A model generated the notes under the pieces. It was given only the letters and a program-made list of their open reading frames with translations, had not been told where the DNA came from and made no database searches. A program made the translations under genes and the position numbers. Shown piece by piece: positions 1 to 64,000 of a stretch of DNA of 64,000 bases; within the stretch, counting starts at the first letter, position 1; each line of letters opens with the position of its first letter. Origin of the DNA: Oopsacas minuta. Taxonomy: Eukaryota > Animalia > Porifera. The stretch spans positions 581,068 through 645,067 of the forward strand of contig JAKMXF010000122.1 of the NCBI GenBank assembly GCA_024704765.1, given 5' to 3'.

Positions 1-779
1 TAACTTAACCCAATGGACACTTCTAAAATCTAAATCGCTTTTTGTCTTATGTCAATCTTCTGGCTTGTTTTTAAGTACATTTTTTGTTTCCCGAGGGGTA
101 CGTCTAATCCAAGTCATAATGTTTATATTCCATTACACTTTCCGATAAAAGATCCGAAATATTTGTGTTCACTTGTCTACTATTAATGTTGCAGCCAATT
201 GCCGAAATTAGTTGCGCAAATAAATTAGGCAATATACTGCAGATATCAGTTAATTATGACTACATTTATATTTAATTATTACGAAGTATTCATTACATAA
301 AATTAGCTAAATCTATCCTTACATTTGGATGATAATGAACTCCGTTATGATCTATATATATGGATCCAAATGGGTTATTAGGTGGTGATTCTAGCGTATC
401 GATCATCGATCAATTTTTTACCACTCCCAGAAAATACCATCCATTTATTCCCATATCAGAATTATGTAATCGCTAACATTCCTACAATTAATTACAGATC
501 GTGGAAATATGTTGCAAAAAACTTATTACATTCTTCCTTCAAATTTCCAATCAAATATTCTTCAATTAAAGTATTTTATGGAAATTGGCAATACTCTCTG
601 TGAGACAATATGAGAGAGAATGTTGAACATACTTATCTCGTGCTCGATATAAAATAGGTGAACTCGACAATTTTCAAATTTACATTCTGCTTTTGCTCGT
701 AGGAAAGGGCTGTTTACCTTACGACTATCAGTTTTTTCAACCAATAAGATCTGAACTTTAATGCACACGCAATATTTAT

Positions 780-2336
780 GTCATGGAATTTGTCTGCAAA
801 AATCTTGGTCCAATTGCTCACTAAAGACGTTCTATCATTAGAATCGGTAATACAAATACTATGCCATTCAGAAAATTCAAAATGGAACTCCCACTCTCAG
901 AACTTGTATTAGTTACAATGTTGATCTCAGAGCCGACTTCTATCAACTGATTCGGTATTTCCTCGGATTCTACACTACAAGTAATGCTGTAAGACTAGAG
1001 AATAGGAACAGGTTCTGTAACTTTACAGTATACTCGATTCGTTACATATTCAGCATATATGTATTTTCTAATATGGTGATGCCATGAGTGTCAAACTCAT
1101 TCCTCCGATCGAAAACACTTCTAATGAAGACACTTAAAATTTCTCCAACTAAAAACACATAATTCTTTCCGAACATATGAAAGACTAAACTATTTCAGGC
1201 TGTGTCAGAACTAACGACAAAACTAGCGGTGGACTACACCCAACAAAGCTTTTAGAATACGTATCTGAAATTATATTAATGAACTCAAGACACTCATCAA
1301 TATAACAGGCTTCAGTTAATTGCAACCACCCTGGAACACTTTGTGAACAATTTAACCCATAAAACCTCGCACCGTCTACCCACAACTGAGATTCAGTGGT
1401 ATTAAACAAGTAAAACAAATTAGGACTTTCGCTTAATTCACTATCAGTTACACAATCGGAATCTCTCTTCATTTAGCTTATATAAAGCTAAATCAGAAGC
1501 TGAAGAACCACACACAATAAGTGAATTGAAGATCCATTATATCGAATTCACCAAACGATGAAACTGAATCTGAAGGCTCAACTAAGCTTGTAGCTACATC
1601 CTTAACAATGGCAGAAGTTACTAGTGATGCTCTCCTAGTAATATCTATCTTATTAAGACTGAAACTCACTTGAATCTGTTCCTCTGAGGTAAGGGACTAA
1701 CTGAACAATCCAAAGGATTATTTTCTAGTCAAAGAATCTCTCACAATTCACTGAATATTAATATTGCACGAGTTGTTTTCCACTTTAGGTTTAGTATATG
1801 TTTTTCATCAAGTCTATTGTAAGAGTAGACCGCCTTACAAATGGATCCCCAAATAGAGCTAGAAATTTTGTAGCTAACGGATAACTTACTGATCATAGCA
1901 TCGAAAGAACGAAAAGTAGAGATCAGTACACTTATCATTATCCTTGATTCTCTTGGCAATTTTAAAGGAAAAGAATGGGTAAGGCTGGCTCCCGTAAAGG
2001 TCCTGTTAACAGTATAGGTAGAAAATGAATACCATTATCTACTATATAAATACCATGCTCCGGATATTTACTTTGAGTAGGGGTGGTGTGTCCTGGATTG
2101 ATCTCGATGCCTCCAAGGATGAGGAGGATAGAGACAACACAAGCCAATAGAGTAGAAAACAGGATAGATGTAGTCGGTGTAGAAGAATTCATGTCAGATG
2201 ATGATCCGGAATGATTGGAGGATTTGCAGAGGGAGTGCATACCAATGCGAGCACGCCATAAATCAATAGAAATCATGATATTCACAGTTGGATCGCGGAT
2301 AAAGGAAAGTGCAAAAGCAAGAGAAAGAAGTTTCAA
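780..2336 (-). pseudogene. Degraded coding region of unknown origin with an N-terminal 2A-like motif (LLILGGIEINPGH)
   Basis: Chain of frameshifted minus-strand ORF pieces (1962-2336, 1741-1959, 1185-1472). The motif at 2088-2126 resembles D(V/I)ExNPGP. No downstream domain recognised. Confidence 0.3.
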
Positions 2337-3289
2337 AATACAAAGAGCAAAGATGAAAAACGAAAGCTGAAGTTCAAAATAAGTTCATGAATTATGAAGC
2401 AATTATATATTTATTGTCTAAAGGATATTTCGTACTTCGTAGGTTACCCAAAATGGAAATAAACAAAGTAGTGTGAAACATTTGAAATTGGAACTAGCAA
2501 TGATGTACCATGGAATGCTATGGATGTTGGAAACAGTCATCGTGTAGGCTTGCAAGATGATAACGATAGTCTATGCAGCGGCTTCAGTATTGTAGAGTCT
2601 GAAGAAATTGAGAGAAAATAGATACTTTGAAAAGATTAAAAAGTAATAAAAACTACTAGCTACCCCCTGTTTTTCTTTAAGAAATTGAATTATAGAATAC
2701 GATAGAAGGTATCTGTAAAGTTTGAGGTGATTCTGGTGGTAAATAATTACGAGAATTGACTTCAAAGTTGGAGTTCGTATTACACAAAAACTGTGAATTT
2801 AATGATTTTTAGAATACTGTTGTTGGTGCTAATTTTTTGGTATTTCACGATAATATTGATATCGTTAGAAACGTTCACATCTCAACTATCGATTAGTATA
2901 AAAATATTTTAGATTCAGTATAGTAAAGGTTAAGAAACAACAGTTTGAACTGACCCTACTTTATATATATCTAATCCATTCCCCCCTCAACACTCACTTC
3001 CAATTTCAACTTTGAAATCTTATAGCTCAACGAGTTGTAGGAATTTTAGAATGAAATTTAATTTACATAAATGTCCGTGAATTTCAGAATCAAATTCGAA
3101 TGAAGTTAAATACATGCACACTATGACAAAAACGTGAGTAAAAAGTAAAATTTTGAAAATTATTTATATTGCTAAAACGTCCAATAATGCTTCATCGAAT
3201 GATACCAATTACGTGTGGATCAGAGGTGTACAGGTGAGTAAAATTAGAGATTGAAGTTTACATGGTCGAATACTAGGCTAACTTCACTC

Positions 3290-4209
3290 TCGTAAAGTAA
3301 ATCCTAGTAAATCGAACAAATTCCATCAAAAAATGTATTCGAACACAAAGTAATTCATAATTGTAAACCATTTTTTAAGTTTAGTTAACACAGTCTTTCT
3401 ATTGTGTTTTTGTGTTAAGTTAATGTGAATCATGATTCATTTCATGGGATTTGTGGGTTTTTGATAATATTGGTATTTCTTAGTACAGTGAAACCTCTGG
3501 ATTCGGGGAATGCGGGATACTGGGAAAATTTCTGACGCCCCGATTGTGGAAATTCCCCGATTCTGGATTTCAGTGAGGTATTGTGTCAAAATCACCATTT
3601 TCCGTATATATGTAGTTCATATTATGTCATCCTATTGTTTCTTATTGCTAGTCAAACTGTAACGTTAAAATATTTCATTCTGCTACATATTGTTTATCCA
3701 GAACACCTCTCTAAGGTTAAAATTTCACTTACGTAGCATCTATATTGTGTTTTATTCGATAGTTATTGCGAAAATAAAAGTTCACTGAGTTGATTTCAGT
3801 ATTGATACCCCGATTGCGTAGGGGATTTTAGTATTAGTTCTATGCAAGCTGAAAGAATTAGATTTTCAGGGTTTGCCCCGATTCCTCGATTGTCGCTATT
3901 TCCCCGATTCCAGAGGTTCATTTGTATGGGGAAATATTTTCGCGAAATTCAATGCCCCGATTTCAGAGGTTTCACTGTAAAATAATTACCATTATTGAAG
4001 GTGAACTTTGATTGCGTCATTGTGGTTAAAGTATCTTGGAAAGCAGGTTCAAAAGTATTCTAGATGTCTCCACCATATGTGGAAACCTATATACAGTTGA
4101 ATTTGTAATGATAACTGCAATCATTCATGATCAAACAGAATATAATCAATGGCCTGGAAATTATTTTGGCAATTCCTTGCTTAGCTAGCCGTGTATATAG
4201 TAGGCTATG
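3290..4209 (-). mobile_element. Foldback family A copy, 5'-truncated, interrupted by MITE 3486-3977
   Basis: Shares arm (..CTTAGCTAGCCGTGTATATAGTAGGCTATG) and internal sequence with the complete copies. Confidence 0.75.
3486..3977. mobile_element. pogo/Tigger-like MITE (492 bp)
   Basis: 14-bp TIR CAGTGAAACCTCTG at both ends, TA on both sides, internal CCCCGATT repeats. Confidence 0.85.
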
Positions 4210-6124
4210 CTAGGACCCTATATTTAGTTTATTTTAAAAACTTATTATATCAGTCTAGTGTATTATGATTTTGATTAGTTTCAAACAGGGTCCTAGAAAT
4301 AATGCTAGGACCCCAGGGTCCTGAGAATAACTCCCTATATATACAGTAAACTTCGGATTTAACGACACACATTTGGGGAAGCTAAAAAGGAATTCGAAGT
4401 GTCATTATCTATCATGCCCCTATACCTGAAGTATGGTGCAGACAATACTGCCGGAGATGATATCTGGGTTGGAGAAAGTGTCGTTATTAGCGATTTATCG
4501 CTAAAACCGATGTTTTATCAGTTCGTTTTAACCAATTCCCACACCCAAATCGAGGGTTCAGCACCTTTTTGACCTCATAAAATGACACATTTTCCTTCAG
4601 TATTGGGGTAAGAGTATAGATAGAGTTAACATCCTGTAACTAGCACCCATCTGCTCGAAAAACTGCCAGGAAAATATATTATATGACGTCAAAATCTCGT
4701 TATTGGTAGGAGAATTGGTAGAGTTCTTTTCGTTACGAATGTATCACAGTGGTTTGAGGCACGGAATAGGGAAAATATTCATAGTAATGGAATTCTGTTT
4801 TTGATATAACCATTAATTATTTACTAGCAATCCAAAAATAAATGTGATTCAATGCCTATAGTGCATACACTGGCTTGTTAAAGTTTATGGAATTTACTTC
4901 ACGAAAACGTAGATTACGGTTTTAAAATATTCATCAAATTCTATCTGGCTGCATTGTATATATGTTCATAATTTCGATATCTATTCTTCCACAGCCTAAA
5001 TATAACATTTCCTCTTTCAATTTAAATGTTTAAATACTTGGAAAATAATTCCAACTTTCCAGATTTTATCCCTTTTTATTTTCCACAATAATTTATAAAA
5101 TTCGATTATTTCCTAAATTTGAAGAGGCCGCAAAAATGCAGATAGCATTAGATAGCTTAAAATTTTTCAAGTATGCAATATATTTGACATACTAAACTAT
5201 CTAAACGCGCTTCAATACGCAACTTAATTTTTATGTGTGAATTCCATTCTATATTTCCCGGTATTAGGGATCTAGTTATGTTATTTTCTATTATGATAAA
5301 TAATGTATCGACCACTTCATTACAATAAGTGTATTCGTTCAAAAGTAGTTAGATATTTAAATACAAACAATGATACATTAATCAATGGAAGAACGAAAAA
5401 AATCCACGAAAACGTCGTGATTTAGCTAATATTCTGAGAGTGAAGGACAATAAACTTCCCGATACAGTCTTAAATATTGATCAAGATTTGAGAAGGTCAG
5501 TTACTTCGTATAAATTGTTCAAGTTAATCTGAAAAAATCAAAAAATCAACAGATCAATTAATAAATGAATGGTGGACTTCAGAAATAACTCGGGAACCAT
5601 TGCGATCTCTACTATAAATATATACAGTAAAATTTAACCTATATGGTGTGTATTCTTATATAGTGTATTCCTATTCCCTGTAGATAGTGAGTGGGTAGTG
5701 TGATATCTTGGACCAATATATAGAATAATATTCCTATATACTTGTAGTATATTAATATATAATGTATACACTATATAGGAAAGGATTCCCTATAATTCAT
5801 TTTTAGATTGAATCCGAATATACACAGTGTAATTGAATTAGCGTAAGAGTGAATATAACTACATGGATCCTCTCAATTGATGACCAGTGGGCAGTGGGGT
5901 CCGAATCGAAGCGAATATTTAGATAAACATGGACAATTACAAAATTCTAAACGAATAACGATACGGGATTTATGTATGGTAAGTAGACAATTAGAGAGGA
6001 CCAGCCGACCCACTGTACATAAATACAAAATTAACAAATAAGTATAACCAATTTGATAAAAATCTATTCATAACAGCCAATAATGCTCAAATACTCCTCG
6101 CAACAACCACGGGGTGGCCAAGAA

Positions 6125-6300
6125 GTACAGATTTTGACAATGTTAGTCTTGTATAAGTCACATTATTATCAAGTATTATATAATTTGCTTAACTGTGCTG
6201 AGATTTCTCATTAACAATTCGGGAAAGGAGATCAAGGAGTAAATCCTAAAGGCCGTCAGAACTAGTGTTTTGATGCAAAATATTTATTGCAGAAATCAGC
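6125..6300. repeat. Interspersed repeat, inverted copy at ~13890-14030
   Basis: GATTTTGACA..TGCTGAGATTTCTCATTAACA..TGTTTTGATG..ATATTTATTGCAGAAAT matches the reverse complement of 13890-14030. Confidence 0.6.
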
Positions 6301-7002
6301 CTAATAGAAATTACAGCATCAAAAATTGAGTTTGAACGTATAATAAGTATTATAAAATACGTATTATACGTAATAGGTCTTCAATGAATGACGCATTAAA
6401 CAACTGAGAATGAACCGATATCTTAAATGGGATCGAATATTGGGCGTGTGAAAACTCGGTGTTATGATTGTAGAAGACTACCAAAATAGAGAAACTTTAA
6501 GATATTTGAACATAAGGGACACAGCATATAATTTTCACATCTAACTCAAATCATTAATATATTAGCCAACCCGCAAGTCAGTATTAATTTTTTGGGTTCA
6601 TAATTCACATTAATATAACGAATAATTGATATCAAGCAAGAGACGAAAATTCTAGGCAAAGAATTTTCGTGCGAAGAATATTCCGCCATTCATCGTAATA
6701 GTGTATAGGAATAAGCAAAAATATTATATTTAACGCCAGCGCCTTTATATTAACAACAATTAGATAAAAATCCAAATATAAATTAGAGCAGGGTTGTCCA
6801 AAGGCGGCCCCCAGACAATTGTAACTCAATTATACCCAGGACAAATTTTTGCTCACAACTACGCTCCCAAAAATCAACGATCAACGTTGCTAATTTTACC
6901 AATAATATAGAATCTAATAAAGACAATGTTTATGAGAATGTATTTCCTAAATTGGATAATTTTCAATCTGAAATTATTGTATTATGTAATCATACAAATA
7001 TA

Positions 7003-8293
7003 CTTAGGGCATTCAAAAAGTTCCCATCTTTGTTAAATATCTTGACACTACAACAACTTACTAAATAAATTTCTACATAAAATGTTCCAAATACTCCCCT
7101 TCTAGATCAATGAATAGTTGCAGCCTTTCAACCTAATTCGAAAATGTTTTTATACTCGTCTCTGTTCACAGAATTGAAGTAGTGGTAAATTCCGTTTCTA
7201 GCTATTGTCGGATAAGAAATGCCGTCCTCCGAGAAGGATTTTCAGCTCAGGAAATAGCCAGAAATGATAAGATGGTAGTCCTGGGAAAGGGGAGATGTTC
7301 CATCGTTACAAATCCGATATTTTCAATGACTTCTCAACAATTTATAGTGCAGAATTTTTATTCATCGTGTTCCTGGAGGCGGACGTAGTGTTTAATAGAC
7401 TTTCTGGATATCTCAGGCATTTAACTGCGTAAAATTCTCCATTGAGTCGTTCTCCTTTAGGGACAGGTCCATACGAATAAAAAAATATGCTGTAGAGAAC
7501 CTTATCGTCTCGGAGTACGACGTGCCTTTTCGGGGAATAAGAACCTTCTGGGAGATACGATTTTCTTCGTTCTTTACACAGTGGTGCAGAAAATTTAATC
7601 CAAGTTTCGTCACCAGTAACGATTTCATTTAACCTTCGAGAATCACAATCTCTATATTGTTTAAGCAATTCATTCGTGTATGAAACCCTCTTTTCCTTTT
7701 GCCACTTTGTGATGATTTTTGGTATACATCGAGCTGAAATCTTTCGATATTCGAGAAAATCGTGTAGAATTGAATGAACACTTCTTGATGAGATGTCCAG
7801 GAGTAAGGCAATCTCTTCAACGCTCAAAATGGGGGTCAATATCCAAAAGTTACAGAATTTCAGAGGCAATTTCAGGGGTAATAGCGGAAATTGGTCTTCT
7901 GCTCCGAGGGGTATCTTCAATGCTGCCCCTACCAGCCTTAAATTTACGTGCCCATTCCTTTACAGTGGAATACACTAAAGCTTCTTCATGATAAACGGTG
8001 ACGAGATTTTCATGTATCTGGAGTGGTTTGTCGCCGAGTACAGTACGAATCTGTATGTAAGCTCGTTGTTCGGTTTTGCTTGATATGTGTTTTGAAGGCA
8101 TGAAAAAGTTTACTCTCGAAAATAGGTAAAATTGAAAGTAGGATAGTTCAAGAAATATTATAGCTAGAGTGAAATGCTCAACAACATTAAATAGGTAATC
8201 GATAGGACTATTAGGATATACTATGCATTTCATGTAATCGAGTAAAGTTTGGCTGCAATAAACTAAGGATGGTATCTTTTTGAATGCCCCAAG
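7003..8293 (-). mobile_element. mariner element, degenerate (1291 bp)
   Basis: Imperfect TIR CTT(A/G)GGGCATTCAAAAA..CCATC with TA flanks. Transposase remnants inside. Confidence 0.9.
7073..8101 (-). pseudogene. mariner transposase pseudogene
   Basis: HTH region (EQRAYIQIR..WARKFKAGR), RKISARCIPK and IVTGDETW are present. Frameshifts, stops and internal deletions. Confidence 0.88.
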
Positions 8294-8766
8294 TAATTAT
8301 GTTAAACATTGGTCTGGAATCAATAGCTGAGATAATTTGAACGCTTGACTTGTCTCTATCTGGACACTATTATGAAGGTCTCGGGAACGAAGAAATTTAA
8401 TCGTGTTCACATCAAAATCCTTCAAAGTTCAGGATGTCAACATGTCATTTCATAAAGGACATTTAAGGAAATGTTGCGAAGTGCCAATCCGAAGTCACAT
8501 CGATACCCAAGATTCTCACAATATGTCAGTTAGATTTAGCATCTTTACATAGATATTAGCAGACAATGAGACAAAAAACCGAGATTATTTACACATCAAG
8601 TCCGATATTCATGAGACTCCGATTTTCTCGTGATATTCGGCATCTCTGATTGTGATTACTTAGTTGGTCCACATACATTCAATATTGAACAACTAATCTG
8701 TGTGTATATATAAATTTATAGTAACTTACAAGTGATTGAATGTAATTTCAGATCTAATTAACTAAC

Positions 8767-9016
8767 CGAAAACTGGTGTGTTGTCATTAACATCCAAAAT
8801 CGTAATAGTAACTGCTTTTGAAACTTCACGGGGATTTAAGGCGTTATCATCAGCTCTAACAATTAAGACATAACTAGGGTAAACTTCAAAGTCAGGAAGA
8901 TTATTAGTGGTGAAAATTTCGCCAGTATTGGCATCTATTCGAAACACACTATCATAGTTTCCATCGATAATAGAAAAAGTAATTACATTACTTGTGTCCA
9001 AATCTCCAGCACAAAC
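8767..9016 (-). CDS. Cadherin-repeat gene, sixth exon (250 bp, phase 0/1)
   Basis: Acceptor CTTTTTAG and donor GTTAGT. Encodes VCAGDLD..FSIIDGN..FRIDANTGEI..PDFE..LDVNDNTPVF. Confidence 0.92.
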
Positions 9017-9414
9017 CTAAAAAGTAGTGCATGGGAGGGTTAAATTTCGTGAAAAGACATACAGTTAGATTGGTTTATCAAGCAAACTCTGTTTTCAGGC
9101 CATAATGTTGGTAAATATAAAAGAAATTCATAAATGCACGTATCTGTACACAGCCCTTGGGCCCATCTTTAACTACAGTAGAAGCTTGTTTATATGTACA
9201 CGAGCGGACCTTCGAAACTTGTACTTCTTATACGAAGTAGGTATTATCCGGAGCTATATCAATTGAAAATATTGTAGGGACCTGATATTGATTAAATATT
9301 TGTTCGTATTAACGAGATTCTCAGAAGGGACCTAGGATATTAAATGTGAGCGTAGTGAGCATTGGTAGACTTGGGGAATCTGGAGGCTGTATCTTGTATT
9401 GCTCATAACTCGAG

Positions 9415-10125
9415 CAGGGACGCACCAAGATTTTTCAGCTAGGTGGGCAAATAAATTACCAGGGGGCACGAATTTAGCAGGACGTTATAATGCAAACAGA
9501 TCAAATACCTTTGTTGGGTCAAGATGGTTTGAATCTTGAAACAACTTCTCATAACTGCGCAATACACATTTTGGTTGATAATTTCCGATAGGCTTTGTGA
9601 TTTACGTACATGAATAAGATGGATGCATTCCATGGTTCTCCCTAGGAATTTGTTAAAGGTATATTGAGTTATGTGGTCATGTGTCTCGAACCCAGCCATT
9701 GCTCAATGTCAATGTTATATTCAGGCAAAATAGTGGAATCTTTAAATAAACAACGAGAAGTTATTGGCATATTGATGGAGGCATCGAAAGGAAAATCTAC
9801 GGTAATCTTTGATAATATATTTTGTATAATCAATCTACCTCTTAAGGTGAATCGGCCGATAAGTCTTCAAAACTGAAGCGATACCGGAAGCGATATCGGG
9901 CATTTGCTCAGGGTAAAACATTCGAAAATAACACTTAGGTCGGTAGAACAATACAAGCTATATCCCTGATTTTTGGGTGAGATTAAATATTATTGAGTGT
10001 AAGATGAGAGCGAAGTGCAATGTTTTCAGTTTGAAATTTAAGCCAAGGGGCGCATTGCTCCAGGGTACGAAATTTTTGCCAAGGGTGGGCATTGCCCTCT
10101 ATGAGCTCCTATGGTAACGTCCCTG
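9415..10125. mobile_element. Possible hAT-type non-autonomous element
   Basis: 8-bp TIR CAGGGACG and GGGCA(A/T)TTGC-type subterminal repeats. No TSD found. Confidence 0.35.
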
Positions 10126-11705
10126 ACTTGTTGATGCCGCAATTCCTACACTCATAATGTCAAAATCGGCCTGTCCGTACCCAATTACCCTTGCCAACAT
10201 CTAGCTTGCTTTTGTATTTTACATAGAGAGATGTGAAAATATGATGAATCAAGAAAAAGGTGTGAAATATTCACTTTAGATAAATTCATGCTTGAGGTAC
10301 AAATCTCAGACCCAAAATGTATTTGTGTACAAACGGACGGCGGGGCACATCATCCATGCCACTAAGGCATCTCCCTATAGGAGCTGCATTAAAAACATGA
10401 AGAAAACTTCTCTGGAACCACAGATTCGGTTCACAATATGAAAATATTGATGATAAACGGATTCATATAAGCGACTCTGACTGTAGTATATATTTTGGAA
10501 ATACGAGCGTGAAACCGGACCTAATGCCCTAACCCTTTGGGGGGCAAATCCGGGCAGTAGATGTGTAGGTCCTGAACGTAAATACATTTGATGGTTCAAT
10601 TCAGAAAATTCGGGAGGGCAAGGGACATACTTGGTTCCATTCCCTAGATCAGCGTTTGGGAACTAGTACAACCAAGTATGTACTAAATATCAATAAAACG
10701 TATATTATATTATCATTGTACCAATATGCTGGGGAATATGAATGTCAGACACTTCGTAGCACGGACATTTCAAGGCAGAGAATTCACAATGGGCATAAAT
10801 TGGTGCATTAATTGGAATTGGAAAATATATAATCGCAACAATACCGAAACATATCATTCATAGCAAATCGATGGTAAAAAGCGATTGGAAACATCAAATT
10901 TTAGGTGTAAGAAATATTTGATATGTTTTTGGCAAGAATTGGACAGATTTGTAGGTATGAGATGTATGGTAATGTAATTTGTTGATATTGGTAATCCATG
11001 AGTTTTAACAATTGTATTCATAAAGGGACCATTTCCAGTGTGCAATTGCACTCCAAGCCATTCCAGGATATCAAAATCAGTTATGACACGACGTACATAT
11101 TCACAAACTATCAATTCCAATCAATACCAACCCACTTGGGCTGAATGAGAGTGACATATTTCATATTTTTTGGTCATTAATCCTTTTCAACACATCAAGA
11201 CAAATCTTTTAGTCTCTATCATCTAATATCAGTATAATAAAAGTAAAGAAGGACTTAATTAGAAATAATTATCTAATTAATACAGTTCGGAAAAATGGCG
11301 ATTATGGGGTAATAGGTACTTACACTGAAGATATATGTTAAAATGTTGTCATATATACTAAATCGACACTGTAGAATTCAAAAATGGCACCAGATTTTTA
11401 GTTGCACTTCTGGAAATGGTACTGTGACGTAATCTGTGGCATTCTGATAAAATTAATAATTATGGTTCAAGAATAAATGAGTTCTAAATTTGTGAGTGTT
11501 TTATACCATCTAGCCCTATTTAATGATAAACTTGAATAACAATGCGTATACTGAATTCATTTATGCATTGGATACTTCATAAAATGATACTAATGAATTA
11601 GAAATACAGTAATCATAAAATATTATAACGAAAATCAACATTTTTCTAAAAATACATTTCATCCGAAAGGGTGTTCCCCATACACTTGATGTCAAGAAAA
11701 GTATA

Positions 11706-13002
11706 CAGTCTGTCAACTTGAAATTGGGAAGATCTTTGTTTTTCCCTAGCTACAAGTACATTTAGTGTATTTCTATTCTAAATATGTTATTAGAATCCTT
11801 AAACAATCAATAATATAGTAGGCCTAATAATTTATCTTATTTCCGTACTAATTTGACTCTTATTGGCATCGATGACCAAAATGGACGTAAAAATTCATGT
11901 TCTAAAGAATTCCATACTTCATTTAGCTCCCTTTCCAGCTGATTTAAATTTCGTGGTGACTTCAAATCGATTTCTCTCTTGATCCACGACCAGAGGTTCT
12001 CGATCGGATTCAAATCCGGACTACAAGCAGACCAATCCATCCTATGTATCCCTTTCTCCTCCATGTATCCTTTAGCAAGGTTGCACGTGTGTTTGGGATC
12101 GTTGTCTTCCTGGAAAACCATCCATCAGGGTACAAGACACTTGCTTGTTCTACTAAACATTCGTGCAGAATGTCGCAGTAAAGTCGCCCGGTGAGATTTT
12201 CTCTGAAAACCTTGATAGGAAACGTTCCACGTGCTGAAAACGCTCCCCAAACATGCAATTTAGGAGAGTGTTTCGTACTGGGTTTTACTGGTTTCGAATC
12301 ACCTTTACACCAGACACATACTCTGCCACCAGCTAGCTAAATGGACATCTCATCGCTAAATATCACTTTCTCCCAATCTCTACATCTGTTAGACTTAGCC
12401 CAATCGACACGATAAGCCTTATGGGTTTGTGTAAGCATCGGAATCTTTCTAGCAACCTTGCGGGTGAAGCCACGCCGCTTCATCTCAATCCTTACAGCCT
12501 CGTGTGAGAACGATAGACCCCGCCTTTTGTTAAATTTGCAAGTCAACTTCCTCACAGATAATCTAGGATTGTTGATTGCCAAACTAACAAGTGATCTAGC
12601 GTTATTTGCTTTGATCTGACGCTGTTTCCCGGAACCCAATCTTTCTATCAACGGATTCAGCATTCCTCAATTTGTAAACAGTGCGATAAACTGTACTTTT
12701 TGGAACTCCAGTTCTTCGAGATAATTCCATACAATTCGTGATTCCTGTGTCGAAAAGTATCTTGATATTGTTACGAGAAATTCAAGTGATAAATATTTCT
12801 ATAGAATATTTGATTAGTAACTAAGTATAAATTGAAATATTTTGTAACCGCAGTTAGCTAGAGAAGTTCAGTTGGTTAAGAAATGACTAGAAATAGTTGA
12901 AAAACACAAACTATCAATATTAATACGATAAGCAATTTGAAAATGCAATTAGGAACATTCTAACATCGAAAAAGATTTTCCCAATTTCAAGTTGACAGAC
13001 TG
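11706..13002 (-). mobile_element. Tc1 (DD34E) element (1297 bp)
   Basis: TIR CAGTCTGTCAACTTGAAATTGGGAA (32 bp with 1 mismatch) and TA TSD. Confidence 0.93.
11837..12790 (-). pseudogene. Tc1 transposase pseudogene, DD34E
   Basis: VIFSDE..HVWGAFS..FQEDNDPKH-34 residues-NPIENLW. Contains a stop and frameshifts. The 5' limit is approximate. Confidence 0.9.
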
Positions 13003-15240
13003 TAAGTGGGCGCCTTTGGGCGGGTCTAGAAATTATTGAAAATGAAATTTAGAAAGATATACTTTCGAAATTGTCAACTATTCAACTTGCAATTGTTTGC
13101 ATTGTAAGATCGGGGACCTAAAAGGTAGGTCAAGGAGCAGAAATATGGATAAAAATAGAGGGCTAAAAATGCTTGAGAATGAAAATAAACATTTAATTTG
13201 TTTTACAAACGAGTTAAAATTAATCACATAATGCATACGAATAAAGATAAATGCCATTGAATTAATAAAAATCCAGGAATGCGGAAATAACTCAAGGGTA
13301 TTTGAATAATAAATATTTGTGGTTTTCAGGTTTTCAAATTTCAAATTTTAGCTAAGTTTGAGACTTTGGTTAGACATGTTATAAGTTCATTAAGTAACTA
13401 ATAATAACATATTTCTAGGTTTGAAATAGTGTCAAATCGAATGCACACATTAATTTGGTAAATAGCAAAGTCAAATTTTCACCTATTACCGCATAGTTTC
13501 ACACTATGCAATATATGCCGATTAACTGTACTGCTAGCTGTATCCACTCAATTTTTGATGATAGGAAACAGATTTAGCAAATGGCCTTATTTTAGGTGCT
13601 TTGAGAGTACTGGGCATATAAATGTAATAAAATCATTTTCGGAGAAGTTGGGGATTTTGATGATTTTATTTCTTGATTGTATTATCAAAATCTACATACA
13701 AAACCACGGAGAGTTTGAATTACACAACAAGTTCAGCATCAAATATTCTGTGGAGGGAGAAAAAAACAAGTCTTTTTGAATTGTCATCAAGTTTATCTGG
13801 TGGCACATCAGAAACTAAACTAATATGATCTAAGCTGTTTAATAATTCTCTCAATGTATAAGTATTAGACATTTAATCTACAATTTTTGGTGAAGTAATA
13901 ATTTCTGCAATAAATATTCTACATCAAAACAGTAGTTCTCGAAATGTTAATGAGAAATCTCAGCATAGTTGACCAAATTATAAAATACTTTATAATAATT
14001 TGATATATACTAGTCCATTAATGTCAAAATCTCCCCCTTACCGAAGTAAATCTAGGCATATAATACGTTATACGCGTATTATACACCCTAGATTTACATC
14101 AAAGAATATGAAATACTTCACTCTCTTCGTATAATAGGTTCAAATATATGTATTATACGTTTATCCGTATTATACATATACGTGAATTATACAACTTAGA
14201 ATATGCTTAAGTTAAAAAATCTAGAGTTGGAACTTCAATATTCATGTTCAGTATGCTTTAATCGAAATTCCTCTTCCAATGTTACAAGTGCTAAAATGCA
14301 ATAATAATATTTGACCAATTTGGATACATCGCAGAACAGAAACTGCCATAACCATAAATATAAAAACAATCTTTACTATAACAACCAATATATTGTTCAT
14401 TCAGAATGAAAATAGTTATTTCTAAGTTGTAAGATATGCAAAATTCAATGAGATAGATTATAAAAATCAAGCCTATTCGCACTCCTGTGGATTTCGTCGC
14501 GGAGATTTGTTGCACAGCCTTTTCGTTGTTGAATTGAATAGAACTAAAGAATCAAATAATTTGTGGTAATTAGAAACCAGATACGTTGTACATGGTCCCG
14601 TACCGCGACCAGATCTAGCCTAAATAATATTCACAACAAATACGATCAAAATCCTGTTCATCAAGTAGGTATGGATTCCAATGGCCCAATCCAAAAACTA
14701 GAGGTAGTTAGAGATGTTGACAACATCCAGGAGCAAAATTACCACAAATCCAATGTAAAAATTATCCCCTAAAGTAAAAATAGTAAATGAAAATACACAT
14801 AATCATCGAATAAATACAATATCATTTAACGAATTCAATAAAAACCATTTCATCAACAACAGTGGTTCTCAAACTGGGGTACGCCAGCACTTTTCCTAGG
14901 GATACGCTGGTGTTTCACCTAATCATATACAAATATTTCGAGTTACACTCCATCATGTCAACAGACTCAGCACATAGATAGTAATTTCATGCCAAATAAT
15001 TAATATGTAGAATTATAGAATCTACGAGTAATTTCAATTATGTCATAGCATTTAGTTTCCATATAATCCAAAATAGATTAAATATAATCAATATTTGAAA
15101 ATGTCGAGTAGAAATGAATAGTCAGATTATAAGATTATATGATCCTTGCGTAGTCTCGATTTGTAGTGTTACGATTTGATGTAATTAGTTGTTGTGTACC
15201 TCTCAAGTAGGCAGGAGAAGTTATGAAGCTATAAGAACTC

Positions 15241-15302
15241 AAATATATATTCTAGGTTAGAATATATATTCGAGTATATATTCTAACCTAGAATATATAT
15301 TT
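15241..15302. repeat. Perfect 28-bp inverted repeat with 6-nt loop; each arm is itself a hairpin
   Basis: AAATATATATTCTAGGTTAGAATATATA-TTCGAG-TATATATTCTAACCTAGAATATATATTT. Confidence 0.95.
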
Positions 15303-16379
15303 GATGACTCCACAGATTGGCCAATTGGGCATCGTTTTGTGCAGTTTCAGAAGAACAGTGGTTACCATTCTGGAATTAAACAATCCCCATTCAAGGCCCT
15401 GTTTGGACGTGATGCACAAGTTGGACTACTTTAAGCATCCCTTCCTAGTGAAATCCTAGAACGCCTTGTGTCCGAAGACGACCTAATGGCTGCATATCAG
15501 CAATCTGGCCCCTCTCAAGTCTCTTCAGGTAACCAGACCACAGTTTCTCCAAATCTTCCTACATAAGAAGATAAGTCACCTGATGCCTCAGAAGCTACTT
15601 CTTCAACATCTTTATCTGCTCACCGTCTCAGGTAACCGCTATGCAAATACGGCACGACAACATTCAACTCAACCACAAGAGAGCAGCTGAAGGACAGATA
15701 GCTCAGGCCGAACGCATGTTGAAACGCAGTCGTCTAGAGCAGGCTGCTGGAAACCCTGGAGATAATGTAATTATTCCAATCCCTTTAGTGGATCGCGGTA
15801 GAGGTGATCCTCGAAACATCATGTGTGTAATTCTGAAAAGAAATGAAAATGACATGTACCGTATAGCAGTCCGTGCAGGAATTCTGAAAGGATCTTACAG
15901 CCGAAATCAATTTGATTTGTGTCCCCATCCGCTGTACAGTGTGAACGATTTCACCACAGATAAAGAAATAGCCCTGCGCAAGCTGTTCAACAAGGGTTTG
16001 CCAAGTGCAACTGTACACAAAGTGGCAAACAATGCAAATCAAACAAGTGTAAATGTTTCAAGGCTGGACTTAAATGTAATAGCAAGTGTCACGCGACTAT
16101 GACCTGCCCCAACAAGATCTGAATGGGAACGATATGTGAATTTTTTAAGTCAGTATGCTGTAATCACATGCTTTTAATGCATATTGATATAAATTAATTA
16201 AATTCATAATTACGTTTCAGTCAATCTGTCAAAATACCGGCCAATGATTCAGTCAATTTGTAAAATGGCTGAAAATTCTAGTCAATTAGTAAATTGCCTG
16301 AGTGAATCACTCAATTTACAAATTGACTGGAAATTTCAGTCAATTTGTAAATTGACTGATTTATACATTGACTGTAACA
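15303..16379 (+). mobile_element. 3' fragment of a Ginger2/KRBA2-SCAND3-like integrase element
   Basis: FVQFQKN..YHSGIKQSPFKALFG, VDRGRGDPRNI, GILKGSYSRNQF and a Cys-rich KCNC..CKCFKAGLKCNSKCH tail. Terminal ..ACTGTAACA with CAGTCAAT subterminal repeats. Confidence 0.7.
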
Positions 16380-16380
16380 T

Positions 16381-16495
16381 ATTAGTTGAATTTGTAATGA
16401 TAACTGCAATTCTTCATGATCGAAGAGAATAAATTCAATTGCCAGGAAATTTTGGCAATTCTTTGCTTAGCTAGCCGTGTGTATAGTAGGCCATG
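16381..16495. repeat. Foldback family A terminal fragment
   Basis: GTTGAATTTGTAATGATAACTGCAAT..TAGCTAGCCGTGTGTATAGTAGGCCATG. Confidence 0.75.
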
Positions 16496-16897
16496 GGTGG
16501 CCACCACTAAAATAAGTGCTGATGTCCGGCCGTGCAACTCTTCCTGGCCATACCATTAGGACTATGGTCTTAAGATTTTACAAGAGGTGCAGACATATGT
16601 GGAGATGTGCACCTCGATATACGATTTTCATTACGCCAATTTGACATGATGAAGCAGTATTTTATGATTTCTTTGTTTTGCTTATTGTGACAAAACCATA
16701 TACAGAAGAAACATGGAATATGGTATACATGTTGATAATGACATGTGCTAAAATCTATTAGCCTTTCAAATTCAGTTAGATAATGGACCATGGAATTAGA
16801 GTCAATTTAAAATTATGTCGTGTCACCATAACATAACCTTTGTAAATCCTGTTCTTAAATATAACTCTCAAGCGATAATATTATAATTAGAACTATA

Positions 16898-18236
16898 CAG
16901 GGTGTCCCATAATTATTGTCGTATCCGATATTTGTAGATATTCGTTTCCCGTATATCCAGTATGCATTCAATTTGCTTAGTTTTTCATATAACAAGTACT
17001 AGTGTGAATTATCATTAGAATTTATAAGGAACCTTATATTTTCTCCCGTGACTTTATCAAAATCGAGTATTTCATTAACTTGTTTAATTATTTCATAATG
17101 AATGTCAAAATTCCTCCGAAACTCTTCGTAACAGGGCAGTCGGAATGATTATTGGTGGGATGGTGCAGAAAGATGTTGCTAAGACCTTAGAAAAACCACT
17201 CAGAACGATACAGCGTTGGTGGGCACGATATAGACGAGATCAAGATCTAGGACATAAGGTCGGTGCTGGGCGTCCAAAACGATCACAAGGGAGGCGAAGA
17301 TAGTTATTTCCAAATATCTGGGCACAATTCGTCAATCCACTAGAAAGATCGCGATAAAACTCAAGCGAAAGGGTTATGGTACCTCTAAATCGACTGTTCA
17401 CCGCTATTTGAAGGAAACGATTGGAGCGACTGCCTATAAATACCCAAAATTCCCAAATTGAGTGAAAAACAGAGGGAAAATGGGCTAAATTTTTGTATTG
17501 AAAGGGAAAATTGGGATTTGGATGAGTGGAAACGAGTCCTATGGAGTGATGAATCACCATACGAACTATTTCATCACAGTTCCGCCCAAAATGATAGGGT
17601 TTGGTCCACTGACAGCTCCAAAGTACCACCTCGTGAAGTTATCAAAATCCCCCAATAGTGATGGTCTGGACCATTATGAGCTATCGTGGCCTCTCAGTAT
17701 ACATTTCGTTCCTCCTAAACAGACTGTAAACTCTCAATATTATGTAAAAGAGATATTGGAGAAATCTTATCGACTTGCGATGGGTCGTTCAAAAACGGCA
17801 GGCAGCATTCTGACCAGGAAATTAATACCTAACATGTCTCGGGCCATATTTATGCAAGACGGGGCACCAGCACACACTGCCAGTCGCACACAGGAATGGT
17901 GCAAAAACAACATGCCCGCTTTCTGGGCCAAAGGGGAATAGCCTGGCAATTCACCGGATTTAAATCCGATAGAAAATTTCTGGAGTATTTTGCAGGAGAA
18001 GTTGAGTGAGATGAAACCCTCAACCAACCTCAATCAGTTCGCAGAAAATCTCAACGGTGGCTGGAGGGACATTAATCCATTTATCTTGGAAAATTTAGTT
18101 GCTGGAATGCCAGCACGTTTTGATACATGTATACAATTGAAAGGAGGATATATTGGGAAATAATTGTCTTCTTTTCTCAATTAATGGCAATAATAACATA
18201 AGATGAAGGATACGACAATAATTATGGGACACCCTG
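16898..18236 (+). mobile_element. Tc1-related DD37E (TRT/ITmD37E-like) element (1339 bp)
   Basis: Perfect 29-bp TIR CAGGGTGTCCCATAATTATTGTCGTATCC and TA TSD. Confidence 0.93.
17098..18163 (+). pseudogene. DD37E transposase pseudogene
   Basis: VLWSDES..FMQDGAPAH-37 residues (one is an in-frame TAG)-NPIENFW. Several frameshifts. Confidence 0.88.
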
Positions 18237-18496
18237 TATATAATAAATTAATAGATATTGAGGCTACTTGATCAACCAACGCTTCCATCTTTAAAAAAAG
18301 ATGTTTAAAGACTTAACATCATTCAAAAATATTAGCTGAATTTTTGAACAGTTACCGAGATATTGCCGAGCATTGACGCTTTTCAAAATGTCACAAAGTG
18401 GCATTATTATCGAGAAGGCTTCACTTCTAGAATTACTTATTATGGTATTTAGATGTTATGTAGAAAGTTTCGTGCTTTTCACATCAAAAGCACACT

Positions 18497-18799
18497 CAGA
18501 GTTGCACGCGTGCCGAAATTCGTATCACAGGCCCGAAATTTTAGTGTGCCCCAGCCTACGGCCCGCAAGAACCCCGCAAAATACTTCTAAAGAAACTATC
18601 TATCTAAACTAGTTAGGAATCCCTACTAGGAACTGAGTTTCTGAAAACTGATGCGTAAATGTGAAGACTTACTTTACTAAGTTTCATTTACTTATGTATT
18701 CCCTAATTGATAATCATAATCATGACAAGAAAAAACGGTTCAGATCGGTCGTAATCATTGTGTGTTGTGCCCGACCCACAAGGCCCGCGTGCAACTCTG
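18497..18799. mobile_element. hAT-type MITE (303 bp)
   Basis: Perfect 14-bp TIR CAGAGTTGCACGCG. Flanks AGCACACT / GCACAACT are a near-match TSD. GGCCCG subterminal repeats. Confidence 0.75.
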
Positions 18800-19084
18800 G
18801 CACAACTTTGCACATTTTTGCACTTAGCAGCTGCACTAGTAGTTAATGCACAATGATGCTAGATGTATATACCATCAGCTAATGTTGCCGAATATTAGCT
18901 AATTGTACCGATATCTGATCCGTATAAGGATTCTGTATCTTGTATTGAACTACAGACGGAATTTACATGAACTATAACGGTGGTTATGCAAAGTATTCCT
19001 GGGCGGGGGGCATGGGTGAGCAATTGGCAACCTTTTTTGGTTTTATAAACGAACGCGGAATTACTAAATATTTATTGAAAATAC

Positions 19085-21774
19085 CAGGGTTCTATCTAGG
19101 ATTTTAAATTTGGGGGGGAAGCTTTGAAATCCTTAGTACCCAATTATCAAAATATTATAACCTTGAAGTAAACACCAAACATTTAATCTAATCCTTAATA
19201 ATGAAGATTTCTATCGTTAGTAAAACATGAAAGGGCCGCTCATAAATTGATTTTTCTAATTTTCATTCCTTTATAATGCTCCAATACTGCCTCTAAATTT
19301 TCATCAGATAGGTGATCAGGACCTTCAATACATATGCGCATACAATAATCAAGTGTCTCTTCACTCATTCGACTGCGAAGTCTCGTTTTTATTAATTTCA
19401 TATTGCTGAAACTCCTTTCGACTGTGGCTGTTGTCACTGGTAATACTTCCAAAATAGCGGCTATCTTTGCCAAGTTTGGAAATGCAGCATATATCTCTCC
19501 ATTCCCCAGCAGTCTTGAGAGTACAAATTGTAAGGACCTACCTTTGTACTGTAGGAAAATTAAGCGTCGAAACAATTTCCACTCTGACTCAGTTTCTTTA
19601 GCTTCGATGTCAGGCTGTGATATACCTTCATTTCCTCCTACATTGATCCTTTGTTCTACACTATAAAAATCCGTGAGTGTCTTAATCTGTTCCATTCCGT
19701 ACTCTGATAATTCTTCTTCTCTACCAGGAAGATGACGAGGGTCAAAAACAGACATGGCTGAAATGAGTTCAGTAGACTCCATCCGGACATTAATATGATC
19801 TATGACACTTTGGAGGTATGGTCGATATACCTTGTGAAGAAATTCACTCTTCTCTTCTTCCAATACCACGATGTGTTTCTCTCCTAATTGAGCATCATCA
19901 ATAAAAACCAAAGAATGTTCCTTGAACCATGTGCTGCTTGTTACATCTTCTTTGAGCTCCAACAGCCGTTTAGTAGTACTAGCAACCATCGATGGCACAC
20001 TCGCAAGATCAATATCCTTGGCTTGTAGACTTCCTTGCAATTTCGCTACGATATGAAGAACATCTGATAGCATGTAAATACATGCGACAGTCTTGTACTT
20101 CAATAAGAGAGTTGCAATTCCATGTGATTCTGCATCCCCAGTTTCTGCGTATATCTCTTCAAATGTACTGACCAAAGCTGGTAAACTCCGTCGCACAACA
20201 GACACAGCTCTCTCACGGGCTAACCACCGAGTATCACTAGGCTTCTGCATTTTGATTTCAGGAGCCTGAAGTTCAGCTTGAATCTCAGCAAGTTTCTCAG
20301 CTTTTTTGGGAGAAAAGTGAAAAGCCTTCCAGATTGTTAATAGTGTACCCAAAACTCTCTTCACTACTGTATGTTCTGATGCAGCATTTAATGCAGCAAG
20401 TTGAAGCTTATGGCAGCGACAGTGCACATAGATAGAGCTTGGTGCATGTAATCTTAGCCGTATTTGAACACCACTTCTGTGACCCGACATAGTATTTGTA
20501 CCATCAAAACCAAGTCCACGCATCTTATCAAAACAAATGTTTTTGGAATGAAGAAAAGTTCGAAGGTAACAAGCGATCGCTTGAGCATTTTTCTCCTTCG
20601 CATGCAAAATTCCAAGAAAATGTTCTACTGGTTTATTATCTTCTATCCAACGTGCACATACTGACAACTCTTCTTGTGATGCTACATCCGTACTTTCATC
20701 TGCCATTAATGAATAATATGGGCTAGCACTGAGACTGGTGATGATCCTCTTCTCGAGTACATTGCTAATACTTGAGAGAAGTTCCACTATAGTGGTATAT
20801 GATTCATATGTCGCATTGTGTGGACACTTCTCTCTGTGAGATTTCAGTATGATGTCCCCATTCTCAATTTGTAAAGTAATGAGGTTTTCAAATGTAGTTG
20901 TATGGGGGATATGATGCTTAACCAAGAAATATAAGGATCGGATAAGCTTTTTCATAATGTCACGGTTCTGTTTCTTCTCCTCCGCAGTGGCTGCTTCCAA
21001 TTGTTCCATTACATTACCATGTTCCTCTGTTGATTGAGACATAACCATTCTTTCGATCGCTGCTGCGTGCCAATCAGATTTCTCATGTTGTATTAGCAAA
21101 CTTTTCGCCTTCACCCAATTGTTTATAGGTCTTGTCACCCATGCACCTCTCGCTTGTACCGGTGGTTTACCATGGACCTTACAAATCGTACACACCATAC
21201 CATTTTGGGATGAATCGTAGTCCATCCAAGTATATTCATTCTTCCAAGTAGGATTATAAACTAAGTTGTCCTTGTAGGCTCGCATTTTTTTGGCTGTTTT
21301 AGAAGCGCATGGAGTAGAAACAATCGCATCTTCCTCTGGTAGTTGTGGTTCAGACTCAGATATATTGTTGCAATCCGAAATATTTCTTTTAGTTCCTCGA
21401 ATGATAACAAATTTATCCATGTGGTAACACTGGGTTAATCAATTATTACCTATGTGAAGTTAACAAAAAGAATTTTTCCGCTGTATTATACCTCAAGAAT
21501 TCGTACATCACTAATATATAGGCGGCTGGATAGTGGGAAGCTGTACTTTCCAACATATGTTATTATTTCGCAGTTGCAAATTGTATGAAATGTGATTCAG
21601 GTTTCCCACATATTATTTATTTACACTTCAAATAGTATTTTCACAATGAATTGATATTCTAATAATTTATCCATTGAATAATATATTGCGATTAATAGTA
21701 CATTTTATGAGATTTTTGGGGGGAAAGTTGAAGAGTTTGGGGAGGAAGCTTCCCCCCCAGTAGATAGAACCCTG
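19085..21774 (-). mobile_element. Full-length hAT element with 5-bp TSD (hAT5-like), 2690 bp
   Basis: 14-bp TIR CAGGGTTCTATCTA plus subterminal GGGGGGGAAGCTT at both ends. AATAC directly flanks both ends. Confidence 0.9.
19240..21420 (-). CDS. hAT transposase (ZNF862/ZMYM-like), 726 aa, intact
   Basis: TTF-type Zn finger (CTIC..HEKSDWH), ADESTD, GFDGTNTMSG, HCRCH, DTRW and C-terminal TTATVERSFS dimerisation motif. Confidence 0.93.
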   Translation of the reverse strand: MDKFVIIRGTKRNISDCNNISESEPQLPEEDAIVSTPCASKTAKKMRAYKDNLVYNPTWKNEYTWMDYDSSQNGMVCTICKVHGKPPVQARGAWVTRPINNWVKAKSLLIQHEKSDWHAAAIERMVMSQSTEEHGNVMEQLEAATAEEKKQNRDIMKKLIRSLYFLVKHHIPHTTTFENLITLQIENGDIILKSHREKCPHNATYESYTTIVELLSSISNVLEKRIITSLSASPYYSLMADESTDVASQEELSVCARWIEDNKPVEHFLGILHAKEKNAQAIACYLRTFLHSKNICFDKMRGLGFDGTNTMSGHRSGVQIRLRLHAPSSIYVHCRCHKLQLAALNAASEHTVVKRVLGTLLTIWKAFHFSPKKAEKLAEIQAELQAPEIKMQKPSDTRWLARERAVSVVRRSLPALVSTFEEIYAETGDAESHGIATLLLKYKTVACIYMLSDVLHIVAKLQGSLQAKDIDLASVPSMVASTTKRLLELKEDVTSSTWFKEHSLVFIDDAQLGEKHIVVLEEEKSEFLHKVYRPYLQSVIDHINVRMESTELISAMSVFDPRHLPGREEELSEYGMEQIKTLTDFYSVEQRINVGGNEGISQPDIEAKETESEWKLFRRLIFLQYKGRSLQFVLSRLLGNGEIYAAFPNLAKIAAILEVLPVTTATVERSFSNMKLIKTRLRSRMSEETLDYCMRICIEGPDHLSDENLEAVLEHYKGMKIRKINL

Positions 21775-22519
21775 AATACTAAATATAGAAGAGAGGTTTG
21801 CTAATAGAGCTAGCATTGAATTTCCAGCTTCTTCTGGCTTGACCACTTTTCCAGCACCTTTATCTAATATACGAGATGTGACGTCAAGGTAGCCTCCAAA
21901 ACACATCACCCAAATTGTATAGCTATATGCTTCACATATTCTGTGCTATCCATACTATCCTGGGATATTAGAGCTAGTGAGTGAAAGATTCAGGGGAAGT
22001 GTAAGCGGGTGAGGGTGGCCAAAAAACGAAGTACAGTAGAATTGGGGAAATGAGGTTTCTATGGCGTATTATAGCCAGTGTGAGAAATTTGTAAGGTGTC
22101 CTATTTCACTGGATTGTTTCCGATATGTTAGCGATTTAGGGTCCTCAGATGTCCACAAATGTTTGTGTTTAGGTCCCAAAAAAACAAGATCACCCCGGAG
22201 ACAAATAGAAACGCCTGGAGCAGTATCTCGAGAGAATATACGCTCTGAATCAACAAATGGAGTCATTTCATCTAGAAAACATGAAGTTATATACTTGTGA
22301 AGATAAAATTGGGAGCGTACAACGTCACTCCCCCTCGTTTTTATGATATATCCAAAAAATGTGTGGGCGTGCCTAATTAACGGGACGTGACATATGGTCC
22401 CGGAACATGTAGATGCCTAAAGTACGGCATATGACGTTGTAGTAAACATCCAAATTCATCTCACAAAGTGTATAACTATATGTATATGGATAAGACACCG
22501 CAACAAGATTTCAAAAACA

Positions 22520-22543
22520 TGTATATATATATATATATATATA
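22520..22543. repeat. (TA)n microsatellite
   Basis: Direct reading. Confidence 0.9.
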
Positions 22544-23017
22544 ATTTCTGGCTATATTAAATCGATTGTGCCCCCCTCCCCACATATTTTAGAATAATCC
22601 GCTACTGTGGCTAAGCACAACGTTTATGAGATAAACAACACATAATTAGCTTATGATACTTTGTCCATTAGTAATAAAACTAATAATGGTAGCTAATTTA
22701 TTTGAATTAATGTAAGTATTCAATTGAAAACTTTCTAACCCAAATAATTCTGAAGCAGTTAAGAGAAATAATTTAAAGATTCGAAGTTACCACAGTAGAT
22801 AGAGACTAATGTGGGGCCAGTGGGGCTTGTCTTCTAGGTCTCAGAGAAGCGGAAATTTGTCAATAACTGACAAAAGCCATGTCTTCAATATGTCTATTAT
22901 TCTGAGACTCCCTATATCGAAATAGAGGGGCCCGTTCGAAGGACTAGAACAAATATATATTTATCTCTACTACGTACTTGAAATAATCATTATCAACAAA
23001 CTACTCTACAAAATAAC

Positions 23018-23244
23018 CTTAGCAACTAGCTCATCAGGATCACTGGCTTCAGATACTTCAAAAGGAAGAGGAGGAGAGAAACAATCAACAAAGATAGGTG
23101 GATGTTCATTACTGTCCTCAACAATAATTGTAACTATAGCACTTCCAGTCATTTGGGTTCCTCCAGCATTATCAGTCGCATGAACAGTGAATTGAAAACT
23201 AGTATCTTGCTCATAATCAACCTTCGTATTCAAACTAATCACAC
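23018..23244 (-). CDS. Cadherin-repeat gene, fifth exon (227 bp, phase 1/0)
   Basis: Acceptor TTCTTTAG and donor GTTATT. Encodes GVISLNTKVDYEQ..HATDNAGG..VEDSNEHPPIF..LVAK. Confidence 0.9.
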
Positions 23245-23452
23245 CTAAAGAAACAGGATAAATACAAAAATAATATAATATTGGAAATAAAGTAAACCAT
23301 AGCCTTCTCTATATAGGGGCTACCATGAACCTCGAATTTTTGGGCTAGGGATATAGTAGCGTACGGTATATAGTATGTTAGTATATAGAATGTATTCATA
23401 TAATACAAACAATAGTTTATGCCCAAGTAAATATACAAGGGTTGTTCAATAA

Positions 23453-24654
23453 CACAGTGTAACAACTTTTTGTTTATTTGGTTATTTACCTGTTTTTGGA
23501 TAATTCTGACGTGAGGAATTCGAATTTGACTGTGCTTTTAATGTATCATCAATAATTTTAGTGGAAATGTCAAATTCTACTTTTTTGATTTTCTCTTCAT
23601 ATTACCCATTATACATTGGCATGACATTATATTCATTTCAAATATTGATTTACTTAGATAAATTGTTGTCTACAGATTGTATTTGTTGATGGCTGCCAGG
23701 AGAATTTGTAAGCTGTCACCAGATTCGTTTTGCTATGTGTGCGGATACTAAATTGGACCAAGACAAGTCAAGCATAATATAACACCCGGTACAAAATTGT
23801 GTATTGCGTATTATGCCTATTTTGGCATGCCAATGGGTGATCAAGACAAAATGTGGTCTCCTCACTTCTGCTGTGGATCATGTCGTTCCACCTTAGAAGG
23901 ATGGCTACGTGGAACCCGAAGGCGTATGCCATTTGCAATACCTCGAATTTAGAGAGAACCAGTTAACCACCATGATAACTGCTACTTTTGTATAGTAGAT
24001 ATTACAAAATATAAAGGAAAAAGAAAAGATAAAAAACATATCGTTTATCCGAATATTCCATCGTCTATTGCCCCAGTGTCGCACAATGAAGATCTGCCAA
24101 TTCTGATTTCTCCTTTCTTAGAAGGAACTGTTGAACCTGAGTACATATCTTCTAGTAAGGAAGATTATATCAGCTTCGACGAAGACTTATCATGGGAACC
24201 ACATTTTCCTAATCAGCAAGAACTAAATGACTTGGTCAGAGAATTAGGTCTGACAAAATCTAATTCGGAGCTTTTGGGATCTCGTCTCAGAGAGTGGAAT
24301 TTACTTGATCCTAGTTGTAAGATATCTATCTACAGAAAACGGCATCATAATTTTGCATCTTTCTACAAATATTCGCTTTCCAATTCTTTGTGTTACTGTT
24401 CTGATGTGGATGGCCTTTTTGACGAGATTGGTGTGGAATACAACCCTTCAGATTGGCGTCTCTTCATTGATAGCTCTACAAGAAGTCTAAAGGGTGCTTT
24501 GCTTCACAATGGCAATGAATTTCCAACCGTTCCCCTAGCTCACTCAGTTCATTTAAAGGAAAATTATGACAATGTGAAACATATGATGGAGATGATCAAC
24601 TATCAAACACATAAATGGGATGTTTGTGGCGACTTCAAATTGCTAGGATTTTGA
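23453..24654 (+). mobile_element. Chapaev3 element, 5' half (3'-truncated)
   Basis: TAA then CACAGTGTAACAACTTTTTG at the 5' end. Transposase motifs FCYVC, MPFAIPR..REP..H..CYFC, ELLGSRLREWNLL, WRLFIDSS..SLKGALLHNGN, VCGDFK. Confidence 0.8.
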
Positions 24655-25112
24655 ACAATCATTATTCAATATATTGAAATATGAACTTACTATTGGAGAA
24701 CAGCAGAAAAACGAGGATATCATTCGGAAAAGGTACATCAAATGCTACTAACAATACCTGCAACCTCAGTCGAAGCGGAACGAGCATTTTCTTGTTCAGC
24801 ATATTTATGCAACAAATTTAGAACAAGACTCAATGATAGCACTTTGAATACGCTAGCATTCATAAGGATCAACAAGGAAAAAATTGATGATAAACTAAAA
24901 AAACTTATTATTCATTCATATTCACCTTGTACCCCCATATTATAATTTCATTCTACAGACTATCATATAATTAAACAAATTTAACTATTGCTCGAGAGAT
25001 AACTATCATCATTTATCAAGGGATTCCCAGAAATTCCGGGGATCCCGGGATTTTAAATGTGGAAATCCCGAAATCCGGGGATTATAAAAAGAGTCCGAGA
25101 TTAAAAACCTTA
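24655..25112 (+). mobile_element. hAT 3' end fragment
   Basis: PATSVEAERAFS..RTRLND dimerisation motif followed by ATCCCG repeats and a TIR-like AAAACCTTA. Confidence 0.7.
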
Positions 25113-25564
25113 TATACAACACTAGGAGTACCTATTGTTTAACTAGTAAATATTTAGCATCTGTGAACAATAGAATTATTACCGATGACAGTGCTATATA
25201 AAGAATATTTATCATTTACTTTCAGCAAAAACTATAACCAATATAAAAATTCTAGAAGAGTACGAAGGTGTAGAATTTCTTTCTTTTTCGAAAGGTGTCA
25301 ATTTTGGCACCTTTCCTTCCATAATTTTTGCAAGGTGCCAGACAAAGTTTGACCAGTGTGAAATAGTGGCACTTGGTGTCCGATTGATTTGCAAAGGGGA
25401 GAAGTACACCCGACGAATATCTTCAATAGTTCTCTCACCATTTATCACCTTAATTCTATCCAGTTTTGGCTGCAAGCTTTTACGGAGAAAAAAATAATAA
25501 TAATAATATAGAAAAATATAGGCAACCATTTCAATACTGGGCCACTATACTAAAGTTTAGTCAG

Positions 25565-26290
25565 CACAGTAAAAAGGAAAAATTTAAAATATGCTAATTT
25601 CTTTGCTTAGTAAGCATTATTTGGAGAAAATGATCCAATGAGTCGTAGAACGTTAAATATCGCGGTTTTGATTTCAAGGTTAATGTACGAAATGATGGAA
25701 ATATGCTTTTCTAAAACAATAAAAATTTGCCATGATAGAGTTGGCAGGTTTTTGAGTTACAGTAGTGACCATGGATGCTAATAATTTGTCAATATCCATA
25801 CATAAGTCGAAAACCCTCAAAGATATAACAAAACTCACTATTGCTGATGTATAGTATAGACCCAATTACCCATTACCTTATACTACATGTTGATATGGTA
25901 TCTCTTACTATAATTTTGCAATCCTGAATATTACAATATATGGTTTTATTGATGACTATCCAATAATCCCTGTAGATATCATATACTATAAATCGGCAAT
26001 AGTAAGTTTTGTTATATCATTGAGGGTTTTCGACTTATATATGGATATTGACAAATTATTACCATCCATGGTCACTACTGTAACTAAAAGCCTGCCAACG
26101 TTATCATGACAAATTTGTATTTGTTATATAATAGAATATTAGAATCATTTTGTACATTAACTTTGAAATCAAAGATGCGATATTTAACGTTCTACAGCTC
26201 ATCAAAGATTGGGCCATTTTCTCCAAATAATGGGTACAAAGCAAAGAAATTAGCAAATTTTGGAAGATTTTTGCTTTTTTGTGTAATCAT
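25565..26290. mobile_element. Foldback element with ~300-bp imperfect arms and ~125-bp spacer
   Basis: 25565-25858 is the reverse complement of 25983-26290 (e.g. GTTACAGTAGTGACCATGGATG / CATCCATGGTCACTACTGTAAC). Confidence 0.8.
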
Positions 26291-26367
26291 GGCTTACTAC
26301 AGCCATAGACAATAATCGATTTGATCATGAAGAAATTCACAAATATTCATGAATTCCATCAACTACT

Positions 26368-26472
26368 ACTAGCGGGTTTCGCTTGCAAGGTCGCTGCGCG
26401 ACAGCTTAGTGTCTCAGGTAGATTAAGTATTAGACAACTTAATTTTTTAATACCTGTCGCTATGCGACCAGG
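26368..26472 (-). repeat. ~105-bp double-hairpin Helitron/Helentron-like mini element
   Basis: GTCGC-NNN-GCGAC hairpins near both ends and a CCCGCTAGT 3' end on the minus strand. Related copies at 35141, 39241, 44471 and 53010. Confidence 0.6.
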
Positions 26473-26731
26473 AACTACTTGGAACTACGTACCTCAAGAT
26501 TAACCTTTTGCGGAAAAATTAATTTCGTATTATCCATGTCGATCCAAATTCCATTTAATGCCTTGAGTGGTAACACCAGAGCTGGTACGTAGGTTTAGAT
26601 TAGCAATATTGGCACTCAATATCTAGAGTATTATTAAATCCTCCAAAATATCGATATTCAGGGAATTTTGTCTTTTGTACAAAGTAAGCATTTATTTGGC
26701 AAAAATATGTCATTCTTTGATGCCTTGTAGA

Positions 26732-27101
26732 GAGGGTCGCGGTGGGAATGGGAATGGGAATCGTAGTTATCCTATGGGAATGCTATGGGAATCCCTCGGA
26801 GAATTTCTATAGGATTCCCACAGGATTCCGATTTTAGAGGACTACTATACTAGGTATTTGAAATAGAAAATATATTTGTTGCACATAAATGTGTAAATAA
26901 TAATAATAGTTGCATCGTGAAGGCATTCAAAATCAAAAGTAGATATTATAAGCTATCCTATAGGATTTGGAATTCCCATCGGATTCCATATGGAATTTCA
27001 TGATTCCCATATGGGATTTCCCATGGGATTTTCATAGGATTCTCACAGAAATCCTGTGGGAATTGGAATGGGAATTGAAACTCCTTTCCCACGGCACCCT
27101 G
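26732..27101. mobile_element. hAT MITE (370 bp)
   Basis: Imperfect TIR (G/C)AGGGT..GTGGGA, perfect 8-bp TSD CTTGTAGA, internal GGGAAT/ATTCCC repeats. Confidence 0.9.
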
Positions 27102-27216
27102 CTTGTAGAACGTTAAATATTGCATATTTCGAAATGAATAGATGAAATTACCTATAGATACTTTTATACAAAAATTTCAATAAATTGTAATACAAAGTAG
27201 GGACGTTCTTGAGTTA

Positions 27217-27570
27217 CAGTAGAAACCAGGGATGACATACTTTGTGTATACAAAATTATAACTCAATAATCATTAAAAGTATTGTCAAATCAGGATAGCC
27301 TCTTTGTAATAAATGCCCAACTTCACATACCCTGATAATACACTTTGATATGATATCTCTTACCAGTATGACGTAATCGTGAAATTATCAATTTAAGGTC
27401 ATTTTTACATTACCTAATAAACTTCAGAGTTATCATATCAAAATGTATTATGACGGTATGGAAGTTGAGTATTTACTACAAACTGGCTATCCTGATTAGA
27501 CAATAATTTTCTCGATTATCGAGTAATAATTGGATAATCAGAAAAATTATGCCATCCATAGTCTCTACTG
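27217..27570. mobile_element. Small foldback MITE
   Basis: Arms CAGTAGA..GGATG(A/G)CATA and TGTC.AATCAGGATAGCC..TTTGATATGATA are inverted around a ~80-bp spacer. Confidence 0.65.
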
Positions 27571-28768
27571 TTACTCAACAAAGAGCCAATTTTGTATTAC
27601 AAATTTGGATATTTTGTACAAAAGTATTCATAGATCATTTAATGTATTCACTTAAGAGATGAAAGATGAATATATAACGTTCTATATCTATAAGGCGTAA
27701 AGTAAAGACATATTTACCAAATAAATGCTGAAACTACCCTCTGATCCATCTCTATCACTTCAATCAATCAATCAATCAATCATTGGATTAATACCTGAGA
27801 TCTGACGCCAAATGGAAATTGACTCCAACTCGACCATGGATAGAGCTAAAGTCAGTACATCAAAATAGTTCAAAAATTACTTACAAAATGGAATGTATAA
27901 AACAATTAGAAGAAAAGGAAAGTTAATTTCGGATTGTCTATGTCTCATGATTGAATAAACGTTCTCCAAAAGCCCAAATGATTCACAAGTTTCCTTCCTT
28001 ATATTGTGCGTCTGTGGTTCCATACTAGAAGTCCAGTTATGCTGAATGCTCTCGTTATATAATCACTACTGAAGCGTGGAACTTCCAGATATCAGATCCG
28101 TAATATACAGCTAACATAGGGCTTCGCCCTGCTTATGGTTTGTCTTACATATTTCTGTACTTTTGTACGTGAGACTTTTATCGAGCTTGACTCCTAGTAA
28201 TTTAACATTAGGCTGATGTTATATAGTTGTATTTCATACTTTGATTAAAGGTCTTAACTCTTGAACTTTTCGAAACGTAGGCGTGCCACAATGAGACTAT
28301 CCTCTGTGTTTTGTCATCATTTACTTCAGGCCAAGTGGATGATAAAATTTTTGTGACTTGCTGATATGCAATTCTGCATTTGATAAGATATCTTGTACAC
28401 ATTCAGAGAGACTATCAGACTAATATCATCGGTAAGAGAACTTTAGCAATCCTCCATTATTGATAGTAATTTAGTCTGCAGCTAAAAAACATTATCGATC
28501 GCCAGGCACATCTTTCACGGGTCTCTCAGAAAATCATATTGATCGAAAAAACGAGGTCCTTGAGATTTTTCATGATTCTTGTGTAGAATTTTGCGTAGAA
28601 TCCGATTCTGTTGCCAAAAAAATATTTCTCACACAAATTTTTGAGTTATTTTATATTTTTTTAGTTCCCATTTTTATATGTTGTCGGGTTGCTAATTTAT
28701 CATATTAGAATCATCGTTATCACTCATACATTGAATATAATACATCCATCAGTCACATATAGAATAAA

Positions 28769-29926
28769 TTAAGTACTTATAAAATTAACGAAATTAATTT
28801 CCTTGACAGCATTTAGTAGGTTTTCGCCGTAATTTTCTAGAGACTCGCTACATTGATAATTTCTCCAAACTTTGATGAATCGAGAATGAGCTGATTCAGC
28901 TGCCTGCTCTGAAACGGCGCCCAATCCCATACCAACTGGAAGGAATTTGGTGATAAATGGGATAACATGTCTGCACACTATATGGACTTTTGTTGAACAA
29001 TTCAGCCCAGTTAATTTGAATGCTTCTTCAAATTGAAATATCGCCAGTTTGTAATCACCTTGTATCTTTTGCCCAAAACATGTCCTCACTACCTCTGAAA
29101 ATCGCTTTAAAGCAATGCTGGATGAGTTGCTAATTGGAAAACCAATCTGCTCAACCATCAATGTAATTTTCCGCATTGCATTACCTTCAAATGCGCCTCC
29201 ATGGTAAGAACTTCGAGATATGTTATTGTGCTTCAGTAATAATTCATGTGTAACTAACTCTTCTTCAGACATTGTAGCCACGATCGCATTGTACAACTTC
29301 TGACCAACCCCTAACAAAAGATGTAACTCGGGAATATTGAACATCTGCATGTAGTCAACCATCCATACACCAAGAGCCTCCATATCTTCTACACCATCAC
29401 AGTCAATCGCATGATTCTTTGAGTCGGAGTTATATTCTTCACACAATTTTTGGTACATCTCTGCATGATGTGCTGATGATCTTGATTTGAATTCGACATG
29501 ATCCAATCCACTTTTAGCATCCCATACACACCAAATGCATGGGTAACGTCCAAGCATAATACCCAGACAGAGAGCAGCGGCTTTGAGATCAAAGGTAAAA
29601 GATACGTTGTACTCATGAATAAACTTTTGAATTTCCGGGGCATTCAGTATTATAGAAAAATTGTAATTATTTTCAGGAGCACTTGATACCCATAAGAAGA
29701 TTAGATTTCGCACAGAATTTTCCAGTTGTAGACACATGACAAGCTTAGTGAACCCACAACCATAATCAAGGCCAAGCTTAAAATTGAAACTGTAAACTGA
29801 AGATTCTCCGCTAATGTTGTAGACTTTTTCTATCAGTTTGTCGATGTTGCAACAGCGTACGACCCAAGTCTTTCTGATATCAGAGGAATACTTCTCTTGC
29901 TCCATTCCAGATCTAATTGGACGCAT
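28769..29926 (-). CDS. Chapaev transposase catalytic core, N-terminally truncated (385 aa)
   Basis: LGLDYGCGFTKL, FDLKAAALCLG..PCIWC, PELHLLLG, YHGGAFEGN, TKVHIVCRH, SEQAAESAH. Upstream coding continues in another frame to 30013, then is replaced by the inverted copy. Confidence 0.8.
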   Translation of the reverse strand: MRPIRSGMEQEKYSSDIRKTWVVRCCNIDKLIEKVYNISGESSVYSFNFKLGLDYGCGFTKLVMCLQLENSVRNLIFLWVSSAPENNYNFSIILNAPEIQKFIHEYNVSFTFDLKAAALCLGIMLGRYPCIWCVWDAKSGLDHVEFKSRSSAHHAEMYQKLCEEYNSDSKNHAIDCDGVEDMEALGVWMVDYMQMFNIPELHLLLGVGQKLYNAIVATMSEEELVTHELLLKHNNISRSSYHGGAFEGNAMRKITLMVEQIGFPISNSSSIALKRFSEVVRTCFGQKIQGDYKLAIFQFEEAFKLTGLNCSTKVHIVCRHVIPFITKFLPVGMGLGAVSEQAAESAHSRFIKVWRNYQCSESLENYGENLLNAVKEINFVNFIST

Positions 29927-30572
29927 TCGAATATATCATCACAATATTGTTTCCGTTCGTCGTAATAGTCCTTCATTGATGGACAGGCCACGCCAGCATC
30001 CCTTATTACTTTGGTTACATCTTTTGTTAGGGGTTGGTCAGAAGTTGTACAATGCGATCGTGGCTACAATGTCTGAAGAAGAGTTAGTTACACATGAATT
30101 ATTACTGAAGCACAATAACATATCTCGAAGTTCTTACCATGGAGGCGCATTTGAAGGTAATGCAATGCGGAAAATTACATTGATGGTTGAGCAGATTGGT
30201 TTTCCAATTAGCAACTCATCCAGCATTGCTTTAAAGCGATTTTCAGAGGTAGTGAGGACATGTTTTGGGCAAAAGATACAAGGTGATTACAAACTGGCGA
30301 TATTTCAATTTGAAGAAGCATTCAAATTAACTGGGCTGAATTGTTCAACAAAAGTCCATATAGTGTGCAGACATGTTATCCCATTTATCACCAAATTCCT
30401 TCCAGTTGGTATGGGATTGGGCGCCGTTTCAGAGCAGGCAGCTGAATCAGCTCATTCTCGATTCATCAAAGTTTGGAGAAATTATCAATGTAGCGAGTCT
30501 CTAGAAAATTACGGCGAAAACCTACTAAATGCTGTCAAGGAAATTAATTTCGTTAATTTTATAAGTACTTAA
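29838..30572 (+). CDS. Chimeric ORF: antisense-derived N-terminus fused to the duplicated Chapaev C-terminal half (244 aa)
   Basis: From LHLLLGVGQ onward the translation is identical to the 385-aa ORF. Expression is unknown. Confidence 0.4.
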   Translation: MSMLQQRTTQVFLISEEYFSCSIPDLIGRIRIYHHNIVSVRRNSPSLMDRPRQHPLLLWLHLLLGVGQKLYNAIVATMSEEELVTHELLLKHNNISRSSYHGGAFEGNAMRKITLMVEQIGFPISNSSSIALKRFSEVVRTCFGQKIQGDYKLAIFQFEEAFKLTGLNCSTKVHIVCRHVIPFITKFLPVGMGLGAVSEQAAESAHSRFIKVWRNYQCSESLENYGENLLNAVKEINFVNFIST

Positions 30573-31073
30573 TTTATTCTATATGTGACTGATGGATGTA
30601 TTATATTCAATGTATGAGTGATAACGATGATTCTAATATGATAAATTAGCAACCCGACAACATATAAAAATGGGAACTAAAAAAATATAAAATAACTCAA
30701 AAATTTGTGTGAGAAATATTTTTTTGGCAACAGAATCGGATTCTACGCAAAATTCTACACAAGAATCATGAAAAATCTCAAGGACCTCGTTTTTTCGATC
30801 AATATGATTTTCTGAGAGACCCGTGCTTTGAGGTACACCATGTGTCGGAGTAAATCCTTTAGTAGTACTTTCTCCTATTTTGACAACGCATTTCCGACTA
30901 GTGACATAGCTAGAACATAAAGTGCCAACAAGCCTGCAGATGGTTTAAGTCCCCCTTTTCTATCCAGCATAATGCTGAATTTATGGCTTTTATGATTGCC
31001 AGACATGTATCTCGGTGTTTTCTAAAGTCAAATTGGCAGTCATCTACCAGCCCTATGTCTCTAGATATTCCCT

Positions 31074-34000
31074 CACAGTGGCACGAAATGGTCAGAATGT
31101 GGAAATAGGCATTTTGATGGCACATAGGTCCTCAAAATGTATTATTGCCATATAGGTTTTCGAGCCCAACGAATCGAATGGGATACTCATTTTTTCTCTA
31201 TCCCTTCAGGTGACAAAGTTATGACGTCATTGTCACCTATCTGAGGTGTGAAAATTCCCAAAATTTTCTATTAATCGATTGAGAGGTTTACTTTTAATCA
31301 TCATTATGATCTTCATGATCACGAATAAGGGTGTTCACTAAAATATCTTGGCTACTTCTAAGTCCTTGGCTAGATGGAGGCCTTGGAATAGAAAACTTGC
31401 GATTCATTAACAGCATGGGATCACTGTGAGAAATCAATCGAACAAATACATCCTTTAAATTTTCTTCAAATGAAAACTTGCGAGCAAGACGATCTCTGTA
31501 TCTCCGAATATATTTGTTAGAAGCCTCTAGTCCTTCTTCAGATAAGTTCTCTAGCCCATGTCCATCATTAAACGTTGAGATGATTTCCGGTGCATGTGCT
31601 AACAGTTTGTGTAACGTCGGGGAAACATTAGCCCAAGGAAATGCACAGAGAATTGACTGGTAGATATTACTGCAAACAAGCGCTAGTTCTTCTGTATCCA
31701 CTCTTCTGCTGCTATTATAGACGCGTAGGATTGCTCCTAGGCATGTGTGAATTTCAATTATGTGGGACTTGAACTCAGACGGGATCACTGTCAAAACCCA
31801 GTAGAGGAAATCTTGATCGTTGTCATCCTTTCTTATCAAGCATCGTCTTACCACATTACCAGTAGTCGTTGTGCCACCTTGTGTTGAAGGGATGTCAATA
31901 ATAATATTGAGATTGTCTTTAATTAAACTTGTAACGAAAGTTTTAGCATCTGAGACTCTCTTAGAAGTTGGTGACCACTTAAATACTCCTGCGTGCAAAT
32001 GGCTAATTAGATGTAAAAACCAGCCAAAACATCGGAGATATGCATGCAAAGGCGAACTGGGTATGATTTCTAAGTCAGATATTGGTCTGTGTGTAACGTT
32101 GAATCTGTTGTCAGAAGATAATGATAGAAACTCCTCTTCGTTAACTTCATCAAATAATACTTTCAGGTCTGTGATGGATCGATTAATTGGAAAACCGTCT
32201 TTTACGATATCCGGATCATGGATTTGTTTGAATGTCGCTGTACAGAACTGGCAACATGCACCCCCAGCTCCACTAATAATCTTAGCCATTTTGCCATCCA
32301 ATTGTGAACGTTGAATTTCAACTTCACAAAATCCGCTTGTTAGTTCTAAACCCTTTTCCGTTATCTCTGTGGACTCCTTATTGATTAGTGTATCCATAAG
32401 ATATCGAATATTGTCTTCGTTCTCCTGTAGAGCTAGTATCGCAACGGGTCTAATTGAGAAAGGAGAATTTGGTAGAGGGTTTTTCCAAATCAGTTTGTTA
32501 TCGGTGTCGGATATGGAAATCACCTTAAACCCGAATAAAATAAAACTTTTTGTTGAAATATTGGGGTGAGTCGCTTGCTGATAAACCCGGTGAGAGCCAG
32601 AACCGTCAAGTCCATCTGAAATTCGTATCCTTTGAGGATTGCTGGCGCTGGGAATTTCATTGGCAGAAGCAGTCAATATTCTGTTTACTGTATGAGTCAG
32701 AAGCTTTTTGTAAGATACAGCAATGCCTACCCGATGTTCTCGATCAACTGAAAAGATGTCATTAGTCAAGCAAATTTGAGATCGATAGGTAGCTAATCGA
32801 TTGTAACCTGGAAGCTGGACATCTGAAAGCAATAATCGTCTTAAATCGATGTATTTCTTCTTTCCAATTTCTAAAGAATCCATCAAGAACGCAGCTTTAT
32901 CGCAGGTTAGTTTATTGCAGACTGGACCGAAGCTTCCCTTAGCAATAATTTCTTTACGGAACTTGGTAGTAGTAAAGTCGTATTCAGTCTGTGAACATAG
33001 CATCATCAGGTAACAGGATAGTTCTTTACTGGAAACATTCTCTTGTACAGCAACCTTTTCAAGATGTGTTAGTAAGGAGGACAATCGGCTGCGAAGACCT
33101 TTAGTTGATAATTCCCTCAGAGGCTTACGGGTGGGCTTACTAAAATCTTCTTCGAAAACAGAGGTTGATTGGCTAGAAGAAACACTCCCTATCACCATGA
33201 CTTCATCTGAGCATTGATAACCTGTACTCAATCTCGGGTGTTTAAGTGGTGTATGATATGGTATCGCATTCCAAGTAGTTATATCGGCTCGTTTCAGGTA
33301 TTCTCTCCTATCTTCTCTGAGGGTCGAAAATTTTCTCCGTACTGTATCATGCTCTGTTTCTTCCAAATTATTGAGGACAATAAACGAGGACGCGAGAGAA
33401 GTGATTGTTTTATTCTTTTGTGCAGTTAAGAACGTGTATGCATCTTCGTTATTCATAATGAAAAATGTGCTAATAAACAACCACAACAATTATTTATGAT
33501 TTATATGGGCCAAAAATTAGATAATTGTGAATGGATTATATTTAAAATCGCAAAAAAAAATATCGTTGACACTTCCTGATACCATAATTTAAAGTGTATT
33601 TTGTAGAGGACGAAAAGAGCTATTAGGAAAGTGCAATGGAAAGTTCCGCAAGTGAAGGCAAAAAAAGTACTAGAGTTTTAATGAAACGTGTTTCTATTTA
33701 TTGCACTTGTACGAACAAGCTTGTTTAAAATGAGAATAGTAAATTCCATCTGTTCATTGGAGCCAAGATTAACGTGATTTATTATTCAGCAACATAAGAG
33801 CTTTCGATTGGTATACTATAAATAGCAGTTATTTGACGTGGAGAATCCATATTATTCAAAATTACATCATGACCGAAAATTGAAACCATAAATCAATCTT
33901 TCGAATTTCAATTATGCTCTCATTGGAATAGACGTAGGAGCTAAATGGAAAGTCTATTGTAGAGATGTCAAATGTTTTCCGAGGTTTGTGGGGGTGCTGA

Positions 34001-34074
34001 ATTCAAATATCAACACTATAAAGCAATTTGAGGTTATATTTTTTTCACCTATTTCCACATGCCGTGCCACTGTG
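31074..34074 (-). mobile_element. Full-length Transib / RAG1-core-like transposon (3001 bp)
   Basis: Both ends begin CACAGTGGCACG and carry an inner ATGTGGAAATAGG block. Perfect 5-bp TSD TCCCT (31069-31073, 34075-34079). The empty site restores a LINE RT motif. Confidence 0.95.
31294..33489 (-). CDS. Transib transposase / RAG1-core-like protein, 731 aa, intact
   Basis: Catalytic DDE motifs GLDGSGSH, QLDGKM and SEEGLEASNKYIRR. Zn ligands CQFC and LHKLLAH. SPLHAYLR and TGNVVRR also present. Confidence 0.92.
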   Translation of the reverse strand: MLWLFISTFFIMNNEDAYTFLTAQKNKTITSLASSFIVLNNLEETEHDTVRRKFSTLREDRREYLKRADITTWNAIPYHTPLKHPRLSTGYQCSDEVMVIGSVSSSQSTSVFEEDFSKPTRKPLRELSTKGLRSRLSSLLTHLEKVAVQENVSSKELSCYLMMLCSQTEYDFTTTKFRKEIIAKGSFGPVCNKLTCDKAAFLMDSLEIGKKKYIDLRRLLLSDVQLPGYNRLATYRSQICLTNDIFSVDREHRVGIAVSYKKLLTHTVNRILTASANEIPSASNPQRIRISDGLDGSGSHRVYQQATHPNISTKSFILFGFKVISISDTDNKLIWKNPLPNSPFSIRPVAILALQENEDNIRYLMDTLINKESTEITEKGLELTSGFCEVEIQRSQLDGKMAKIISGAGGACCQFCTATFKQIHDPDIVKDGFPINRSITDLKVLFDEVNEEEFLSLSSDNRFNVTHRPISDLEIIPSSPLHAYLRCFGWFLHLISHLHAGVFKWSPTSKRVSDAKTFVTSLIKDNLNIIIDIPSTQGGTTTTGNVVRRCLIRKDDNDQDFLYWVLTVIPSEFKSHIIEIHTCLGAILRVYNSSRRVDTEELALVCSNIYQSILCAFPWANVSPTLHKLLAHAPEIISTFNDGHGLENLSEEGLEASNKYIRRYRDRLARKFSFEENLKDVFVRLISHSDPMLLMNRKFSIPRPPSSQGLRSSQDILVNTLIRDHEDHNDD

Positions 34075-35140
34075 TCCCTTACTTGTTGAACTGGCTCTAG
34101 AGCCCTCGGTGGGATGTGATCAATATCTGCGCTCATTTTAGGATATATGTTCTTCAATTGTACTAATACATCGGTTTCAGTGGTTAAGTTGAACGAGAAA
34201 TCTTTTGAGTAATAAGAGAGGAGGGTAGTCTGGTTGGGATATATGAGAGGTAGGGATGAACTCCGAAAATTCAGTTGAAGTAATTTGAGGTTCAAGTTTT
34301 GTAATATACACCAGAGAAATTTCGAATCTCCCTTTGAGTTAGATAACTGTTCTCTCCGACTGGCGGAACACTTTACTGCACATATGCATCGCCTCCTTAG
34401 CAGCCTTTTGCGGATCACTAACTTAGTGTGACTAAGTTATTTGAGCTGCAAAAGGCTAATTTATGCCTTGGAGAATTACGTGATCATAATTTAATCTTGA
34501 TGCATGTCCATATAAAGCTGTGATTTTATTTAATTGTAACCCGATACGTTATTGGAAAAGCACGATAGTTTACAGGAAATTCTAAGAATGTAATAATATC
34601 TTTGAGAGCATTACAGGGTGGTACAATTAAATTAAAAATCCATCATAACATCCTAGGAGTGAGACCGGTGTTTCTGAAATTACATTTCACACACCATCCT
34701 AGAAGTACAGATATCTCTAGAAGAAGGCATGAATAGATCCTCGTGTAATACATCAGGCTTGGAACGGGTCATGATTTCCTGACCCAGTGACCCGGTAGAG
34801 CAGGTTGAAACCTCTGACGCAGTGACCCAGTTTTTCAAAACATTATTTTTCTATATTCATGCGATTTGATAATGATTAGATTTTACTAAGTTTGAATATC
34901 CAGGGATTTGGCAATGAAAATCCAGGGAGATTTGTAGAAGGGGTTGATAAGTCTGAAAAAGGCACATTTGATTATCTATAAGGATATAAACCGGGTCAAA
35001 TCAAAATAGTGACCCGGTCCAAACTTTTAATACATACTTGGATATAGGGTAAACCAAAATTCTCAACGGCAGGGCAGATTCTTCGAAAAAACTTGGGAGG
35101 GGGGCAAAATCGAATTTAACAGAGCCAAAATTATAGATCC

Positions 35141-35245
35141 GCTATCGGGTTTCGCTTACTAGGTCGCTGCGGGATAGCTTAGTGCCTCAGGTTAACTTAA
35201 GTATTAAAGGCTAAATTTCTTGATGGTTTGGGTCGCTACGCGACC
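35141..35245 (-). repeat. Double-hairpin mini element copy
   Basis: Aligns with 26368-26472. GGTCGC-TAC-GCGACC hairpin. Confidence 0.65.
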
Positions 35246-35655
35246 GGGGGCCTTATTCACTAGACTACATAAACTTAAGTATTGCTAAAACTAAGTATTT
35301 TTTAAGTCTAGTCATGAGCTAACTTAACATTAAAATAAATGCATGTTCAGAATAATGGTTTCTTTCCTACCTCTGCTACTGCTGAAGATCATTGTCAAGC
35401 CACAATTATTTGGCAATTCGTTAGATTCAATACGGAATAAGAAACGTATATTGAATATATAAAATGTCTTATTGTAATTACAGTGCAAACCAAAATTTAT
35501 GGTGTAGCTGTAAAAATTACTCGAAATATCCTGTAACGGGTGATAAATTCTGCATCATTATATGAATCCAGTGGGTTCCGCCTATCTCTGAAAACTATTT
35601 GATTCATTAAACTAATCATTGTATATTCTTGTTCATGCAAAATAAAGAGATAGAG

Positions 35656-36075
35656 CATGGCCTACTATTTACACGGCTAGCTAAGCAAAGAATTACAGTT
35701 ATCATCACAAATTCAACTGTTTATAGGTTTCCACATATGGTGGAGATATCTAGAATACTTTTGAACCTGCTTTCAAAGAAATTTTAACCACAATGACGCA
35801 ATCAAAGTTCACCTTCAATAATGGTGATTATTTTACTAATAAATACCAATATTATCAGTTAACAATTATGACTTATTTTGCGTTCGCATACATTTTTGAT
35901 GGAATTCCTTCGATTTTCTAGGATTGACTTTATAATGCTGTTCTTACGGCGAATATCACTAAAGTGGTTATGAAAATGAAGACCATCTATTGGTTACTTA
36001 AACTAACATTTAACAAGTATAAGGCATTTGAGAAAAAGGATTATTTTAAGATTTGAGAGTTTCTGAAAAAAAATG
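35656..36075 (+). mobile_element. Foldback family A copy, truncated and internally deleted
   Basis: CATGGCCTACTATTTACACGGCTAGCTAAGC arm plus internal sequence. The right limit is approximate. Confidence 0.75.
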
Positions 36076-36921
36076 ATGGTAGCCGAAATGGGTTAATGGT
36101 GGTTAAAGCTGGATAAACCATCAGGATTAACTTCCTGAAGAATATGCCAAGGTTTGACTATTTCAAGATGGCCTGTACCCGTGTATGTATAGAGGCCCCA
36201 TACAAATGGTGGAAGACTGTATAAATTCAAGTAATTGTATTGAATAAGAGTCTTATAGTATCTGCGAAGGGATAAACAGAAGTTTGTTGAAGGCTCAATT
36301 TGAAGAATTATAACTGAGGCATCCTAAAGCGGAGCTCAAAGTTATGAAATTCCACAATGATAATCCAACAGAAAACAAGGCCGCGCTAACAATGGAGTTT
36401 ATTAAAGAGAGTTGGGCCATGGCTTACTATATACACGGATACCTAAGCAAAGAATTGCCAAAATAATATCCAGACCATTGAATACATTCTGTTTTATTAT
36501 GAAGCATTGCAGTTATCATTACAAATTCAAATGTAAATAGGATTCCACATACGGCGGAACATCTAGAATAATTTGGAACCTGCTTTCCAAGTTATTTCAA
36601 CCACAATGATGCAATCAAAGTTCATACCCATATATGGTAATGTTTTTCATTGTCATCTATTTTTTCAGAGACTCTCAAAACTTAAAATAATCCTTTTAAT
36701 CAAAATACCTTCCACCAGTTAAATGTTAGTTTAAGTAACCAAAAGATGATATTCATTTTCATAACCACTCGTTAGATAATCATTTTAATGATATTTGCCG
36801 TAAAAACAGCAATATAAAGCCAGGGTTTGAAAATCGAAGAAATTCCATCAAAAATGTATGCGACACAAAATAAGTCATAATTTTTAACCATTTTTATAAG
36901 TGTATTTTAATACAGTCTTTA

Positions 36922-38264
36922 CAGTAGTGGCCAAATTAAATGCACCAAGATAGGTTTAAATCTATTTACCATTATAACTAGGTATCTATATGCAGTTACC
37001 CAAGGACTCCAGTATTTGATTACATACTGACAAAAACATGTAAAGGGAGATCTACAATTTTGTCTCAGTCATAAATCTAAATTTTTTACAATTAGACTAA
37101 GATTAGCTATGGTCACTCCACTCTTGGTGAGGCAGAAAATATTAACTTTGCGTCAGTACACGAGTTAAACGGTTCGAGAAATCGCTCTGGAATGTCGTGT
37201 CAGTCACTCCACGGTTGTCAGAATATTTAAAAAAGTCGAAGAAACTGGTAAACTTAAAACTCGACGGCCTGGACGCTGTGGATGGAAGGCAAAAACCACT
37301 GAGCTAGAAAGGCGAATGGTCCTTACAGCTAGTAGGAAAACACCAAGGCCCTCCCGAATCAGATTAAGCATAATTTGGGCTTAGATGTGAGCGCTCGGAC
37401 TGTCCGCCGCATACTTTACGATGGAGGACGCAAGGCTTGTACTCCAAAGAAAAACAGCTTCTAACCAAGGTCATGTGCCAACACCGGCTCAAATTGGCAA
37501 AGAACCACCAAACTTGGACGCTCGATGATTGGCGAAAAGTAAGTTATTTCATGTTTATAACCTTAATATTTCCATAGTAGAAGCTTACTACAGGTTGTTT
37601 GCAGGTCCTCTTCACAGATGAATCACATTTCTATGTGCAGGGTCAGCAGATTAAGGTCGTAAGAAAGGCTACCAAATCCCCCATTAGTCCAGCTTATATC
37701 AGCCAGCAAGTCAAACACCCAGGAAAAGTCATGTTTTTGGGGTTGCTTCAGTGCCCAGGGTACGGGACAATTGGACATATGCGAAGGTATGATGAACTCC
37801 GCCAAGTACATGGATGTTATCGACAGCAGAATCAAACCCCAGCTCCAAGAACACTTTCCAAATGGAGATTGTGTTCTCCAACTGGATCTAGCCCCATGCC
37901 ACACGTCCAAGGTCGTACAGAGGCATTCGAAGTAAGCAACATCAAAGTAATGGAGTGACCAGGCAACTCCCCCGATGTTGCACCGATTGAAAACTTCTGG
38001 GCCATTATAAAGAGTCATTTGCAAAATCTTGATAGACACCAAGGAAAAGGTTATAAAATCTGTTGTCGAGGTGTGGAAAAGTGACCCAGAAATTCAGAAA
38101 ATTTGTGAAAAATTAGTAAAGTCTATGCCTAAACGCATTTTAGATATTATCAAGAGCAAAGGTGCTCATATTAAATATTAATAGAACAAACAAGGCAAGA
38201 CGGCGTTTAAACTATGTGACCAAATTAATTGCACCTCTTGGTACAAATAAATTGGCCACTACAG
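36922..38264 (+). mobile_element. Intron-containing Tc1 element, degenerate (1343 bp)
   Basis: Imperfect TIR C(A/T)GTAGTGGCCAA..T(A/T)TG(C/T)ACC and TA TSD. Confidence 0.88.
37109..38181 (+). pseudogene. Tc1 transposase pseudogene with a 66-bp GT-AG intron (37539-37604)
   Basis: DDWRK|GTAAGT..TTGCAG|VLFTDESHF, then QLDLAPCH..PGNSPDVAPIENFW. Stops and frameshifts. Confidence 0.85.
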
Positions 38265-38584
38265 TATATTGTGTTTTTGTGCGAAATTAATACGAATCAT
38301 GATCCATTTCATGGGATTTGTGGGTTCTTAGATAATATTGGTATATATTAGTTCAATAATTATCATTATTGAAGGTGAACTTTGATTACGTCATTGTGGT
38401 TAAAATGACTTGGAAAGCAGGTTCAAAAGTATTCTAAATGTCTCCACCATGTGTGGAAACCTATATACAGTTGAATTTGTAATGATAACTGCAATCTTTC
38501 ATGATCAAAAGAGAATAGATTCAATGGCCTGGATATTATTTTGGCAGTTCTTTGCTTAGCTAGCCGTGTATATAGTAGGCCATG

Positions 38585-39241
38585 AGTTCTCCTAAAAACA
38601 AACATCTAAGGCAAGAGATTCATGAATCAATTTCTAGATGTTTTGAGGAAATTCACAGCAAAACTTGCAAGAGGTTAACGAGAATGTGCTAGATTTTACT
38701 ACGATGAACACTCCCTCAATCATTTATAGAAGAGAGTTGGAGAGTACTTAAACCTTCCAATAATCTCTAAATCTTCCGACCCACTATTCTGGTGGAAAAC
38801 AAATGCATTATTATATTCAAATCTAGTTAAGTTAACGATGAAGTATCTATGTACTCCACCAACTTCGATTTATAGTGAAATAATATTTAGCACAGCGGGG
38901 ATCATCTTCGAAGAGAAGCGTAGAAAATTATTACCAGAAGATGGAAGCATCTTCTATATATTCAGAAAAACTTACCACTCTTAGATTTCCGCTATTTGTT
39001 CACAATAACTTTTATGATAGCAAATTAGAAATTTTTGTTTGCTAGCGTAGAGTATTATTCCACAAAAAATGAAAATATACTGAGTTCAGATGATAAGTTT
39101 TCTAATTTCTAGACTAATATTTTTCAAAATTGGTCGCGTTTATTGTCCGACGGATATTGGTTGGTCCGGCCGGATCCGGATATTATGCAAATGGCCGGAT
39201 TTTGACAGATGCCGAATACCACCGGATATCCAGTGCCCCTA
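38585..39241 (+). mobile_element. hAT 3' end fragment
   Basis: DPLFWWK..KYLCTPPTS..SE..FSTAG..EKRRKLLPE, followed by CCGGATA repeats and the end GTGCCCCTA. Confidence 0.8.
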
Positions 39242-39833
39242 GTCTCAAGTTAGCCTAAGGGATAAAACAGAATAATTTCTTAGTGCAATTGGCGGCTACG
39301 CGACAGAATATATTCGGTATTAAAAATAAAATCATCCATGGTTCACATAATTTACATTTATTCCCTTCTAGCTTCTGTGGTATCACTGGAGCTGCTATGT
39401 CATTTTAAGTTTGAAATCTGATCACTACGTGCCTCGAGTATTATGAAATTCAAAAGTATAAATTCGGGAAATTTTCCGAAAATAATTAGCATTTAGCCAA
39501 AATCATGACTTCAGAACATTTGACATATTGATGGGTATCTGTGACGACCCCATTAAAGTGATTCTTCGAAAATCCGAAAACGTGACACTGACGTCATAGG
39601 TGTGAATTTTCGTCCAAAACTCAAAATGTCCGAGTCAGGTCCAAATACCCCTATTTGAAAAAGATCTGCCTGGTTATACTACAGATTCTTTAATCAATCC
39701 TAAACAAACAAACAGTCTTAGATCTACTGCAATTATTGATGTGATAAGGGAAATATAAGTGCATTGCAAGGATTTAATAGTGAGTAATGAAAAATATATG
39801 ATTATCCATAGCCTACTCCACATAAGGCTTAAC

Positions 39834-40285
39834 CATGGCCTACTATATACACGGCTAGCTAAGCAAAGAACTGCCAAAATAATATCCAGGCCATTGAATC
39901 TATTCTCTTTGATCATGAAGAATTGTAGTTATCACTACAAATTCAACTGTATATAGGTTTCCACATATGGTGGAGACATTTAGAATACTATTGAACCTGC
40001 TTTCCAAGTCATTTTAACCACAATGACGTAATCAAAGTTCACCTTCAAAAATGGTAATTATTGAACTAATATATACCAATATTATCTAAGAACCCACAAA
40101 TCCCATGAAATGGATCATGATTCGTATTAACTTAGCACAAAAACACAATAGAAAGACTGTATTAAAATAAATATATAAAAATGGTAAACTATTATAACTC
40201 ATTTTGTGGTCGTATACACTTTTTGATGGAAATTCTTCGATTTTCTAGGATTGACTTTCTAATGGTGTTTTTACCGCGAAAATCA
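39834..40285 (+). mobile_element. Foldback family A copy, 3'-truncated
   Basis: Left arm and about half of the internal region. Confidence 0.8.
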
Positions 40286-40889
40286 CATCTCGGTTAGGTC
40301 CCATTCATGCGATGACGTTAGCATCTATATAGGTTGACTATTTTCTCAAATGTTTTGGAAAAATGGTATTTTATCTAAATATATGCTAGTATCTTTTGAA
40401 TTGGTTCTTGCAATTACCACTGAAGATAAATACCCATATGACGAGAGTTTATTGGAAGAAAAATTTGTCAATTTACAAGATGGACATGGAAATAACATGT
40501 GGTAAGAAATCGATTCTAAAGAAATTCGCCCATTATTTAAACAGTATGAATGAATAGGAGATATAAATTCAAAGAGATACTATAATTATAAAAAGTTAAA
40601 AAGTCACTTTGTCGACGATCGATTATGTAAATTATGAAGTCATGATTTGAATGCGCCTAAACCAGGATGGAGGGTGGATGTTTGAACTATTTATGTAGTC
40701 TTAACTGATTCCTTATTATATCTTTGTACTCTCAACAGTGCTACCTCGATTATTCGAACATGCCTCAGTTCCCAGTTCCCATTCCATGTATCAACAATTC
40801 TTGGACTATACGGCAAAACCAAGGAATAAACGATCATTTGCATTGGCATTTCACTTTTCGTACATAAATCTATTAATATTCGGTCTAAC

Positions 40890-41145
40890 CTGTAGTAGGC
40901 TCTAAAGTGAATGGTAAGGTGGATGTACCAGCGATCGTATACACGAAGATCCCATCAGATGTAGAAGAGTCGTCTGCATCATTTGCAGTAACTTTTCCAA
41001 TTATAAAGGTTATTTCCTCCTTCTCATCCATATAGAAAGTATACTCTACGAGTGTAAACACAGGAGCATGTTCATTAATGCCAGTGATTATGAGGGGCAG
41101 TGATAGGGTTGCACTACGGGTACTTGGACGACCTCTGTCAACGAT
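40890..41145 (-). CDS. Cadherin-repeat gene, fourth exon (256 bp, phase 0/1); absent from the ORF track
   Basis: Hand translation: IVDRGRPSTRSATLSLPLIITGINEHAPVF..GKVTANDADD..FTLEPTTG. Acceptor TCATCTAG and donor GTTAGA. Phases match both neighbouring exons. Confidence 0.9.
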
Positions 41146-41300
41146 CTAGATGAAAAATATATATGGACAATGAAAAAGAGTACAAAAGGGCAATACAAAG
41201 TGAGGATAATTGCAATGTAGAAGTGAATTTGGTGTCATTGCACAAGTGTGCTTGTAAATACACGAAAATCGCTTAACACTGCAGAATATATATAATAAAT

Positions 41301-41301
41301 C

Positions 41302-41331
<30 letters not shown>
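41301..41331. repeat. (TA)n microsatellite
   Basis: Direct reading. Confidence 0.85.
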
Positions 41332-41332
<1 letters not shown>

Positions 41333-41584
41333 CAGCAGTGGCGGAACTACACACGGGCCTACCCGGACCTATGCCCAGGTAAATGAGGATTGTGCTCTGG
41401 TACAGGCTGCGGTAAATAAATTTGTCCTGAGTTGCTAAGGTCTTATATAGGTGTCATTCTAATTCTAGATTATTCATAATTCGATATTTTAACTAAAATG
41501 AGACCGTGTCACCTTATGTTAATATTGAGCGTCATTATACACAATGTCTTAGTTGAATTTTTATTAACCCATATGCTATAACAA

Positions 41585-43421
41585 CACTACATAACAAATT
41601 TTTGTTTGGATTGATATTTTGATTGTTTATGGATAATTTTCAGGCGCTGATTCCAAAATGCAATTAATTTTTTTCTATCATCGATCGTTAACTTTCAGGA
41701 AGCCTATTTATATGAGCAGGTTACACGCTTAGCCAACCCAGCAAAAACGTACGTCACAATCAAAATCTTTTGTGCTATAACACTAAAGATAACAAACATT
41801 TTGCACTCCCTTCACTGTCTCTTGTCTTTTTAAGCTTGGGTAGGATTGCAAAACTTAGAAATTTCGTTCTTGTGTATAGTTTATTTGCTGTCCAGTACCT
41901 TCACTTGGAAAGTATTTACTTACATCAATAGTATAAGCTACCAGCAGCTAGTATAAGCATCAGTATAACTGCCTTTAGCAGAGAAGGCAGAAACCACTTG
42001 CTGGTTGTTCTTACGTTAAGTTAGTGTTTTTCAAAATTAGAAATTGTAATGGCTGGTAGACAATGCAAGAATTCACCTGACTCATTTTGCTATGTTTGTG
42101 GGTATTATGTTGGTGGCGAATATGTTTCAAATTAAATATCAAAAGAAGCTAAGTATTGGGAAGCGTATAGACTGTATTTTGGGATGTCCATTGGGGACAA
42201 GGAAAAGGCCTGGGCCCCACATGTGATTTGTGGCAGCTGTCGATCTAATCTTGAAGGTTGATTGAGGGGTTCCGCTAGAGTTATGCCATTTGCTATTCCA
42301 AGAGTTTGGAGAGGGCCACAAAACTATCATGATGATCGTAACTTTTGTATGATAAATATTGCTAAGTACCGCAAGGTTAAGGGAAGAAGAGCACTGACTT
42401 ATCCAAGTATACCTTCATCCATTGCACCTGTTCCTCACAGTGAAACTTTACCAGTTCCAAAACCAGCAGCAAATGTAAGTAGTTTTATGTTTTATAATAT
42501 TAGGCTACGCTAGCTTATATGCTGTAAGGGTGACTCACAATCTGCATCTTATGTTTTATTCTTGTCATTTTAGTTAGAGTTTAATACTGAATGTGAAGAC
42601 TCGATATCGAGTGAAACTTCGGATGCTGAGGAGGAGTATCCCCAATCAACAGGTGCAGTCGTCACTATCCTTCTAAGAGAGAATTAGATTACTTAATACG
42701 AGATCTGCAACAAAGAAAATCTGCAGCAGAGCTATTGACGTCAAGATTAAGCGAGTGGAATTTGCTGCGTGATGATTGCAAAATAACTGCTTACAGGAAG
42801 AGGCACTTGGACTATTCTGTTTACTTTGATGTAATACAGGATCTGTGTATTGCAAAGATGTGAATGGTTTGTTTGATGCTGTTGGAATAGAACATGACCC
42901 TTCTCAGTGGCACCTTTTTATTGACAGTTCCACCAAAAGTCTTAAAGGAGTTTTACTTCATAATGGGAACAAATATCCGTCAATTCCACTTGCTTATTCA
43001 ATACAAATGAAAGAAGACTATGAAAATGTCAAGCAAATACTGCTTAAAAGGGAGGAATATTTGTTGGCCCCCAAATAACCACCATGTTAAAGTCAAGAAC
43101 CCTGGAGGATAAAATGACCGAAACAGAAAGAAAAGCATGGCAGGCATTTAGAGGTGTAGTTAATGGAATTTTAGGAAATATCTAAGATCTTAATTATGAA
43201 GAGATAGTGAAAATTCTGATCACAAGCTACCAAAAGATGGGATGTCGCATGTCTTTGAAACTTCATTTTCTATGCTCTAATCTTGACCTCTTTCAAGAAA
43301 ATTTGGTGATTTCAGCGAGGAACATGATATGGAAAAACTAACACAATTTTTGAATTCAGCGACACAAAAACATAAGGGGACATCAAAAATTGAAGCCTTA
43401 CAAAAATTGTGTTACGTAGTG
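41585..43421 (+). mobile_element. Chapaev3 element, internally deleted (1837 bp)
   Basis: TIR CACTAC(A/G)TAACA(C)AATTTTTG, flanks CAA / TAA. Motifs FCYVCG, MPFAIPRVWR, HLFIDSSTKSLKGVLLHNGN, MGCRMSLKLHFL. Likely intron from GTAAGT at 42475. Confidence 0.85.
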
Positions 43422-44470
43422 TAATCTAGGAAGATGTAATTTTGAATATACGTACTTAGAATGCAATAGCTATTGATTTTTAGCGTTGTGCCAGGGGAAA
43501 AAAATGTCATAGTTCCGCAACTATATATCAGATGCGAAGCTAGCATTTCCTCTTAGGTGTTGCCACTCCTAGCAACACCTATGATATATCTATATATATC
43601 AATAATTTAATATATATATAAAATAACTTATATATAGCTCAGCTATACTATGGTACAGTTTTTGTGTATTAGCTTCTCTATCTTCGAGGAAAGGTCATTT
43701 TTTCGGATTAAGGAAAGTCACCTTGTCGGATGAGGGTATGGGTTTTTGTATTGCAAAAACTGTACTATACTATAGCTCAGCTTTAAATAAGGAATTTCTC
43801 TTTATATATATGTGTGTTCAGTACATCGAATGTTCTAGATCATTCCCGCAATTGGATATGTTGCATGTTGTTAGAGGTGTTAAGATGTCTAGTGATCAAA
43901 ATTCAAATCTTTCGTGCAACTCTCTGTGGTGCCACAAGAATTTGATATTTCCTAAGGGAAATTGATGCATATATGGAAATGCTAGTGTACCACGATTCAC
44001 AAATTAATGAAAGATTCTTCTAAGGACGATATACGGGTTCAGCGAGACTGTATACTTTGATAGGAAATGAGGTAGATTTTTGACCAGAAATTGGATATAT
44101 GTATAACTTTGAACAGAAAAGAAGAATTTATCTATTTCTACAGATATGATTAATTACTACTTTTCTGATCAAAAATCTACATCCTCTGGAAATCTGATTA
44201 AAGCAGGCCCTCGCTAATCCAAACAGGTACGAAAGGTTCGACAACATTTGAAAATATATCAAAAGCTAACACATCATGGGATTATTACGTTATCAAGATT
44301 GTACAAAATAATCAAATTTTCACATTTTCGATATTACTAACCAAAAGACATAGCATCTCCAGAGTCACCACAGAAGGTCATTGAATGTAATTTGGATGGA
44401 CTATGGATAATAATATGTTAAAATGTTTATTATTCTGTGAATTTGAGGCATGTAGTACCGAGTATATTCT

Positions 44471-44574
44471 GTTGCGGGGCGACCAAGAACACTAAATTTA
44501 GCTGTTTAATATACTTAAGCTAACCTGGAGCACTAAGCTGTCGCGCCGCGACCTAGCAAGCGAAGCCCGCTAGT
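44471..44574 (+). repeat. Double-hairpin mini element copy, opposite orientation
   Basis: ..GTCGCG-C-CGCGAC CTAGCAAGCGAAGCCCGCTAGT. Confidence 0.65.
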
Positions 44575-45744
44575 TATCATTAATGACCCTAAAAGACAAC
44601 TAGATTATTAGTTACTAGAAAGGATAGAGCATATTTTCTGTTGATCAAATGATTAGTATAGAATACTATGGTGTGGTTATCAAAAGGAAACCAATACTAC
44701 AATTTAGTTGAACCTATTTTCAACTGTTCGGTTTGAGTAGGTGGGTTACACCTCTGCTACAAACAATGAGGGTATTTTACAGGCTTGCCATGGATAGGAA
44801 ATCCATTGATGGATATCGACGTTTTGGTCATATCCATGGATTTTGTGGATATCCATACTTTGAAAATATTTACAATTAATAGTAATATACAGAAATTGTA
44901 ATACAGTCGACGACTGTTAATACGAATAACCGTTAATTTAAACTTTCACTAATTCGGACAAATCTATTTCTTTTCACTTAATCGGTGAAAACATATACAT
45001 ACTAGCTAAGTATTCATTACAAGGTCATGTAGTTCTCTATACGTGAGTTGTTCTGATGATCAATTTCACAAAATTATTAATGGAATTCCATCAAATCAGT
45101 CGCGATGTTATCATTGCAAGATTCCGAGATAAGTCTCCCACTTATCTCAGAATCTTGCAATACAATTCAAATAGATGTAACGGGATCTCACGACGACAAA
45201 AATCAGGTGAATGCTAATTAGTTGAATAAAGAGTATGTCGTGTCTCTCGCATGGATATAGTCCCAAATATTTCTGTGGTACATTTTGACTTTTGGAAATT
45301 GATGAAAATGTGTGGCGTGAACACTGTGGAGGTCCACCAGGGAGGCATATACGGATATCCAACACCAACATGACTCAGGTTTACACGAACACGGTTTTAC
45401 GGACACTACCAATATGAAATAAAGGATAATAATTCCGAGTAATCTCACAGGTTCTCACGCTTTCTCACTGGAAATATCACATTTCTGATGGAATTTCTCA
45501 CAGTTTTCTCAAGACTTTTCATAGGGTTTCTCAATGTTTACAGAGACTCTAGGTTAGCATATATGAAAATGTTTGAGTTTAGATCATAGTTATTGCCCAG
45601 TATTAACATAAACTACGTATATTATTCACCAAATGTATCTCTCTTGTTTGCCCAACATGTACATCAATAGCTGAGAGATCTTCTAATGATCCAATCAATT
45701 GCGTCGTATAAATAATAAACCGTATTACCTCGAATAATCGCAGC

Positions 45745-46557
45745 CATGGCCTGCTATATACACTGCTAGCTAAGCAAAGAATTACCAAAATACTTTCAAG
45801 GCCATTGAACATATTCACTTTGATCATGAAGAATTGCAGTTATCATTACAAATTTAACTATATATAGGTTTCCACATACGGTGGAGACATCTAGAATACT
45901 TTTGAACCTGCTTTCCAAGTTATTTTCACCACAATGACGCAATCAAAGTTCACCTTCAATATTACTTTATTAATAAATACCAATATTATCGAAACCCACA
46001 AATCCCATGAAATGAATCATGATTCGTATTAACTTAGCAACAAAACACAATAGAAATACTGTATTAAATAAACATAGAAAAATAGTTAACAATTATGACT
46101 TATTTTGTGTTCGCATACATTTTTTGATGGAATTTCTTAGATTTTCTAGGATTGACCTTTTAATGCTGTTTTTACGGCGAATATGACTAAAATGATTATT
46201 TAAAGAGTGTTTATGAAAATGAAGATCTTCTTTTGGTTACTTAAACTAACATTTAACAAGTAGAAGGTAATTTGATAAAAAGGATTAGTTTAAGTTTTGA
46301 GTGTTTCTGAAAAATTGATAAAAATGGAAAAAACAATACCATATATGGGCATGAACTTTGATTGCGTCATTGTGGTCAAAATACCTTGGAAAGCAGGTTC
46401 AAATCCTAGATGTCTCCGCCGTATGTGGAATCCACTATTTATAGTTGAATTTGTGATGATAACTGCAATCCTTCATGATCAAACAGAATATAATTAATGG
46501 CCTGGATATTGTTTTGGCAATTCTTTTCTTTGCTAGCCATGTATATAGTAGGCCATG
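45745..46557 (+). mobile_element. Foldback family A, complete copy (813 bp, ~207-bp TIRs)
   Basis: CATGGCC..GGCCATG termini. 45745-45952 is an imperfect inverted repeat of 46351-46557. Confidence 0.9.
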
Positions 46558-46559
46558 GT

Positions 46560-48050
46560 TGTAGAATATAGTATCAAAAGACGTTAAGCTACAAACATGC
46601 AGATAAATTTGACTCGCGTTTATGTCAGGTGAGAATCGATCTTTGAGTGAACCTGTTGAAGGAGAGCATTAATATTCAACAATCTTTATTCAAAACTGTT
46701 AAATTAGGTTCTGAGACAGCAACTAAGATCAAATATCTGATAACAGAAGCGACAGGCAAGACTGGAAACCATTGTCTGAAGGGGAATCATAAAATACTGC
46801 ATACATCTTTTTATCTGTAGCACGTACAGATAAGAATCATCCAACATAGAAATTTACTAATTAAACCACTCGATAGTTGCAAATTTGACATCTTGGCCCC
46901 TTGATGAAAATACCAATGTAAGCGATACAGCTCAATGGCAATCTTTGTACGTGAAGTCATTGATCGAGGAACTGCTTGAATTATGTTAAATGAAAGACAC
47001 AACAATCGGACAAGTTATTTTCAATGAAGTAAAATGGGTGTCTACGAAATTCAATTTTGCAGATGATGAACTAACTCAGTGTTTCCCAACCTTTACCAAT
47101 TTAACACCCCCTACTTAATACTTTATTGAATCAGATTTTAATTAGTGAATATATGGAATTATAAATGATAGACTGTTAGAGTATCTATGGACCAATCTAG
47201 TTATACGTTGGAACATGAGATCCCTGACTTTGGTGGCTCTTTGTTAGTTTGAATTCATCCGGTTCTAACTGCGTAGGTGAAGCGATGAAAACAAATTTCA
47301 GATAATCTATGAAGTATTGACGGCATTTTTTCTGGGGTTTTTCAGCCATGATTGGATATGCAAGAAAAATCGTGTCTACTATTGAGGTAATTAATGAAAT
47401 AACATGGTATGATCACTTTTTATAACTTCTTTGTTAAGAAGCCGACTGAACTATTAATTCAAAACAAAAAAGGCTACATTGAAGGCATTGATTGTTTGTA
47501 AATGATGAATACTTAGCTCTTCTTGTGGGCAACGTGTCAGAATTGTCATTATGGGTAAAATGCACAACATAATAATGATACAATAGTATTTGGCAAAATT
47601 TACAGATGTTAGATTAAACCTTCATCCAACAGCTCATTATCTTCTCAACGCTCCCTTCCTCCACTGGGCCCCCCTGAGGCAAGCAAACGCCCCCGTTGGG
47701 AACCACTGAACTAACTGGTCTTATAACCGATAGGAAAGCATAAAGGTTTGTTTACCTAATGCTCAAAATCAATGACCTTTCTTGTTATGTCATACTACTG
47801 CATTATTCATTTAGAATAGCTTTGTGCAAATACCTTAAAAATGGAACATGTGATGGAAAATGTCGATACAGTCAATTTCATAAGGTCGAAGGGGACTCAA
47901 TCACAGACAATCCCAAGCGTTCTTGCAGAGGTAGGGTCAGACTTTAATGATGTTATTTACTTTAGCCAAATCCGCTGGCTCAATAGAGCCTCTACTCTAG
48001 CCAGATACTGGTCACTACTTGAAGAAATAAAACATTCATGACCATTAAAG
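46560..48050 (+). pseudogene. hAT (SPIN/Buster, GTF2IRD2-like) transposase fragment split by a MITE
   Basis: EELLELC..KDTTIGQVIFNEVK and MEHVM..VNFIRS..IRWLNR..EEI motifs. Confidence 0.7.
47077..47708. mobile_element. hAT-Charlie-type non-autonomous element (632 bp)
   Basis: TIR CAGTG(T/G)TTCCCAAC and perfect 8-bp TSD AACTAACT with central TA. Confidence 0.93.
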
Positions 48051-48469
48051 GAAAGTATGTGAGTTTGGATGTTCCAACTGGATCTAATTGAGATACAAAA
48101 TAGCGAGAGGAAGAGAGCTTTTGCAGAGCATGACCTTCTTAGATTCTATATGTTACATCAGGGGCCGTATTCACTAAGATTTAAGCTCACACTTAAGTGT
48201 GTACTTAAGTACAAAAGTTAAGTAACCTACCGAGGTTGCTTAAGTTATTCAAGCTCTATTTTAAGTTTCCAAACATATTATATTTATCGATAACATTGAT
48301 GTAATCAATTCATTCACTCGTTTTCTTTAATTAATTCATACTTTCACTATAAAATTTGATATTCTATGATGTTACAATATGACTAAATCGTATATCTAAA
48401 GCTGCCGCTGTTGATCTTTTTCTAAAAGTCACTGCTTTTTATGACGGTAATACTCCCTCTGCTCTTCAA

Positions 48470-49145
48470 TCAGCTGTAGTTGAGCCAAGAATACTTCCAT
48501 CTGTTTAAGGAGCACTTCTCGTTGCAGAGGAAGTAAATCAGAGAGCTTTGTTGACTGTTCGATGCTCCTCTTACCCCTAGCCCTCCCTCTGGACGACTGT
48601 TAACTACAGTAACTTCTGCTGGTCCCTCAAACACTGGCGTTACTTCTCTGCTTTCGCTAATCTCGGTGTGTGAAAGCAATGCTGTTGGGGCTTGAAACAG
48701 ATCAACACTACTACATATTCCAGTAAACGCTGGCGTACTTGAGAACATCTGTGATACTCTCTCCGTCACAGATGTGGATAATTCCCTATCGGAGCTAAGG
48801 ATCCGGATGTCTTCATCCCCCACTTCACCAGCTCCATTTGGCCCTCCTCCTGTCCTCCTCGCTTCCCTTCGACTGGAATCCACACGGGCTTTTGCGGAAC
48901 CTTTTAGATTGTTCCACTTCTTTTTTACATCTTTCACATCTCGGTTGTTACCATGGATGGAATTGAGTTTCCTCATAACGTTGTTCCAAAGCCTTGTCTT
49001 TTTTATTTATCTCCGCGCACTGACCAGCAGTACCTCTCAATATATCTCCAGCATCCTGGATTGCATCATGAGTGTATAATCCTCCTCCTTTGTCCATACT
49101 CTTGCTTTGGAATATCAATAACCTCCACCAATTTATAGTTTTCAT
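48470..49145 (-). pseudogene. Harbinger Myb/SANT (NAIF1-like) DNA-binding protein, frameshifted
   Basis: WNNVMRKLNS..RDVKDVKKKWNNLK..RTGGGP trihelix/Myb motif. Confidence 0.8.
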
Positions 49146-50198
49146 AATGCAACAACTAGCTCCAAATTCAAGTGCGATACTTGATACATCTCACAAGTAA
49201 ATATCCCAACTTCAAAGACCAACATTCTACTTAGATGTTTCAAAACTACAAATTCCATGTAACCATATAATCACTAACTGTACAAAAATGTTTACATATC
49301 TACATCACAACATATATACTATGTGAATTAAGTTGCTGAAATTATGAATAGAAAATTGATCCCTGTAATGCTTTGATGCCAAATGCCCAACAGTTTCTTC
49401 AAAGTCAAGAACATCATCCGGATAGGAATCATCGGAGACTTCATCCTCTAAGAGAGGTTGCTTCCACTGTATTTCTATGTTATGCATACTGCACAAGCAA
49501 CTATGATGGAACAAACTTTATCTGGGCTCATCCTGAGTTCTCCATGAAGACAGTGGAATCTTCGTTTCCATCGCCCAAATGTCTGTTCAACAATAACCCT
49601 TGTCCTCTTATGTGCATAGTTGTAGTTAAATTGGGGAGTGGATATTGGTTGGCGATAAGGAGTGAGTAAATATGGCCTCATCATGTAACCGCTATCTCCT
49701 AATATATGCTCCCCTATTGAAAAGGTATTTTCAACATGCACCCCAACACCTGAAATCTTCCAAATCCGTGAATCGTGAACAGACCCAGGAAAACGTGCCA
49801 ATACATCACCAAACATTCCATCTGGTTGGCAAATAGCTTGGACGTTAATTGAGTGGTAAAAATGCCGATTTATATAATCTGCTTCATCTTCAGAGGGTTT
49901 TTGGATTCGTATGTGTGTTCCGTCAACTAATCCTACTACGCCTGGAAAGTGAGCAATCTCATAAAACCTGTTTTAGACCTCTACCCTCTTGAGACCAGCA
50001 GGCAAACTAACAAACTGATGGTACACAGCTTGCAAACCCAGAGAAACACCTCGGATATAACGAGAGGCAGAAGCTTGGATTACGTTTATCCCATCTCCAC
50101 AAATTATCTGGAACTTTCCAGAAGCGAAAAATTGAAGTGCCCACACAAACTTGCAAGTGAGGGGAAGCAGCTTAAGAACGCTCGGTGAAATTCAAATA

Positions 50199-51508
50199 CG
50201 AAGGGCACTCGAAAAGTTTTGTCGTTTGTTATCAAACCACAAGTATTTTCTAATAAAATTATTTTATATATATTTAGATGCATATTATTTATCTACATAA
50301 CAAATTTCATCAGTTTATCTTTTGTACTTTTCGAATTGCATGATTTCTAAAAGCTATGGCTTGTATGATTCCTCAACCAGAATCTGACCTCACAAGACGC
50401 GATTTTAGAGCGATTATTTTAATTTTGTTCAAACTTGAGAAGAGCCGTTTGGAAATACACGAAACTTTGCAGAAGCACTTCCCAAATATAGCTCCTTGTT
50501 TGAGAACAGTAGAGCGATGGTACTCAGAGTTTATTCATGGAAATTTTATTCTTGAAGATGGTTCCCTTCCTGGTAGGCCCAGTATTACACATACGGTCGA
50601 AAATGTAGAGCTAGTGTTGGACGAAGTAACAAAAGACCCTCATGTTACTTACGCTCAGTTAGAACATGAAACCAAATTGTCCTCGGGGAGTATAAACGTC
50701 ATCTTACATAAAGAGCTTGGTCTTAGAAAGTTATGTGCACGTTGGATCCCGCATTCTTTGTTGTCCGATCAGAAAACGTGCCGAGGGGACTTTTGCAAAA
50801 TTATGCCTAAAAGATTTGTTAATGGAACTTCTAGAGCTGTTTCTGAAATACTCACAGGCGATGAGACATGGATATACCACTATGACCCAGAAACGAAGAG
50901 ACAATCTAAGGAGTGGGTCGAAGAAGGTGGTTTACCTCCAACAAAGGTCCGGAGAATTAGATCAGTCGGAAAGCAGATGTGGGCGATTTTCTTTAGACGT
51001 AGTGGATTTGTTGAAGGAATTGCACTTGAGGATAGGAAGACAGTCACCGCTGATTGGTATACCACAATATGTCTTCCGAAAGTATTCAGTGCTATCGAAA
51101 AACAACGTGAGAAGTCAGGTGTCCGAGGAATCCTGCTTCACCACGATAATGCTTCATCACATGCAGCACTAAGAACTCTTGAGTTTTTAGAGAATTCTAG
51201 GATCGGAACGCTATTCCACCCATCCTACAGTCCAGATCTAGCCCCTTGCGATTTTTGGTTGTTCCCAAAGCTGAAAGATCAACTTCGTGGGAGGAGATTT
51301 TTCAGCAATGAAGAGTTGACCGGGGCACTTTTCTTAGCAATTGAGGAGATACCCAAAGAAGAATGGAAAATGTGCTTTGATACCTGGTTTACACGCATGA
51401 AAAGGTGTATAGAGTGTCAGGGCGAGTATTTTGAAAGAATGTGACCATATAATATGTAATACCCATTATATAAGTATATAAACGACAAAACTTTTCGAGT
51501 ACCCCTCG
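50199..51508 (+). mobile_element. mariner element, full length (1310 bp)
   Basis: 29-bp TIR CGA(A/G)GGG(C/T)ACTCGAAAAGTTTTGTCGTTT (2 mismatches) and TA TSD. Confidence 0.95.
50356..51444 (+). CDS. mariner transposase DD34D, 362 aa, intact
   Basis: WIPH, TGDETW and HHDNA-34 residues-YSPDLAPCDF motifs. Confidence 0.95.
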   Translation: MACMIPQPESDLTRRDFRAIILILFKLEKSRLEIHETLQKHFPNIAPCLRTVERWYSEFIHGNFILEDGSLPGRPSITHTVENVELVLDEVTKDPHVTYAQLEHETKLSSGSINVILHKELGLRKLCARWIPHSLLSDQKTCRGDFCKIMPKRFVNGTSRAVSEILTGDETWIYHYDPETKRQSKEWVEEGGLPPTKVRRIRSVGKQMWAIFFRRSGFVEGIALEDRKTVTADWYTTICLPKVFSAIEKQREKSGVRGILLHHDNASSHAALRTLEFLENSRIGTLFHPSYSPDLAPCDFWLFPKLKDQLRGRRFFSNEELTGALFLAIEEIPKEEWKMCFDTWFTRMKRCIECQGEYFERM

Positions 51509-53009
51509 TAGTTAGCTATCAACTCTGTAATTTTAGATATTGAAACTCTAGAGAAACAAAACGTCGAACAAGTTCCATATCATCATAACAATCTAGGGGA
51601 TCATTGAGATACCTGAAAACTCGTTGACGTGCCATTGAGGAAGAGGTTTCTTCTTCTGCGAGAAATAGTGGAATCATCTGTGCCATTTGTTTATATTAAA
51701 ATACTTGAATATTCATATATTATATTTGATCATAAATTGTATTTAGCAAAACATTCATTAGTGTAACTTGGAATGTATAATTCAGAATATTATTTAACAT
51801 TACGTTCAAAGTAATGCATTCCTTGTACAACATTTGTGAAGTATTTCATGAAAGTAAACCACAGTATTATCGTGAGATGATGCATAAAACACGAAAAGTT
51901 TTTAAAATATATTCCTGAATGATTGAAAGTAATTCTGCAAAGCAATCCATTAGAAACTCACAAATTCATGAATATAAGTGATACTTAAGTATGTACTTAG
52001 TACTTAAGTACGTACTTAGTACTAAGTATGCTTTGTGAATACGGCGGCAGATCTATTTCCAAATTTAAGGAACAACACAAAGTTCCCTTCCTTGTTTAGC
52101 ACTAAGTATTGCTGTGAACAGCTTTTCTCAAAGGTGAAAATGTCAAAGCAAGTAGAACACTTCTAACAGACACTCATCTATCAGGAATATTATGGATTGC
52201 GACCTCAAGCATAGGAACAGATATTAACTCTTTGTGCAAACAAAAACAAAGTCAGAAATCACATTAGAGTCGTTCCTATTTTTCAAGTTTTCTATAATTA
52301 AATATAATATGTAATGATTTTTGTGAAGAGTATAATCTAAATTCGAAATTAACATTCCACGTTAATCACCGCTATCACTAAATAAATATCAGGCCCTTAA
52401 ACAGGTACATGACTCTTTATTTGGCCCAGCGAACCACAAAGATTGTACAAGCCTGAAATAGGCGATAACAACTATTTAGACCATAGAGAGATATATTATC
52501 AAACTTCACATAGGGTTTTTAATTATATTCATGAAAGATTTGATCAACCATGATTAGCGGCTATACTCTAAGTAAAAAAATGTAGAGAGTTTCCATGCTG
52601 CTGATATTTGAGCTAAACAACTAAAATTGCAATTAGATATATCGAGGGTTAATGCTGAAATAGAGTTGGAAATTCTCTTAGTTATCTCGTTTAAGTCTCT
52701 TCAAACATTTCACCATCCCAAAGTAAGTTTTGACAGGAGTTGTAAAAAACAAAATTTTTCTAGTAATTACAGCCTCAGTTTCAGGGAGTGAACGTTCCTT
52801 AAGCACATTTCCTTGTAACAAATTTTACGTACGTTCATGGGCGTTCGAGTGTACGTGTGTGGGGCCAAGAGGCCATGGCCCAAACACTTTACTGCAGATC
52901 AGTAATATGAGACTACCGAAAGTGTGGCGTCCTTTCGCTAGTGATCTAATATCTGTGATTGTAGCTCCTAACTTACCAATTTATTAGAAATGTTTAAGTG
53001 TATTGGGTT

Positions 53010-53111
53010 ATGTTTTCGATTATTTCTTGGGCTACAGCGACAGTTTAATGCCTCAGGTTAGATTAAATATTAAACAGATACATTTCATAGTGATTTTGGT
53101 CACCACGCGAC
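53010..53111 (-). repeat. Double-hairpin mini element copy, degenerate
   Basis: GCTACAGCGACAGTTTAATGCCTCAGGTTAGATTAA..GGTCACCACGCGAC aligns with 26390-26468. Confidence 0.5.
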
Positions 53112-53650
53112 GGGATCAACTCGCCCTTCGTACTTCGGGTTTTAATATAGCAAAATTTCAAGATTTTTCCTATCCATGGTCCATTCAAATTACATTTAAT
53201 TACATTCAATTGCATATTGTGGTGACACTGGAGATGCTACGTCGATTTTGGTTAGTAATCTCGGCACTTCGTTACTCAGGTATTAAGAAATTCTGAAATG
53301 TTTCGAAATTTGGAAAATTTCGACTTTTGGTAGTCACGATGACGTAATAATCTCATAATGAGTTATCTTTGGGTCAGAATCATGACGTCAGGAAATTGGT
53401 CACATTGAGGGGTACTTGAGATTCAAATTTTAAACTTCTATAATGTATATTGGCTGAGCAGTGGTTACTAATGTGACTTTCCAGAAATCCAAAACAGTGA
53501 CAATGACGTCATAATTTCGCCATAGGTGTGGATTTTGTTCCAAGACTTGAAATTTCCCGAGCCAGGCCAAAATACCCCTGTATGCCAAAAAATTAGTCAT
53601 GGGCGTCCTCCAGTTTCTTCAATCAATTCAGGAAGTACACCATATATATA

Positions 53651-53834
53651 CAGTAGAGTCTCCGAATAACAGACACTTTTGGGGACATTGCTCGTCCGTT
53701 TTAGGGAATTGTCCGCTTCTCGGAGACTGCTAAAGTATCACATATATGATTACTATTTCAATCCGTTTCAGGGGGTTTGTCCGTGTATAGAGATTGTCCG
53801 CTTCTCGGAGTGTCCATTTTTGGGAGACTCCACT
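53651..53834. mobile_element. pogo-like MITE whose right TIR is split by family A copy 53835
   Basis: TA CAGTAGAGTCTCC at the left end. GGAGACTCCACT|insertion|CTCACTG at the right end. Confidence 0.7.
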
Positions 53835-54613
53835 CATGGCCTACTATGTACACGGTTAGCTAAGCAAGGAATTGCCAAAATAATATCCAGGCCATTGATT
53901 ATATTCTGTTTGATGATGAAGGATTGCAGTTATCATTACGAATTTAACTGGAAATAGGATTCCACATACGGCGGAACATCTTGAATACTTTGGAACCTGC
54001 TTTCCAAGTTATTTTAACCTCAATGATGGCATCAAAGTTCATGCACATATATGGTAATTTTTTTCAGAAACACTCAAAACTTAAACTAATCCTTTTTATC
54101 AAAAACCATCTACTTGTTAAATGTTAGTTTAAGTAACCAAAAGAAGATCTTCATTTTCATAAACACTCGTTAAATAATCATTTTAGTCATATTCGCCGTG
54201 ATACAGCATTAATAAGTCAATCCTAGAAAATCTAAGAACTTCCATCAAAAAATGTATGCGAACACAAAATAAGTCATAATTGTTAACCATTTTTTTATGT
54301 TTATTTAATACAGTATTTCTATTGTGTTTTGTTGCTAAGTTAATACGAATCATGATTCATTTCATGGGATTTGTGGGTTTCGATAATATTGGTATTTATT
54401 AATAAAGTAATATTGAAGGTGAACTTTGATTGCGTCATTGTGGTGAAAATAACTTGGAAAGCAGGTTCAAAAGTATTCTAGATGTCTCCACCGTATGTGG
54501 AAACCTATATAATGATAACTGCAATTCTTCATGATCAAAGTGAATATATTCAATGGCCTTGAAAGTATTTTGGTAATTCTTTGCTTAACTAGCAGTGTAT
54601 ATAGTAGGCCATG
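53835..54613 (-). mobile_element. Foldback family A, complete copy (779 bp)
   Basis: CATGG..CCATG ends. Flanks CTCCACT / CTC-ACT suggest a 7-bp TSD. Confidence 0.9.
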
Positions 54614-55091
54614 CTCACTGTGTATATATACACATAAATCAATTGCGTTTAATAGGATAGATTATTTACATAGCGAGCTATTGTTTGGCCCCACCTCTTA
54701 ACATTTGCATCCTGCGCCCATGTCTACGTTCAACTATGACAGAAGTTCGAAAACAAGACGAACTACTCTTGATTGATGCTGCCAAATGAATTTGTTTGAG
54801 GTTCAGAATTCTGTCAAACCATATCTGTTCATGAGTTAAAAAAACACTAGTCACTATGTGTAGCTTTGAAGGATTTTCTAACCAGCAACATAGCAACCTA
54901 GGTTGCTATATACAAATCCTAGTAACCACATTATCCGAGACGCCAAATAGGTTGCTGGTTAGAATGATCCTTTTTGAAACACAAAAATAATTCATGACAA
55001 AATGGCAGGTCTGTTCCCCTACTTTATATAGGGTTACGACGTCACTGATATGTATTATTACAGTCATCAAACTATAAGCAATATAACTAAC

Positions 55092-55360
55092 AGTTATAAC
55101 CAAAGGATAAGATTTTTCACTTTCAAAATCAAGGAGTGATTGTAATTGTACTGAAGCTGTTGAAGATCCATCTGAATATACAATTGCAAATTTAGTGAGA
55201 GGCGGTGATATTGAAAAACCACTTGATTCCAAGGTGAATTCAGGAGTGGATGAATTTTGATCTAAGTCCAGTACATCTAAAGTGCAAAAGACACCAAGTG
55301 GACGATTTTCCGGAAGAGTCTGTGAGCAAGATGAAGAAACTACAAAAGAAAGTATATTCA
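55092..55360 (-). CDS. Cadherin-repeat gene, third exon (269 bp, phase 1/0)
   Basis: Acceptor CCTGCAG and donor GTTAGT. Encodes LPENRPLG..DVLDLD..LDFESEKSYPLVIT. Joins in frame to IVDRGRP of the next exon. Confidence 0.85.
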
Positions 55361-57257
55361 CTGCAGGACATAACCAATTCTATTACTTACTATTAAATAG
55401 ATCCAAGAAATAAATCAGAATAGATATCCTTTTCGAGGATCGGAAGAGGATTGTGATCGGGATCGGATCTATACTTTCTCAAAGATCCCGATCTTCAATG
55501 CAATGAATGTATCCATAAATTGTAGAGGTAATAAAAGCAGCCTCATGCATAAATATAACCTAATTTTCCAGAAATTGTTGTAGCCAACATATTCGAGTGG
55601 CAACTCAAACGAAGCGAAATTTGATTTAATGTCTTCAAATGTGTCTAAAAGTGGCACTTCAAAGTGGCAAATACCAAGCTATTTATGATGGATTTTAATG
55701 AACATTTTTTTAGTATTAGTACACATAGCAAGGAGTTTTCTGTGAGGAAATAGTACTGTATTATAAACTTCAGAGATGAGCACAAATTATTGGTAGATTG
55801 ACTGGACCATAAATGCATATTGTCATTTGTTTATTACCCAATTGTTTTCTTAGAGCACTGTAAACTTTTGCAAGATTTCAAACTGTTGCCCGTGTGATTT
55901 CCCAGTAAATTGAGATTAAATAATCCCCATCCGAGAGAAGTATACCGTATTTCTATGAATATCCGCCGGGGAATTAACATACATGAAATACACAAGCGTT
56001 GGCCCATTATTCAGGGAAATAGGGTAATTATATTTCTGCAATCAGTAATAACGTGTAGTATATGAATAACTAGGCCAAATAAATTAAAGAAATTTTCTAA
56101 CCAAATTGGAACGTTTTGTAAAGATATAAAGATTATTGAAATTCTGGATTTAACACATATACCTCTATAATATTGCAGTAAAACCTCCAAAAATTGAAGA
56201 CTTCCGTAATATGAACAATTTTCTCGTCCCAAATAATTTCTATTCCTTTATACAGTGTGATGAAACTTATGAAAGTGAGCACCTCTCACCAATCAAAATT
56301 TTGGCAGTTCACTTTCCATGTTTTTCTGAATATTCATTTGGGAAAAATTCCACAGATTCTGAAATAGAAAGTCACACTATTTACTATTCGGTCTGGCCAC
56401 ATATCTGAGGTTCATTTTCTAAACCTGTGCTATGGCCTATAAGTATTATGTAGGCCAGGGTAATTCGCAAAGAAATATAGCCATTGAAAGCAGGTTCACG
56501 TATATGCATGTTTTAGAATTTAGATAATAATACAATATTACTGACCTGGGCCATGAACTTCGATATGTATATACAGCCATATCACTGACCATAATTTCAT
56601 GCACCATGGATTACTTAAAGTCCATAAATTTGAAAGACAATAATATTTTTCACAACACTAGAACATTAGTGCATTTTGGTCGAATAAATATATTATTCAA
56701 AGTTAATAATTAACACAAGCTGTCATTTAACTAATCCCAGGAAAAAATGACGTGACATACTTGGCTAAAACAGGAGTATGTTGTCAATGAAGTGCCTTTT
56801 TCCAGCTCTGTCAGTTGATCAATACTCTGCCGTCGAATGTATAATTATCACCAATTGATCCAACTATGTTTGTTTACAAAATATCAAATTATTGCCAAAT
56901 AAAGTTTTCATGTTACAGTTTTACAGTGGATGGCACATTTTTCCAATATCACCAATAACTGGGGTCTCTATAATTCGGGAACCTCTGTCAGAGGGGTAAT
57001 TTTAGTCCAGCTTCAGTCATTTCCATAGAAACTGACCAATATAAACGATAGCGGGAAATGGAGAATGGGCGCCATATAAGATATTATTATGTCTCACACC
57101 ATTAAATTTACCTCGATAGGTGGGAGATTTCTTGTATAATGAATTATTGTGCGAATTATGGAAAAATATGTATTTATCGCTATGATGAATTTAAATCTTT
57201 GGGTTTCTTAGAAGAAAATTAGTACAATTTTTCATATTTTAACTAATAACCCTAGGG

Positions 57258-57857
57258 CACTGTTGTATGACAGATTTACTACTATGAAAGCTTTACTACC
57301 TCTATTACTTGTACCATGGATACTCTTTATCCATGACAGAGTTACTACCTTACATGACATTAAATCGTATACCTCAACTCTAAGTTAGTATTACACTGAT
57401 AATAATTCATTTTCAATGGTTTCTTTATTTCTGGTGTAAAGTTATATTAATAGGGATGTGTCTACTCACTTCATTATTTCGAAATTATTACTTTTTACTG
57501 AATATGATAGCAATATATATATTCTAAAATAAAATATACATTCGATGAATTACAACAGATACGTTAGACAATTAATTGACCATCCGGACACATACTAGGT
57601 AATCCACTACTCAATGATCATCGTATCGCTAAAACTGTAGTTATGTAATATAACTCGAGAACAGAAACAAAGAAACCATTGAAAATGCATTATCAGCGTG
57701 AAAAGAACTTAGAGTTGAGTTATACGATTTCATGTCATGATCAAAGGGTAATAATTCTGTCATGGGGTAGTACCTCTGTCATGGATAAAGAGTATCCATG
57801 GTACCAGTAATAGAGGTATTAAAACTGTCATGGTGGTAAAGCTGTCATACAACAGCA
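57258..57857. mobile_element. Foldback MITE with ~200-bp arms and CATGACAG subterminal repeats
   Basis: CTGTTGTATGACAG..GTACCATGGATACTCTTTATCCATGACAGAG is inverted at 57740-57857. TSD unresolved. Confidence 0.75.
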
Positions 57858-57910
57858 CAATATAATATTCAAATATCATTGAAATAAAAGTCGTTGGGGA
57901 AGTACATATA

Positions 57911-58253
57911 GAGTCAAACTTATCTATAACCTCCATGGAAGGGACTAGCCAAAAGTGGCTGTTACAAGTGGCCGCTACATAGAGGTTGACACTAGTTTGG
58001 TAGTAACTTTATGTTAAAGGTGATATAGAGAATTCTGCCTTTAAGACAAGAGACCGATATAAAAGATTATACAGTGGAAGTAGTTAATGATAGCCACCCA
58101 AGTGATTTGTCAAGGTAAACTTATGGCAGGCGACCAATACATAAATGGCCGTTAGATAAAGGAATTGGCCGTTATATTAGAGGTAATTATAATGAGAAAT
58201 CGGTGGGACTGCTTTCAGGTGACCGTCATACAGAGGTTAGGCAGGTTAGAATG
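57911..58253. mobile_element. pogo-like MITE (related copy 60977-61370)
   Basis: TA-(G)AGTCAAAC..AGGTTAGAATG-TA with repeated GGCCG(T/C)TA..AGAGG motifs. Confidence 0.6.
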
Positions 58254-58521
58254 TACATATTGACCCAAATATCTCTTTGTTGAGACATTTGCATTTAAAA
58301 GTATAAACGGGGAGTAGGGGTTTGTATCAAAAGAACATTATTATCGAAAAATAGTATATTTTATAAAAAACATTATATTGTAGATTTGAAGAAAGAAATT
58401 TGATTAACTGACAGAGGTTGAAAAAGGCGGATTATTAACAACATATATCTGTTTTAACCAAGCAATTGACGTCATTCATACCTGGGCTAGGACCCGTCAA
58501 ATAGCATAGCTTATGTTGTAT

Positions 58522-59315
58522 CATGGCCTACTATATACATGGATAGCTAAACAAAGAATTGCCAAAAAATACCCAGGCCATTGAATATATTCTGTTTGAT
58601 CATGAAGAATTGCAGTTATCATTACAAATTTAACTATATATAGGTTTCCAAATACGGTGGAGACATCTAGAATACTTTTGAACCTGCTTTCCAAGTTATT
58701 TTCACCACAATGACGCAATCAAAGTTCACCTTCAATATTACTTTATTAATAAATACCAATATTATCGAAACCCACAAATCCCATGAAATGAATCATGATT
58801 CGTATTAACTTAGCAACAAAACACAATAGAAATACTGTATTAAATAAACATAAAAAAATGGTTAACAATTATGACTTATTTTGTGTTCGCATACATTTTT
58901 TGATGGAAGTTCTTAGATTTTCTAGGATTGACTTATTAATGCTGTATCACGGCGAATATGACTAAAATGATTATTTAACGAGTGTTTATGAAAATGAAGA
59001 TCTTCTTTTGGTTACTTAAACTAACATTTAACAAGTAGATGGTTTTTGATAAAAATTAGTTTAAATTTTAAGAATTTCTGAAAAAAATGATAATAGTGAA
59101 AAAAATTACCATATATGGGCATGAACATTGATTGCGTCATTGTGGTGAAAATAGCTTGGAAAGCAGGTTCCAAAGTATCCTAGATGTCCCGCCGTATGTG
59201 GAATCCTATTTACAGTTGAATTTGTAATGATAACTGCAATCCTTCATGATCAAACAGAATATAATCAATGGCCTGGGTATTGTTTTGGCAATTCTTTGTT
59301 TAGCTATCCGTGTAC
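58522..59315 (+). mobile_element. Foldback family A copy, right tip replaced by a Charlie-like end
   Basis: Nearly complete. CAGGGGTGGGCAAACTTTTT abuts it at ~59318. Confidence 0.88.
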
Positions 59316-59543
59316 ATCAGGGGTGGGCAAACTTTTTCTGCGGGCCGTATTGACCTACGACTATGTTCCATGTTCAGATATATTAGGAAAACTTACTAGC
59401 TAATTGTAAAATAAACAATAATTATTCATACTAATTAACCAATATTGTTAATGAGAGCAATGCAGCTGATTCTGCATATATTAGTTTGTCAAAATTGGTA
59501 GTTTCTACGCTCAAGATAAGAGTTGATAGATTACTCAACTTAC

Positions 59544-59822
59544 TTGTCAGAGATGGAGCATTGTCATTGATGTTTTCCACATAGATTGTGAGACCTACAG
59601 TAGCTGGGTTTATGCCATCTGAAGCAGTTATAGTAAGTTCCAAAACTGCAAGATCTTCGAAATCTAAACTTTTAGATGCGGTGATAATACCAGTCCCAGA
59701 ATCAATAGTAATATATTCCAAAGAATCATCACTTGTGGGAGGCTTATTTTGAAGAGAATAAGTAATTCGTGTATTCGCATCTTCAGGACTCTCAAAAGCG
59801 TGTACTTGTATTAGGGTTTCGC
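59544..59822 (-). CDS. Cadherin-repeat gene, second exon (279 bp, phase 1/1)
   Basis: Acceptor TTCGCAG and donor GTAAGT. Encodes ITYSL..IDSGTGII..LDFE..TASDG..VENINDNAP. In frame with the previous exon. Confidence 0.92.
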
Positions 59823-60000
59823 CTGCGAATGTAAATGTAAAATAATATGTAAATATTAAGATGTGGCACAAATTATTCTCATTTCAATTTATGAGTGTGA
59901 AGTTAACTTAATGTCAACTGACAGACAGAGAGGTTTCAATACATGTGGAAATACATTTGGAAAAAAATCCACAATTTTACTCTCGACCTTTAGTAGCAAC

Positions 60001-60795
60001 CATAGACTTCTATATCATACAGATAGGAAAGTAGCCGAGCAAACGAATTAAAAGAGAGAACATTTATATAAATCTCAAAAAGTTAAATTCACCCTTCAAA
60101 ATTCGCGAATTGAACATTTTTAGGGTTGAAAAAATATGAAGAATCAGTTAAGGCTACCTAAAAGTTCAAACGGTCATTCTTCATCTCGTTTAGGCTCATT
60201 CAAATCACGACATCAAAATTCACACAAATGCTCATCAAACATAGAATTTTTACTTTTGGAAATTCTTGGATTTCGATGAATTAATGTCCTCTATTTATTC
60301 ATAGAGTATATATATTTAGAACGTTTTCTTTAGTATAGGATTCGGATCACATCTTCATATAATATTTTTGAAAATTCACAAATCTATTTTTGATAATTAT
60401 ATTATTTTCATACTCATGATATAATTCAGAAATTTTTCTTCCAAAAAGCTATCTTTAAAACATGGATTTAACTCGAGTGTGAAGTACATATCCGAATTCA
60501 AACAATATTAGCATAAAGTTACATAAAATACATTTGTTTTACAAATATTGGAGAAAATAGTCAAATTATATAAATGCTAATATTATTGCATGAATGGCGC
60601 CTAAATGAGATGAAGGATGGCCGTTTGAAATTTTTAGGTAGTCTTAACTGAATCTTCATATTTTTTAACCCTAAAAAATGTTCAATTCGCAAATTTTGAA
60701 GAGTTACTTTAACTTTTATGAGATGTATATAAATGGCCTCTCTTTGTTATTCGTCACTCGGCAACTTTCCTATCTGTAAGATATAGTAGTCTATG
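60001..60795. mobile_element. Foldback element with CATAG..CTATG ends, ~200-bp arms
   Basis: CATAGACT(T/A)CTATATC..ACAGATAGGAAAGT.GCCGAG is inverted at both ends. Flanks TAGCAAC / GGGCAAC (5 of 7 match). Confidence 0.75.
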
Positions 60796-60976
60796 GGGCA
60801 ACAAATACCCTAAAATGTTTCCATTAATGAAAAGTATAAATACTTCCTCTTGTCTGCTCATTCGAATGGTACCAAGTCTGAGTAGAAGTGTATTATAAAT
60901 TAATCCAAGTGTGCGCGAATTTGAAATTTTGCAGCAAATATTATGAAATAATTTAGTCTAAATAAATTTTCATATA

Positions 60977-61370
60977 TGGTCAAACTTCTACATAACGGTG
61001 GTCACGAAGAGACTGGCCAATTGTGCCAACTATAGAGAAGATGACCGTTATACACTAGTGTGTTAGTAACTTTAGTTATGGTGGTGATATAGACAAGTTG
61101 TTTAAGATAATAAAATATTTAAGATAATAAAGTGGAATTAGTTAATGAAAAGGAATTTACAAAGGTAGACCGAATGGGAGGCAGCCATTATATAAATTTG
61201 CCGTTAGATAAAGACACAAGCCGTTATAGACAGGTTTAGCGCCAGTAAGGGACAAAAAATGGTGGTCGCTATGAGAGGTCATTATAATGGAAAATCAGAG
61301 GACACTCTTTATAGGGCCACAATGTGCAGATGACCGTTATTCAGAGGTGGCAGTTAAGCAGGTTTGAATG
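60977..61370. mobile_element. pogo-like MITE
   Basis: TA-TGGTCAAACTTC..AGGTTTGAATG-TA. Similar to 57911-58253. Confidence 0.6.
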
Positions 61371-62703
61371 TATATCGAAAATCTCTTTGTGTGCACTTTC
61401 GAATAATATCTAGTCTGTGTAGATTGGATGGCAGGAAGTGCATTGCAAGTAGCGGATATTACAGCAATAATTATACAGATATTATAAATATCAAAATAGC
61501 TCAAACAGTATTGACTAAAGGATATAAAAATAGTATTAGTGAATAGGAAGTTTCGAACTAGCGACCTAAAGATAAGAGACACAGCATTTAAAGTTTTACG
61601 TTGACTGAATACTTGCGGGAAAGTTTCTGATTTATAAAGCCTATTTTAGTGCGGGAATTGGTCAGAACAAAGTGCTAAAACTTTAGTGTTCCTTTTCATT
61701 AAAAACTTGCCAAGATCGGTTACAGTAGAGTATTTTGAATATTGCAGTGTAATGAACAGTGATTTTGGTCGCTAAGAGGCAGCATTCTAAGGCGTTGCTA
61801 TGAATTTGAGATATGCTCCGGCCATATGGGGCTAGTTTTCAAACTGAACAACGCACTTTCTGTTTGATGGAAATTGCTACCCAAATCAAGTCCAAAAAGT
61901 AAGTGCTGATTTTCGCTAATAAATTTGAAAATACCCTGGTTCACAAATAGTTAGGAAGGATTTCATCGAAATTCACCCATTTTGCAATGTAGAAACATAA
62001 ATTAATAGCAATTATTGTATTTTGAAACAAAACCACAGTTTGGTGACAATCTTTGATAATTAATTTAAAAACAGTATCTTAGTGTCCAAAACAGGAAAAA
62101 TACCAGCGGAATGCCGTTATTGTTCCCTGCTTTTGAAAATTAAATCTATAAATTATCCCAGTTTCAGGAACAAATATCTAGGAAATTCAAGAAAAAGTAT
62201 CATTTAGCAGGTTTTAGGTAGAAATCGGGAGGGCTGATATATCTTTAATTCTTTGGAAAAACAAAATAGAAAAGTCGTCTCTACATTATCTATTAAGCGA
62301 ATACTGCCGAGAAAATGTGTGATTTTATGACTTCAAAAAGGTGCTAAATCTCGTTCTAGATACGAGAATTGGTTAAAACGAAGTGATGAAATTTAGTATT
62401 TCTTTTCTTCACGAAAGTAAAACTTCAGCTATGATCGGCTAAAGCTTCAACAAACGTAATACATTTCCATAGCAAACATTCCATCATACCAACCATCGTT
62501 TTCAAATTTATTGCTCCACTTTGTATTAAATACAACTGTCTAGCATTCAAGACACTGATTTGTTTGTAGATAGGGTTTCACACTGTAATTTTCATTGGGG
62601 GAATTAATTCTATTGAGGTAAAGTACTATTGTGTGAAAGACTGTTTCATTGTCATTCTTCTATTTCCAAATAGTGCTAATTCAAAATATATTTGCTCTGG
62701 ATT

Positions 62704-63512
62704 CATGGCCTACTATATACATGGCTAGCTAAGTAAGGAATTGCCAAAAGAATTTCCAGGCCATTGATTATATTCTCTGAGATGATGAAGAATTGCAGTT
62801 ATCAATACAAATTCAAACATATATAGGTTTCCACATATGGTGGAGACATCTAGAATACTTTTGAACTTGCTTTCCAAATTAATGTAACCACAATGACGCA
62901 ATCAAAGTTCACCTTCAATAATGGAAAGTATTTTAGAAATAAGTACAAATATTATCGAAACAACCACAAATCTCATGAAAAGAATCATGATTCGTATTAA
63001 CTTAGCACAAAAACACAATAGAAAGACTAATAAATAAACTTATAAAAATGGTTAACCATTATGACTTATTTTGTGTTCGCATACATTTTGATGGAATTTC
63101 TTCGATATTCTAGAATTGACTTTTAATGTTGATTTTCGACAAATATCACAAAAAAGATTATTTAATGAGTGTTTATGAAAAATGAAGATCATCTTTTTGT
63201 TACTTGAACTATCATTTAACAAGTAGAAGGTATTTTGATAAAAATGATTAGTTAAAGTTTTGAGTGTTTCTGAAAAAATTGATAAAAATGAACAAATACG
63301 GGCATGAATTTTGATTGCGTCATTGTGGTTACATTAACTTGGAAAGCAGGTTCAAAAGTATTCCAGAAGTCTCCGCCGTTTGTGCAATCCTATTTACAGT
63401 TAAATTTGTAATGATAACTGCAATCCTTCATGATCAAACAGAATATAATCAATGACCTGGAAATAATTTTGGCAATTCTTTGCTTAGCTAGCCGTGAATA
63501 TAGTAGGGCATG
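62704..63512 (+). mobile_element. Foldback family A, complete copy (809 bp)
   Basis: CATGGCCTACTA..TAGTAGGGCATG termini with the same internal sequence. Confidence 0.9.
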
Positions 63513-63679
63513 GTACAAACTTTGAGAATTTTTGGCTCGTATAGTGCATTTCGTCGTATTATAGAAGTCTTCAGGATTTTACAGGTGTCGGTTTATGCGG
63601 GTCCCATTGTAGATACAAATACCATAAATATTTAACACAGGTAGTAAAATATAGAAGTATATCAACAAAAGGAACTCAC

Positions 63680-63865
63680 TTGTTGAAAAATCTTCATCAA
63701 CAGTAACATTATAACTTGGAAACTCAAATCTAGGCACATTGTCGTTCAAATCATTAATAGAAATCGTAATGGTTGCGGAATCTGACATCACAGGAGAACC
63801 TTGATCTCTAGCTTCAATGGTAAGTGTGATTTCCGCAAAATTCTCCCGATTGGGCAAGGAAGCGC
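63680..63865 (-). CDS. Cadherin-repeat gene, first exon in window (186 bp, phase 1/1)
   Basis: Acceptor TTTCTATAG and donor GTGAGT. Encodes ASLPNRE..EARDQGSP..ITISINDLNDNVPRF..VDED, with cadherin DxNDN-PxF and A-x-D-x-G motifs. Confidence 0.9.
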
Positions 63866-64000
63866 CTATAGAAACGGAATTTAAGGAATAAAATAATCAA
63901 TTCAGTATTATTACTATGACTCTCTTAGTCGAGGAATAATCAAGGAAGAAATAATATTTAGCCCTAAAGATCATTATACAGAATAAGTAATTACTCTAAA

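Follow-up and report, generated by a model that had tools for sequence, protein, structure and literature searches.

The 2.3-kb element at positions 28516 to 30825 of the analyzed window (64,000 nucleotides of Oopsacas minuta scaffold JAKMXF010000122.1) is supported as a 5'-truncated Chapaev-type transposon with two 3' termini and an 812-bp inverted duplication. It is probably a genuine, non-autonomous foldback that, on the most likely account, originated by repair of the double-strand gap left when a full-length copy was excised. All results rest on one hybrid SPAdes/PacBio assembly (PMC10280926).

A repeat search of positions 27500 to 31800 revealed a single inverted repeat, with arms of 812 nt at 28516-29327 and 30014-30825 separated by a 686-nt loop. 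The arms are 100% complementary, although this identity is partly built in because the two arms form one and the same edge in a de Bruijn graph. A perfect inverted repeat of 812 nt cannot be chance, and tblastn showed that both arms encode the same peptides, in agreement with the duplication described in a sequence-only reading of this DNA. The element starts with CACGGG at 28516 and ends with CCCGTG at 30825. It is organized as follows, with coordinates given in the window.

28512-28515, no strand: left copy of the target site duplication (TSD), CTTT, identical to 30826-30829
28516-29327, minus strand: left arm, the genuine 3' end of the element, colinear with nt 2005-2836 of the parent
28516-28648, no strand: terminal inverted repeat (TIR) region starting CACGGG, with 3'-type bases at diagnostic positions ~99 and ~115
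28516-28768, minus strand: TIR and 3' UTR of the left arm, which also holds the stop codon and transposase codons ~477-661
28769-29926, minus strand: 385-aa ORF, a transposase truncated at its N-terminus
29328-30013, minus strand: single-copy loop with transposase codons ~247-476 (D330, D389, CxxC)
30014-30025, no strand: inner junction of the inverted duplication, lying in microhomology (parent nt ~1306-1317 versus the reverse complement of ~2005-2016)
30014-30825, plus strand: right arm, in which the 3' end is repeated in inverted orientation in place of the 5' third (5' TIR, 5' UTR and putative zinc-finger N-terminus)
30826-30829, no strand: right copy of the TSD, CTTT

Colinearity of the left arm and loop with full-length copies of the family begins only at nt 1318 and runs to nt 2836. 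The 5' end and codons 1 to ~246 are therefore missing, as the same reading had proposed; codons 1-246 hold the putative zinc finger, and 415 transposase codons are retained, including the SEQAxESxH motif with the catalytic E within codons ~477-661 of the left arm. That both ends are the element's 3' end was likewise confirmed. TIR positions ~99 and ~115 differ between the 5' and 3' ends in all five full-length copies, and the window element carries the 3'-specific bases at each of its ends. The 4-bp duplication claimed to flank the whole unit is present as well. Only a 1-bp deletion and a 19-bp indel allele, the latter shared, set the element apart from the family consensus. The deletion (AAA to AA) is private to the element, lies near 29899 in the loop, and causes a frameshift. 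In the public annotation, the truncated transposase ORF is 378 aa long and starts from 29905.

The parent family is of Chapaev type, with a length of 2836 bp and a transposase of 661 aa (661/664-aa ORF). This ORF is intact in four fetched copies, and the genome contains at least four intact, near-identical 661-aa transposase genes; the family is young and probably still active. In the five full-length copies, the two TIRs agree perfectly over their outer 98 nt, and similarity fades by ~165 nt. In L002, L008, L009, L010, and L011, the TIR match extends over only ~108 nt at 98%. Because the TIRs of full-length copies are only ~100 to 165 nt long, arms of 812 nt are not the family norm, and the ~800-bp TIRs that the earlier reading had considered for autonomous members are found in none of the five. 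A constitutively long-TIR family of the Foldback/Galileo-like type was ruled out for the same five copies, with TIRs identical over 98 nt only. To our knowledge, foldback derivatives of Chapaev have not been described.

Chapaev elements generate TSDs of 3 to 4 bp. Perfect 4-bp TSDs flank the window element (CTTT), L001 (TAAG), L010 (GATA), and L012 (ACGG); L009 and L011 match at three of four bases, and L002 and L008 show no match. The CACGGG/CCCGTG termini are shared by the window element and all eight copies examined. Across 29 homologues, the columns D330, D389, E616/E620, CxxC, and His are invariant. A profile comparison with the neighboring RAG1/Transib-like ORF gave a probability of 92% (E value of 5.6e-7), with the D, CxxC, H, and E motifs aligned. 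Full-length relatives have conserved Cys/His columns in their N-terminus (C12, C15, C57, C60, C100, C103, C139, C142, H152, and C154), although no Pfam or PDB match to these proteins names an N-terminal "Chapa" zinc finger. Pfam searches with the 385-aa ORF and the full-length relatives returned no family, there being no Pfam model for this transposase family, and a PDB sequence search with the full-length protein yielded nothing meaningful. The database relatives of the transposase are all unnamed. The termini, the TSD, and the DDE motifs correspond to those of the Chapaev superfamily (Kapitonov & Jurka 2007; PMC4079192; PMC4411706), namely, termini that are invariably 5'-CAC ... GTG-3' (PMC4079192), a 4-bp TSD, and a DDE core related to Transib/RAG1 (PMC4411706) and the CMC group. 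The full-length copies have a putative counterpart of the superfamily's cysteine-rich N-terminal zinc module.

The origin of the rearrangement is suggested by its inner junction, which lies in an inverted microhomology of 6 perfectly matching bp (GTTACA/TGTAAC; 11/12 overall). The polarity of the two nascent strands is compatible at this point, as checked by hand. From the junction alone, we infer a repair pathway in which a full-length copy would have been excised, leaving a double-strand gap to be filled by repair synthesis. One new strand would copy the outer TIR, which is identical at both ends over its first 98 nt, re-anneal to a 3' TIR, and then copy 812 nt of 3' sequence inwards, while the strand from the opposite side would copy 1.5 kb of genuine 3' sequence. 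The two strands would then anneal through their 3' ends at the 6-nt inverted microhomology (TGTAAC/GTTACA) and be joined. In the outcome, a mirror copy of the tail would take the place of the 5' TIR, the promoter region, and the putative zinc-finger N-terminus. Similar scars would be expected from replication-based template switching (FoSTeS/MMBIR) or from fold-back priming followed by excision.

Two further rearranged copies of the family were found. One is a foldback of 1,673 bp (positions 2479-4151 of L012), composed of the reverse complement of parent nt 2259-2836 joined to nt 1727-2836. It has a 9-bp microhomology at its junction, an ACGG TSD, and 3'-type bases at both ends, and it is independent of the window element. 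The notion that its arms were copied from different alleles, which would prove ectopic templating, was rejected, as the sole difference between them is one T in a run. The other, L001, carries GAAAAA as its microhomology and TAAG as its TSD.

The configuration of the window element fits the model published for the Goblin MITE, in which a TIR-to-TIR template switch during SDSA is followed by MMEJ (PMC3814204); the polarity of the junction also agrees with this model. The parent of Goblin in Aedes aegypti is Ozma, a Tc1/mariner element (Yang et al. 2013, PMC3814204). As in Goblin, both subterminal regions come from one parental end, and the breakpoints lie at short inverted microhomologies (6 bp in Goblin; 6 and 9 bp here). 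However, Goblin belongs to another superfamily, is miniature, has 54-bp TIRs, and was amplified into a family, whereas the window element is 2.3 kb long, retains its 415 transposase codons and 812-bp arms, and is known at one locus.

The sequence-only reading had concluded that the rearranged form itself inserted here, i.e., that the foldback was born elsewhere and transposed to this site as a unit, duplicating CTTT on arrival. We regard this as possible, though somewhat doubtful. It is consistent with the perfect TSD, with two predicted transposase-competent 3' ends, and with the intact 661-aa transposase genes in the genome. With no complete transposase of its own and two good ends, the element should indeed be mobilizable by intact copies. 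However, the TSD does not discriminate between arrival as a unit and formation in place, because gap repair of a full-length insertion on site keeps that insertion's original TSD; nor does the restored target show that the foldback arrived as a unit. Moreover, no second copy with this junction was recovered. Exact-protein look-ups of both annotated ORFs returned this locus only. When the junction-spanning ORF of 244 aa was used as a homology query, matches covered the sense half only, and no database protein reads across the junction. Of the annotated paralogues, 11 include the breakpoint, and every one of them has the parental sequence there. JGI metagenome scans with the junction 32-mer and a TIR 30-mer gave 0 matches each; this collection holds no O. 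minuta genome, and hence these scans carry little weight. We therefore do not retain the earlier conclusion as stated.

An assembly artefact, in which an ordinary copy sits at the true locus and the wrong branch was taken in a collapsed repeat graph, was also weighed and is unlikely. The identical outer 98 nt of the TIRs equal SPAdes' largest k-mer (k = 99) minus one, so that the graph cannot separate the 5' from the 3' end at a flank. In addition, the flanks do not match in two of the five full-length copies (L002 and L008), and some repeats may thus be mis-joined; the Illumina and PacBio libraries were furthermore made from different adults (PMC10280926). Against an artefact, the inner junction shares just 6 to 12 nt with parental sequence, and k-mers of 21 to 99 across it must therefore exist in the reads. 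The junction also bears the microhomology signature of a biological event, the arms end exactly at the element ends, and the other foldback, in L012, differs in its junction and has a perfect TSD of its own. PacBio missed-adapter palindromes, for their part, would be without the 686-nt loop.

Local hopping is common for cut-and-paste elements, and two copies might thus have inserted head to head, or nested, and later lost their 5' parts; this was dismissed because of the TSD and the end types and is highly improbable, since it predicts a 5' end or outer flanks from two insertion events, while the same CTTT is observed on both sides, the flanks join into one continuous sequence, both ends are 3'-type, and the arms are without differences.

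The locus is a clean and datable case of a long-armed foldback emerging from a cut-and-paste transposon, with parent, product, and junction microhomology all visible and a second, independent case in the same genome. Both come from a hexactinellid sponge and from Chapaev, a superfamily that has received little study and is related to the RAG1 ancestor. Together, they carry the template-switch/MMEJ account of how MITEs and foldbacks arise into a further superfamily and phylum.

Once the element and one CTTT are removed, the minus strand reads ...THGVPQ... through the join. The motif seen by the earlier reading is thereby restored, but its assignment to a LINE found no support: a Pfam search of the restored 57-aa target peptide detected neither reverse transcriptase nor any other domain, no other copies of the flanks occur within the window, and no LINE-like sequence was conspicuous among the flanking ORF pieces. 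The cadherin intron proposed as the host context is plausible in view of minus-strand cadherin-domain ORF pieces to either side of the element, of which the nearest are listed here.

23009-23308, minus strand: closest cadherin-domain ORF piece on the downstream side (Pfam Cadherin at 29.5 bits, exceeding the cut-off), inside a public 111-aa gene model at 23006-24787
40888-41145, minus strand: nearest upstream cadherin-like ORF piece, a weak match (E value of 0.011), inside a public 89-aa gene model

However, these 89- and 111-aa fragments are the only public gene models around the element, and neither spans it.

RNA fold prediction pairs all 812 arm positions, in line with the earlier suggestion of an ~800-bp dsRNA stem as far as folding is concerned, and any transcript through the element would be expected to form an 812-bp RNA duplex. 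Our default reading is that the element is a neutral by-product of transposition. By itself, it is what is expected from an active DNA transposon, and the regulatory idea is offered as a hypothesis.

In its specific form, this idea holds that cadherin read-through yields ~800-bp transposase dsRNA and, from it, small RNAs that repress autonomous copies, as in a natural Mu killer. Such a silencing role is possible by analogy, but we give it a low probability. The predicted pairing, the flanking cadherin-domain pieces, and the near-identical intact target copies in the genome speak for it, as do the structured, multi-mapping endo-siRNA clusters on transposons in a demosponge (PMC6211395). On the other hand, the fragmentary gene models include no spanning gene, and the family does not look silenced, because several intact, near-identical copies persist. 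One survey found transposon small RNAs in sponges to be piRNA-like and argued that transposon endo-siRNAs are missing from most phyla (PMC6085071). The hairpin read-through model has drawn doubts even in the case of Mu killer itself. It is a faint prospect, again suggested by analogy, that the identical outer 98 nt of the TIRs cause the family to shed two-3'-end foldbacks repeatedly, of which at least two independent ones are seen, and that these, once transcribed into long transposase dsRNA, act as a built-in small-RNA brake on the family. If true, this would be the first counterpart of maize Mu killer in an animal and in an early-branching metazoan. The loci described here offer specific places to look for hairpin-derived small RNAs in sponges.

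In the maize locus Mu killer (Slotkin et al. 2003/2005; Skibbe et al. 2012, PMC3440606), the 5' end is duplicated (TIRA, the 5' UTR, and ~1.3 kb of mudrA) and silencing activity was shown genetically. The window element, in contrast, duplicates the 3' end, belongs to another superfamily in another kingdom, and is suggested as a silencer by analogy. A report on maize Ac inverted duplications (bioRxiv 10.1101/2020.01.07.897926) describes a similar case, in which transposase sequence is present in inverted form in rearranged copies of an active cut-and-paste element and siRNA silencing is triggered. The Ac duplications differ from the window element in that they arise from alternative transposition, with the transposase acting on the ends of different copies and flanking DNA being involved.

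A repeat search within 27500-31800 returned a single inverted repeat, 28516-29327 and 30014-30825, with 812-nt arms that are 100% complementary and lie 686 nt apart. The termini read CACGGG (from 28516) and CCCGTG (up to 30825), and CTTT abuts both ends (28512-28515 and 30826-30829). [quoted passage not shown] Parent nt below refers to a full-length family copy (2836 bp, 661-aa transposase).

28769-29926, minus strand: 385-aa ORF across the left arm and the greater part of the loop
Arms, parent nt 2005-2836: codons 477-661 (catalytic E motif included), followed by 253 nt of 3' UTR and terminal inverted repeat (TIR)
Loop, parent nt 1318-2004: holds D330, D389, and CxxC

On the plus strand, the right arm re-encodes the last 185 residues of this ORF, in line with the identical arm translations noted earlier. 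It stands in place of parent nt 1-1317: the 5' TIR and 5' UTR together with the zinc-finger part, codons 1 to about 246.

The 5' and 3' ends of five full-length copies are identical over the first 98 nt and then show two fixed differences, at nt ~99 (5' T, 3' C) and nt ~115 (5' C, 3' T); their similarity is gone by about 133-165 nt. The window element carries the 3' variants of both positions at both ends, and the 3' sequence runs on for 812 nt, confirming that both ends are the element's 3' end and that the 5' end and N terminus are missing. Autonomous members with ~800-bp TIRs would have told against the earlier reading; the ends of the five full-length copies rule out 812-nt TIRs as the norm of the family.

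When queried against 1.8 billion representative proteins, the 385-aa ORF had 964 relatives at E <= 0.001. Full-length relatives measure 650-730 aa, the ORF matching just their C-terminal ~380 residues, and the closest named matches are hypothetical proteins of O. minuta. The neighboring ORF, matched exactly, puts the window on scaffold JAKMXF010000122.1 of assembly GCA_024704765.1, from which eight further family copies were taken for comparison. Four of them, L002, L008, L010, and L011, span the full length (about 2816-2836 bp) and keep an intact 661/664-aa ORF; L009, also full length, is broken, and L001 and L012 are rearranged. Identity to L002, the reference, is 97.6-99.5%, and the protein cluster at 90% identity comprises 24 proteins, almost all of them from O. 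minuta; by sequence divergence, the family is young and probably active. The intact copies at L002 3806-6641 and L008 1425-4253 have unmatched 4-bp flanks (AATT/AGAA and TTAG/ACAC), possibly through mis-joined flanks in the assembly or inter-copy recombination. Gene model KAI6647490.1 ("Disco-interacting protein 2-like protein C-like," 595 aa; L002 5001-8689) fuses the C-terminal 455 transposase residues to DIP2-like sequence and is either an annotation chimera or an exonisation of the transposon. Copies with 88-97% identity, each with a ~90-200-bp internal deletion, also occur in L006 and L007, which belong to an unrelated metagenome assembly (ENA ERZ23487945, metagenome BUSC20-1, SAMN14422900), presumably derived from a second O. 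minuta sample or from a different glass sponge.

Chapaev elements are recognized by a TSD of 3-4 bp and by termini that are invariably CAC...GTG (PMC4079192). All family copies compared end in CACGGG...CCCGTG; the TSD is a perfect 4 bp in four of eight (window, CTTT; L001, TAAG; L010, GATA; L012, ACGG) and matches at 3/4 positions in L009 and L011. Across 29 aligned homologues, D330, D389, E616/E620, CxxC, and several His columns are invariant, and the N-terminal 155 residues hold conserved Cys pairs. The family profile matches the neighboring RAG1/Transib-like ORF (31294-33489) with 92% probability (E 5.6e-7), aligning the second D, the CxxC and His motifs, and the SE..ES motif, in keeping with the published position of Chapaev next to Transib (PMC4411706). 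None of the Pfam models and solved structures searched with the family proteins covers the family, so the Chapaev label is drawn from these hallmarks and not from a named relative.

In transposase orientation, the window junction reads ...AAAAGATGTAAC|CAAAGTAATAAGG. The parent sequence upstream of nt 1318 reads ...AAAAGCTGTAAC|CAAAG, and the reverse complement of the parent at nt 2005 reads ...AAAAGATGTAAC|TCGGG. This three-way comparison places the break in a microhomology (6 bp perfect, 11/12 overall) that is inverted within the parent. For the junction model, the polarity of both nascent strands was checked. Synthesis primed at the left flank and running through the 3' part would yield a strand ending in ...GTTACA; a strand started at the right flank would copy the TIR, re-anneal to a 3' TIR, copy 812 nt, and end in ...TGTAAC. 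These predicted ends are mutually complementary. The same model has been published for the Goblin MITE, an Aedes aegypti derivative of the Tc1/mariner element Ozma, in which both subterminal regions come from one end of the parent and the break-point microhomologies are 6 bp and inverted (PMC3814204).

Two further rearranged copies were analyzed, the first reached through protein P0188 of the same cluster, whose first 14 residues come from the antisense strand of the element.

L012 2479-4151 (JAKMXF010000326.1): 1673-bp foldback, reverse complement of parent nt 2259-2836 joined to nt 1727-2836
L001 4819-6638 (JAKMXF010000155.1): composite derivative with a TAAG TSD around all of it

The L012 foldback, publicly annotated as a 292-aa protein, has ~576-nt arms that differ by just a single T within a run. 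Its junction holds a 9-bp microhomology (GTATCTTTT), and its two ends, both 3'-type, lie within a perfect ACGG TSD. It is a second, independent two-3'-end foldback in the same family. L001 consists of TIR nt 1-35, the terminal 56 nt inverted, and parent nt 1099-2836, with a GAAAAA junction microhomology and an 85-bp terminal mini-palindrome. The ends of this Chapaev family evidently undergo template switching often. Together, the junction sequence and the second independent case make the proposed formation mechanism well supported.

The assembly, polished with pilon, was built by SPAdes in hybrid mode (k up to 99) from Illumina reads and PacBio reads corrected with Canu (PMC10280926). A graph of this type represents the two arms by a single edge, so the zero differences between them should not be over-read. 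With 98 identical TIR bases, the graph by itself is also unable to say which end borders a flank, and the unmatched flanks of L002 and L008 hint at some mis-joins. That the foldback is itself an assembly artefact is nevertheless improbable: k-mers across the junction must be present in the reads, the junction carries a biological signature, the arms end exactly at the element ends beside a matching TSD, and the second foldback comes with a junction and a TSD of its own. The window element is a real foldback derivative of this probably active family, and its kind is already known. Relative to the family consensus it has one private change, a frame-shifting 1-bp deletion (AAA to AA) near 29899. 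In the A/T-rich 3' UTR, the window element shares with L009 and L011 a 19-bp indel (window 28663; parent nt 2670-2688) that L001, L002, L008, L010, and L012 lack and that marks two sublineages. By these comparisons the window element is no older than the intact copies and equally young.

From the TSD and the restored target, the sequence-only reading concluded that the rearranged form itself inserted here. This does not follow: if a full-length element had been excised from this site and the gap then repaired, the original TSD would have been preserved. The search for other copies with the same central junction, which that reading had proposed, yielded none: both annotated ORFs of the element are confined to its locus (exact protein look-up), homology search found no junction-spanning protein among database proteins, and the breakpoint context is parental in 11/11 annotated paralogues covering it. 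Because cut-and-paste need not raise copy number, the lack of a second junction copy is compatible with transposition. Formation at the site and arrival by transposition stand at roughly even odds, and transposition as a unit is unproven.

In the predicted RNA fold of either strand, 809-812 of the 812 arm positions are paired (MFE about -1600 kcal/mol). The architecture parallels that of maize Mu killer, which combines two TIRA copies with a partial inverted duplication of mudrA, and whose hairpin read-through model has itself been challenged (PMC3440606). Intact family copies, the potential silencing targets, are present in O. minuta. The literature is mixed: in one survey, the small RNAs of sponge TEs were piRNA-like, and its authors argued that most phyla lack TE endo-siRNAs (PMC6085071), and structured, multi-mapping endo-siRNA clusters on transposons are reported in Amphimedon (PMC6211395). 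The proposed killer function is unproven, and we consider it quite unlikely that the foldback really silences its family.

Minus-strand ORF pieces were scored by Pfam, and six had Cadherin as best family:

63582-63896, minus strand: cadherin piece, weak
59434-59883, minus strand: cadherin piece, above cut-off
54909-55379, minus strand: cadherin piece, weak
40888-41145, minus strand: cadherin piece, weak
23009-23308, minus strand: cadherin piece, above cut-off
8765-9016, minus strand: cadherin piece, above cut-off

The window element therefore lies between same-strand cadherin-type exons, and the cadherin intron proposed earlier is plausible, although public annotation around the element holds just two models, of 89 aa (40885-42085) and 111 aa (23006-24787). 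The supposed LINE target fared less well. Removing the element and one CTTT does give ...THGVPQ... across the join, but Pfam found no match in the 57-aa restored peptide, and no obvious LINE-like ORF was seen among the flanking ORFs. Other transposons in the window are as follows:

31074-34074, minus strand: RAG1/Transib-like element, apparently intact (731-aa ORF 31294-33489)
19240-21420, minus strand: 726-aa hAT-type transposase ORF (DUF4371, hAT dimerisation domain)
50356-51444, plus strand: 362-aa mariner/Tc1-type ORF

The right flank of the foldback extends only 244 bp before the RAG1/Transib-like element, whose 731-aa ORF matches Pfam RAG1 (E 7.7e-6) and is publicly annotated with PF26100 RAG1_RNase_H. 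The putative cadherin introns of the window are dense with DNA transposons.
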